DNA of 64,000 nucleotides, from NCBI GenBank assembly GCA_965112735.1, contig OZ218955.1, forward strand, positions 2,356,001-2,420,000. Direction: 5' to 3'. The number at the start of each line of letters is the position of its first letter. Position 1 is the stretch's first letter. Source of the DNA: Phaeosaccion multiseriatum. Its lineage: Eukaryota > Protista > Ochrophyta, other classes. The notes beneath the pieces are model-generated. The model worked only from the letters and a program-made list of their open reading frames with translations, was not told the origin of the DNA and made no database searches. The position numbers and the translations under genes are program-made. Shown piece after piece: positions 1-64,000 of the stretch.

Positions 1-2599
1 CCCCTCACTGGACCCAAAGCCGGGGTTTGTGGGGCCCAAACAGCCCAAACGAGGCATTTGCTGGCCACACCATGCCCGCGCAGGCCGATGTATGACTGCG
101 ACTGGCCCCACCGACACACCACATGGCCACAACGCCGCCGAGTTGGAAGTGGCATGGGCCCAAAACGCCCAATCTGGCCCCTCACTGGACCCAAAGCCGG
201 GGTTCAATTGTGGGGCCCAAACAGCCCAAACGAGGCATTTGCTGGCCCCACCATACCCGCGCAGGCCATTGGATGACTACGAATGGCCCAACCGACACAC
301 TACATTTCCACAACCTTGCCAAGTTGGAACTGGCATGGGCCCAAAACGCCCAATCTGGCCCCTCACTGGACCCAAAGCCGGGGTTTGTGGGGCCCAAACA
401 GCCCAAACGAGGCATTTGCTGGCCACACCATACCCGCGCAGGCCATTGGATGATTACGACTGGCCCAACCGACACACCAGATGGCCACAACGCCGCCAAG
501 TTGGAAGTGGCATGGGCCCAAAACGCCCAATCTGGCCCCTCGAGGGACCCAAAGCCATCAGGGTTTGTGGTGGCCCAAACAGCCCAAACGAGGCATTTGA
601 TGGCCACACCATGCCCGCGCAGGCCGATGCATGACTGCGACTGGCCCCACCGACACACCACATGGACACAACGCCGCCGAGTTGGAAGTGGCATGGGCCC
701 AAAACGCCCAATCTGGCCCCTCACTGGACCCAAAGCCGGGGTTTGTGGGGCCCAAACAGCCCAAACGAGGCATTTGCTGGCCACACCATGCCCGCGCAGG
801 CCGATGCATGACTGCGACTGGCCCCACCGACACACCACATGGCCACAACGCCGCCGAGTTGGAAGTGGCATGGGCCCAAAACGCCCAATCTGGCCCCTCA
901 CTGGACCCAAAGCCGGGGTTCAATTGTGGGGCCCAAACAGCCCAAACGAGGCATTTGCTGGCCCCACCATACCCGCGCAGGCCATTGGATGACTACGACT
1001 GGCCCAACCGACACACTACATTGCCACAACCTTGCCAAGTTGGAACTGGCATGGGCCCAAAACGCCCAATCTGGCCCCTCACTGGACCCAAAGCCGGGGT
1101 TTGTGGGGCCCAAACAGCCCAAACGAGGCATTTGCTGGCCACACCATGCCCGCGCAGGCCGATGCGTGACTGCGACTGGCCCAACCGACACACCACATGG
1201 CCACAACGTCGCCAAGTTGGAACTGGCATGGGCCCAAAACGCCCAATCTGGCCCCTCACTGGACCCAAAGCCGGGGTTTGTGGGGCCCAAACAGCCCAAA
1301 CGAGGCATTTGCTGGCCACACCATACCCGCGCAGGCCGATGCATGACTGCGACTGGCCCAACCGACACACCACATGGCCACAACGCTGCCAAGTTGGAAC
1401 TGGCATGGGCCCAAAACGCCCAATCTGGCCCCTCACTGGACCCAAAGCCGGGGTTTGTGGGGCCCAAACAGCCCAAACGAGGCATTTGCTGGCCACACCA
1501 TGCCCGCGTAGGAGACTGGACGACTGCGACTGGCCTAACCGACACACTACATGGCCACAACGTCGCCAAGTTGGAACTGACATGGGCCCAAAACGCCCAA
1601 TCTGGCCCCTCACTGGACCCAAAGCCGGGGTTTGTCGGGCCCAAACAGCCCAAACGAGGCATTTGCTGGCCACACCGTGCCCGCGCAGGAGACTGGACGA
1701 CTGCGACTGGCCCAACCGACACACTACATGGCCACAACGTCGCCAAGTTGGAACTGGCATGGGCCTAAAACGCCCAATCTGGCCCCTCACTGGACCCAAA
1801 GCCGGGGTTTGTGGGGCCCAAACAGCCCAAACGAGGCATTTCCTGGCCACACCATGCCCGCGCAGGCCGATGCATGACTGCGACTGGCCCCACCGACACA
1901 CCACATGGCCACAACGCCGCCGAGTTGGAAGTGGCATGGGCCCAAAACGCCCAATCTGGCCCCTCACTGGACCCAAAGCCGGGGTTCAATTGTGGGGCCC
2001 AAACAGCCCAAACGAGGCATTTGCTGGCCCCACCATACCCGCGCAGGCCATTGGATGACTACGACTGGCCCAACCGACACACTACATTGCCACAACCTTG
2101 CCAAGTTGGAACTGGCATGGGCCCAAAACGCCCAATCTGGCCCCTCACTGGACCCAAAGCCGGGGTTTGTGGGGCCCAAACAGCCCAAACGAGGCATTTG
2201 CTGGCCACACCATGCCCGCGCAGGCCGATGCGTGACTGCGACTGGCCCAACCGACACACCACATGGCCACAACGTCGCCAAGTTGGAACTGGCATGGGCC
2301 CAAAACGCCCAATCTGGCCCCTCACTGGACCCAAAGCCGGGGTTTGTGGGGCCCAAACAGCCCAAACGAGGCATTTGCTGGCCACACCATACCCGCGCAG
2401 GCCGATGCATGACTGCGACTGGCCCAACCGACACACCACATGGCCACAACGCTGCCAAGTTGGAACTGGCATGGGCCCAAAACGCCCAATCTGGCCCCTC
2501 ACTGGACCCAAAGCCGGGGTTTGTGGGGCCCAAACAGCCCAAACGAGGCATTTGCTGGCCACACCATGCCCGCGCAGGAGACTGGACGACTGCGACTGG
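1..2599. repeat. 177-bp satellite array, block 1 (~14.5 monomers)
   Basis: CCCCTCACTGGACCCAAAGCCGGGG recurs at 1, 178, etc. A +4 variant (GGGGTTCAATTG) occurs at ~199, 915 and 1981; 915 to 1981 is 1066 bp, i.e. a 6-mer HOR. Confidence 0.97.
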
Positions 2600-5500
2600 T
2601 ACCGCCCCAAGGGGGGGGGTCCCCTCTGGGGAGATGTACAGTATGTCAGTGAAGCAGGGAATTTAGATTTTTCAGAAGAGGAGAGACCTTGGCGTGCGCT
2701 GTCACTTACTGAGGCGGCGGAGACAGAGCCCAGGAAGAGTGGAGCACACTGTCAAGGAGGAGAGTAGATACTGGTGTGGTGGAAAGCGAGCCTCTTGTCC
2801 TGGGCCCGGACAGAGCGCTTGTGTCGGCCAAGGGGACCCGCCTGGTGTTGAGTGCCGGGGTCCTCGTGGGCGAGGGAAGGAGAGATAGGGAGACTGTGTC
2901 TGGTGTTGAGTGCCGACAGTGTCCACGGTGTTGAGTGCCGGAACTCTTCTTTTCTTTCCCACCCAGTAGGGGGGGGCAGTCCCGTGAGGGACTCCCACCT
3001 TGGGAGCGCAGAGCGCCTCCAAGGGGGCCGCCTCCATGGAGGGAGGCGGGCACCGGGTTTCGGATGTAGTGGAGCTTGGGGTGCCACCGCAGTGAGCACC
3101 CCAAGTCCCGCTTCACCCCCACCCATCCGAGTACCCACCGGTGCGCTGCGAGGGTGCAGCAGCACCTGCCCCAGCCTAGTCGGGAGCCCACTCTCCCGAT
3201 CGTAGTCGGCCGGTACACAAAACACAAAGATACACAAACATTCATACGCACACAGACATAATAATACACATACAGGGGCAACAGTAGACACAGACGCACA
3301 CCAGTACACACACACATACAAACACCCGCCGCGTGTACCGGTGTAGGGCTGCTGGTGCTGTTGCCAAGGGCTGCGCTCCCCGCTGCTGGGGGAGGAATGA
3401 TGGCGAGGGAGGAGCCGCTGGTGTCGCCACGGGCAGAGTCAGTGTCCTTTGAAGAGGTCCCTTCGCACGCCCCCTGCTGACCATCACACACCCCCCACTC
3501 GCTTGGGATGGTGTGCTGGGGGGGGGGCGAGCCACTGAGCGAAATACACTGCGCAGTCCTCTGGCACGGCGGGTGGAAGCAGCAAAGCGCGCCCAAACCA
3601 GCAAATTCGGATTCTTTTCGGAATCACAGATCCAAAAGTGTCCATATATCCAACCCCTGTAGAAAAGCCGAAAATGCCCTCACAGAAGCGCTCATGTTTT
3701 CCGCTCCAAGCTCTTCGAACATCAACTCGTAGAAGTTACCCTTCTGCACACGCCGTACCAAGACCACTCTGCTGCGATTCCAACCGTCCGCCGTGGACTT
3801 CCGCTGTACCAGCTGAGCAATACAGCGAATGCCAAACACCTCGGTGCTGCGGGCCCGAAAAATGAACCAGTCCAATATCTCAAGCGCGGCGGCACCAATC
3901 CCTCGACCACCGAGCACGATAGCAAGAGGGTAGTCCATCCATACTACCGGAAGTAAGTCGTGCAAGCAGAGCGAGCCACAAGCCCTGTTCTCTCCCATCC
4001 TCCATGTTCACACCGCTCACGAGCCCCAACGCCGAAAAAACCATCACCTTCTCTGCTGCATCACAGGCAGGCCCCGACTTCCACTCCATAGCTGTTGTGA
4101 ACGACCAAACATCATGCTTCCGCCGTCCATTACAGATAAGTAGCCAGATTGCTCAATGCCCCAATTTCCTTCAGCACCGGACGACGTACATCGCCGTACA
4201 CTCCGTAGACGGTCACCAAACGCTGCCGTACCTCCCGAAATGCGAGTACCGTACACTCCCAATGCCGCCTTCCAATTCTCAATTCCCCCTCGTATGCTGT
4301 GCCTCTCTTGTCGCCCATCGGTTCGCTGTTATGGCCACAGGTCCCATATCCGCTCCACACGCAAACTCGAGGCGCCAACCACGATCAAAGGGCTCTCCGG
4401 TTCCTTCCAACAGCCCGAATAGCTGCCTTCGCATCCATGCTGCCACCTTTGACGCTCGTACTATTTGCTTTGCGGTTGCTGTTTGTCCTGAGAGCTGAGC
4501 CTCCATCGGACCCCCCCCCTCCCCCTCCCATGCGTTCGAGATGGTGAGGGAGGTACAGCTGTAGTCCGTCTCCTTCCCTTCGCCGCTCCTCGGCCCGATA
4601 TGTCTCTCGGATGTAGCTGCCGGAGGTGAGCTGTGCGAGCTCCCGTATCGAAGGTCAGCTACGCCCCCACCCATCCAGAGAGACTGCAGGCAAGCTCAGT
4701 GGCGACCCCGTACGCCTCCTTCTGGCCATACTGCTGTTGTAGGTGGGAGACACTCCAACAACAAGGGAGGTACACTTAAACACGCAGACGTACACAAACA
4801 TTCACAGGCACACAGATATAGACAAAGGCACAATACAGGGACACCAGCACCCACAAACGCACACTAGCACACACAGACGCAGACCAGCACACACAGATAC
4901 AAACACACATCGTCTGTAGGGGCAGTGACCACGGCTGCTGTTGCCTAGGACTGCCCCGCCCGCCGTTGAGGGCCGGAATGGCGAGGGATGAGCCGCTGTT
5001 GTCACCGCGCGCAGAGCCAGCCTCCTTTGCGGAGGAGGCGCATATTCGCACGCCAAACACAGGAAATACGCACCCTACACACAGAAACACCGTCCGGACA
5101 TACACACACAAACATACAGACAAACACCTGGAAGAGCTAAGGGGCCTGCCGTCACCCGGGAGCCCCTTTCGTCTCGTAAAAAGACAAAAAATGCCGTGGA
5201 CCACACCCCCCAAACCTTGGGCCACGGGAGAGAGGAGAGGGCGGAGAGATGAGTAGGGCGTCGGCCTCAACACCGGACGCGGATCCTACGGCGATACCAG
5301 CAAGGAAGAAAGGGCGAAGAGGGCAAAAGGCGCCGGCACTCAACACCGGGGCGGCGGTCGGCACTCAACACCAGACACCGCTCCTAAGCCGTAGAGCCCC
5401 ACAACACCGGCAAAGGGAAAGAAAAGAAGAGTTCCGGCACTCAACACCGTGGACACTGTCGGCACTCAACACCAGACACAGTCTCCCTATCTCTCCTTCC

Positions 5501-5884
5501 CTCGCCCACGAGGACCCCGGCACTCAACACCAGGCGGGTCCCCTTGGCCGACACAAGCGCTCTGTCCGGGCCCAGGACAAGAGGCTCGCTTTCCACCACA
5601 CCAGTATCTACTCTCCTCCTTGACAGTGTGCTCCACTCTTCCTGGGCTCTGTCTCCGCCGCCTCAGTAAGTGACAGCACACGCCAAGGTCTCTCCTCTTC
5701 TGAAAAATCTAAATTCCCTGCTTCACTGACATACTGTACATCTCTCCAGAGGGGACCCCCCCCCTTGGGGCGGTACCAAGCACCTACGCTGACGCTTCGC
5801 CCTGCTGGCTCCCATGTCTCCCACCTCTTCCTCGTCTCTGTTCCGCGAGAAACAAAGTTCCGTTGCTGCGCTGCTGAACAGGCT
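2597..5884 (-). mobile_element. Non-autonomous element, family A' (DIRS/split-repeat-related); intact A' terminus at 5884 and a truncated inverted A' copy at 2597-2959
   Basis: 2597-2959 is the reverse complement of ~5413-5778. The terminus AGCCTGTTCAGCAGCGCAGCAACGGAAC (rc at 5884) is identical to 24811. No credible ORF. Carries the shared module at ~3600-4500. Confidence 0.75.
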
Positions 5885-7625
5885 ATTTGCTGGCCACACC
5901 ATGCCCGCGCAGGGCGATGCATGACTGCGACTGGCCCCACCGACACACCACATGGCCACAACGCCGCCGAGTTGGAAGTGGCATGGGCCCAAAACGCCCA
6001 ATCTGGCCCCTCACTGGACCCAAAGCCGGGGTTCAATTGTGGGGCCCAAACAGCCCAAACGAGGCATTTGCTGGCCCCACCATACCCGCGCAGGCCATTG
6101 GATGACTACGACTGGCCCAACCGACACACTACATTGCCACAACCTTGCCAAGTTGGAACTGGCATGGGCCCAAAACGCCCAATCTGGCCCCTCACTGGAC
6201 CCAAAGCCGGGGTTTGTGGGGCCCAAACAGCCCAAACGAGGCATTTGCTGGCCACACCATGCCCGCGCAGGCCGATGCGTGACTGCGACTGGCCCAACCG
6301 ACACACCACATGGCCACAACGTCGCCAAGTTGGAACTGGCATGGGCCCAAAACGCCCAATCTGGCCCCTCACTGGACCCAAAGCCGGGGTTTGTGGGGCC
6401 CAAACAGCCCAAACGAGGCATTTGCTGGCCACACCATACCCGCGCAGGCCGATGCATGACTGCGACTGGCCCAACCGACACACCACATGGCCACAACGCT
6501 GCCAAGTTGGAACTGGCATGGGCCCAAAACGCCCAATCTGGCCCCTCACTGGACCCAAAGCCGGGGTTTGTGGGGCCCAAACAGCCCAAACGAGGCATTT
6601 GCTGGCCACACCATGCCCGCGCAGGAGACTGGACGACTGCGACTGGCCTAACCGACACACTACATGGCCACAACGCCGCCAAGTTGGGACTGGCATGGGC
6701 CCAAAACGCCCAATCTGGCGTCTCGAGGGACCCAAAGCCAGGGTTTGTGGGGCCCAAACGAGGCATTTGCTGGCCACACCATGCCCGCGCAGGAGACTGG
6801 ACGACTGCGACTGGCCTAACCGACACACTACATGGCCACAACGTCGCCAAGTTGGAACTGGCATGGGCCCAAAACGCCCAATCTGGCCCCTCACTGGACC
6901 CAAAGCCGGGGTTTGTCGGGCCCAAACAGCCCAAACGAGGCATTTGCTGGCCACACCATGCCCGCGCAGGAGACTGGACGACTGCGACTGGCCTAATAGA
7001 CACACTACATGGCCACAACGCCGCCAAGTTGGGACTGGCATGGGCCCAAAACGCCCAATCTGGCCCCTCGAGGGACCCAAAGCCAGGGTTTGTGGGGCCC
7101 AAACAGCCAAAACGAGGCATTTGCTGGCCACACCATGCCCGCGCAGGAGACTGGACGACTGCGACTGGCCTAACCGACACACTACATGGCCACAACGCCG
7201 CCAAGTTGGGACTGGCATGGGCCCAAAACGCCCAATCTGGCCCCTCGAGGGACCCAAAGCCAGGGTTTGTGGGGCCCAAACAGCCCAAACGAGGCAATTG
7301 CTGGCCACACCATGCCCGCGCAGGAGACTGGACGACTGCGACTGGCCTAACCGACACACTACATGGCCACAACGTCGCCAAGTTGGAACTGGCATGGGCC
7401 CAAAACGCCCAATCTGGCCCCTCACTGGACCCAAAGCCGGGGTTTGTGGGGCCCAAACAGCCCAAACGAGGCATTTGCTGGCCACACCGTGCCCGCGCAG
7501 GAGACTGGACGACTGCGACTGGCCCAACCGACACACTACATGGCCACAACGTCGCCAAGTTGGAACTGGCATGGGCCTAAAACGCCCAATCTGGCCCCTC
7601 ACTGGACCCAAAGCCGCCGGGGTTT
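5885..7625. repeat. 177-bp satellite, block 2
   Basis: Same monomer; the variant order repeats that of ~1838-2599. Confidence 0.97.
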
Positions 7626-8016
7626 TGTAGCGGTATATAAGGAGTCATTGGCTCGCTATAAACCATTCAGCCGCTGGGCCTCCTTATATACCGCTACAAA
7701 AATATGCACAGAAGAGGAACGATTCTAATCGCTAACACCCTTCAATCTTTGCGAGCAGTTGATCAGACCGCCCCCCCCGCCATCTTGGCGTTCTGGGGAT
7801 ATTCCGCAGGATCTTGTTCCCACTCGCGCCGGGTTTCTGAAACGGCCGTAAAATATTTGACTGCCCTATACGGGTGAGAATCGAACCTCTTACTGATGGA
7901 GATCTTTTCTTCTGTGCATATTTTTGTAGCGGTATATAAGGAGTCATTGGCTCGCTATAAACCATTCAGCGCTGAATGGTTTATAGCGAGCCAATGACTC
8001 ATTATATACCGCTACA
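7626..8016. mobile_element. Hairpin-terminated mini-element, family H1 (391 bp)
   Basis: Ends TGTAGC...GCTACA with TSD GTTT (7622-7625 / 8017-8020). Left hairpin 7626-7698; right 92-bp palindrome 7925-8016. Confidence 0.88.
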
Positions 8017-8463
8017 GTTTGTGGGGCCCAAACAGCCCAAACGAGGCATTTGCTGGCCACACCATGCCCGCGCAGGCCGATGCATGACTGCGACTGGCCC
8101 CACCGACACACCACATGGCCACAACGCCGCCGAGTTGGAAGTGGCATGGGCCCACAACGCCCAATCTGGCCCCTCACTGGACCCAAAGCCGGGGTTTAAT
8201 TGTGGGGCCCAAACAGCCCAAACGAGGCATTTGCTGGCCCCACCATACCCGCGCAGGCCATTGGATGACTACGACTGGCCCAAACGAGGCATTTGCTGGC
8301 CACACCATGCCCGCGCAGGAGACTGGACGACTGCGACTGGCCTAACCGACACACTACATGGCCACAACGTCGCCAAGTTGGAACTGGCATGGGCCCAAAA
8401 CGCCCAATCTGGCCCCTCACTGGACCCAAAGCCGGGGTTTGTGGGGCCCAAACAGCCCAAACG
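8017..8463. repeat. 177-bp satellite, block 3
   Basis: Same monomer, with one internally deleted unit near 8280. Confidence 0.95.
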
Positions 8464-11400
8464 CGCTGCTTCAGCAGCGAAGCCACGGAAGTTCTGTTCT
8501 CGCGGAGTGGAGTCGACGGAGAAACAGGGTATTGAGAGCCGAGGAGGGTGGAGCGTGAGCGCGTGTGTGGACCCCGAGGGGGGCTGGTAGGATAGAATAT
8601 ATTTATGGCAGCAGATGGAAAACAACGGATTTGGATTTTCCGCTGGAGCTCAGAAGAGGAGGAGCCCTGCTGTACTCGCCACCCTACCGTGATTGAAGGA
8701 GATAGAGAGCAGGTGCGGGAGCGTGTACGAGCAGGGAGGAGAGTAGAGACCGATGGTGTAGGAAAGCAAGGATCGCAGTAGGGCCCGACTGCTTCTCTTG
8801 TGAGGGTGAAGGTGCTGTGTGCTTACTTGTGTCATGCTAACTGTCGCAAACACAAGAGGTGCCCCCAATGCTAACTGTCGCAAGGGCTTGCGCTACGCAC
8901 ACGCATCTAGTAGAAGTGAGAGACCCTTAGCCTGGTGTAGTATGGAGCTCTCGCCGGGCAAAAGGTTTTTTCTTTCTTCTCTCGCCGGTGACGGGGCTTC
9001 CACGTTAGCTCGTCGCCCTTTCCTCTCCATTAGTTTCGCGGGGTCCGTCCACCCCAGCCTCTCCGTCTCCTCCCTTCCCCAGCCCGCCTGGTTGTGGCGT
9101 CGCTGCGGCGGTGGCGGATCTTTTAGGTTGGGGGGTGAAAGATCCTCCCGCCTTGGCTGGTCCTGATGGTGATGAGAGCCCCGCGTATCGTGTTGGACGG
9201 AGATGCCGCAGCTGAGAGCCCCACGTATCGACGATCGTATCCGACGGAGATGCAACAGGGCAGGTGGACTCAGGGGGGGCTTTCAGGGGGGGAGGTATTG
9301 TGTGGGCAGCAGCAGCGCGCAGTGGTGTCGCTGCAGCCGGAGGGCACGGGCGCACGGACAGTTGGTGTGTAGTATGGGAGTGAGTGCTATGGCTGCGAAA
9401 GGATCGCTGGGAGGTGGCCTTGTTTTCCTCTTCCTCGCCTTTGGAGACGTTTTGCGTGTGGGAGAAGGGCGGCAGCAGAAGTGAGTGAAAAGGGGCTCTC
9501 AGCCAAGCAGCAAGAGCCTCGGGAGCCACGGCGAAGGAGTTCGTGAGTGTGGCAGCGGCGGCCGCATGGATACGGGGCAGGTGTTCGGGCTATGACAAGG
9601 AACCGGTGAGCTCTGCTTTGATGGTGGTTGACGCCTCGAGGTGGCGTGTGAAGCGGCTGTTCCACCTGTGGCCACAACAGAGAAGCCCCGTACAACAGGA
9701 GGGGCGCAGCGAGCAAGGAAGGCATGGGTCGTTGGCAGACAGCATTGCGAGTACACAGCGGTTTCATCTCGGACGACACAGCAACATCTAGGGTATTCAT
9801 CTACGTGTTAAGTGTGGGGAAAGGGCACTACGCTGGGGGGTTGCGGCAGAGAGTGGGGAATCGACCCATGTCGCGACTTATCTGCAATGGGTGGCGGCGG
9901 AGTGGCGTTTGGTCGTACACAACAGCTGTGGAGTAAGTGTCGGGGCCCGCCTGTGCCGCAGATGGTCAGATGAGGGGTTTTCGGGTGTGTGGGGCCCTTG
10001 AGCGGTGCGAACAAAGAAAATGGGCGAGAGAAGGCACTAGGTTTTGCTATGCTTGCGCGACTTACTTGGGGTAGTAGGGATGGCATATCCTCGTGCCAGA
10101 ATGCCCGGCGGTCGATTCTTTGGGGCAGCAGGGCTTGAGATCTTGGGCTTGTTCGTTTTGCGGGACGACAGCAGCGAGGTGTTTTGCCCTCGGTGTTTTG
10201 TCGACCGGGTCAAGCGGAAGTCCGCAGCGGACGGTTGGGATAGCAGTGGAGGGGTCTCGGCACGGTGTATGCAGAAGGGCCGCGTCCACGAGTCGATGTT
10301 CTAGGAGCTTGGGGCGGAAAACATAAGTGCTCCTGTTGGGGCATTTTCGGTTTTTCTACCGGGGTTGGTTCTATGGGTCTTTTGGATCTGTGATTCCGAA
10401 ATGAATTTCAATTTCGACCAAGTGGCTAATTGAGCGACCTTTGATCTGCGGCGATGGCGAATCTTTTAGATTGGGGGGTGAAAGATCCCTCCGTCTTGGT
10501 CCGTCATTGGAGCAGGTGATGAAGAGAGCGCCGACTATCGTATTCGGAGGACTTCGCAGGGGCTCCCGGTGATGGAGGAGGGAGTAGAGCTGTGCCGCGT
10601 CTCCCTCACTCTCACTGATGGCTCTGCAGGTGGGAGCACAGCAGATTGGTAGCGACATAGCACGCATCTCCTCCCACTCACGGCGGATCGATGAGGCTTC
10701 AGCATCGGTCGCAAGCGGCGGTGACTGGCGGCTCCTCCGGTCTCAGGTGGGCCTGGGTCACGGCATTTCAGTATACGCGTGCAGGAGGCTATGCATGATG
10801 GGCTGGGCAGGGCGCGGTAGGATACATGCAGACGCGGCTGCGCCCTGGGGACTTTGGGTGAATGGGGGATGAGCGGCTCCTCGGAACCGCTGCCCCCAAA
10901 GGCCCGTGCTCGCCCCCGTCAGGGAAGCGACACCCCGGAGGCACTGTGTGCCCCGAGGTGAGTCCCTCTCAGGACTGCACTCTTAATGAAAAGTTTATCC
11001 CCCAACAATGGCGACGACTGGATGAGGAGGAGCGAGGCCTCTCAATGGGTACCCAGTTTTGATTGAGCGCAACGACCGCGAGAACGCTGCTTCAGCAGCG
11101 AAGCCACGGAAGTTCTGTTCTCGCGGAGTGGAGTCGACGGATAAACAGGGTATTGAGAGCCGAGGAGGGTGGAGCGTGAGCGCGTGTGTGGACCCCGAGG
11201 GGGGCTGGTAGGATAGAATATATTTATGGCAGCAGATGGAAAACAACGGATTTGGATTTTCCGCTGGAGCTCAGAAGAGGAGGAGCCCTGCTGTACTCGC
11301 CACCCTACCGTGATTGAAGGAGATAGAGAGCAGGTGCGGGAGCGTGTACAAGCAGGGAGGAGAGTAGAGACCGATGGTGTAGGAAAGCAAGGATCGCAGT

Positions 11401-13391
11401 AGGGCCCGACTGCTTCTCTTGTGAGGGTGAAGGTGCTGTGTGCTTACTTGTGTCATGCTAACTGTCGCAAACACAAGAGGTGCCCCCAATGCTAACTGTC
11501 GCAAGGGCTTGCGCTACGCACACGCATCTAGTAGAAGTGAGAGACCCTTAGCCTGGTGTAGTATGGAGCTCTCGCCGGGCAAAAGGTTTTTTCTTTCTCC
11601 ACCCACCCACCCATCTAGATTAGTTTAGTACATAGTAGTTAGATACTCAGTAGTTAAGGGGGGGATGAGCGGCTCCTCGGAACCGCTGCCCCCAAAGGCC
11701 CGTGCTCGCCCCCGTCAGGGAAGCGACACCCCGGAGGCACTGTGTGCCCCGAGGTGAGTCCCTCTCAGGACTGCACTCTTAATGAAAAGTTTATCCCCCA
11801 ACAATGGCGACGACTGGATGAGGAGGAGCGAGGCCTCTCAATGGGTACCCAGTTTTGATTGAGCGCAACGACCGCGAGAACGCTGCTTCAGCAGCGAAGC
11901 CACGGAAGTTCTGTTCTCGCGGAGTGGAGTCGACGGATAAACAGGGTATTGAGAGCCGAGGAGGGTGGAGCGTGAGCGCGTGTGTGGACCCCGAGGGGGG
12001 CTGGTAGGATAGAATATATTTATGGCAGCAGATGGAAAACAACGGATTTGGATTTTCCGCTGGAGCTCAGAAGAGGAGGAGCCCTGCTGTACTCGCCACC
12101 CTACCGTGATTGAAGGAGATAGAGAGCAGGTGCGGGAGCGTGTACAAGCAGGGAGGAGAGTAGAGACCGATGGTGTAGGAAAGCAAGGATCGCAGTAGGG
12201 CCCGACTGCTTCTCTTGTGAGGGTGAAGGTGCTGTGTGCTTACTTGTGTCATGCTAACTGTCGCAAACACAAGAGGTGCCCCCAATGCTAACTGTCGCAA
12301 GGGCTTGCGCTACGCACACGCATCTAGTAGAAGTGAGAGACCCTTAGCCTGGTGTAGTATGGAGCTCTCGCCGGGCAAAAGGTTTTTTCTTTCTCCACCC
12401 ACCCACCCATCTAGATTAGTTTAGTACATAGTAGTTAGATACTCAGTAGTTAAGGGGGGATGAGCGGCTCCTCGGAACCGCTGCCCCCAAAGGCCCGTGC
12501 TCGCCCCCGTCAGGGAAGCGACACCCCGGAGGCACTGTGTGCCCCGAGGTGAGTCCCTCTCAGGACTGCACTCTTAATGAAAAGTTTATCCCCCAACAAT
12601 GGCGACGACTGGATGAGGAGGAGCGAGGCCTCTCAATGGGTACCCAGTTTTGATTGAGCGCAACGACCGCGAGAACGCTGCTTCAGCAGCGAAGCCACGG
12701 AAGTTCTGTTCTCGCGGAGTGGAGTCGACGGATAAACAGGGTATTGAGAGCCGAGGAGGGTGGAGCGTGAGCGCGTGTGTGGACCCCGAGGGGGGCTGGT
12801 AGGATAGAATATATTTATGGCAGCAGATGGAAAACAACGGATTTGGATTTTCCGCTGGAGCTCAGAAGAGGAGGAGCCCTGCTGTACTCGCCACCCTACC
12901 GTGATTGAAGGAGATAGAGAGCAGGTGCGGGAGCGTGTACAAGCAGGGAGGAGAGTAGAGACCGATGGTGTAGGAAAGCAAGGATCGCAGTAGGGCCCGA
13001 CTGCTTCTCTTGTGAGGGTGAAGGTGCTGTGTGCTTACTTGTGTCATGCTAACTGTCGCAAACACAAGAGGTGCCCCCAATGCTAACTGTCGCAAGGGCT
13101 TGCGCTACGCACACGCATCTAGTAGAAGTGAGAGACCCTTAGCCTGGTGTAGTATGGAGCTCTCGCCGGGCAAAAGGTTTTTTCTTTCTCCACCCACCCA
13201 CCCATCTAGATTAGTTTAGTACATAGTAGTTAGATACTCAGTAGTTAAGGGGGGGATGAGCGGCTCCTCGGAACCGCTGCCCCCAAAGGCCCGTGCTCGC
13301 CCCCGTCAGGGAAGCGACACCCCGGAGGCACTGTGTGCCCCGAGGTGAGTCCCTCTCAGGACTGCACTCTTAATGAAAAGTTTATCCCCCA
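8464..13391 (+). mobile_element. Split-direct-repeat element (family A/B) with tandemly amplified right end: A1-internal-B1-(A-C-B)x3, last B truncated
   Basis: A (514 bp) at 8464, 11085, 11881 and 12676. B (~221 bp) at 10864, 11658, 12454 and 13249 (partial). C is a 59-bp spacer. The period is 795-796 bp and there is no coding capacity. Confidence 0.85.
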
Positions 13392-13564
13392 GAAAGAAAA
13401 AACCTTTTGCCCGGCGAGAGCTCCATACTACACCAGGCTAAGGGTCTCTCACTTCTACTAGATGCGTGTGCGTAGCGCAAGCCCTTGCGACAGTTAGCAT
13501 TGGGGGCACCTCTTGTGTTTGCGACAGTTAGCATGACACAAGTAAGCACACAGCACCTTCACCC

Positions 13565-16500
13565 TGTAGCCAATCCCGCTATCGCTAGCAAGTCGGAAAG
13601 TGAGCCAATATTTGAAGAGATGGGTACAAGGTTGTAAAGTTTGGAGGCCTTGCCTCAGCTCTAGTAAAGAGCCGAGTCTCCTTTAGCTTTAGGGTGGATA
13701 AGCTAAGAGTGAGGGAGCGCCACAGACTACTACTCCCGGTGGGCTGTGTGCCACCTCATTGTGCCACGTAAGATGTCATATGGGCATGGTGACAGTTACA
13801 CGTACTAAGGCAATGAATATGAGGCTGTAGGGGCAACACTTCCCCCTCGAGAGAGAAGCTCGACTAACGAGAGCGTGACTAAACTAAATGCTAAAAGAGA
13901 AGATGAGAGAGAGAGAGAACATGTTCATATGAATAAAAGTAACCAAAAAGGGTTCCCGAAGGGTTTCCTTATCGGCGGCCTGCTCGCGGGCGTCGGCGTG
14001 ACGAGGGGCCGCGAGACCGAAGGAAGCGCTTAGCATCCTCCGCCAAAGAGCGACGAGGGAAAGAGGAGAGGAATTGCTCTAAAAGAGCAGGAACGTCATC
14101 ATTCATGACTGTCAAAGGTTCCCAAGTATCGTCGGTGGCATTGAAGCCCTTCCAGGAGGTGTGAACCTGCCAGGGAGCGCCTTGAGAGGGACGTTGTAGG
14201 TCCTTGAAGGCGGAGACGACCCAGGAGGCTGAGTCGTGTGAGATCTGCTTAAGTAGCTCAGTACTGACATTGAGATACTGGTCAGCGTAGTAGCGCAAGC
14301 GGCAAGCGTGCACTTCAGAGGTTTGCTTCGAGACAAGGTGTTGCACTTTGTAGACCAGAGTGTCAATCTCCTCCAGCACTTTATAAGGGCCTTGCCACAC
14401 TCCAGAGAGCTTGGAGTAGCGGCTGTTGGAAGCGACAAGGACATAAATGCCCGGCATGTAGAGGCCTTCGTAGTTGAGGGCAGCCGAGAGGGCCAGCTCC
14501 TTGCGGTGTTGATGTCCAAGACGAGTAGTGTCCAGACGACGATTGTGACGGTCGCGAGCCGTCGCCCGCGAGCGCTCAAGTTGAGCAGCAACCCGTTCGT
14601 GTCTCTCTTCAAGAACCGCTTGCAGCTGAGCACCATAGTGGTTGAGCTGTTCAAGAGTTGGCGGCGAAGATTGGAAGTCAACATCGAAGCTGTCGCCTTG
14701 TTGCAGGACGATATCAAGTGGAGTTGTCGCACGTAGGCCAGTGTGCAGAAAGAGTGGAGTCTCTTTGCGGGTCGAGCTGATCGTGGTGTTGATGGCAGCT
14801 TGGACCAGAGGTGTGATCAGATTGTAGTCGTCCGCGTCAATGCGAAACTCAGAGAGGAGAGAGCGGTAGACTGAAACGACAGTGCGTACAGCTCGTTCAG
14901 CGAGACCATTACTCCAAGCAGAGTATGGAGCCGAGAAGCGATGTTTAGCGCGAAGCTCAGTCGCTAGGCGCTTCATCACATGGTTGAGGAAGTGACTGCC
15001 TCGATCACTCTGCCACTTGCTCACTACTCCAAATGTGCTGAACCAGCGCATCAATCCACCGACAGCTGCGTCTGCAGTGGTGGAAGCGCATTCGTTGAGC
15101 ATTGTGTAACCACTGAAGGCATCTTGGATGACCAACAGGTATGGCAAGGAGGTGCAGCCCAAGTCATGCATGTGGACGAAGTCGAAATGAATCATCTGAT
15201 TGGGCTTGGTAGGGTGGACCGCACCGCGAAGAGGGCGAGGTATGCGATGCCCATGGGAGTTGGTGAGGCAATGGAGGCAGAGGTCAACAAAGCGAGTCAG
15301 GTCGGCACCAATGGTGTGCCAGTGGAATCGTTCCGAGAGAACGGAGAGAGTGGTGTCGGCAGCGCGATGCCCTGCCGATCCTTGATGTGCAATGACAGAG
15401 AGTCGGACTTGTAGGTCAATGTCGTCATTGGGTATCCACAGAGGACGTGAAGACGGCGATTGAGGTACCACAATGGCGTCGAAGTTAGCATCATGCTCCA
15501 AAGAAGCAAGGTGCTGCTGAGCTGCAAGCGCTTCGAGAGTGAGCGTGCCTTGGGCAGCCGCTTGAGAAGAGCGAATCTCCGCGAGAGAGGGCCACTCAAA
15601 GTCACTGTCCATGGAGTCGTGCACTGATCCTGGAGAGAAGGTGCGTTTGGAGGGCACTCACGCGTACAGTGTGGTCTTCCGGAGGATCAAGAGGCTTTGT
15701 AGCAGAGCCTGGGACTGAGCGGAAGCGAGAGGTCATGTCACCCCACACGTTCAGCTCGCCACTAAGGTGGGCGATTTCATAATCAAAGCCCGAGAGGAAC
15801 ACAGACCAGCGTTGCAATCGCTCGCGTGCTGGCTTGTGTACGTCACTGATGATGCTACTGGGCCTGAAGCAGTATTGCAAATTGCGGTGATCAGTGTAGA
15901 TGAAGAGGTGCACACCAGACATCAGCCAAGGCAGGCGTTCAAAGGACTGGAGGATAGCAAAGGCTTCCTTGTCAATGGTGGCGTAGTTGAGCTGAGCTCC
16001 GGCAAAGCTACCGCTGAGGAAGGCAAGAGGCTCATGGCGCTGTTCGGCGATGGGCTTGCTGAGGTCCTCAATGGGGCACTTGCGTCACCACATTCCCCCA
16101 ATGGAGATCACTGGCATCAGGAAAGACACAGCGAGCCTTGTCAGGGTCAGGATGAGCAAGCTTGACTTGATCTGCCAGAGCGTCTTTCAGAGCTTGAAAG
16201 GCTTTGGAGTGCTCAGGGCCCCACCCCACCGAAGAGAGGGAGACGGAGCGAGCGACACGCTTGGTGCGAGGAGTAGGAGCGGCAGTGGCGTCAGGGTGAC
16301 GTCTCTGCTTGCGGTTGCCAGCTGCGGAGAAGACGGTTTGGTTGAGCTCTTGCAGAGGAGCGACGAGCTCTGCAAAGCGTGGGATGCAGTCTCGCATCCA
16401 GCCAGCAGCGGCGACGAATTGAATCAACTCAGCACCGTTCTTGGGCTCCTCGAGGTCGAGGAGACCTTGGATCTTGACCGGGTCATGTTTGACGCCGTCG

Positions 16501-19500
16501 CCATCATAGATCTTCCCGCAGAACTTTTGCGAGTTGCCGATGGATACACCCGAGAGCCCGAGCTTGAAACCGGCCTTGGCGAGTGCATCGAGCACAGACT
16601 GAAGAATGGAGCGGAACTCTTCCTCCGTGTGGGCCCAGATGGTGATGTTGTCGATCCAGGTAACAAGGTTGGTGCCGAAATGTTCAGAGAGGCACTTAGC
16701 TAGAGTGCTCTGTGCAAACTCACTGGCATTGAGGATGCCTTGAGTCACACGCGTGGGAGTAAACTTCCCGTCAGGAGTGCAGTAGGTGAGGATCTCTTGG
16801 CTGGAGAGATCGAGGGGCAGCTGCCAGAACATGTTGGCAAGGTCAAGCTCACAGAAGAAGCGTGCTCCGCGCATCTTGGCACTGATCTCAGAGAGATTGG
16901 GCATGGGAAAGCGGGAGCGAAGAGTGCGAAGGTTGACCTCTTGGTAGTCAGCTACCTGCCTGAACTGTCCAGGTTTGCCGGGCTTCTGGATACAGAAAGC
17001 GCGGCTGGCCCAGACGGCCTGAGGGTTTGGATAGTGATATCCGAACTTGGAGAGCTCGTCCGTGAAGGCTCGAAGAAAGTCACGACGGGCACCGGATTGG
17101 TAGATGGGCAATTGGCAGATGGGCTCCGCTCCGTCCTTGAGGCGAATGACCATGGGGTCGACCTTGGCAGGAGGGTCATGCAAGAGCGCTTTGCCTCGCC
17201 ATACTTCCGGGTGTGAGGTAAGGACCTCGTAGAGAGCTGCGGTGTCGGAGAAGCCTATTGCTGATTGAGCAATGGGGAGCAGAGCTTCTTTGATTTGAGT
17301 TTCCGGTAAGACGGGAGAATCAGACACCTCAGGGAGAGGATCATCGTAGCGGGCCAGTGGTTCATTATTAGAGGTGCCAACTTCACTGCGAGCAGTAAAG
17401 GTGGCGGAAGCTACGTGGAAGACTTCGTCAGAGGTGTACTGCGAAGCATACACATCATCAGAAGAGCAGTCCCAGAGATCTATAGAAAAGTTAGCGTTGT
17501 CGCCTATATACTGCTCAGGCAAGGAAGCAAGAGAAGCACCCGCTTGTAACAACGAACTCACGCGCACCGTTGCAGAAGACGCATCAGTGGGAGTGGAGTT
17601 GCGCAGTTCAAAGGGCACTTCCGAACCAGCCACAGCTGCTTGCTTCTCCGCCTGCTGTCGAAGCTGCTCTCGGGGCAGCGCGAGACCCAGCTGTTGGGCC
17701 AGCCCTTTCCCTAGGTAGAAGAGAGGGGCCTCATCCTCGCGCGGCTCAAAGAGCAATGCAGTGAGAGGTGGAAGTGCGACAGAAGAGAGAGGACCCGCGT
17801 CCGTATGAATGTGAAAGTGAAAGTTGCTGAGCTCATGCGTGATGACTTGTGAGGTGCTGCATCCAAAAGGCTGCAGCTGCACCGGCTTAGGAAGAGCGCG
17901 AATGGAGACATCCATTCCGTCTGCTACCATCTCGTCCGCCACAGGCCTGGGAAGGAGGCAAAAGGTCTCCGCACCGGTGTCGACTAAGCACTCGAGAGAG
18001 CGCTTCTTCAGTTGTCCTGTTTGATGCGCAAGAGCATGCAAAGAAGCAGGAGAGGAAGAAAAGAGAGAGATTGTTCCATCAGTGGGAGAGTGCGAGAGTA
18101 AGTCATTAGCAGTGGTCAGAATACTGACCTCATAGTTCTTGGGAGGGTTCCAAGGCAGGTTGCGGTCGCTCATAACCTTCATGCGCTCCGCTTTGTTCTT
18201 GAGCTGCGGGCAAGTATAGACCGTGTGATCAGAGTTGCCACACTTGAAGCAAGCCCGAGCCTTGGACTCACGTCCTTGCTTCTTCGGCTTCTTCAGAGGG
18301 GGGGCAGTTGCCCGAGAGTCCGCAGAGGCGGGAGCGTCGCGCTTCGGCTGCTGCTGCTGCTGCTGCGGCTGCTGCTGCTGCTGCTGCTGTCGCCTACCGC
18401 CGCCAGCTGGCTTCTTGCCCCCACCAGTGATGACCAATCGCTGTATCTCCTCAAGAGAGGGCAGAGCGACAGCCCCATTAGAAGTGTCTTGCTGGATGCA
18501 CCGGTAGATGGGCAAGTACTGATCCACCATGAGGGTCAGTTGCTGGAGAAAGGGCACATAGGTCTTCAGAAGATTCTTGTGAAGAGTGAAGTACCTAGTG
18601 AGGTACCCCTTCAGCCCCTGAGGGCGATTGCACGCTTGAAGCAGAGCATTGCACAGAACTTGGCAAGACTCCGTGCTGACCTGAGTGTTGTCCTCCTTGA
18701 AGAAGACTCGAGTCTGGCCATGCTTCTCCAAGAGACCGTGCATCTGCTGATTGAGAGAGCCCACGGGATTCTGAGTATCCGGTGGCAGATAGAGCTTGCT
18801 CTTGAGGTCCTTCAGTAGGGCATTGCCATGGTCCGAACAGGAGCCGGCCTCAGGCTCTACCAGCTGCTGAAGGTGCTTGTAAAGAAACTCGTGAGTAATA
18901 GCTGAGGTAGCTTTACCAAGCTGAGCGCCTAGTGACGTAAGGTAGTGCGTAGGCAAGAGCACCTCAAGAGTCGTAAGGTCAGGCTTTGAACCTACAATCG
19001 CGTTGTAGCGCCGAAGGTAAGTCTCATACTGCTTGAAGAAAGCAATAAGAGCCTTCTCCGTAACCTCCCCAGATGGGAAGTTGGGAGCAGTAAGAGAGAA
19101 GATGGCCACTGAGCTGGCTGTCGCGGGCATACGCTGAGACTCCTCCTCGCTGTCCGAGCCACTGCTGCTACTGCTGCTGCCATTCTCCTCGTCGGTGCCG
19201 GAAGCTGCTGCCTCGTCGTTCGCCTCGGATGCTGCATCTGCTGCCCCCGCGACATCATCTGAGTCAGCCACGTCCTGCACCGCCTCAGCCTCCTTAGCCT
19301 TGCCCTTCCCCTTGTTCTTGTTGTTCGCCATGCTGATGCTGAATTCCGCAAAGCTGAGGATCAGAGGTGGTCCGGCTGTCGAGCTGTTCGACTCTAGATC
19401 AGAAATGCTGAGGCTGAGAGGTCTCCCGAATGCAGAGACCGAGAGCTGAGAGTTTCCTGAGTTTTGGCAATTCTCAAATAAAGCTTTATTGTAGCCAATC

Positions 19501-19763
19501 CCGCTATCGCTAGCAAGTCGGAAAGTGAGCCAATATTTGAAGAGATGGGTACAAGGTTGTAAAGTTTGGAGGCCTTGCCTCAGCTCTAGTAAAGAGCCGA
19601 GTCTCCTTTAGCTTTAGGGTGGATAAGCTAAGAGTGAGGGAGCGCCACAGACTACTACTCCCGGTGGGCTGTGTGCCACCTCATTGTGCCACGTAAGATG
19701 TCATATGGGCATGGTGACAGTTACACGTACTAAGGCAATGAATATGAGGCTGTAGGGGCAACA
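13565..19763 (-). mobile_element. Full-length Ty3/Gypsy LTR retrotransposon with chromodomain integrase
   Basis: 274-bp TG..CA LTRs at 13565-13838 and 19490-19763, identical by eye. TSD ACCC. PPT GAGGGGGAAG lies next to the 3' LTR. Domain order is gag-PR-RT-RH-IN. Confidence 0.97.
13969..19331 (-). pseudogene. Gag-Pol polyprotein (CCHC knuckle, protease, RT, RNase H, integrase, chromodomain), disrupted
   Basis: Motifs CFKCGNSDHTVYTC, LVDTGA, RT ELDLANMFWQL...WIDNI (DD to DN), RH FPDASD...YTDHRNL, IN HHCC + SDRGSHF...NGLAER, chromo WKGFNATDDTWEP. Frameshifts at ~16073 and ~15620-15650. Confidence 0.92.
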
Positions 19764-20107
19764 ACCCTCACAAGAGAAGCAGTCGGGCCCTACTGCGATC
19801 CTTGCTTTCCTACACCATCGGTCTCTACTCTCCTCCCTGCTTGTACACGCTCCCGCACCTGCTCTCTATCTCCTTCAATCACGGTAGGGTGGCGAGTACA
19901 GCAGGGCTCCTCCTCTTCTGAGCTCCAGCGGAAAATCCAAATCCGTTGTTTTCCATCTGCTGCCATAAATATATTCTATCCTACCAGCCCCCCTCGGGGT
20001 CCACACACGCGCTCACGCTCCACCCTCCTCGGCTCTCAATACCCTGTTTCTCCGTCGACTCCACTCCGCGAGAACAGAACTTCCGTGGCTTCGCTGCTGA
20101 AGCAGCG

Positions 20108-20520
20108 ATTTGCTGGCCCCACCATACCCGCGCAGGCCATTGGATGACTACGACTGGCCCAACCGACACACTACATGGCCACAACGTCGCCAAGTTGGAA
20201 CTGGCATGGGCCCAAAACGCCCAATCTGCCCCCTCACTGGACCCAAAGCCGGGGTTTGTGGGGCCCAAACAGCCCAAACGAGGCATTTGCTGGCCACACC
20301 ATACCCGCGCAGGCCATTGGACGACTGCGACTGGCCCAACCGACACACCACATGGCCACAACCCTGCCAAGTTGGGACTGGCATGGGCCCAAAACGCCCA
20401 ATCTGGCCCCTCACTGGACCCAAAGCCGGGGTTTGTGGGGCCCAAACAGCCCAAACGAGGCATTTGCTGGCCACACCATGCCCGCGCAGGCCGATGCGTG
20501 ACTGCGACTGGCCCAACCGA
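20108..20520. repeat. 177-bp satellite, block 4
   Basis: Same monomer. Confidence 0.95.
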
Positions 20521-22788
20521 TGAGCCACCTGGGATGTGGGACAGACCACACACCCCAGACAACCAACAAGCAAGGGGTTCTTATCCTATGTAGAGCGTGT
20601 ATTAGCTTTCCTTATCAATCTCACTTCCTTATCTATCCTCCTCCTGCGACATGCCGTTCATATGAAGCACGTGTTCCCCAAATGGCGACAATCCGGATTC
20701 GAACATACCAAACACCTTTGAGACTCCACAACTTCCCCCCCCCAAGACCGAGGCCAACCAGCCAAGGACTGAGAAAACTGTGAGGCGAAAAGGAGCAGCT
20801 CACACACAAACCTCTTATAGAACTAGAGCAAACCAATGGGGAAAGAAACAAAGTCCAAAACCCCATGCATCAAGCAGCAAGCAAAGCAGCAAAGCATCCA
20901 TATTCCAAAGCGTAGCACCAACTTCTTCAGCAAACAAAAGAAAATACCGGTGTGACACAACACCAAAAGAATAATGAGAACAACCACATACTAACCGACC
21001 CGTACCCGTTGTGCACACAGCGAGCTGAAGCATGAATACCGATCAATGCCAACCCCCCAAGTCGTAGCGCCAGCAGTGTTGCCTCCAAAAGAAAACCAAG
21101 CTCTCGAGCTCCAGAAGAGTTGATCAGACCCTTCGCAATAAGCAGCAGTAGCAGTAGTAGCAATCCCATCAATAAAGCAAACCAAATCCCAAATGCGTGC
21201 AGCGAATCCTCGTCTCAATGTGTGTCACCAAAGGACGGCAATACCTCCAAACAAAGCCGCAAGTAGAGTAGCATATCCAATTTCCATAGCAAACACCAAG
21301 TAACCAGCTCCAGGAGCATCCATGTGGCAGATACATCGCGAAAACACTGCGAAATCCGCTGACAAGGCGAGCAGAAACAGCAAAGTGCATCCGATGCAGC
21401 ACTTTCAAATTCTTTGCGGAATCACAGATCCAAAAATGCCCATATAACCAATCCTCACGGCTGTTTGCGCAAAAGGCACCAATCTCCAATCTCTGGCTCC
21501 ATAGCAGTAGAATACGAGGCGTACGGCAAAGGCAGCTCCATGCGGTCTCCATCCTCAAACTTAATAACATAGGTAGGCTCGGCTCCTGCAGTACGCTGTC
21601 GAGGCTTGCGCACCTTACTCACTTCTCCACGATACCACACAGTCTTCCGCTCCAAAACCTTGAATGTGTGGAAAACCACCGCCCCAACCTTCAATAACTT
21701 AGCGCAAGCAGCAGCGTCAGCAGGCCTCGGGAGCAATTCAAACCCATCCGGAATTACAAACCCATCACGCTGCAAGGCCTGCCACTCCGTCAATAGACTC
21801 GTACGCTTTCGCACATGCACACTCTTAGAATGCGCAGCGGGCACACCCTTGCGAAGCAAATCCCGCCAATACGACATCACCTGATCCTCTGTCAGCGTCG
21901 TCTCCATCTCCCACGATATCAAGCCATCCGCCCACTCGACACAATACTCAATCGAAGTATGCCCCTGCGTCAACTTCGTCAAGCGATGGTCCACAATCCG
22001 CCGAAAAATCCACTCACCAACACCACCATCATCAGGCTGTACGTCGTCCTCCAGCAAGGCAATGCGACGACCTTCAATACGACGGGAAAGGTAATACTCG
22101 CAAAGGCCAGAAGGCAAACCCTTTGGGCGATCAGCGTCAGCGTCAGCAGGATGGAAGCATTTCTTCACGCGATGAACCGAAACCATTTTCTCCTTGCCAT
22201 CACACTCCTTCACACAGATACAATTTACAGGAGCAACATTTCCGCCACGCAGTCCATCCTTCGCGATCGGAGCAGACGCAGGAGCCAAAGAACCCACATT
22301 TACAATCTCAAGGGGCCCATGCCAAGGATGAAGTAGCTTTCCCGCTCTAGACCGCCCATCAGGCCCAACAAACGTACCCCGGGGGTCATAGACATAAACG
22401 TAATCACCAACCTTGAAAGGCAACTTGCGTAGCTTGAAAGCATCGGAAATATCGGCAGAACGGCGGGAAGAAGTCACACGCTTGGTCCCACTAAGGATTT
22501 CCTCCGTGCGCTTGGAATTCCTCCGTTCAGCCGCAGCATGCGTCGCACGAATGTACTTGTCTGCCGCCAACAAACGCTCACGAAGTCTCACAAGAAAGTC
22601 AGTATCACCAACATCAAGAATGTCCGGGCAGAGGAAGGAATCCATATCACGCTCCAACAAGGGCAAAGGGAAACGCGGTGCTCTCCCATGACAAATCTCA
22701 TATGGAGAAATACCTCTACCAGCTTGCCTTGACCAGTTGTATGCCCTCGCAATGTGCGGCAGAAAAAGATGCCAATCACTCTGAAAAT
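20521..22788 (-). mobile_element. 5'-truncated Gypsy (family C): 3' LTR 20521-20730, PPT, 3' UTR and integrase C-terminus
   Basis: The LTR TGAGCCACC...CTCCACA is homologous to 26414 and 29230. The PPT (rc of ACTTCCCCCCCCCAAG) is adjacent. CCGA is present at both junctions. Confidence 0.88.
21455..22788 (-). pseudogene. Integrase C-terminal part with GPF/Y motif, chromodomain and Tudor-like domain (N-terminus lost)
   Basis: DWHLFLPHIARAYN...SPYEICHGR; FKVGDYVYV...KLLHPWHGP; FRRIVDHR...EYCVEWADGLISWE; VWYRGEVSKV...YVIKFEDGD. Confidence 0.85.
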
Positions 22789-22902
22789 CCGACACACCAC
22801 ATGGCCACAACGTCGCCAAGTTGGAACTGGCATGGGCCCAAAACGCCCAATCTGGCCCCTCACTGGACCCAAAGCCGGGGTTTGTCGGGCCCAAACAGCC
22901 CA
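22789..22902. repeat. 177-bp satellite fragment
   Basis: Partial monomer in phase with both neighbouring blocks. Confidence 0.9.
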
Positions 22903-23779
22903 TTCTCGCAGTCGTTGCGCTCCATCCAAACTGGGTACCCATTGAGAGGCCTCGCTCCTCCTCATTCAGTCGTCGCCAAGGCTGGGGGATAAACTTTTCA
23001 TTAAGAGTGCAGTCCTGTGGAGCCATAGACAGACATGCTGAGCTGCTCCGGGGCGACTGACGACGCGTGCTGCTGCGGGGGGGCGATGGATACTGCTGCT
23101 GCGGCAGAGGGGTGGCGAAGGTACACCACGCGCGGTAGGGAAAGGGCCACACGGGGTGGAGAAGGGAGGAGGCGGGGAGATTAGGGTGGAAGAACCCCGC
23201 GAAACGTATGGAGAGGAAAGGGCGACGAGGGAGCGTGGAAGCCCCGTCACCGGCGAGAGAAGACGAAAAAACTCTAGGCTAGACGCGAGCACCTGGCTGC
23301 TAGCACGTCAGACCTAGGCTCTCAAACTTCTACTAGATGTGTGTGCGTAGCGCAAGCCCTTGCAACCGTTAGCATTGGGGGCACCTCTTGTGTTTGCAAC
23401 CGTTAGCATGACACAAGTAAGCACACAGCACCTTCACCCTCACAAGAGCCGCAGTCGGGCCCTACTGCGATCCTTGCTTTCCTACACCACCGTCTCTACT
23501 CTCCTCCCTGCTTGCCCACACCCCCGCGTACCTGCTCTCGATCTCCTTCAATCACGGTAGGGTGGCGTGTACAGCAGGGCTCCTCCTCTTCTGAGCTCGA
23601 GCAGCAGAGAACACTGCTTTTCCATCTGCTGCCATATATATTTCTATCCTAAAACCCCCCTCGGGGTCCACACACGCGCCCACGCCCCACACCCTACCCC
23701 TCGGCTCTCAATACCCTGTTTCTCCGTCGACTCCACTCTGCGAGAACAGAACTTCCGTGGCTTCGCTGCTGAAGCAGCG
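22903..23779 (-). mobile_element. 877-bp mini derivative of the split-repeat family (A + short internal + 3' half of B)
   Basis: On the minus strand it starts CGCTGCTTCAGC and ends GCGAGAA. It is inserted exactly between AGCCCA and AACGAGG of the satellite, with no TSD and no deletion. Confidence 0.85.
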
Positions 23780-24810
23780 AACGAGGCATTTGCTGGCCAC
23801 ACCATGCCCGCGCAGGAGACTGGACGACTGCGACTGGCCTAACCGACACACTACATGGCCACAACGTCGCCAAGTTGGAACTGGCATGGGCCCAAAACGC
23901 CCAATCTGGCCCCTCACTGGACCCAAAGCCGGGGTTTGTGGGGCCCAAACAGCCCAAACGAGGCATTTGCTGGCCACACCATGCCCGCGCAGGAGACTGG
24001 ACGACTGCGACTGGCCTAACCGACACACTACATGGCCACAATGCCGCCAAGTTGGGACTGGCATGGGCCCAAAACGCCCAATCTGGCCCCTCGAGGGACC
24101 CAAAGCCGGGGTTTGTGGGGCCCAAACAGCCCAAACGAGGCATTTGCTGGCCACACCATACCCGTGCAGGCCGATGCGTGACTGCGACTGGCCCAACCGA
24201 CACACTACATGGCCACAACGCCGCCAAGTTGGAACTGGCATGGGCCCAAAACGACCCAAAGCCGGGGTTTGTGGGGCCCAAACAGCCCAAACGAGGCATT
24301 TGCTGGCCACACCATGCCCGCGCAGGAGACTGGACGACTGCGACTGGCCTAACCGACACACTACATGGCCACAACGTCGCCAAGTTGGAACTGGCATGGG
24401 CCTAAAACGCCCAATCTGGCCCCTCACTGGACCCAAAGCCGGGGTTTGTGGGGCCCAAACAGCCCAAACGAGGCATTTGCTGGCCACACCATGCCCGCGC
24501 AGGAGACTGGACGACTGCGACTGGCCTAACCGACACACTACATGGCCACAACGCCGCCAAGTTGGAACTGGCATGGGCCCAAAACGCCCAATCTGGCCCC
24601 TCACTGGACCCAAAGCCGGGGTTTGTGGGGCCCAAACAGCCCAAACGAGGCATTTGCTGGCCACACCGTGCCCGCGCAGGAGACTGGACGACTGCGACTG
24701 GCCTAACCGACACACTACATTGCCACAACGCCGCCAAGTTGGGACTGGCATGGGCCCAAAACGCCCAATCTGGCCCCTCACTGGACCCAAAGCCGGGGTT
24801 CGTCGGGCCC
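23780..24810. repeat. 177-bp satellite, block 5
   Basis: Same monomer. Confidence 0.96.
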
Positions 24811-25147
24811 AGCCTGTTCAGCAGCGCAGCAACGGAACTTTGTTTCTCGCGGAACAGAGACGAGGAAGAGGTGGGAGACATGGGAGCCAGCAGGGCGAAG
24901 CGTCAGCGTAGGTGCTTGGTACCGCCCCAAGGGGGGGGTCCCCTCTGGGGAGATGTACAGTATGTCAGTGAAGCAGGGAATTTAGATTTTTCAGAAGAGG
25001 AGAGACCTTGGCGTGTGCTGTCACTTACTGAGGCGGCGGAGACAGAGCCCAGGAAGAGTGGAGCACACTGTCAAGGAGGAGAGTAGATACTGGTGTGGTG
25101 GAAAGCGAGCCTCTTGTCCTGGGCCCGGACAGAGCGCTTGTGTTGGC

Positions 25148-25548
25148 TGTTAGAAGTCGTACTTTTGCTAGACTGATACCTGCCCTCTGAATTCAGACCG
25201 GGAGGTATCAGTCTAGCAAAAGTACGACTTCTAACAAGACCGTTGCTAGAAGACGAACCCCCCCCCCCCACCGCACATAGTGGAGAGAAGTAACTCGCAG
25301 TCTGAGAATCAGCATCATGGGCCAGCAAGCTGGTAACAGTTTTCGCCGAAAAATACGCTTTTTCACAAGCGACAGCTAAGGTTCGAACTCACAACTAGCC
25401 TTGTTAGAAGTCGTACTTTTGCTAGACTGATACCTGCCCTCTGAATTCAGACCGGGAGGTGTTAGAAGTCGTACTTTTGCTAGACTGATACCTGCCCTCT
25501 GAATTCAGACCGGGAGGTATCAGTCTAGCAAAAGTACGACTTCTAACA
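25148..25548. mobile_element. Hairpin-terminated mini-element, family H2 (401 bp): H-core-half H-H
   Basis: 89-bp palindromes TGTTAGAAG...CTTCTAACA at 25148-25236 and 25460-25548, a half copy at 25402-25459, a 165-bp core, and TSD TGGC. Confidence 0.9.
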
Positions 25549-26413
25549 TGGCCAAGGGGATCCGCCTGGTGTTGCGAGCCGGGATCCTCGTGGAAGAGGG
25601 AGGAAGAGCTAGGGAGACTGTGTCTGGTGTTGCGTGCCGACAGTCTCCACGGTGTTGCGTGCCGGAACTCTTCTTTTCTTTCCTTTGCCGGTGTTGCGGG
25701 GCTCTATGGCTTGGGACAAGCGGTGTCTGGTGTTGAGTGCCGACCGCCTCCACGGTGTTGCGTGCCGGCGCCTTTTGCCCTCTTCGCCCTTTCTTCCTTG
25801 CTGGTATCGCCGTAGGATCCGCGTCCGGTGTTGAGGCCGACGCCCTACTCATCTCTCCGCCCTCTCCTCTCTCCCGTGGCCCAAGGTTTGGGGGGTGTGG
25901 TCCACGGCATTTTTTGTCTTTTTGCGAGGCGAAAGGGGCTCCCGGGTGACGGCAGGCCCCTTAGCTCTTCCAGGTGTCTGTCTGTATGTTTGTGTGTGTA
26001 TGTTTCGACGGTGTTTCTGTGTGTAGGGTGCGTATTTCCTGTGTTTGGCGTGCGAACAAGGGCCTCCTCCACAAAGGAGACTGGCTCTGCGCGCGGTGAC
26101 AACAGCGGCTCATCCCTCGCCATTCCGGCCCTCAACGGCGGGCGGGGCAGTCCTAGGCAACAGCAGCCGTGGTCACTGCCCCTACACACGATGTGTGTTT
26201 GTACCTGTGTGTCCTGGTCTGCGTCTGTGTGTGCTAGTGTGCGTTTGTGGGTGCTGGTGTCCCTGTATTGTGCCTTTGTCTATATCTGTGTGCCTGTGAA
26301 TGTTTGTGTACGTCTGCGTGTTTAAGTGTACCTCCCTTGTTGTTGGAGTGTCTCCCACCTACAACAGCAGTATGGCCAGAAGGAGGCGTACGTGGTCGCC
26401 ACTGGCCTTGCCT

Positions 26414-29400
26414 TGAGCTACCTGGGATGTGGGACAGACCACACACCCCAGACAACCAACAAGCAAGGGGATTCTTATCCTATGTTGAGCGTGTATTAGC
26501 TTTCCTTTCTCTATCTCACTTTCCTATCTATCCTCCTCCTGCGACATGCCGTTCATATGAAGCTCGAGTTCCCCAAATGGCGACAATCCGGATTCGAACA
26601 TACCAAACACCTTTGAGACTCCACAACTTCCCCCCCCCAAGGCCGAGGCCAACCAGCCAAGGACTGAGAAAACTGTGAGGCGAAAAGGAGCAGCTCACAC
26701 ACAAACCTCTAATAGAACTAGAGCAAACCAGTGGGGAAAGAAACAAAGTCCAAAACCCCATGCATCTAGCAGCAAGCAAAGCAGCAAAGCATCCATATTC
26801 CAAAGCGTAGCACCAACTTCTTCAGCAAACAAAAGAAAATAACGGGGTGACACAACACCAAAAAGAAAAATGAGAACAACCACATACTAACCGACCCGTA
26901 CCCGTTGTGCACACAGCGAGCTGAAGCATGAAAACCGATCAATGCCAACCCCCCAAGTCGTAGCGCCAGCAGTGTTGCCTCCAAAAGAAAATCAAGCTCT
27001 CGAGTGCCAGAAGAGTTGATCAGACCCTTCGCAATAAGCAGCAGTAGCAGTAGCAGCAATCCCATAAATAAAGCAAACCAAATATCCCAAATGCGTGCAG
27101 CGAATCCTCGTCTCAATGTGTGTCATCAAAGGACGGCAATACCTCCAAACAAAGCCGCAGGCAGAGCAGCATAATCCAATTTCCATAGCAAGCACCAAGT
27201 AACCAGCTCCAGCAGCATCCATGCGGCATATACAACGCAAAAACACGATGCAATCCGCTGGGAAGGCTAGCATAAGCAACAAAGCGCGTCCAATCCAGCA
27301 AATTCAAATTCTTTTTGGAATCACAGATCCAAAAATGTCCATATAACCAACCCCTGTAGAAAAGCCGAAAATGCCCTCGCAGAAGCACTCATGTTTTCCA
27401 CTCCAAGCTCCTCGAACATCAACTCGTAGAAGCTATCCTTCAGCATACGCCGTACCAAGACCACTCCGCTGCGATTCCAATCGTCCGCCGCGAACTTCCG
27501 CTGTACCAGCTGAACAATACAACGAATGCAAAACACCTCGGTGCTGCGGTCCCGAAAAACGAACAAGTCCAATATCTCAAGCGCTGCTGCACCAATCCAT
27601 CGACCACCGAGCCCGATAGCAAGAGGATAATCCATCCCTACTGCCGCAAGTAAGTCGCGCAAGCACAGCAAACCACAAGCCCTTTTCTCTCCCATTGCCC
27701 ACGTTCACACCGCTCACGAGCCCCAACGCCGAAAAATCCATCACCTGCTCCTCTGCATCACAGGCAGGCCCCAAAACCCACTCCATAGCTATTGTGAACG
27801 ACCAAACGGCATGCCTCCGCCTTCCACGGCAGATAAGTAGCCACACTGCTCAAATGCCCCAATTCCCTTCAGCACCGGACGACGGGCATCTCCGCACACC
27901 CCGTAGATGGCCACCAAATGCTGCTGCACCTCCCGAAATGCAAACGCCTTACACTCCCAATGCCGCCTTCCAATTCCCAATGCCTCCCTTGCATGCTGCG
28001 CCCCTCCTGTCGCTCTTCGCTTCGCTGTTCTGGCCACAGGTTCAATATCCGCTCCACACGCAAACTCAAGGCGCCAACCACCATCAAAGTGCTCCCCGGT
28101 TCCTTCCAACAGCCCGAATAGCTGCCTTCGTATCCATGCGGTCACCGCTGATGCTCGTACTAACTGCCTTGCTGTAGCTGCTTGTCCTGAGAGCCCAATT
28201 GCACCACTGCTGCCGTCCTGCTCTCGCGCAAAAACTCTCCAGGGGCGAGGAAGATGAACACAATGCCACCTTCCGGCTATCCTTTTGCGACTAATGCACT
28301 CACTCTCACTACCCCCGCTGGCCGTGCTCCCGTGCGGCCCGTGTGCATCGATAGTAGGCGGGGGCGAATCACTTATTGCTGTTGCTGTAGCGTTGCTGCT
28401 AAATTCCGCTTCTCCAAGCGGGGCTGTCTCTATGGTTATATCCGTTGCGCCAAGCGGGGCGTTCTCTATGGCTGTAGGCGAAGCACTCCCGTGGGCAATT
28501 TCCGCTGTATCAAGCGGGGCGGCGACGTTCTCAATGGCATCACTGATGGCTGTGGCTGTAGCGGTGCTGCAAATTTCCGCTTCTCCAAGCGGGGCTGTCT
28601 CTATGGCTGTATCCGCTTCTCCAAGCGGGGCGTCGGCGTGTTCTATGGCAATTTCCGCTGTATCAAGCGGGGCGGCGGCGTTCTCAATGGCATCACTGAT
28701 GGCTGTGGCTGTAGCGGTGCTGCAAATGTCCGCTTCTCCAAGCGGGGCTGTCTCTATGGCTGTATCCGCTTCTCCAAGCGGGGCGTCGGCGTGTTCTATG
28801 GCAATTTCCGCTGCTCCAAGCGTGGCTTCCTCTCCCTCAATTTCCAAAATACTTCGCTCCATTGCGATCCCTGTTGCTTCCCCGCCCTCGTCCGCCTTAG
28901 ACGGAGCGTAAAAGCTATGCATGTCCAGTGCCTCATCACAAGACAGCGATGCTGGCGTATCCCCATGCTGTGCTACTCTCTGCGAACACAAAGCCTTTCT
29001 TCGGTCCTCACGCAACAACTCTGCCTTTGTCTGTTGCATCCACTGTTCCACGAACTGCATAGACAGCTGATGCAACCGCAATACATGCTGCTGAAACCAA
29101 AGCTGGTCATCACTGCTACGAGGAGAAACCAATCCAACCATCGTGCTGTGCAATCCCCATCGTTCTAGTCTTTTTCTGCTACAGTCACGCAACACCAACA
29201 AAAGGAAAATCCCTCAGCTTCCACCAAGTTGAGCCACCTGGGATGTGGGACAGACCACACACCCCAGACAACCAACAAGCAAGGGGATTCTTATCCTATG
29301 TTGAGCGTGTATTAGCTTTCCTTTCTCTATCTCACTTTCCTATCTATCCTCCTCCTGCGACATGCCGTTCATATGAAGCTCGAGTTCCCCAAATGGCGAC

Positions 29401-29441
29401 AATCCGGATTCGAACATACCAAACACCTTTGAGACTCCACA
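26414..29441 (-). mobile_element. Non-autonomous LTR retroelement (family C LTRs; LARD/TRIM-like), 3.0 kb
   Basis: 212-bp LTRs at 26414-26625 and 29230-29441 (one visible mismatch). TSD GCCT. PBS TGGTGGAAGCTGAGGGAT (rc of ~29209-29226) and a PPT next to the 3' LTR. No RT or IN. Confidence 0.92.
27789..29201 (-). CDS. Element-borne ORF, possible gag-like remnant with 51-aa acidic Ala-rich tandem repeats
   Basis: The ORF begins just after the PBS and has 153-bp repeats around 28360-28820. No recognisable domain; the start codon is uncertain. Confidence 0.35.
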   Translation of the reverse strand: MLVLRDCSRKRLERWGLHSTMVGLVSPRSSDDQLWFQQHVLRLHQLSMQFVEQWMQQTKAELLREDRRKALCSQRVAQHGDTPASLSCDEALDMHSFYAPSKADEGGEATGIAMERSILEIEGEEATLGAAEIAIEHADAPLGEADTAIETAPLGEADICSTATATAISDAIENAAAPLDTAEIAIEHADAPLGEADTAIETAPLGEAEICSTATATAISDAIENVAAPLDTAEIAHGSASPTAIENAPLGATDITIETAPLGEAEFSSNATATAISDSPPPTIDAHGPHGSTASGGSESECISRKRIAGRWHCVHLPRPWRVFAREQDGSSGAIGLSGQAATARQLVRASAVTAWIRRQLFGLLEGTGEHFDGGWRLEFACGADIEPVARTAKRRATGGAQHAREALGIGRRHWECKAFAFREVQQHLVAIYGVCGDARRPVLKGIGAFEQCGYLSAVEGGGMPFGRSQ

Positions 29442-29940
29442 GCCTGCAGTCTCTCTGGATGGGTGGGGGCGTTGCTGACCTTCGATACGGGAGCTCGCAC
29501 AGCTCACCTCCGGCAGCTACATCCGAGAGACATATCGGGCCGAGGAGCGGCGAAGGGAAGGAGACGGACTACAGCTGTACCTCCCTCACCATCTCGAACG
29601 CATGGGAGGGGGAGGGGGGGGGTCCGATGGAGGCTCAGCTCTCAGGACAAACAGCAACCGCAAGGCAGTCAGCACGAGCGTCAAAGGTGGCAGCATGGAT
29701 GCGAAGGCAGCTATTCGGGCTGTTGGAAGGAACCGGAGAGCCCTTTGATGGTGGTTGGCGCCCCGAGTTTGCGTGTGGAGCGGATATGGGACCTGTGGCC
29801 ATAGCAGCGAACCGATGGGCGACAAGAGAGGCACAGCATACGAGGGAGAATTGGGAATTGGAAGGCGGCATTGGGAGTGTACGGTACTCGCATTTCGGGA
29901 GGTACGGCAGCATTTGGTGACCGTCTACGGAGTGTACGGC

Positions 29941-31871
29941 CAAACAGCCCAAACGAGGCATTTGCTGGCCACACCATACCCGCGCAGGCCGATGCGTGAC
30001 TGCGACTGGCCCAACCGACACACTACATGGCCACAACGTCGCCAAGTTGGAACTGGCATGGGCCCAAAACGCCCAATCTGGCCCCTCACTGGACCCAAAG
30101 CCGGGGTTTGTCGGGCCCAAACAGCCCAAACGAGGCATTTGCTGGCCACACCATACCCGCGCAGGAGACTGGACGACTGCGACTGGCCCCACCGACACAC
30201 CAGATGGCCACAACGCCGCCGAGTTGGAACTGGCATGGGCCCAAAACGCCCAATCTGGCCCCTCGAGGGACCCAAAGCCAGGGTTTGTGGGGCCCAAACA
30301 GCCCAAACGAGGCAATTGCTGGTCACACCATGCCCGCGCAGGCCGATGCATGACTGCGATTGGCCCAACCGACACACCACATGGCCACAACGTCGCCAGG
30401 TTGGAACTGGCATGGGCCCAAAACGCCCAATCTGGCCCCTCACTGGACCCAAAGCCGGGGTTTGTGGGGCCCAAACAGCCCAAACGAGGCATTTGCTGGC
30501 CACACCATGCCCGCGCAGGCCATTGGACGACTGCGACTGGCCCAACCGACACACCACATGGCCACAACTCCGCCAAGTTGGAAGTGGCATGGGCCCAAAA
30601 CGCCCAATCTGGCCCCTCACTGGACCCAAAGCCGGGGTTTGTGGGGCCCAAACAGCCCAAACGAGGCATTTGCTGGCCACACCATGCCCGCGCAGGAGAC
30701 TGGACGACTGCGACTGGCCTAACTGACACACTACATGGCCACAACGTCGCCAAGTTGGAACTGGCATGGGCCCAAAACGCCCAATCTGGCCCCTCACTGG
30801 ACCCAAAGCCGGGGTTTGTGGGGCCCAAACAGCCCAAACGAGGCATTTGCTGGCCACACCGTGCCCGCGCAGGAGACTGGACTACTGCGACTGGCCTAAC
30901 CGACACACTACATGGCCACAACGCCGCCAAGTTGGGACTGGCATGGGCCCAAAACGCCCAATCTGGCCCCTCACTGGACCCAAAGCCGGGGTTTGTCGGG
31001 CCCAAACAGCCCAAACGAGGCATTTGCTGGCCACACCATACCCGCGCAGGAGACTTAATGACTACGACTGGCCCAACCGACACACTACATGGCCTCAACG
31101 CCGCATATTTGGAACTGGCATGGGCCCAAAACGCCCAATCTGGCCCCTCGAGGGACCCAAAGTCGGGGTTTGTGGGGCCCAAACAGCCCAAACGAGGCAT
31201 TTGCTGGCCACACCATACCCGCGCAGGCCATTGGATGCCTACGACTGGCCCAACCGACACACCACATGGCCACAACGTCGCCAAGTTGGAACTGGCATGG
31301 GCCCAAAACGCCCAATCTGGCCCCTCACTGGACCCAAAGCCGGGGTTTGTGGGGCCCAAACAGCCCAAACGAGGCATTTGCTGGCCACACCGTGCCCGCG
31401 CAGGAGACTGGACGACTGCGACTGGCCTAACCGACACACCACATGGCCACAACGCCGCCAAGTTGGGACTGGCATGGGCCCAAAACGCCCAATCTGGCCC
31501 CTCACTGGACCCAAAGCCGGGGTTTGTCGGGCCCAAACAGCCCAAACGAGGCATTTGCTGGCCACACCATACCCGCGCAGGCCATTGGACGACTGCGACT
31601 GGCCTAACTGACACACTACATGGCCACAACGTCGCCAAGTTGGAACTGGCATGGGCCCAAAACGCCCAATCTGGCCCCTCACTGGACCCAAAGCCGGGGT
31701 TTGTGGGGCCCAAACAGCCCAAACGAGGCATTTGCTGGCCACACCGTGCCCGCGCAGGTGACTGGACGACTGCGACTGGCCTAACCGACACACCACATGG
31801 CCACAACGCCGCCAAGTTGGAACTGGCATGGGCCCAAAACGCCCAATCTGGCCCCTCACTGGACCCAAAGC
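29941..31871. repeat. 177-bp satellite, block 6
   Basis: Same monomer, ~11 units. Confidence 0.97.
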
Positions 31872-34800
31872 CGCTGCTTCAGCAGCGAAGCCACGGAAGT
31901 TCTGTTCTCGCGGAGTGGAGTCGACGGAGAAACAGGGTATTGAGAGCCGAGGAGGGTGGAGCGTGAGCGCGTGTGTGGACCCCGAGGGAGCTGGTAGGAT
32001 AGAATATATTTATGGCAGCAGATGGAATACAACGGATTTGGATTTTCTGCTGGAGCTCAGAAGAGGAGGAGCTCTGCTGTACTCGCCACCCTACCGTGAT
32101 TGAAGGAGATAGAGGGCAGGTGCGGGAGCGTGTACAAGCAGAGAGGAGAGTAGAGACTGATGGTGTAGGAAAGCAAGGATCGCAGTAGGGCCCGACTGCT
32201 TCTCTTGTGAGGGTGAAGATGCTGTGTGCTTACTTGTGTCATGCTAACGGTTGCAAACACAAGAGGTGCCCCCAATGCTAACGGTTGCAAGGGCTTGCGC
32301 TACGCACACGCATCTAGTAGAAGTTTGAGAGCCTGGGCTTGATTATGTGTGTGAAGATGGTCCGCACGTCTAGCCCAAGGTTTTTTCTTCTCTCGCCGGT
32401 GACGGGGCTTCCACGTTAGCTCGTCGCCCTTTCCTCCCCATTAGTTTCGCGGGGTCCGTCCACCCTTATCTTTCCGTCTCCTCCCTTCTCCACCCCGCCG
32501 GGTTGTGGCGTCGCTGCGGCGGTGGCGGGATCTTTTAGTGGGGGGTGAAAGATCCTTCCGCCTTGGTCCTGATGAAGATGAGAGCCCCACGTATCGTATT
32601 GGACGGAGATGCAGCAGTGCAGGTGGACTCAAGGGGGGCTTTCAGGGGGGGAGGTATTGTGTGGGCAGCAGCAGCGCGCAGTGGGGTCGCTGCAGCCGGA
32701 GGGCACGGGCGCACGGACAGTTGGTGGGTAGTATGGGAGTGAGTGCCATGATGGGGAAAGGATAGCTGGGAGGTGGCATTGTTTTCCTCCTCCTCGCCCC
32801 TGGAGATGTTTTACGTGTGGGAGAAGGGCAGCCGCAGAACTGAATGAAAAGGGGCTCTCTGCCAAGCAGCAAGAGCCTCGGGAGCCACGGCGAAGGAGTT
32901 CGTGAGTGTGGCAGCGGCGGCTGCATGGATACGGGGCAGGTGTTCGGGCTATTACAAGGAACCGGTGAGCTCTGCATTGATGGTGGTTGGCGCCTCGAGG
33001 TGGCGTGTGAAGCGGCTGTTCTACCTGTGGCCGTAACAGAGAAGCCCCGAAACAACAGGAGGGGCGCAGCGAGCAAGGAAGGCATATGGGTCGTTGGCAG
33101 ACGGCATTGAGAGTACACAGCGCTTTCATCTCGCACGACACAGCAGCATCTAGGGTGTTCATCTACGTGTTAAGTGTGGGGAAAGGGCACTACGCTGGGG
33201 GGTTGCGGCAGAGAGTGGGGCATCGGGCCATGTCGCTACTTATCTGCAATGGGCGGCGGCGGAGTGGCGTTTGGTCGTCCACAACAGCTGTGGAGTGAGT
33301 GTGGGGGCCAGCCTGTGCTGCAGATGGTCGGATGAGGGATTTTTCGGGGTGTGTGGCACTTGAGCGGTGCGAACGAAGAAAATGGGCGAGAAAAGGCACT
33401 AGGTCTTGCTATGCTCGCGCGACTTACTTGGGGTAGTAAGGATGGCATGTCCTCGTGCCAGAGTGCCCGGCGGTCGATGCTTTGGGGCAGCAGGGCTTGA
33501 GATCTTGGGCTTGTTCGTTTTGCGGGACGACAGCAGCGAGGTGTTTTGCACTCGGTGTTTTCTCGACCGGGTACAGCGGAAGTCCGCAGCGGACGGTTGG
33601 GATAGCAGTGGAGGGGTCTCGGCACGGTGTATGCCGAAGGGCCGCGTCTACGAGTTGATTTTCTAGGAGCTTGGTGCGGAAAACATAAGTGCTCCTGTTG
33701 GGGCATTTTCGGTTATTCTACCGGGGTTGGTTCTATGGGTCTTTTGGATCTGTGATTCCGAAAAGATTTTCATTTGGCCCATTGAGCTGGACCTGCGGCG
33801 ATGGCGAATCTTTTAGATTGGGGGGTGAAAGAATTTCCGTCTTGGTCCGTCATTGGAGCAGGTGATGAAGAGAGCGCCGACTATCGTATTCGGAGGACTC
33901 CGCGGGGGCTGCCGGTGATGGAGGAGGGAGTAGAGTTGTGCCGCGTCTCCCTCACTTTCACTGATGGATCTGAAGGTGGGAGCACAGCAGATTGGTAGCG
34001 ACACAGCACGCATCTCGTCCCACTCCCGGCGGAACGATGAGGCTACAGCATCGGTCGCAAGGGGCGGTGGCTGGCGGCTCAGTCTTAGGTTGGCTTCGGC
34101 CACGGCATTTCAGTACACGTGCAGGAGGCTCTAGGCGGGGCAGGGCGGAGGCTACATGTGCAGACACGGCTGCGCCCTGGGGACTTTGGGTGAATGGGGG
34201 ATGAGCGGCTCCTCGGAACCGCTGCCCCCAAAGGCCCGTGCTCGCCCCCGTCAGGGAAGCGACACCCCGGAGACACTGTGTGCCCCGAGGTGAGTCCTTC
34301 TTAGGACTGCACTCTTAATGAAAAGTTTATCCCCCAACATTGGCGACGACTGGATGAGGAGGAGCGAGGCCTCTCAATGGGTACCCAGTTTTGATTGAGC
34401 GCAACGACCGCGAGAACGCTGCTTCAGCAGCGAAGCCACGGAAGTTCTGTTCTCGCGGAGTGGAGTCGACGGATAAACAGGGTATTGAGAGCCGAGGGGG
34501 GTGGAGCGTGAGCGCGTGTGTGGACCCCGAGGGAGCTGGTAGGATAGAATATATTTATGGCAGCAGATGGAAAACAACGGATTTGGATTTTCTGCTGGAG
34601 CTCAGAAGAGGAGGAGCTCTGCTGTACTCGCCACCCTACCGTGATTGAAGGAGATAGAGGGCAGGTGCGGGAGCGTGTACAAGCAGAGAGGAGAGTAGAG
34701 ACTGATGGTGTAGGAAAGCAAGGATCGCAGTAGGGCCCGACTGCTTCTCTTGTGAGGGTGAAGATGCTGTGTGCTTACTTGTGTCATGCTAACGTGTTAG

Positions 34801-35820
34801 AAGTCGTGCTTTTGCTAGACTGGTACCTACCCTCTGAATTCAGACCGGGAGGTACCAGTCTAGCAAAAGCACGACTTCTAACAAGCCCTAATGCTAGAAG
34901 TCGAACCCCCCCCCCCCCACCGCACATAGTGGAGAGAAGTAACTCGCAGTCTGGGAATCAGACTAATGGGTGCCAGCCGGTACCAGTTTTCGCCGAAAAA
35001 CACACTTTTTTCACAAGCTACAGCCAGGATTCGAACTCGCAATGGCCTTGTTAGAAGTCGTGCTTTTGCTAGACTGGTACCTACCCTCTGAATTCAGACC
35101 GGGAGGTACCAGTCTAGCAAAAGCACGACTTCTAACAAGGCCATTGCGAGTTCGAATCCTGGCTGTAGCTTGTGAAAAAAGTGTGTTTTTCGGCGAAAAC
35201 TGGTACCGGCTGGCACCCATTAGTCTGATTCCCAGACTGCGAGTTACTTCTCTCCACTATGTGCGGTGGGGGGGGGGGGGTTCGACTTCTAGCATTAGGG
35301 CTTGTTAGAAGTCGTGCTTTTGCTAGACTGGTACCTCCCGGTCTGAATTCAGAGGGTAGGTACCAGTCTAGCAAAAGCACGACTTCTAACAAACGGTTGC
35401 AAACACAAGAGGTGCCCCCAATGCTAACGGTTGCAAGGGCTTGCGCTACGCACACGCATCTAGTAGAAGTTTGAGAGCCTGGGCTTGATTATGTGTGTGA
35501 AGATGGTCCGCACGTCTAGCCCAAGGTTTTTTCTTTTCCACCCACCCACCCATCTAGATTAGTTTTAGTACTTAGTAGTTAGATACTCAGTAGTTAAGGG
35601 GGGGATGAGCGGCTCCTCGGAACCGCTACCCCCAAAGGCCCGTGCTCGCCCCCGTCAGGGAAGCGACACCCCGGAGACACTGTGTGCCCCGAGGTGAGTC
35701 CCTTTCAGGACTGCACTCTTAATGAAAAGTTTATCCCCCAACATTGGCGACGACTGGATGAGGAGGAGCGAGGCCTCTCAATGGGTACCCAGTTTCGATT
35801 GAGCGCAACGACTGCGAGAA
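31872..35820 (+). mobile_element. Complete non-autonomous split-direct-repeat element A1-internal-B1-A2-C-B2 (TOC1/PAT/Ngaro-like architecture)
   Basis: A1 31872-~32388, B1 34196-34416, A2 34417-~35537 (interrupted), C, B2 35598-35820. No TSD; ~20 bp of satellite is missing at the site. Confidence 0.87.
34795..35391. mobile_element. Family H2 mini-element as a palindromic dimer (597 bp): H-core-H-rc core-rc H
   Basis: Hairpins at 34795-34883, 35049-35137 and 35303-35391. The cores 34884-35048 and 35138-35302 are reverse complements. TSD AACG. Confidence 0.92.
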
Positions 35821-35913
35821 GCCCAAACGAGGCATTTGCTGGCCACACCATACCCGAGCAGGCCATTGGACGACTGCGACTGGCCCAACCGACACACCAC
35901 ATGGCCACAACGC

Positions 35914-36437
35914 CGCTGCTTCAGCAGCGAAGCCACGGAAGTTCCGTTCTCGCGGCGGAGTGGAGTCGACGGAGAAACAGGGTATTGAGAGCCGAGGGGA
36001 GGTGGAGCGTGAGCGCGTGTGTGGACCCCGAGGGAGCTGGTAGGATAGATTATATTTATGGCAGCAGATGGAAAACAACGGATTTGGATTTTCCGCTGGA
36101 GCTCAGAAGAGGAGGAGCCCTGCTGTACTCGCCACCCTACCGTGATTGAAGGAGATAGAGAGCAGGTGCGGGAGCGTGTACAAGCAGGGAGGAGAGTAGA
36201 GACCGATATGGTGTAGGAAAGCAAGGATCGCAGTAGGGCCCGACTGCTTCTCTTGTGAGGGTGAAGGTGCTGTGTGCTTACTTGTGTCATGCTAACTGTC
36301 GCAAACACAAGAGGTGCCCCCAATGCTAACTGTCGCAAGGGCTCGCGCTACGCACACGCATCTAGTAGAAGTTTGAGAACCTTGGCCTGACCCGCTAGCA
36401 AGATGGTGCTCTCGTCTAGCCAAAGGTTTTTTCTTTC
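35914..36437 (+). mobile_element. Solo A repeat inserted in satellite
   Basis: Runs from CGCTGCTTCAGC to AAGGTTTTTTCTTTC. The flanks rejoin as CAACGCCGC/CAAGTTGG. Confidence 0.85.
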
Positions 36438-39400
36438 AAGTTGGAACTGGCATGGGCCCAAAACGCCCAATCTGGCCCCTCGAGGGACCCAAAGCCAGGG
36501 TTTGTGGGGCCCAAACAGCCCAAACGAGGCAATTGCTGGCCACACCATGCCCGCGCAGGCCGATGCATGACTGCGACTGGCCCAACCGACACACCACATG
36601 GCCACAACGCCGCCAAGTTGGAGCTGGCATGGGCCCAAAACGCCCAATCTGGCCCCTCACTGGACCCAAAGCCGGGGTTTGTGGGGCCCAAACAGCCCAA
36701 ACGAGGCAATTGCTGGCCACACCATACCCGCGCAGGCCATTGGATGACTACGACTGGCCCAACCGACACACTACATGGCCACAACGCCGCCAAGGTGGAA
36801 CTGGCATGGGCCCAAAACGCCCAATCTGGCCCCTCACTGGACCCAAAGCCGGGGTTTGTGGGGCCCAAACAGCCCAAACGAGGCATTTGCTGGCCACACC
36901 ATACCCGCGCAGGCCGTTGGATGACTACGACTGGCCCAACCGACACACTACATGGCCACAACGCCGCTAATTTGGAACTGACATGGGCCCAAAACGCCCT
37001 ATCTTGCCCCTCACTGGACCCAAAGCCGGGGTTTGTGGGGCCCAAACAGCCCAAACGAGGCATTTGCTGGCCACACCATGCTCGCGCAGGCCATTGGATG
37101 ACTGCGACTGGCCCAACCGACACACTACATGGCCACAACGCCGCTAATTTGGAACTGACATGGGCCCAAAACGCCCTATCTTGCCCCTCACTGGACCCAA
37201 AGCCGGGGTTTGTGGGGCCCAAACAGCCCAAACGAGGCATTTGCTGGCCACACCATGCCCGCGCAGGAGACTGGATGACTATGACTGGCCCAATCGACAC
37301 ACTACATGGCCACAACGCCGCCAAGTTGGAACTGGCATGGGCCCAAAACGCCCAATCTGGCCCCTCACTGGACCCAAAGCCGGGGTTTGTGGGGCCCAAA
37401 CAGCCCAAACGAGGCATTTGCTGGCCACACCATACCCGCGCAGGCCGTTGGATGACTACGACTGGCCCAACCGACACACTACATGGCCACAACGCCGCTA
37501 ATTTGGAACTGACATGGGCCCAAAACGCCCTATCTTGCCCCTCACTGGACCCAAAGCCGGGGTTTGTGGGGCCCAAACAGCCCAAACGAGGCATTTGCTG
37601 GCCACACCATGCTCGCGCAGGCCATTGGATGACTGCGACTGGCCCAACCGACACACTACATGGCCACAACGCCGCTAATTTGGAACTGACATGGGCCCAA
37701 AACGCCCTATCTTGCCCCTCACTGGACCCAAAGCCGGGGTTTGTGGGGCCCAAACAGCCCAAACGAGGCATTTGCTGGCCACACCATGCCCGCGCAGGAG
37801 ACTGGATGACTATGACTGGCCCAATCGACACACTACATGGCCACAACGCCGCCAAGTTGGAACTGGCATGGGCCCAAAACGCCCAATCTGGCCCCTCACT
37901 GGACCCAAAGCCGGGGTTTGTGGGGCCCAAACAGCCCAAACGAGGCATTTGCTGGCCACACCATACCCGCGCAGGCCATTGGACGACTGCGACTGGCCCA
38001 ACCGACACACCACATGGCCACAACGCCGCCAAGTTGGAACTGGCATGGGCCCAAAACGCCCAATCTGGCCCCTCGAGGGACCCAAAGCCAGGGTTTGTGG
38101 GGCCCAAACAGCCCAAACGAGGCATTTGCTGGCCACACCATGCCCGCGCAGGCCGATGCATGACTGCGATTGGCCCAACCGACACACCACATGGCCACAA
38201 CGCCGCCAAGTTGGAGCTGGCATGGGCCCAAAACGCCCAATCTGGCCCCTCACTGGACCCAAAGCCGGGGTTTGTGGGGCCCAAACAGCCCAAACGAGGC
38301 AATTGCTGGCCACACCATACCCGCGCAGGCCATTGGATGACTACGACTGGCCCAATCGACACACCACATGGCCACAACGCCGCCAAGTTGGAGCTGGCAT
38401 GGGCCCAAAACGCCCAATCTGGCCCCTCACTGGACCCAAAGCCGGGGTTTGTGGGGCCCAAACAGCCCAAACGAGGCAATTGCTGGCCACACCATACCCG
38501 CGCAGGCCGTTGGATGACTGCGACTGGCCCAACCGACACACTACATGGCCACAACGCCGCTAATTTGGAACTGACATGGGCCCAAAACGCCCTATCTTGC
38601 CCCTCACTGGACCCAAAGCCGGGGTTTGTGGGGCCCAAACAGCCCAAACGAGGCATTTGCTGGCCACAACATACCCGCGCAGGCCATTGGATGACTATCA
38701 CTGGCCCAACCGACAAACTACATGGCCACAACGCCGCCTATTTGGAACTGGCATGGGCCCAAAACGCCCAATCTGGCCCCTCACGAGATCCAAAGCCGGG
38801 GTTTGTGAGGCCCCAACAGCCCAAACGAGGCATTTGCTGGCCACACCATGCCCGCACAGGGCATGGGTTAAGCACCACAGGCCCAACCGACACACTAGAT
38901 CGCCCAAACGCCGCCAAGTCGGAACTACAATGGGCACTAAAGGCCCGGTCTGGACCCTTGCGAGATCTAAACCCAAGATTTCAGGCCCAAACAGCCCAAA
39001 CGAGGCATTTGCTGGCCACACCAAGTCCACGCAGGGCATTGGTTCAGTACGACTGCCCCAATCGACACACTTCATAGCCACAACGCCGCCTATTTGGAAC
39101 TGGGATGGGCTCAAACAACCAATTTGGCCCTGTGCTGGGCCCAAAGCCGGGGCTTGCGGCGCACGAACAGCTTAAACGAGGCATTTGCTGGCCTCAACAT
39201 GCCCGCGCAGGGCATTGGCTCAGCACGACAGGCCCAACTGACACACCAGATTGCCACAACACCGCCAAATCGGGCGTGGGATGGGCCCAAAAGGCCCAAT
39301 CTGGCCCTTAGCTCGGCCCGAAGTCCGCATTTGCGGGGCACGAACAGCCCAAGCGAGGCTTTTGCTGGCGTGTGGCATTGGCGTAGCACAACATGCCTAA

Positions 39401-39590
39401 TCAATACACTAAATCGCCACAACGCCGCCAAGTCGGCTCAAAAGGCCCATTCTACTGGCCCTTGCAGCACACAAAAAGCGCGTTTGCGGTTGAGGAGCAG
39501 CCGAAAGGAGGCCCTTGCTGGCCACAACATGCACACGCCGGTATTGACTAAGTAAGCACAAACAGCCCAAGCGAGACACACTTGCTGGTT
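36438..39590. repeat. 177-bp satellite, terminal block; 3-mer HOR, degenerating after ~38800
   Basis: Variant-defined 531-bp duplication (36901 vs 37432); monomers become progressively diverged over 38800-39590. Confidence 0.93.
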
Positions 39591-40128
39591 TCCAAAGCGG
39601 TGCCCAAACGTCAAGAGTCCCTCCCCCCGTTATGTGGCCCCTTCCAAAGTCAGCGTCTCCAATCAGTGCCACCCTCCTCCATACAGACAGACAGTTCGTT
39701 TGGGATTCATCAGCGAAGCTGTCCAATCCCCGCATTGTGACCCCCCATCTAGAGACCTCAGGGCGCGGGGTGTGTGCCAAAAGCACACGCCATCCCAGCC
39801 CAAGCAAAACCTCCTGAATTGATGTCTGTGGCGTGCAAAACCACTCGTAGCATCTGCCCTCCTCGCTCCACGGTCGCATGCGAACAATCTGTTTACGATA
39901 GCTCGTACCGTGTGCATCTATGTGCTTCTCCACACACGACACAGAACTCTCGCTGTCTCCGCACGAGGAAAGTAATATTGTTCCCTTCTCCAGCTCAAAC
40001 AGGAACAAAAAAGGGCGGATAAAATCCGATGGCAGCTCATGTCCTTTCGTCCCTCTCCTCCACCGTGATTTCTGCAGCGCTCACAGCTCAATCCAGACGC
40101 AGTAGTTGTAGTGCACGACAGCGGGAAT

Positions 40129-40613
40129 ATGAGCTGGAGAGGATCGCTTGCAAGGAGCGTGAAGGAAGTGCGCTTTTGCCTGTGTCCCACTGGGGAAGCC
40201 AGCGAAGGAGCCAGGTAGGTGCTGAGAGGGAAATTGTAGCTTTGGCCTTAATGCCTCTCACATGTTCTCGTTTATGCAGGGCCTTCGTGGCGAAGAACTA
40301 CGGGGAGATTAAGAAGTTGAACCCGTCCTTGCCATTCCTGGTTCGAGAAGCCACCGGCATCAAGCCGTACATGCTGGCAGAGCTCGGTGAGTGAAGTGGG
40401 GGTTGGGGGTGGCTTCTCAAACGGTGTGGAGCAGGATGACAGGAAATTGAACTTCTGTCTGCCGCCTGACCCTCCGCGCCCCCCTCCGACTAACAAATAA
40501 CTCGCCGCCTCCGGCTCTCAGGCATGGGAAAGCGAGACCGAGTTGAACTGGACGGGTTATCAGAGCAAGACATTGAAAGTAGCCTTCAGCGCTTAGCCGA
40601 AGGACCAGCATGA
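40129..40613 (+). CDS. NDUFA2: NADH:ubiquinone oxidoreductase subunit A2 (B8), 3 exons
   Basis: MSWRGSLARSVKEVRFCLCPTGEASEGAR / AFVAKNYGEIKKLNPSLPFLVRE / ...LDGLSEQDIESSL; GT-AG introns. Confidence 0.9.
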
Positions 40614-40637
40614 TCATAAACCAATGAGTGATTTCCT

Positions 40638-43600
40638 TTAAAATGATGGGAAGGCCGCCTCGCCAGCTGCTGGGCCTGCCTCATCGAAGGCGTCAAAGCT
40701 GTTTCCACCGGCTGCTGCCGTCGCGCCAGCCTGGGCAAAGGGGTCGCTACTGTTGTCTCCAAAGGCGGCGAAGTTGTCCGCCGAGTTCGGAACTGAAAAG
40801 CCGGCTCCGTCGCCCTCGGCATTCTTGTGTGCTCCATCCGCAAAGGGGTCGGCAGCGATGGGTGCAGCTGCGTGGGGGCGGAGGCAGGATGGTGGTGAGA
40901 GATGAGACGCTGTCGTTTCGAAGGTGTCAGTGGCCAATAACATTTGCTGCTTTCAGCAACTCCATACCTTGAAACGCCGAGGAGGAGAAGGGATCTGCAG
41001 GGCTGGCCTCTCCCATAGCATTGGGCGCCCCTGCTGCTGCTCCGCCTTGTAAAGAATCTAAGGGCTTGGAAGCGAACGGTTCTGCCACAGCAGCAAACGG
41101 ATCTTCCCCCCCGTCCTCAAAGGTAGAAGAAGAGAGATTCGATGCCATTGCTGGTGCTGGTGCTGGTGCAGGTGGAACAGCAGGAAGCGCTTTGGGCGAC
41201 ACGCCTGGCTTGGGGGGGGGGGGTGGTGGGGAAGGAGGAGGAACGGGTGGTTCCTCCGGTCTAGTCTGCTCAGCCTCAAACGTCGGAAAAGCTTCCTCCG
41301 TAGCACTCGGTACAGCGGGTGCGCTCGGAAGAGAGTTCGCATGTGTTGGTTGCGACTCTTCTTGCCGCTGACCATTCCTTAGAGATTGGGCGTATCCCTC
41401 TACTGCCCGGAGTGTCTTGTTTGACTCCTGCACTTCCTCGCTGAGGCGAACCTATACACACACACACACACACACACACACATAAGTGGAGCGAAGGTGG
41501 GACAGGCGTGAGACACATGCGCCGCGCACTGCTCCCTCATCACAGGCAGGCAGCCCCGTCCGCCTCTTACCTCCTCCCCCGCTAAGCCGTCCATGGCGGC
41601 ATGCAACGCCTCAATTTCTGCAAGCGCCGAAGCCCGCTGTATTGCCTTCTCCTGCACTTGCCGCCTCAGGTCACCAAGTGACACCTCTCTCTCCTAGAGG
41701 AAAGGAAACGAGGTAGGGGGGGCGTTGTAAGGCATGCGCGTCCCTCCTCTCGGCTGCTGAGTGCTTGGACCTCGTACAATGGTACCTGTCGTTGCTGCCT
41801 CAACCTCGCAAGCTCAGTGGAAACAGTCTCGAGTTCCGCGCCCATCTCTTCGAGCAGTCGCTCATTCTCAACATACTCTTCCTGGCTGCCCTCCAGAATC
41901 GCCCCCAGAGACACCTAGTTATTGGGTTGCGCATGCAGTTGAGGGGACTTGCTCTTGCTCTCGAGAGCTACACGAGTAAGTGCATGACTGTCTCTCTTTA
42001 CCTTCTCTTGCTTCATTTTCTGAAGCAGCCTTTTCAGGTTCTCAACGCTTCCGCGTTGCGCATCCATACCCTGTCGGTGCTGAGTCGTCGCGTGCCTCGC
42101 CACACCCATTAACTCCTCTCCTGCCGCCACAACATCCGAGGATAAGTCCCCGCCTACTGCGTCACCCATAAGCGCGCTACCTCCCGAAGCCAGACTGCCA
42201 CGCGACGAGTAAAGGGAATCCTTTCGTTGGAGAGACGCGCCCTCCCCCCCTGCCACCATTGTAGACGACGCGCCTCCGTTGCTTGGCGGGGCCTGGGAGG
42301 GGGCCGCTGCAGCGCCCATGGAAGGAGGTACAGGAGGACTCGAACCTACCAATGCCTGGGCTCCCACTCCACCAGTGTCCGCCTCAGGGCTGGCGACCGG
42401 CGCTTCCCCAGCGGGAGACGGTCCCGGGGTAGACATGGAGTGCTCATCTAGCCCGCTGAACGCATCCCCAATGATGTCCGCTGCAATCGAGTGGGAGGTC
42501 CAATCAAAGTGAGTCACAATCGTAGCAGTGGAGGAGGACACCCGCACCACCTACCTGGAGCAGCGCTCTGGAGGCTGGCTGGGGGGACGACGGCTGGGAA
42601 TTGCGGCTGCACGAGGGACTGCTGACTGCCATCTGCTGCCGCCCCAGGTCTGTCCAACAAGGCAGGCGGGAGGCTTGTCGGGAAGGGCATCCCCTTCTTG
42701 GACACGCACACAATGACATGCATGGCGACATTGAATTCCTGCTTGCTCAACTGGACACCAACACAGACAAGAGGGAAACGGGTCAGCAAAAACATCTTCG
42801 CCCCCCCGACCCAGCCGCACCGGCTAGTACCTTCGAGTCCTTGTCCGCATCAGCCAATTCCCAGACTTGCCGCAGGTGCTGTCTCGACAGGCCACTTTTA
42901 CTGAACAAAGCCACGGCCTCCTGCACAGATTGTCATGTGAGAAGACGAGAAATGAAACAGCACTACACAAAGACAGTGTGTGCCCCACCTGTCCTGTCAT
43001 GAAACCATCTCCATCCCCGTCGTATTGGAGGAAGAGGGAGTCGTATCTCGCTCTGTCCTGGGGAGACATGGCCCACGGATCTCCACCCGCTGCTGCGCCA
43101 ACCTGTTCGGCAAAGCAATCAAGCAATCGCGCGGCAGCAGCAGAGAGCAGCAGCCGTCAACGGTTTGCGTCTTCCCTCCGTTCTGCAAGGGGATAGCATG
43201 CTCACCTGAGGCGCCACAGCTGGTGGTGGCGGACAATCGGCCATTCTGGCGATTGGAAGACTCTGCTGCCCCGTTTCCCTGGCGAGTCGCTCGTGGGTCA
43301 AAGGCAGTCCCGGCGAAGACTGAGCCAGAGCAATGAAGCTCATGGCGACATTGAACTCCTGCTTACTCAGCTGCACCACCAAAGGTGGGGGAAAGCGGTC
43401 AGGAGGTTCTTCTTGGTTCCTCTGTTGCCGTCATGTTTGTTCGCCACCCCACCCCCCCCAAAAAACTCGTCGTACCTTCGAGTCCTTGTCGGCGTCAGCC
43501 AGTTCCCACACCGTCTTCAGAACGGCCATGTCCAGATTGCTCTTCTTCAAGAACTCAACCGCAGCTGGGCCTGCGAGGAAGCCCGTGCTCTGCGCGTCTG

Positions 43601-43739
43601 CAATCTGAAAGAGCTGCTCATAGTAAGGCTCGAGGGGGGGAAGGCCTGGGACAGACTGTGGGACATTGCCCCCCATGCCTTCCGCCAGCATGGCCTGGAC
43701 GTTGCCGCCCACGGCGGTCTGAAATCGACTGAAATCCAT
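40638..43739 (-). CDS. Eps15-like endocytic adaptor: two EH domains, coiled coil, Pro-rich region, DPF repeats (multi-exon)
   Basis: VWELADADKDSKLSKQEFNVAM occurs twice; WAMSPQDRARYDSLF; several DPF motifs near the C-terminus. Confidence 0.85.
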
Positions 43740-43837
43740 GGACTGGACCGGAGAAGAAGCCTTCACACAGTGCGGCATTCAGGCGAAGGGGGGAATATTT
43801 ATTTCAGTTTCAATTCTTTCGTTCCTTCTTCTTTTTA

Positions 43838-45926
43838 TCACCAACCCTTGCTCTTGACATTGCTGGTCTTTCCGGTGGAGGCTGCCTTACCCGCGCCCCC
43901 TTCCCCCCTGCCCCCATACTGCCCGCCCCGGAAGTCGCCCCCCCCGGCTGCGGGTGGCTGCCCCTCTCTCCTGCGCTCTGTTCGCCTCTGCTGCTCTTCT
44001 TCTCGACGCTTCCGCTCCTGCGGGCATGCACGTGCGTCGATGACTCAGTCTACATGAGTCCAGGCAGGCGACCAATGTTATTGTTCGTACCTCTTCGTCT
44101 TTGGCTGCTCTACGCTTCTTGAGATCGTACTCGTGACAGGGTGCCAGGCAGAGGCTCGGTAGGTCCTCTGGCCGTCCCGCCCGTGGCTCTGTCCAGAAGT
44201 AATCATGGTCCAGGGCCTGAGCAACGACAGAAGAGTTATTTGGTATCAAGAGCCCTGGGCGGGGGAGACAAACTGATAGGGAGAGCCATACCTGATTGGC
44301 AGAAATTCTGGTCTTGGGATTGAGAGTCAACAGCTTCCCGAGCAAATCCCTCATCTGGTGACGGAGAGGGAAATTAGGCTTGACCAATTCTTTGGAATGG
44401 AGGGAAGGCATGGAGGCTTGCTTACCTTTGGATCCCACATCTCAAATCGCTTTTCAATTTGACTCTCCTTGGGGCTCTGTAGAATCTGACAGGGGAAGGT
44501 TAAGATGGGTAAGTCTCTTAAGTAAAAGATGCAACAACAACAACAACAACAACAACAAGAGCCATACCTTTTCCGAGTACTTGGGCCAGTCAGGTAGTTT
44601 GTCAACCCCCGGCCATGTGCTTGTCGTCGGACTACCACACAAGGAGAAGATTAGGTCGAGCTGCTCCATCTCATTGTTGCCCCTCAAAATCGCTCGTCCT
44701 GCGGCGCGATGCGCGTGAGCATACACGGTCCACGGGCAGGGCACACCCTGCGCCTCTCTGAGGACCCACCTTCCTTCATTTCGGCGAAAATGCAACCAAC
44801 GCTCCACATGTCCACCTCCGGTCCATACTGCATTGACAATGGACGGGAGAGGACGCTGTTGTAAGCGGACTCTGCCGTCCTCGGGAGGTGGGAGTGGGAA
44901 AAAAACACAAGACTACGCACATTGGTTGTCCGCAAGAGGAGCTCGGGAGGCCTGTACCACAGGGTGATGACCGTTCGAGTCTTGGTGGCCACGCCCTCGT
45001 AAAAAGAGCGTGCAAGCCCCAAGTCCCCAATTTTCAGCTCCCCCTTGGCGTTAACAAGCAAGTTGGCTCCCTTGAGGTCTCGATGCATCATCTGCTCGCC
45101 TCCCCAAAAAATCAGGAGCGCACAAAGTCAGGCTTCGCGCAGTGGAGGAGGGGGGGGGGGGGGAGGGTGCGACGAAATCATGCGCAGAGGATTATCGCAC
45201 CTTGTCGCTATGCATGGAAGCCACGCCCTCCAGAAGCTGCATCATGTAGCACTTGATGTGCTGCGCGCTAATTGCCACCCCCAATCCCTCGTTCCGACTG
45301 CTGATGATGGCCGACAAGTCGTACTCCAAGTACTCAAACACCATGTACACATCCCCGGGTTTTCCTCCTTCCACAGTGCCGTTCTGCCACGAAGAAGAAG
45401 CGCGTTAACAGAAGAAAGGCAGCGACACATGTGTCCTCCCTCCTCACCTTGTCCATTACGACTTCCAGCAGCTTCACAATGTTACGATGGTTCAAGCTCT
45501 TGAGAATTCGGATCTCCCTCACACTCGTTATTGGAAAGCCGTCGTTACGCTGTGCGGGGTCCTGGTCAGTCTTGATCATCTTCAGCCCCCAAGGAAGGAA
45601 GGGTAAGAAGGAGTTGCCTTGAGGGCCAAGCCGGTGCCGCAGAAAGCCCAAACGCGCCCTCTCACCTTCAGGGCGACAATTTGGCCTGTGGTGGGTTCCT
45701 GCGCCTTCCAGACTTTACCATACTGGCCCTCGCCAAGGGGCTCGAGGAGGTTGTACACAGATACGTCCCTGGCTCTCCTCTTCTTCCATTGCGGATGGAC
45801 CTCCACCACCGAGGAAGGGAGAGGGCGTTTGTTTCCGCTTCGCCCTGCACCCCTTGGCACAGCGCCAGTAGAAGAAGTGGCAGCAGCAGCTCCCTCGTCT
45901 GACTTTGTTTCTGCGGAGGAAGACAT
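43838..45926 (-). CDS. Cyclin-dependent kinase, CDK9/CDK12/CDKC-like (multi-exon)
   Basis: [59 protein letters not shown]. Confidence 0.92.
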
Positions 45927-46045
45927 GTTGAATGAGGATACAATGGGACCCTTCCCGCTTTTCCCCGCTGTGATTTTGGATGGATGCCCAACACATGTGG
46001 GAGGGTGCGAGCTGGGCTGCATAGCTGCTGCTGGGACGCCGGAAC

Positions 46046-46312
46046 ATGCTCCAAGGGGCCCTGAAGACGGTTTGCTCGTCGAGGGCAGCTCCTCCTTGGG
46101 CCCTGTTCTCGTTCAGCATTCGAGGTCTCAAGACCAAGGGCGCCGTGAAGAAGCGATTTCGCATAAGCTCCAAGGGCAACAACCTGAAGCGAGCACGAGC
46201 GGGAAAGAATCATAATACCGGGCCACTGCCTCGTCGGATGGTGCGGGAGCGAGGCGAGAGCGTCAATGTGCAAGGCGTGTGGAAGAGGAAAATCCTCTCC
46301 ATGTTTGGCTGA
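46046..46312 (+). CDS. Organellar (probably mitochondrial) ribosomal protein bL35
   Basis: Presequence-like N-terminus followed by LKTKGAVKKRFRISSKG..KR.RAGKNH. Confidence 0.85.
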   Translation: MLQGALKTVCSSRAAPPWALFSFSIRGLKTKGAVKKRFRISSKGNNLKRARAGKNHNTGPLPRRMVRERGESVNVQGVWKRKILSMFG

Positions 46313-46672
46313 AGGGGGGGTGGTACACAAACCCTTCCGTCTGAATGATGGGCATGATGGGCAGAGGTGACACACAGACGAGCAGGGCTACCTATGTTGA
46401 TGCAGCACCACCATGGGGGAATCGTGCTCCGAGGGGAGCGTTGGACTTGATGGTGAACGAGGAGCGTGGAGGTTATATTATCGAGGCGGCCCTTCGGCAA
46501 CGCAAGGGCTGGGGGCAGAGCGAGCCACCCTCCCCGGCTCAAGCAGTGTGTGTCCGAGCCGTGCTGGCGACTGGCGACTTTTGGGTATATGTTTTCTAAG
46601 CCAGGCGGCCTTCTGCACGCATGAGCAGGCTATAATACATGGGGGCTGTTGTTTCAATTATGCAGTAGTCAG

Positions 46673-48967
46673 TCACGTCTTTAAGAGAAGAAGACCCTCT
46701 TTATAGAGGGCAGTTGTTATTGCGACCTTGTCTTCTTCATCCTCTGTGGGAGGGTGCGGGAGGTCGCCGACAGTGACATAGTCCGGATACGCTGCAAGGA
46801 GCATCTCCAGGGCTGGGGCGTCGTCGAGTTCGAACGCTAGCGGCCTCATGGGGTGAGCATGGTGCACACGAGCATTGTCTAGGCAGTGATACACAATGGC
46901 CATACCATCTTCCACCACTAGCCGAGCTATGCCCCGCCGCACCAACCGAACTTCGCTGGCGGCATGCAGCTGCGGCGTCGGATCACCAGCCACTCCATGC
47001 TCCTCCTCTCCAGCAGATAGCACCGGCGGAAGTCTGTCGCTGATGAAGCGCTTGGCCATGCTGTCTGCAGCGGGGTCAAGGCTGTCTAGGGCCGTGTCCA
47101 CCACCATGTTCAGGTACTCCTTCACCTTGGCCTTGAACTCTGCCCTGGCCCGGCGCTGGCTGATCATGCTCTGACTGCCACTGTCTTGGTCGCTTGTAGC
47201 ACCTCCGCCCTCTGCGTCTGCGCCCTCTGCGTCTCCCCCCTCCACGTCTTCGTGCACCACTCCCATAAAGCCGAAATACTGCGACGGGAGACTGCGGCGC
47301 AGACCGACCTGTGACATTTAAAGGGTGCAGTTACGCGAATGTATGTTCTCTGGCCCGTGACGGCGTACACTGCTCCCAAGTACGCGCATGTACGGCAGTC
47401 TCCCCTCCCATAGACCTACCTGTCGGTCGACTGTGTCTTGCAGCGCTTGTGGGACGAGGAGCTCCAAGAAATCGCCCCAACAATTCGCCTGTTGGCAACT
47501 CTACCAACGGGAGTTGCCAACAGGCAACCGGGAGTAGAGAGAGAGCAGGGGGGGGGGGAGGAATTGGGAGTTGAGGGAACGAGAGATCACGTCGAATGTG
47601 AAGTTTCCCGACCCCATCCGTACCAGAGTCACGTGTAGGGACGGAGTCTTGCTAACTGTGACCGCGGAGTGAATCCACCCTCGAGGGAGATAGAGCATAT
47701 CTCCACGCTCCAGGACGACATCAATGTCCGGCTGGAGACCCTCCAGCTCTTCGGGCTTCTCGAGGTTGTGCGAGCTGTGGCGGGGCAGAGTTTCTGACAG
47801 CGTTCTGGGTCTGTACACTCGCCAGCGCTTGCTCCCTTCCAGCTAATGGTCCACGAAGAAACGCGGGAAGGAGACATGAAAGAGCAGAAGATCAAAAGGG
47901 GGATTCTCAAGCTCCTCGTAGGAAGCTGTGTACTCTCACGGCACCCACCTGCAGCAAGAAGGCGTCCACATCGTCCCAGTGAGGCTTCTCAAGAAGGGAG
48001 GGCACCAAGGTGAGACAGAGGTTGTATGATCATGAAGAACAATGGATTGAAAAGGAACGCACCGAAAACCCCTGTTGCGCGGGAGGGGTCAAGTACACAT
48101 TGGATCCGACCTATTGCCACATCGAGTGGGGGGAAACACCAGCAGGTAGTGGGTGAGGGGGACAACGCTTGTGGATCCCCTCGGACAAGAGCAGGCCTTC
48201 CATCCCCCCCCTCGTCTCACCATGGAACCAAACTCCTCTTCCAAGCCAGCCAATAGAGCATGAAGGGGTTCGCTGTACTTCTGCGGGCACGGCATTCTGA
48301 CGCTGCATCCTTGCTCAAAGTTGGTCCACACGTCGTCAGAGCTCACTGGGGCACCTCCCTCCTTCTCATCCCCCTTCTGGTTGAGCGTTATGCGCTTGCC
48401 CTCCACAACATTAGTCACGTCGATATCAGTTCCATATCTAAGGCTGCGGGCCTCAGTGAACTCCCTAATGTCTTCCGTGCTTATCCAGCCATCATGATAA
48501 CTCGGCCTCCCTCGCTTCACAACCACAGCCTTCTTCTCCCAGTAAGTGCCATAAAACTGGTCCACATGTAGCGGAGCGAGAACCCACTGGAAGAGTTGTC
48601 TGGCCTTGTCTCCACTGTCCATCTCGTCCTCATTCACTATCGCATGAGCATCGAGATTCATGGAGGCGTCGTTCACTTGGCCATCTATGATCCACGCTCC
48701 ATCGCTGACGTCCATCGCATCCTCAGGCCCATTCTTACTGCTCCTCTGACCTTTCGCACTGCTGCTACTGCTACTGCTGCTGCTGCCGCCGCTGCCGCTG
48801 CTACCTCTTCCTGGAGCATCAGCAGCAGTAGCCTCAGGAGCAGGAACGGACGGGGCAGCACTCGCTTCCTTAGCTGCCTTCTTTTTCTGTCTCTTTTTCG
48901 CGGCGCGACTCATTCCTTTTGATTTCCCTTCATCCTCCTCGGAGGCTCTCTTCTTCGCGCCACTCAT
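46673..48967 (-). CDS. JmjC ribosomal oxygenase, NO66/RIOX1-like (multi-exon)
   Basis: FYGTYWEKK, GCSVRMPCPQ, HWDDVDAFLLQ, LEGSKRW, GDMLYLPRGWIHSA, SLHVT, DRLPP. Confidence 0.88.
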
Positions 48968-49151
48968 TTCAACCGGGCAACGTGCCAAAGAAGGGATTAA
49001 AAAGCGTCTCGCGGGTGCGAGAAAGAAAAGACAAAAGTGGAGGAGTTGTAATTCAGTTCACAGGTGTTGGTGACACACGTGTCATATGTTCCGTGTTCCG
49101 TAGAACCTTCCGCAGGTTCTATGCTGGTGGAATGCTCTGTTGTCATTGCGA

Positions 49152-52100
49152 TCACATGAGGTTGCACGCCCCTGCGGCTTCGGCTCCCATCATGCTGAAA
49201 GGGTGCGGAAAGCGCCTGCTTGAGGAGTACTGATGACTGTTCGGGGAGGGGCTGGGCACGTCATCCTCCTCGCGCGCCTCTGCCTCCTCTCTCTCCTTCT
49301 CCTTTATGTGGGCCTCAACCAGCTCCCGTGCGCGGCCAAGGTCAAAGTCGTCGATGAGGTCCATGCACACACCCATGCAAAACAGGAGCAAGCTCGCAGC
49401 GAGAGGCCGGTGTGCCTCCACCGAAAATTTGCCGAACTGTGTAGGAGGAGGATCATCAAGGGCTGAGTATGAGTTATCAGATTGTGGTCGTAGGCATGGC
49501 ATGCGTGCATCGGTTGTTCGACATGAAGTACCTGGTCCAGGGGCAGCTCGGTCATCGGCCCTGCCTCGTCGAAGTCCTCCGGCTCCAGATCCATGCTCGC
49601 AAGCCTGCAGAACAGATCAAGCGGCCCATGGTAGCGCCACTTTTGAAGAGCAGCCATGCTGTATCCGACGAGGGTGCTGGTTGTCCCGGTGTCCAAGTGC
49701 ACCCACAGCTCGTGCAGTTTGCGCTTCTTGTCCTCGGACAGGTCCATCGCCCCGCCTTCCGTGCGCGCCCGTGTGAGCAGTCTGTCCATTCGTAAGAGTG
49801 AGGTATCGCCAGATAGCCTCCCCCCAGCGCTGTCATCCTGCGAGGAATCCTGACCGTATGCCTCGGACTCCTGCTGAGAGAGGGCCTCCAGTCCAGCAAA
49901 CACAAAGCCGGCAAGCCACGTGTTGTCACCGGGGTCGAGCTTCTCAGTGGGGCCGATGACCTTCTTGAAAGTCTGGTACTCCTCGCGCTGGAAGTAGCAG
50001 TACGACTCTACGCCCGTGAAGGCGGCCACCAGCGACTCCCACTTGGCCCACCCTCGCCCCAGCAAGTCCCTCAAATCGGAGCATTCTCCGATGCCGTCGA
50101 CAATGTCGATGGCCGGCAGAAAGAGGCAGTACGATGACCGCATCATGGCAACGATAAGGTTTTTAGGGTACTGCGGCCCTATGCCATCCAAAACACAGCT
50201 GTAGTCTATCCATACAAATTCGATGACGGTATTCTCTGTTTTCTGTTTATGGTTGATGGATGGATGTGATGTGGGCAAGAGAAAGGAGGACGTTAGCACG
50301 AACCGCGAACCCTCTGTGCCCCCCCCCTTCCCGACCGCCCCCCTCCCGCACATACCTCTAGATGCTCCAGGAACAAGAGGATGAGAGAGTAGTGTTTGTT
50401 TTGGGGGTCAGGCGTCTCCGCGTCGCCCAGCCACCGATGGCTCACAAAGAGGACCTTTGCTGCCGTGTCCACAGACGTCGCCGTGTCCAGCCACTTTTTT
50501 TGGAAGCAATCCTGCGGCGGCAATACAGCCACAAACAATGAACAAAGTAAGCACGACAATGCTTCGGGGCAGCAGCCAACAAAGCAATCAAGGTGTGTAC
50601 CTGAAAATACGGAATCCTGCGGCTGGACCTTAGGCGAGAGACTGGGAGGAGGAACACAAAGTTCGTGTTGATGGTCTTGCCTAAGCCCAGCTTGGTGGCC
50701 GAAAGCAAGAAGCTGTCAAGGATGCCAGCAGTAGGCCATGGCTCTTTCTCGCCGTCTCCTGCGTCTTTGTTGTCCTCGTCGTCTTTCTTGTCTTTCTTCT
50801 GAATTCTGTCCGCTTGTGGCGGTGCTACAGCCGACTTGCGCAGGAGGTACCAGTAGCAGGCCTTGTTCAGCTGCGAAGAAGCCATTTGGAAAAAGGTTGT
50901 TCAGCTTGCAAGTCATTGATTTCCGAATGCGTTCTCCGCAGCGAAGAAGGCCTGCTACTGAACTTTCTTCACAGGGAAGAAGTTCTGATACTTCCTCCTT
51001 CCTCCAGCTGTTCTGTCTTGTGGACGTGTTTGTGCCACTCACTCACTCACTCACCTTTTCATATGCAATATGCTTTGGAGTGTAGCCTTTGGAGTCCTTT
51101 TTTCGCATACAAGCTCCCCACGTGCCAACCAGACAGACGACGGCCTCCAGCCTTCCATTCTCCGCAGCCTCATGCAGCGGAGTTCGTCTGGTCAGTATCT
51201 GCTCTGTGTCTGGTGACAACCCACTCCGGACGAGCTCCGAAATTACAGAAAAGTGCCCGGCCTGGACACAAGGAAGTGGATAAGAGGATGGTTGGTATTG
51301 GATGGGGGGGGAGGTATTCCATTGGAGGCAATATGGAGCGCCAAAACCCTCACCTGAGCAGCTCTGTGGAGGGGAGTAAAACCCTGCGTGTCGTACACTC
51401 TAAGCTCAGCCCCCTTTGCCAACAAGAAGCGCACGAGCGGCAAGTCTCCGTTCGCACACGCATGGTGAAGGGCTGTCGCCCCTCCGCTGCCGTCCTTGAC
51501 GTTGATGTCGGCTCTGTTGGGCGTTTCGGGACAGGAGCCGAAGCAGCGTGCGAGGATGAGACAGAGGCGTGGAAGCTACATACCTAATGCCGTGTAACTA
51601 GACTCTTACCCTCCTTCCATGAGCACGTCCATGGTTGAGTAGTGCCCATGCTTGGAAGCTTTGTGCACAGGTGCGAACCCCATGCTCGTATCTTGGATGG
51701 CAACGTCTGCGCCAGCACCAATGAGAAGCCTGCTGATCTCGGCATGGCCAGATTCCGCTGCCGTGTGAAGGGGCGTGTGACCGAACGCGCCTTCGCTCCC
51801 CTTAACATCGGCCCCGTGCAAGAGTAAGAGTTTTGCAAGAGCCAGATCGTTGGCCTCGCAGGCGAGATGCAGCGGCGACAGTCCTAAAACCTTGTCCTTC
51901 ACGCGCGGATCCATTCCCCGCTGCAGAAAAAGCTTTACTATCGCATGGTGCTTCGCCTCAGCGGCGCTCTGCAACGGGCTCTTGGAGTACTGAAAGTCTA
52001 CCGTCATGGCCGTCGCCCCACCCTCCAGCAGAAGCTCGCAAATATCCAGGTGGCCGTATGTAGCAGCGTCGTGCAGGGGCGTGACGCCGTTGTAGTCCCG

Positions 52101-52574
52101 CTTATTGATGTCCACCCTCGTAATGAGCTTACTGCGCACGTTCTTGTTGTGGTTAATCAGCAGCTCAGCCGCAGCAAACTGCCCGTGGATAACAGCCCTA
52201 TGCAGAGGCGTCTCGCCAGGGTACGCTGTCTGGGCGTTCACGTCGGCCCCCCTGTCCAGCAGAAGCTTGCACTCATCCGGAAGCCCCATCTCACAGGCGA
52301 GGTGGAGTGGCGTCTCTCCTGTCTCACTCGCCACCTGAGCAGCAGCCCCATTCTGGAGCAAGGTCCTCACCGCCTCCGTCTGACCTGCGGCCGTCGCCTT
52401 GTGGAGAGCCGTCCAGCGGCCCACCACTTCGTTCACATCGGCGCCCCCGCTGTCGATGCACTGCAGAATCGCAGGGATGTCACCTCGCTGCGCAGCCTGC
52501 AGCAGGGCCTTGCCCTTGTCCGCCTTTTTCCTACCCTTTGTGCCTTGGGAGAGGTTGTAGCTGCTGCTATTCAT
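49152..52574 (-). CDS. Ankyrin-repeat protein with C-terminal HET-like domain and CaaX end (multi-exon, joined model)
   Basis: About 12 TPLH-type repeats. Splicing YEK|LNKACYWYLL completes an ankyrin repeat and reads into FVSHRW...PDP...WIDYSC...RGWAKWE. The last exon ends CNLM-stop. Confidence 0.68.
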
Positions 52575-52749
52575 TCTCGTTGCTCTGCCTCTCTCCTTTG
52601 TCACTTTCCCCTCGAAGAAAACAGAGTAACGCCAAATAATATGACGCCGCGTAAGGGCTTACGTAATCTCAATTTCAATTTCAGCTCACTCGTGTTGTGG
52701 GGATTGGTGGCACAGGTCAGTAGGAGCGACAGGCGCAAAGAGTGATACC

Positions 52750-53887
52750 ATGGTGAGTATAGACGGCCGGTTGGAGGAGGGTTAATGACGAGCAGTGTTG
52801 GTAAGAGGAGCTGTGGTGGGCGGAGGGAGCGTTGCAGCAGAGATATGGAGCAGCCAGCGGCACCACCAGGGGCATCAACAGGGTAGCGAGAGACAGAAAG
52901 ACACGAAGCAGCGGAGCTCTTATGCTGATGATGAGGACGATTATGATGACCAACAGGGGATCCCTCATAAGCATCAGCAGTAGCAGGCGGGTTGCGGTTT
53001 ACGGGGCATTCGCAGAAGCGAAAGAGGCTGGTCTTGCAGATGTGATGGGCCCATCGACGCAGCGGCGCATGGCGGAAGCTCTTCATCTGCGTGTCTGTTA
53101 AGAAGGGTGGGAGGAGAGCGCTTTTGGTTCCGCCCGTGAATTCGTTAGGCACCCGAAGCAAGCACCAGCACCCGATAATGGGAGGAAATGGGAGCGGGGA
53201 GAGACAGAGGTGTGCTTAGCATGCCCAAGTTGTTTGATGCATGGGCCAGCGAGGAGTATCCGGAAGCTCTTCTGGACTCGTTTGTGCATTGAGGGGAGGG
53301 AAGGGGGCTGGGGATTGGCTTTGCACGTCCAGCCTTTGTGAGAGGGACTCGGCCCCCACGCTGATGGATCTGGGTGAGATGGACATTTAGAGACACATGG
53401 AGGAGCTTCTCTCTCTCTGTCTCTACCTCTTACCCACACACGCACGAGCATGTTGGCAACCGGACCAGTGTTCCCCCATGTGGCCGCACGCGGAGGAGCG
53501 CCCTCTTTTTTGTTTTTGCTTTTCTTTTCGCCTATTGCTGTGGAACATTGCTGACTCGATCTGCCCTTCTCCACGCCCCCCCCCTCTGGTTTGTGTCTCA
53601 CCCTCGTCCCCTCCTACACGCAGGGTCGCCGCACAAAGAAGGTGGGGATTTGCGGGAAGTATGGCACTCGGTACGGTGCTTCCTTACGGAAGGTGATTAA
53701 GAAGATCGAGGTGTCGCAACACGCTCGATACACCTGTGTGTTTTGCGGCAAGAACACTGTGAAGCGTTCCAGTGTGGGCATCTGGAAGTGTTCAGCATGC
53801 AAGAAGGTTGTCGCGGGCGGAGCCTACTCTGTCAGCACGGCCGCCGCCGCCACCGTGCGCTCCACCATTTTGCGTCTCGGGCGCTAA
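52750..53887 (+). CDS. RPL37A: 60S ribosomal protein eL43/L37a; ATG-only exon 1 and ~870-nt intron
   Basis: [23 protein letters not shown]...CVFCGK...GIWKCSAC. Acceptor CAG at 53621-53623. The best ATG|GTGAGT donor is at 52750 (exon 1 inferred). Confidence 0.92.
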
Positions 53888-54142
53888 ACGGCGCTGTGGG
53901 ATCTGGAACGCCGGAGGAGCAAAGGACATGCTGTAGATTTTGACTCTAATGGAAGCACCTGCCTGTCTTAAACCATCCTTGGCACTTGCGCCTACTTTCT
54001 TTTGTCCGGGCGTCGCCGCGTTACGGGCTTGTCACCTTTCCGACCATTCAACGAGAGCATCACAAAGTTTAATGCCGATGCATTGCCTCCGTCTGTAGCA
54101 ACGATCCTGCGCCCACTCGTAAGGCCCCCTTGTATAGCCTTC

Positions 54143-54742
54143 GGCTCTTGACTGGCCTAGAAGCCTATGCTCTAGGCCGGCCATTTTTTCTCCCTAGGCC
54201 GGCGGTTCTAGGCCTAGGCCTCGACCCTATTCGAAATTACTGATTACTTACTGATTATGACCGGCGCCAGCCGGCCTGATTACTGATTATGCGCCAGCCG
54301 GGGGCTGATTACTGATTACGGCCGGGGGGCACACCGTAATCTTGTCCAGGGTCGAAGGAAGGAGGGAGGGAGGGAGGGAGGGAGGGAGGGAGGGAGGGAG
54401 GGAGGGAGGGAGGGAGGGAGGGAGGGAGGGAGGGAGGGAGGGAGGGAGGGAGGGAGGGAGGGAGGGAGGGAGGGAGGGAGGGAGGGAGGGAGGGAGGGAG
54501 GGAGGGAGGGAGGGAGGGAGGGAGGGAGGGAGGGAGGGAGGGAGGGAGGGAGGGAGGGAGGGAGGTGCGCCAGCCGGGGTCTGATTACTGATTACGGCCG
54601 GCGCACACCGTAATCTTGTCCAGGGTCGAGGGGCCTCGGGGGGGCTGCGCCAAAAATAGGCCTAGGCCGGGGGCCTGCGGCCCCCCTAGGCCGGCCGAAT
54701 TTCGTCTCTAGGCCTAGTAGGCTTCGAGGCCAGTCTGGAGCC
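54143..54742. mobile_element. MITE-like element with imperfect 25-bp TIRs and central (GGGA)n
   Basis: GGCTCTTGACTGGCCTAGAAGCCTA versus the rc right end GGCTCCAGACTGGCCTCGAAGCCTA. Internal CTGATTA repeats. No clean TSD. Confidence 0.6.
54361..54565 (+). repeat. (GGGA)~50 microsatellite, G-quadruplex-prone
   Basis: Perfect tetranucleotide run. Confidence 0.97.
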
Positions 54743-54875
54743 TAATGAGCTGAAACTGGTGCCAACCCAAATCCGTGAACCGTGGATTTTCCCCTGACCC
54801 ACCACCCCCCCCCTCGAGGCATCTCATCAGACTCCACACAGTAGCCGAACTCTTGGGTCGTCACTGCGCTTCAAG

Positions 54876-56314
54876 ATGAGACTTGTTGCGGATGTCATTT
54901 TGGTGAGTTGCTCCCTCCCTTTGTTGTTCTCTTCCTTGGCTTGCTCGTCTCACGCTCTCTCAACCTCCTTCCCTTTGCAGCGATCCCGCGCAAGCATGAA
55001 CCCTTGCGGTGAGCGGGAATTGGATGTTCGCGGATATAAGATTGCAGTGATAGAAAATCTTGGAGTCACTCAGGACCAGTTTGACACCATCGACTTTAGG
55101 TAAGTGACAAACTCTCTGGTGGACACAGTAGTAGCAGCAGCGTCTTCCGTTCTGGAGCGTGCAGTACTGACTTCCTTGCCCTGCCCCATAACGCGTGCGG
55201 CCTCAGCGACAACGAAATCTCGGTCTTGGATAATTTCCCTCGGTTCCAGCGGCTGACAACCCTGCACTTGAGCAACAACAAAGTTAGCCAGATCGGCGAG
55301 AGCTTGGGCAGTGAATTGCCCAATTTGGCGTGCATCACGCTGTCGAATAACAAGATCTCGCGACTCGCTGAGATTGACAACCTGGGGCAGTGCAAGAAAC
55401 TCACCATGCTCAGCCTGCTCGAGAACCCCGTGGTGAGGCGTCAACACTATCGCCTGTACGTGATTCATAGGATTCCTTCGCTCAAGTTCCTGGACTTTCA
55501 AAGGGTGAAAAAGGGGGAGAGGGAAACAGCGGAGAAGCTGTTCCGGAGCGCAGCGGGCAAGGCGATGGAGACAGATGTGGCTTCCGAGCCCAAAACCTTT
55601 GTTCCTGGCGACGGGCTTCCGGCTCCGGCTCTAACTCAGGAGCAGAAACGGAGATACACCACATTGCTTGCGGAAGCCAAGACAGCGGAGCAAGTCGAGA
55701 AGTTGAGCCGCCTCTTTGCTGCGGGACAACTACCGCCAGAAGAGAGTGGAGGAGCCGAGCTGCCTGCAGCGGCGCCAGCGGCACCAGTAGCGGCGCCCAC
55801 AGCAGTAGCGGCACCAGCAGCAGTAGTAGCAGCAACAGAGGCAAGCGTATCAGAGCGACCGAGAGAATCGCATCCACCCTCTCAGCAGGGAGCAGCAGTA
55901 GGGGCTGCGGCTGGAGCGGGAAAGGAGGCAGGCGTCGGCTCGGACGATACCATGATGCAGGATGAGGAAGTAGCAGAAGGTCCTGCTGAAAATGGAGGGG
56001 CGGGCACGGAAGGCGAGGCTGACAATGCAGAAGGGGGACAGAGCAGTTTGGAAGCGCCCAACGGCCCGGACGCAGCAGCCGGACACGAGCCTGAGCCGAC
56101 AGAGGCGGAGAAAGCAACAGGAGGAGGCGCCGACGATTCGATGGAAGTGGAAGGTGATGCTGAAGAGGAGGAGAGCGTGCCAACTCTGAGCGAGGCGGAG
56201 ATTAAGGCACTCAAAGTTGCAGACTTGAAGAAAGAACTTTCTGCGAGAGGACAGGCAACAACGGGCCTAAAGGCTGTGCTGGCGGCCCGCCTGTTAGAAG
56301 CCTGTGGACACTAA
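54876..56314 (+). CDS. SNRPA1: U2 snRNP protein A' (LRR) with acidic linker and C-terminal SAP domain, 3 exons
   Basis: ERELDVRGYKIAVIENLGVTQDQFDTIDF...YRLYVIHRIPSLKFLDFQRVK; C-terminal LKVADLKKELSARGQATTGLKAVLAARL. Confidence 0.92.
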
Positions 56315-56346
56315 AAGATGTTTCCAAGAGAAAGCCTTTATTCACG

Positions 56347-59300
56347 CTAAATGTCGAGACGGTCAAGGACTCTCCGCGCCGCCTTGTGTAGGTAGGGATC
56401 TCTTTCGGAAGTGGGCAAGGCGAGAATGCCCTGCAAATGCTGTCCCAGGCTATTCGCGAGTGCCTCCAACTTTCCCTTCGGAGTCGTGTGCACGACGCTG
56501 AGCAATACCGCCATGAGGTTCTCCATCACGAACCTCATGCTCGACTGAATGTCGTTCTCTGTCCTCCGCGCCACCTGCGGCGGCGGCGGCTGCTGCTGCT
56601 GCTGCTGGTGGTGCTTTCGCCTTGCGCCCATCTGCACTATTCCGAGGCAAGCCTCGAGCACGGGTCCCATGGTCATGGCACACCCCAAAGCCTCGTCGAC
56701 GGAGAGAAAAGACCTCGCCCTCAGAAACGTGACTGCATGCTGCAGAGCCTCCTCTCCGGCTGCCAGCTTGAGCGAATCGAACACCGTCCATTGGTGGAAA
56801 TGCTCCTCTGCCAGGGCGGAAGGGGCTGGGCTGTCCGTGCTGTTGGCCAGCTGCTCCTGAATCGTCTGCGGTGTCGCGCCTATCCACCATATTTGCTGCT
56901 GGTGGTGCTGCCCACTCCTCCCTGCCACCGCGGTGGCCGTCACTTGACTCGGACCAGTGTTGCCGTAGCTCGTGAGCTGCGGGGGGAGCGGAAATTGGCC
57001 CAAATCGACGAGAAGATTGCAAACCAGCGCGCTCAGCTTGTCGCTGTGCTTGCTCAAGCGCTCTCGCCACAGGTGCTCGTGAGGAGCCAGGTGAGCAAGG
57101 ACGGAGGACAACACTCCTGCAGCGCGGACTGCGGTCAAGGAAGCCTCTGGCATACGGAGGATGGCGCCACATGCCTTGTATGACCCTTTCACGAGATCCA
57201 AGCACTGCCCAGCCAGGCGAGAGTTACAGGGCAGCGCGACGAGAAGAGCCTGAAGCAGCTGCAAGCATGGCAGCTGAACGTCCCGTAGCACAGCCGCTGC
57301 GACGCTGCTCGCGCTTCCGGCCGCAGCCGCGCCCCAAAAATCGTGGAGGTCAAGCCCTTCCGCCCGCACCGCGCCAGCAAGCCTTTGGCTCCCGGCCAGC
57401 CCCTTGATGACCCCGTGTTCCAAAAGTGCTTTGGCGCCCTCTTCTCGCCCAGCAATCTGAGTGAAGAGCGCCACAGTACATGAGCTGATGGCCTCACCTA
57501 CGCACGCTGGAGACGTGTCGGGTGCACTATTGGCCCCTGTCGTACCAAAAGCCCTTTTCCGGCTGCCCCCACCGGGGAGCAATGTCTGTGACTCGCCCAG
57601 CATGTCCACGAGTTTCCGCATCAAAGACTTTTTACAAAGCACCTGCACCGCACGTGCACACATGCTCCTCCCCCGGAAGTCCATCTCCTCCCGCAGGGCG
57701 TGAGAAGAAGCTTGAGGATGGTGATGCCCCCCCGGTGCCAAGCCAGCGCTCTGGGAAAACACACCAAACAGCGCCGCCAGCAAGGAGAGGGCCGACCTTT
57801 GGCACAGGGCCGATTCGTCTAGCCCGGTCGTGTTGACAGCGTCCGTCCCCGCTCTGGCCACGATGTGCTCCAGATACCCCTCGTCCTGGTCGAGTGTTTT
57901 GAGGGCCACAAGGCGGTTGTGTGCAGCAAGAGCCTGTGCGTCCTCCTGAAGCTGCACCGCCGCATCCCCGGACACGTGTGAGGGAGAGCAGCGTCGAAGG
58001 TGGAGCAGCAAGCAACCGTATAGATGGCTGCGATAGAGCCCTGGGTTAGAGTTGGGGGCGTCCACAGCAGGCTGTAGCACGGCCTCCAGGAGCTGCTGAA
58101 AGACGTGCGGAAACTCTTCCATGGAACTTCGCTGAAACTCCTTGACAGAACCCGTGGGCGATGCCCGCCTCTCACTGCTGTGTCCCGCAGAGGAAAGCAA
58201 CCTTGCCTGCGCCCCCATGAGGGTGAGGCACGCATGTGCAAGAGGCGTTGCAAGAAGTATGTCTACCCGGCGGGCGGCTCCGATACTGGTCAGCATTCGA
58301 CTCAGTAACCTCCCCAACGTCTCGCTGAAGTCGTCCTCGTTGCCACCCACCACTGACACGAGAAGTTCTTGTCTGCAGCTTATCAGAGCGACTTCCACAA
58401 CCTGTCGCCATGCCTCAACCACGTGGGCCTGGGAGGCCCTTTTGAGCACAAAAGCGTTCCACTGCGCCGCCCATTTCAGTGCATTGTCAATCTCATCCTG
58501 ATAGGACCCGCTCCCGCTCCCGGCAGTGGGTACCTCCGCCGTTCGCATTCGTCGGAGTGTCGCGGCCAGCCTACCTTCGTCCACCAGGTATATGCGGGGC
58601 AGATCTGCCGGCCCGTGGTATTGGTACGTGCACTCCTCCATCACATTCAGCATGTGACTCTCTGGCTTGCCGTCCGGCCCAGCGTCGCAAACGCCCCCCA
58701 AGTCGTCAAGCACCTCAAGTATGGGGCAGCACTGTGCGCCCCCGTCTCCTCCTACTGCAGCAGCGCTGTCGGGACGGAGCTCCCCTCCATCGCGAACCCC
58801 CCCCCCACTCCCACCTGCTCCTCCTATGCTGACTCCGTGGAAAAGCAGAGAGAGGAGCGTCTCGGTCTCTACGAGCTTGCGCGATCCTCCACGAGAAGCG
58901 ACGTGCAGATCGATAGCGAGGCAACGTAGCAGCCATGCCCGAGCGTTCAAGTGAGAGACGTGAGATCCGCTTGCGAGGTCACCGTAGCCGCCCCCCCCTC
59001 CCCCAACACCCCGAAGGGAACGCGTGGCGGGCCCGCCGAAATTCCGCAGCACCATCTTGGTGAAGAAGCGACGCCTGGCGCTGCCGAGCAAGGTCAGGAC
59101 TGGGAGGTACGTTGCCGGGCTCGAAACGAGACAGTACAGCAGCTCCATACAAATGTCTGCATACTCTGGAGAAATGTCGCCTTCTAGCAGGTCCAGCACT
59201 GCTTCTAGACAATTGGTGGGGCTTTTATCCTCTTGAAGCCCCAATGACGGCATACCTCTAGACCCCACGATACCTCGGCCGAGGAGCAAATGGGCAAGGT

Positions 59301-62300
59301 TGGGCACCGGCTGCTCTCTCATGTTCTGGAGCAGGAGGTACAGTACGCTAGTCTGCACGACATCCTCCACCGCCCCCCCCAAGGGGGTCTTCTGCGGCGC
59401 GAGCAGTTCTTCCTGGAGCGGCACGAGCCTGGCGTCGAGCGAGCTCAAGTCCTGCAGTTTTAGGTGTGTAGCGCGCAACAAGAGCCGGCGGTCAAAAAGC
59501 AATGCTACAAGCAAGCAAAGTCTGCGGGATTTAGAAAACACACCGAACTTACCTTGTCCACATGGTCGCCCCCTGGTGGGACGAGGGGCGCGCAGATGCC
59601 CGCCACAGCAGCAGGGACGCACTGCTGCGGTAGCATTCCCATGAGACGGCGCACAAAGGCCCGGACCAGAGGGCCCTCTTCTCCCGTCTCTCCAAGCGCC
59701 GCAAGCAGGCGGTCGGGAGGCAGAGTCTTGCTCATATACATGAGAAGACTAGTGGCGAGCAGAGGTATGCAAGTGTTGTGGCTGTATTCCACGTAGCGTG
59801 GAATGGCACAAAGCACGTAGGAGCGGCGGCCGTATCCGTACCCGTCTTCAGATCCTCGACGCCCCCCCGCGTGTGTCTGATCTGCCAAGAGCTCCGCCAG
59901 TGGGACTGCCGGACAGGACAAGGGAGAAGTCCAGACAAGGCATCAGAACAACAAAAGCCCTCTTTGTCTTCCTCAGTGGTTGCTACTTACGTGGTGCGGT
60001 GATGGGTAGCAGCTGGCCTCGCTGATAAACCTGTGGGAAAACACCGTTTGTTTCAAACTGGGAAAATGCATGACAAAAAGACCAAAAGAACAGAGGACGA
60101 ACCTGAAGCAATGAAGGCTCTCTTCTCAGCCTCTGGATGAAGCCCCCTTCTCCCCCCTCCCTGTGCGCCACTGCCTGCAAGAGGCTCATGGCCAGGAGCA
60201 CGCACCGCTCGTGCCACCATGACCAGTCCGACTCTGACTCTTGCTTCACAGCCGCCTTCGCCTCCTGCCTCTTCTGAAAAGTCGCCTCCACGAGCTCCCC
60301 ATTGGCAGACATTTGCACGGCACGTCCTCTCCTGACCCCTCCTTCCCTCTGTTCCCTCAGCACTGACAAGAGCGAGCTCTCGGCCGCACTCTGTCTCTCC
60401 GCCGCCAAGGCCTTGGCAGCATCGCCCCCCGGGGAAAGTACGCCCACCAGCACCCTGAGAAGCCTCCCCCTGCATAGCACCTCTGCCATGAGCATGAAGC
60501 CTGGTGACCGGGGCCGCTGGTCCTTGACTGCCTGAACGTCAAAGTCGAGCACACACTGCTTGCGATCTTCGTCGTCTGCCAGTGGAGCAGTGCCCTCCTC
60601 TCCAATGGGGTAATGTGCCAACACGGCGCAGAAGACCTCCAGCACCCGTCCAATCACACGCCACTTCTCCCCTGGGTAGCGGTATGCCCTGCCGTACGTA
60701 CCACAGTCAGAGAGCATTCTCCAGATCAGGGCGAGCGGAGAAGAAGAACACTACGAAACCCTTGCGAGAGAACCTCCGAACGTACCTTCCTTCTGCCTTG
60801 AGCAAGACACCCTCCAGCAAGAAATCCATGTAAGGTGCCATACCCGCCTCCCTGTAGCCGCCACCTAGCTGGTACGGTAAGGGCTGCATCGCCAGCTTCG
60901 CCATGAGGCCGCAGAAGCCGTCGGTCAGGGGATACTCGCGTGCCTGCGCCTCGTTCAGCTCCAACTCCGCAGGCACGCCCCCCTCACCATCTTGACTTTT
61001 CTGGTATGTCCAACGTGCAGTCGGAACGAGCTGCATTGCCTCTATTTGGCCCCACACCCAGGCTGGGAGCTCTCGAAGGAGAGGATCAGACATTCCCGAG
61101 GAAGAGTCAACCAGAGACGCGGCAATGGCCTTGAGCACGCTGCCCTTGAGCTTGGCCTGCACGGGACAGGCGTGCAGCCGCAGCAGAGTCCCTAGCACAT
61201 TATATCGCTCGTCGAGAAGCTCTCTCTTGGCCACAGGGTTCTGGAGTACACGCTGCAAGAGCCGCGCAACCGTAACGAAAAGATTGGTCACCCAAGAAGC
61301 GAGTGGCTGCTGCTGCTCCTTCGGTGCCAGCTGTTGCTGCTGCTGCTGCTGCTGCTGCAGATGCTGCTGAGCTCCCTGGCTGCCGTCTTCCGCCGGCGAG
61401 AGGATGGAAAGTGAGGGGGCGGGGAGGGGGTACAGGGAAGCAACTTTGAGCAGAAGGTAGGAAGAAAAGGCCCACTCAGCGACCGCTCACCACTCGACAG
61501 TCGGCCCCCAGGATGCCTCAAATGGCCAATTGCCCTCGGAGCAGATTTGTCCCCCAGAGGCCCTCCAATCACCTCAACACCCATGCTGCTTGCAATGCCT
61601 CTCGCCTCGGACAGCAAATGGCCCCACCCAAACGGCCTCTCTGCCAAGTACTCGAACACCTTCTCTGCGTTGCCCACGGGCCCGGAAGCGAGGGCTGCCA
61701 GGTAGTCTAGCACGGGGTGCAGAAGCAAGGAGGCGTTCTCCTGCAGCTTCTGAGAGAGGAGCTCCAAGGAAGGCGTTTTCGGAAATCCCTCCAGCAGTAC
61801 AGAGGTCATCGCGGGGTAGAGTTCGCACAGCTCCGCCATGTACAGCACCACCTAAGTGAGGCGTTGGTGGGGATTGATTCTCACTCATTATCTGGGAACA
61901 ACGAGTCTCAGTGTGTGGTCGCGTCTTGCCCACGTACCTGATCAAGGCCGTCCTTATCAAGCGCCTCTGCTTGCTCAAAAGGAGCTTCTGCATCGTCAAA
62001 CGCAAGTCCCGTATCCAGCTCGTAGCTCATCTCCAGTCGATCATCGCTCACGAGGTCCAAGAATCCTTTTGTCACCTGAGGTGGTTCAGGCGCCACAAGC
62101 AAGGAAGAGAAAGACTCAGTATGGCTCCTGCTGCTCTCACGAAATGAATAAGACTAAGCCTGACCTCCATCAAAATCTCGGCGTAGAAGGTGTTGCTGCT
62201 GCTGCTACACCCCGCAATGTCTTGCGCCAGAAATCTCCTTGAAGCGAGAACCGGCCCCCGTAGGAAGGAAAATGCCCCCCCTTTGAGCGCCTCCACCAGC

Positions 62301-64000
62301 GGATCTTCCACCTTACGCACAGGGGAGTGGGAGAGAAGAGTCGTCAGGGCCAGCAAAAGTGCGTTGGTGTCCTCTCTTCCCCTCCGCTCACCTGAGCCTT
62401 ATTGCACATGCCGCTAAAGACAGAGGGGGCCATGAATTGTGCCCAAACTATTTGGACCACGGCCTGCACTTGGCGGTGGTGCCACCGCTCCTCCATTGCC
62501 ACTCTGAGCAAGGGAAGGTAGACGGGATGAGATTTGGGTACATACCGCAAATGGCGCGGATCGCGGCCTGGCATTGGATGGACATGCGCACACTGACCTC
62601 ATGAGTCCCCCCAACCCAGATGCGTTTTCCGGTGCACAACCGCTGGGTAAAAGAGCATTTCCTGTGGTCTGCGCCGGAACACCCGTGGAGCGGTCCCTCA
62701 ACTGCTGGTCTTGGCTCAGGCAGCAGGCCAGTGTTAGCACAAGAATTAGAGTGGTGTTGAACATGGAAACCTGAGACACGGTAGAGAAACAGCGATTACG
62801 TGAAGAGGGCTGCCGGCTTGAATCATATCGTATAGCTACGAACTAACCCATGAGGCATCGTTCTGATCCTGCGCCTGAGCAGCAGCCGTGCCGTAGCCAT
62901 AATCGTGGTAGTGTAAGGAGGAGTGGTGCGCATGGTGCTGCGCCATCTTGCTCAGACGAGTGGAGCAATCTCTGAAGGGGTAAAATGAAGCACAGCAGCA
63001 GGCAGGCGGGTCAGGACACGGTGGCTGTCGATCGCAGTAGGTGTGTACAGCATCCTCACCTCAGCAGCTGCAAGAGCTCTTGCACCTCCTCAGCCGTTGC
63101 CTGTGTGTCGTAAAAGGTGAAGAACAGAGCTTCTGCGGCCACCAGCCGACAGCTGTCTGTGAGCCTAGTGCGATCCTCCCCACCTTTGCGTGCCCCCCCG
63201 AGCCCCGCACTCTCCTCGGGCAGCATTTGCCGCAGACACTCAATCAGTCTTGATGGCAGACCCTGTAAGTCGATGGGCGACGAGTTGATTTGGTCGGATC
63301 TCTGAATGACTCCCAAGCAGGGTTGGGCTTGTTTCTCTCCCTCTCTCTTTCTCACCTCCACCACGAGAGAGTTCGTGATCGTGATGATAGCCCCCAGCCT
63401 CTCTTTCGAGACAATCTCGTCTCGCCGAGCTTTGATGAGCTCGCAAACACACCGAAGCAACTGCCCTCGCTCCAACAAAAACAGCTCTTTCGCAGCCACA
63501 GCCAATGTGGAGGGGAGGTCGGACTTCAAGCTACCGTCCTGCCAAAAGTGCAAGAGCAACCAAAGAAGAGGCTTCAGCGTCAGAACTCTTGCAATGCCCG
63601 GTGCTCCGGGTCCCACCCACCTCAGCGCCAAGGAGCTGCTCCAGGACTGTCCTATTCTCTAGGGACGCCACCGCTCGCCAATACTCAACACACTGCAATT
63701 CATCCAGCAACAAGTCGGCCGACATCTGAATGATGGGTCCTCGCCATGCCTCCGGCACCAGGCCGTTGGAGACCTGTGGCAACACCATAAGCAGCGCAAT
63801 CAGTGGGGCAAAACTCTCGCACTACCAAACAGCTCGGAACACACCTGATTTCTGTGCTCCGTCGACGGGGGCGCGACATCGAATGGGCCAGGCTTGAGCA
63901 GCCCGTCCTTGTGCTCCCGCAAGGTCTGGACAAAAGCCTGGATCTCCTCCTCCGCACCACGGCCCTCTCCCTCCCCGAGGAAGAATTGTTGTATCCTATC
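56347..64000 (-). CDS. NUP205: Nucleoporin Nup205/Nup192-like, 5' part outside the window (multi-exon)
   Basis: Very long helical protein with ELELNEAQAREYPLTDGF, RAYRYPGEKW, SPGFMLM, PNLAHLLLG, NCLEAVLDLL and AWLLRCLAIDLH. Confidence 0.75.

What the first reader, a model, noticed from the sequence alone, without database searches (positions are those of the whole stretch)
7626..8016. Family H1: a mini-element whose terminal repeats are themselves hairpins
Seen: TGT..ACA ends and a 4-bp TSD. The right repeat is a 92-bp palindrome with one mismatch. The left repeat has the same outer arms but a different centre. The core ends are also inverted (AAAATATGCACAGAAGA / TCTTCTGTGCATATTTT). It is unrelated in sequence to family H2 but has the same design: ~400 bp, ~90-bp hairpins, a C-tract early in the core and a TCGAAC motif late. 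It fits neither a normal MITE (single TIR pair) nor a TRIM (no PBS/PPT seen). Two independent families suggest a class.
Basis: partly seen in the sequence, partly recalled or inferred. Interest (0 to 1): 0.72.

Follow-up and report, generated by a model that had tools for sequence, protein, structure and literature searches.

The report
Mini-retroelement with hairpin end repeats
This 391-base insertion in an algal-type genome is a real, non-coding jumping element whose end repeats are DNA hairpins; it is likely a miniature LTR retrotransposon that borrows Gypsy enzymes and, lacking the usual priming sites, would prime its own copying by folding back, a layout not found in the papers searched.

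Summary
Confirmed: H1 (7626-8016) has TGT..ACA ends, a GTTT target duplication against 44 empty satellite units, a 92-bp palindromic right repeat, a 73-bp left hairpin and a 17-bp inner inverted repeat. Nested MITEs are refuted: 0 of 7 hairpins have their own TSD, while 3 of 3 whole elements do. One correction: H1 and H2 are not independent. Their hairpins are unrelated, but their cores share four collinear motifs, including a Pol III B-box-like motif. So this is one lineage that kept its core and swapped its hairpin sequence. Public contigs show other insertions, roughly 2-4 H1 copies and tens of H2 copies. H2's asymmetric loops are in direct orientation, as in LTRs. A neighbouring Gypsy element has the same end and TSD signature. 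No PBS or PPT lies next to the repeats. H2a carries a loop-plus-arm duplication, and H2b is a TSD-flanked inverted dimer; both fit fold-back or template-jump events during reverse transcription, though in-place rearrangement is not excluded. Best reading (0.5): a TRIM-like element with palindromic LTRs, mobilised by Gypsy. Main rival (0.25): a Ginger-type cut-and-paste MITE. No autonomous partner or RNA was found.

The parts
7622..7625 (.). Left target-site duplication GTTT
   Evidence: empty satellite sites carry one copy
7626..7698 (.). Left terminal repeat (inferred 3' LTR): 19-bp hairpin arms; most of the inner arm replaced by 8 nt, likely damage to a 92-bp palindrome
   Evidence: damage inferred contigs
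7699..7715 (+). D: 17-bp inner inverted repeat next to the left hairpin
   Evidence: I3
7771..7783 (-). C-tract plus CCGCCAT (G-tract on the minus strand), shared with H2 cores
7845..7855 (-). GCCGnAAAAYA motif (T-run on the minus strand), shared with H2; 4 of 5 window hits lie in H1/H2
7878..7887 (-). B-box-like motif GGTTCGATTC (Pol III internal promoter type; consensus recalled)
   Evidence: 7 of 8 window hits lie in H1/H2 (not independent of each other)
7908..7924 (+). D': 17-bp inner inverted repeat next to the right hairpin
   Evidence: I3
7925..8016 (.). Right terminal repeat (inferred 5' LTR): 92-bp palindrome, one mismatch at 8001
8017..8020 (.). Right target-site duplication GTTT
5880..8463 (.). 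Host 177-bp satellite array interrupted by H1
25148..25548 (.). H2a: sister element with 89-bp hairpin repeats, loops in direct orientation, TSD TGGC, and an extra 58-nt arm+loop unit at 25402-25459
34795..35391 (.). H2b: perfect inverted dimer (hairpin-core-hairpin-core'-hairpin'), TSD AACG, empty sites elsewhere in the window
13565..19763 (-). Gypsy-type LTR retrotransposon: identical 274-bp LTRs TGTTG..CTACA, TSD ACCC, RT/RNase H/integrase. Same integration signature as H1; not shown to be the partner

Best explanation
H1 is a non-coding, TSD-flanked element with hairpin end repeats, and it is likely a miniature non-autonomous LTR retrotransposon (TRIM-like) whose LTRs are palindromes, likely copied and integrated by a Gypsy-type RT and integrase in trans, with fold-back of its own ends predicted to replace the missing tRNA primer site and polypurine tract. 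Shown: TGTNR ends, 4-bp TSDs, direct loop orientation in H2, arms identical within each H2 element but different between elements, a conserved core, and no adjacent PBS or PPT. Inferred: the sense strand is the window's minus strand (5' repeat, B-box, T-run, G-tract, 3' repeat). Transcription would start near the hairpin centre, so R is the loop and U3 is the reverse complement of U5. U5 and U3 (plus D/D' in H1) would pair into a panhandle that brings the RNA ends together and allows intramolecular priming and strand transfer. Occasional snap-back of the finished minus-strand cDNA would give H2b-type inverted dimers, and an end-to-end template jump would give the H2a R-U5 duplication.
For: Integration signature equals that of the Gypsy element 5.5 kb away (TGTNR ends, 4-bp TSD ACCC). 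In Ectocarpus, 19 of 22 curated Gypsy rows list a 4-bp TSD (the other 3 undetermined) and Copia rows list 5 (PMC12477816 supplement). The host is probably an ochrophyte: the best named U2A' hit is Vaucheria. Each repeat carries an att-like TGT/ACA at both of its ends, as LTRs do. Asymmetric H2 loops are direct in H2a (3 of 3) and in the first two of H2b's three. From tables 3 and 8, the listed contigs that span loop plus core (X1 records 1 and 2, X2 9, 11 and 15, X5 29) also read as unflipped; this is my reading of partial tables. Long contigs hold an H2 hairpin with no core beside it, like solo LTRs (X2 record 10, X5 records 25, 26 and 28; their TSDs not visible). The core is conserved while the hairpin sequence is replaced, which fits RNA-level cis signals. 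The H2a extra unit has one breakpoint exactly at the LTR terminus and in sense orientation reads U3-R-U5-R-U5. The H2b dimer shares the inferred 5' repeat, where a minus-strand cDNA 3' end would lie (a 1-in-2 coincidence). An independent H1 end joined to the Gypsy LTR sequence is seen in the second sample.
Against: No PBS (no TGG after either repeat). No PPT: 4-7 purines in the last 15 nt, against 10 for the Gypsy. No Tf1-like complement inside the repeat (best duplex -4.8 to -10.4 kcal/mol) (all). A T5 run (H2) or T4 run (H1) lies about 35 nt after the B-box on the sense strand and would be expected to stop Pol III before a full-length RNA. No convincing A-box was seen by eye. Standard reverse transcription does not by itself make U3 and U5 arms identical, yet 5 of 5 H2a arms and 6 of 6 H2b arms are. 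Derivatives lacking the inner half of one hairpin occur in both families at about 1-3 times single-copy depth (joint 7734-7971; joint 25363-25504); if they moved as units, that favours DNA-level transposition. The window Gypsy shares no extended sequence with H1 or H2. H1's own repeats cannot show orientation: the right one is symmetric and the left is altered. H2a and H2b could be in-place replication slips.
Confidence: 0.5

Rival explanations
1. A Ginger-type (Gypsy-integrase-like) cut-and-paste non-autonomous DNA transposon whose long TIRs (hairpin plus D, about 109 bp) happen to be palindromic, so either half of the hairpin can serve as a transposase end.
For: Ginger elements have TGTNR ends, 4-bp TSDs and 40-270-bp TIRs (PMC2836005 passages). 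H1 is formally one long inverted repeat. Half-hairpin derivatives keep both outer ends and may be multi-copy. A 'possible Ginger' non-autonomous element is listed in Ectocarpus, but with a 5-bp TSD and a 9-bp TIR.
Against: H2 loops are direct, not inverted. Conserved core motifs with a B-box are not needed for cut-and-paste. Arms co-vary within elements while the cores are only 84.5% identical. TSDs GTTT, TGGC and AACG do not match the Ginger1 CCGG/CCGT preference. No such transposase was among the 7 window ORFs scanned.
Confidence: 0.25
2. A hairpin-ended DNA replicon, copied by rolling-hairpin or concatemer resolution (parvovirus ITR plus D-sequence layout, recalled) and integrated by a DDE integrase, perhaps as a satellite of a Polinton-like element or virus.
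For: Palindrome plus inner inverted D in H1. H2b equals a duplex turn-around dimer with exactly inverted outer ends and one TSD. All arms are homogenised within an element. H2 hairpins have unpaired bases near the tip.
Against: No flip/flop loop isomers in the 2 window elements or in the listed loop-spanning contigs. The B-box and G-tract are unexplained. The end motifs gave only chance hits in viral contigs: 0 of 79 loci had a paired end, and the H2 20-mer had 0 hits.
Confidence: 0.12
3. Nested or composite insertion of ordinary ~90-bp palindromic MITEs around passive cargo DNA.
For: Hairpins without a core exist in contigs.
Against: 0 of 7 H-type hairpins have matching 4-bp flanks, while 3 of 3 whole elements do. 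The cargo is homologous between families with unrelated hairpins. Both hairpins of an element carry the same variants.
Confidence: 0.04

Closest known systems
TRIMs, especially TRIMp3 (Helenus with tRNA-derived LTRs, Cassandra, Ajax; PMC10886601, PMC7215508)
   Same: Under 1 kb, non-coding, two terminal repeats with TG..CA ends, 4-bp TSD (as animal Helenus and PbTRIM, PMC3532108), a Pol III-type motif; Cassandra RNA is also predicted to pair its two LTRs.
   Different: The repeats are near-perfect palindromes. No PBS or PPT at the internal termini. The B-box-like motif is in the internal region, not in the LTR. No tRNA or Rfam match. An inverted, not tandem, dimer is seen.
Ginger1/Ginger2 non-autonomous DNA transposons (PMC2836005); GingerRoot (PMC6839031)
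   Same: TGTNR ends, 4-bp TSD, 40-270-bp inverted ends.
   Different: Each end is itself a palindrome with att-like motifs on both sides; loops are direct; 'palindrom' and 'hairpin' occur 0 times in either paper; GingerRoot has a 6-bp TSD.
Ochrophyte Gypsy elements (Ectocarpus library, PMC12477816; window element 13565-19763)
   Same: 4-bp TSD and TGT..ACA ends; the window Gypsy also lacks a TGG-type PBS.
   Different: They are coding, have ordinary non-palindromic LTRs and (in the window element) a PPT; no shared sequence with H1.
Parvovirus/AAV inverted terminal repeats and turn-around dimers (recalled, no call)
   Same: Hairpin plus inner D sequence; inverted dimer sharing one central hairpin.
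   Different: TSD-flanked TGT..ACA integration; no flip/flop isomers seen; no Rep partner known.
Penelope inverted pseudo-LTR stubs (earlier scan notes)
   Same: Palindromic, TSD-flanked small inserts.
   Different: Those have 14-17-bp TSDs and hammerhead motifs and are single fold-backs; here there is a fixed 4-bp TSD, fixed TGT..ACA ends, two hairpins around a core and no Rfam hit.

Membership tests
TRIM (definition in PMC10886601) | Under 1000 bp, no coding capacity | tested here: met
   391 bp; longest stop-free frame 77 codons
TRIM (definition in PMC10886601) | Two LTRs in direct orientation with TG..CA ends | tested here: inconclusive
   Met in sister family H2 (loops direct); in H1 the right repeat is symmetric and the left altered, so orientation cannot be read
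TRIM (definition in PMC10886601) | 4-6-bp TSD | tested here: met
   GTTT, TGGC, AACG, each with empty sites
TRIM (definition in PMC10886601) | PBS directly after the 5' LTR | tested here: not met
   No TGG start on either strand in H1, H2a or H2b; no strong complement inside the repeat; host tRNA set not available
TRIM (definition in PMC10886601) | PPT directly before the 3' LTR | tested here: not met
   4-7 purines of 15; a G-tract lies about 22 nt (H2) or 72 nt (H1) away
TRIM (definition in PMC10886601) | Autonomous LTR partner with similar ends | not testable with these tools
   No whole genome held; the one complete Gypsy in the window shares only the end motif and TSD length
TRIMp3 / Helenus | tRNA-derived sequence inside the LTR | tested here: not met
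   The B-box-like motif is in the core; ARAGORN 0 genes and Rfam 0 hits in the window
Ginger non-autonomous element | TGTNR termini and 4-bp TSD | tested here: met
   TGTAG (H1), TGTTA (H2)
Ginger non-autonomous element | Ends are inverted repeats of 40-270 bp | tested here: inconclusive
   Formally true because palindromes are both direct and inverted; H2 loop asymmetry says direct
Ginger non-autonomous element | Ginger1 CCGG/CCGT target preference | tested here: not met
   0 of 3 TSDs; Ginger2 has no such rule
Ginger non-autonomous element | Transposase-only partner with the same ends | not testable with these tools
   No genome; contigs cannot be fetched
Rolling-hairpin replicon | Flip/flop isomers of asymmetric hairpins | tested here: inconclusive
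   None seen in 2 window elements or in the listed loop-spanning contigs; tables are cut and contigs drop variants
Ordinary nested MITEs | Each hairpin has its own TSD | tested here: not met
   0 of 7

The most novel reading that the evidence does not exclude
A lineage of integrase-dependent mini-elements that has replaced both host-tRNA priming and PPT priming with palindromic LTRs. The RNA runs from hairpin centre to hairpin centre, primes itself (in H1 possibly with its own D' end or a short B-box-driven Pol III RNA annealed to D), and rebuilds all terminal arms from one template each cycle. Hairpin sequence is free to be swapped while a conserved core is kept, and inverted dimers are integrated as by-products. 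This would be a retroelement replication route between LTR reverse transcription and hairpin-primed DNA replication.
Probability: 0.3. Interest if true: 0.85.

Novelty: new variant of a known kind. Interest (0 to 1): 0.62.

Why it matters
PBS and PPT are part of the published definition of TRIMs. A mobile family with LTR-like geometry and neither site would show another way to prime reverse transcription, and at 390 bp it is small enough to test in vitro. Such elements read as MITEs to TIR finders and fail PBS/PPT filters in LTR finders, so they may be systematically misfiled in algal and other genomes. The conserved core with swappable hairpins gives a search handle. If the Ginger reading holds instead, the family would still be an odd structural intermediate between LTR and TIR ends for Gypsy-like integrases.

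Tried and rejected
Pattern scans found no relatives elsewhere. The H1 end motif gave 4 metagenome and 75 viral loci, and 0 of 79 had a paired end within 600 nt, so they are read as chance. The H2 20-mer gave 0 hits in viral and prokaryote contigs. No RNA holder was listed; this is not evidence either way. The altered left centre (7672-7679) has no cover in X1, X2 or X5; a hole proves nothing. Rfam and ARAGORN found nothing in the window. Tf1-type self-priming complementarity was not found, and the Tf1 paper was not held. One loose-end sequence at the hairpin centre had no match in the window; the other loose ends were not followed. The Gypsy integrase search gave 3 distant, mostly unnamed hits. 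Earlier-finding look-ups by place, by H1 or H2a sequence and by words found nothing on this design; one search returned only Penelope stubs, which were rejected. An assembly artefact is rejected for H1: TSD, empty sites, and matching contigs in two samples. Literature: six searches for this design returned 0 papers or one unrelated cruciform review (listing only). The library lacks most subscription journals, and Repbase and Dfam could not be searched, so absence from print is not established.

Full report
1. Observation. The window is eukaryotic: it holds a 177-bp satellite, LTR elements and genes such as Nup205 and U2A'. The best named U2A' homologue is from Vaucheria, the second of 120 listed hits, so the host is probably an ochrophyte alga (inference). 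H1 spans 7626-8016, begins TGTAG, ends CTACA and is flanked by GTTT on both sides. Forty-four satellite units in the window show the empty site. Writing A for the outer 19 nt and B for the next 27 nt, the right repeat is A-B-B'-A' (92 bp, one mismatch) and the left is A-B-8 nt-A' (73 bp). A 17-bp inverted pair D/D' lines the inside of the repeats. Fold z-scores are -19.7 and -7.2. The end 15-mer occurs 4 times against 0.31 expected. H1 is single in the window and non-coding.

2. It moves as one unit. A scan for TGTNR..YNACA hairpins found 9; the 7 that belong to H1 and H2 have no matching 4-bp flanks. A scan for terminal inverted ends with a 4-bp TSD returned 4 rows: H1, H2a, H2b and one probable chance pair. 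H2a (TSD TGGC) and H2b (TSD AACG) also have empty sites in the window, and an empty-site joint for H2a is seen in contigs.

3. It is a family. Five of 7 listed runs hold H1 words; they come from two samples with the same organism label. Laid contigs show core variants, a related subfamily with a different hairpin and core, truncated and half-hairpin forms, and in the second sample an H1 end joined to sequence identical to the window's Gypsy LTR, which is an independent insertion. Depth is not a copy number. As a rough guide, long flank-spanning contigs in X2 lie at 35-46; the H1 core lies at 105 and the D'-A-B contig at 343; two H2 core contigs lie at 570 and 999. That suggests about 2-4 H1 elements, mostly with two full hairpins, and tens of H2 elements. 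The left centre of this copy is then likely damage. It resembles the adjacent flank in 9 of 10 nt, and that flank carries a 3-nt duplication not seen in the 44 empty units listed.

4. H1 and H2 are related. Their hairpins share only the terminal motif. Their cores align in one orientation only (p 0.002-0.07 in 6 tests against 0.37-0.96 in 6 reverse tests). They share a C-tract, CCGC(A)CAT, GCCGnAAAAYA and TCGAAC, with spacings of 68-74 and 36-39 nt between the last three. Four of 5 window hits of GCCGnAAAAYA and 7 of 8 hits of a B-box-type pattern (consensus recalled) lie in these elements; the hits are not independent of each other. On the minus strand the order is hairpin, B-box, T-run, G-tract, hairpin. 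So the lineage kept its core and replaced the hairpin sequence while keeping the hairpin shape.

5. Clues to mechanism. (a) The ends and TSD length match the complete Gypsy element at 13565-19763 (identical 274-bp LTRs, TSD ACCC). They also match Ectocarpus Gypsy families: 19 of 22 rows list 4 bp, 3 are undetermined. Ginger elements share this signature too. (b) H2's 21-nt loop is asymmetric and is direct in H2a and in the first two repeats of H2b. The listed loop-spanning contigs also read as unflipped (my reading of cut tables). This favours LTRs over TIRs and over flip/flop hairpins. (c) All 5 arms of H2a are identical and all 6 arms of H2b are identical, but the two sets differ at 2 of 34 paired positions, while the cores are 84.5% identical. 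The arms are therefore homogenised, or held by pairing. (d) There is no PBS, no adjacent PPT and no Tf1-like complement. (e) H2a has an extra 58-nt unit that in minus-strand sense reads U3-R-U5-R-U5, with one breakpoint exactly at the terminus. H2b is a perfect inverted dimer inside one TSD and shares the inferred 5' repeat. Both are what template jumping and snap-back of a cDNA end would give. Both could also arise in place by replication template switching between the 34-bp arms. (f) Against the retro model: a T4-T5 run follows the B-box by about 35 nt, no clear A-box was seen, and half-hairpin derivatives may be multi-copy.

6. Verdict on mechanism. Most likely (0.5) this is a TRIM-like non-autonomous LTR element with palindromic LTRs, mobilised by Gypsy proteins and primed by fold-back. 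The rivals are a Ginger-type MITE (0.25), a hairpin DNA replicon (0.12) and nested MITEs (0.04); the rest is unassigned. Integration by a Gypsy-type integrase is common to the first three readings and is the best supported step. The RNA intermediate and the priming route are inferred.

7. Comparison with what is known. It works like a TRIM but fails two defining features (PBS, PPT), so I do not file it as one. TRIMp3 elements carry the Pol III sequence in the LTR and keep PBS and PPT. Papers seen: PMC10886601, parts 1-2 of 6 plus a term search; PMC3532108, PMC7215508, PMC13570524, PMC2836005 and PMC6839031, passages only; PMC12477816, passages, section 5 part 1, a term search of 5 supplementary files, and parts 1 and 3 of 3 of the curation table. 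The supplement search had one 'palindrom' hit, an EnSpm-like element with a 2-bp TSD, and no element of this design. The uncurated 'LTR/Unknown' and 'DNA/Unknown' families, the other papers' supplements, Repbase and Dfam were not seen and could hold one. Searches for this design gave 0 relevant papers. The AAV, Tf1 and Pol III promoter comparisons are recalled.

8. Scores. Novelty: new variant of a known kind. Interest 0.62. The bold reading, a primer-independent hairpin-LTR replication route, has probability about 0.3 and would merit 0.85. Limits: one organism label, three elements in the window, no assembly, no partner, no RNA.

Noticed in passing
window 13565-19763 (-): Complete-looking Gypsy element with identical 274-bp LTRs and TSD ACCC. 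A 12-bp palindrome, not a TGG-type PBS, follows its 5' LTR, so its priming is also unexplained. Pol is split over separate frames.
   Followed up: partly
window 34795-35391: H2b is a perfect 597-bp palindrome (288-bp arms, 21-nt loop) inside one 4-bp TSD.
   Followed up: yes
window 25402-25459: H2a has a 58-nt arm+loop duplication with one breakpoint exactly at the repeat terminus.
   Followed up: yes
window 21455-22790 (-): Fragment resembling a Gypsy integrase C-terminus with chromo- and Tudor-like stretches (by eye); Pfam gave only a weak SAWADEE hit, E 0.087. Ectocarpus Gypsy-10 is reported with a Tudor domain.
   Followed up: partly
window 1-39500: 177-bp satellite arrays interleaved with several repeat families, some joining the satellite at similar positions; one has ~795-bp tandem units at 10858-13391 and one spans 2600-5880 with 361-bp inverted ends.
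   Followed up: no
window 47490-47522: 33-bp TGTTG..CAACA hairpin without a TSD; relation to H elements unknown.
   Followed up: no
window 54290-54632: 69-bp direct repeats flanking a (GGAG)n tract of about 52 units.
   Followed up: no
contigs laid on window 7626-8016: Several contigs run from the H1 hairpin centre into long unrelated sequence (one of 731 bp at about 3 times single-copy depth in X1). These could be breakage at the hairpin tip, or larger elements that start with the half-hairpin.
   Followed up: partly
window 7634-7670: The A-B half of the H1 repeat has TATA-like, ATTGG and initiator-like motifs spaced so that transcription would start just before the hairpin centre (motifs recalled, read by eye; absent from H2).
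   Followed up: no
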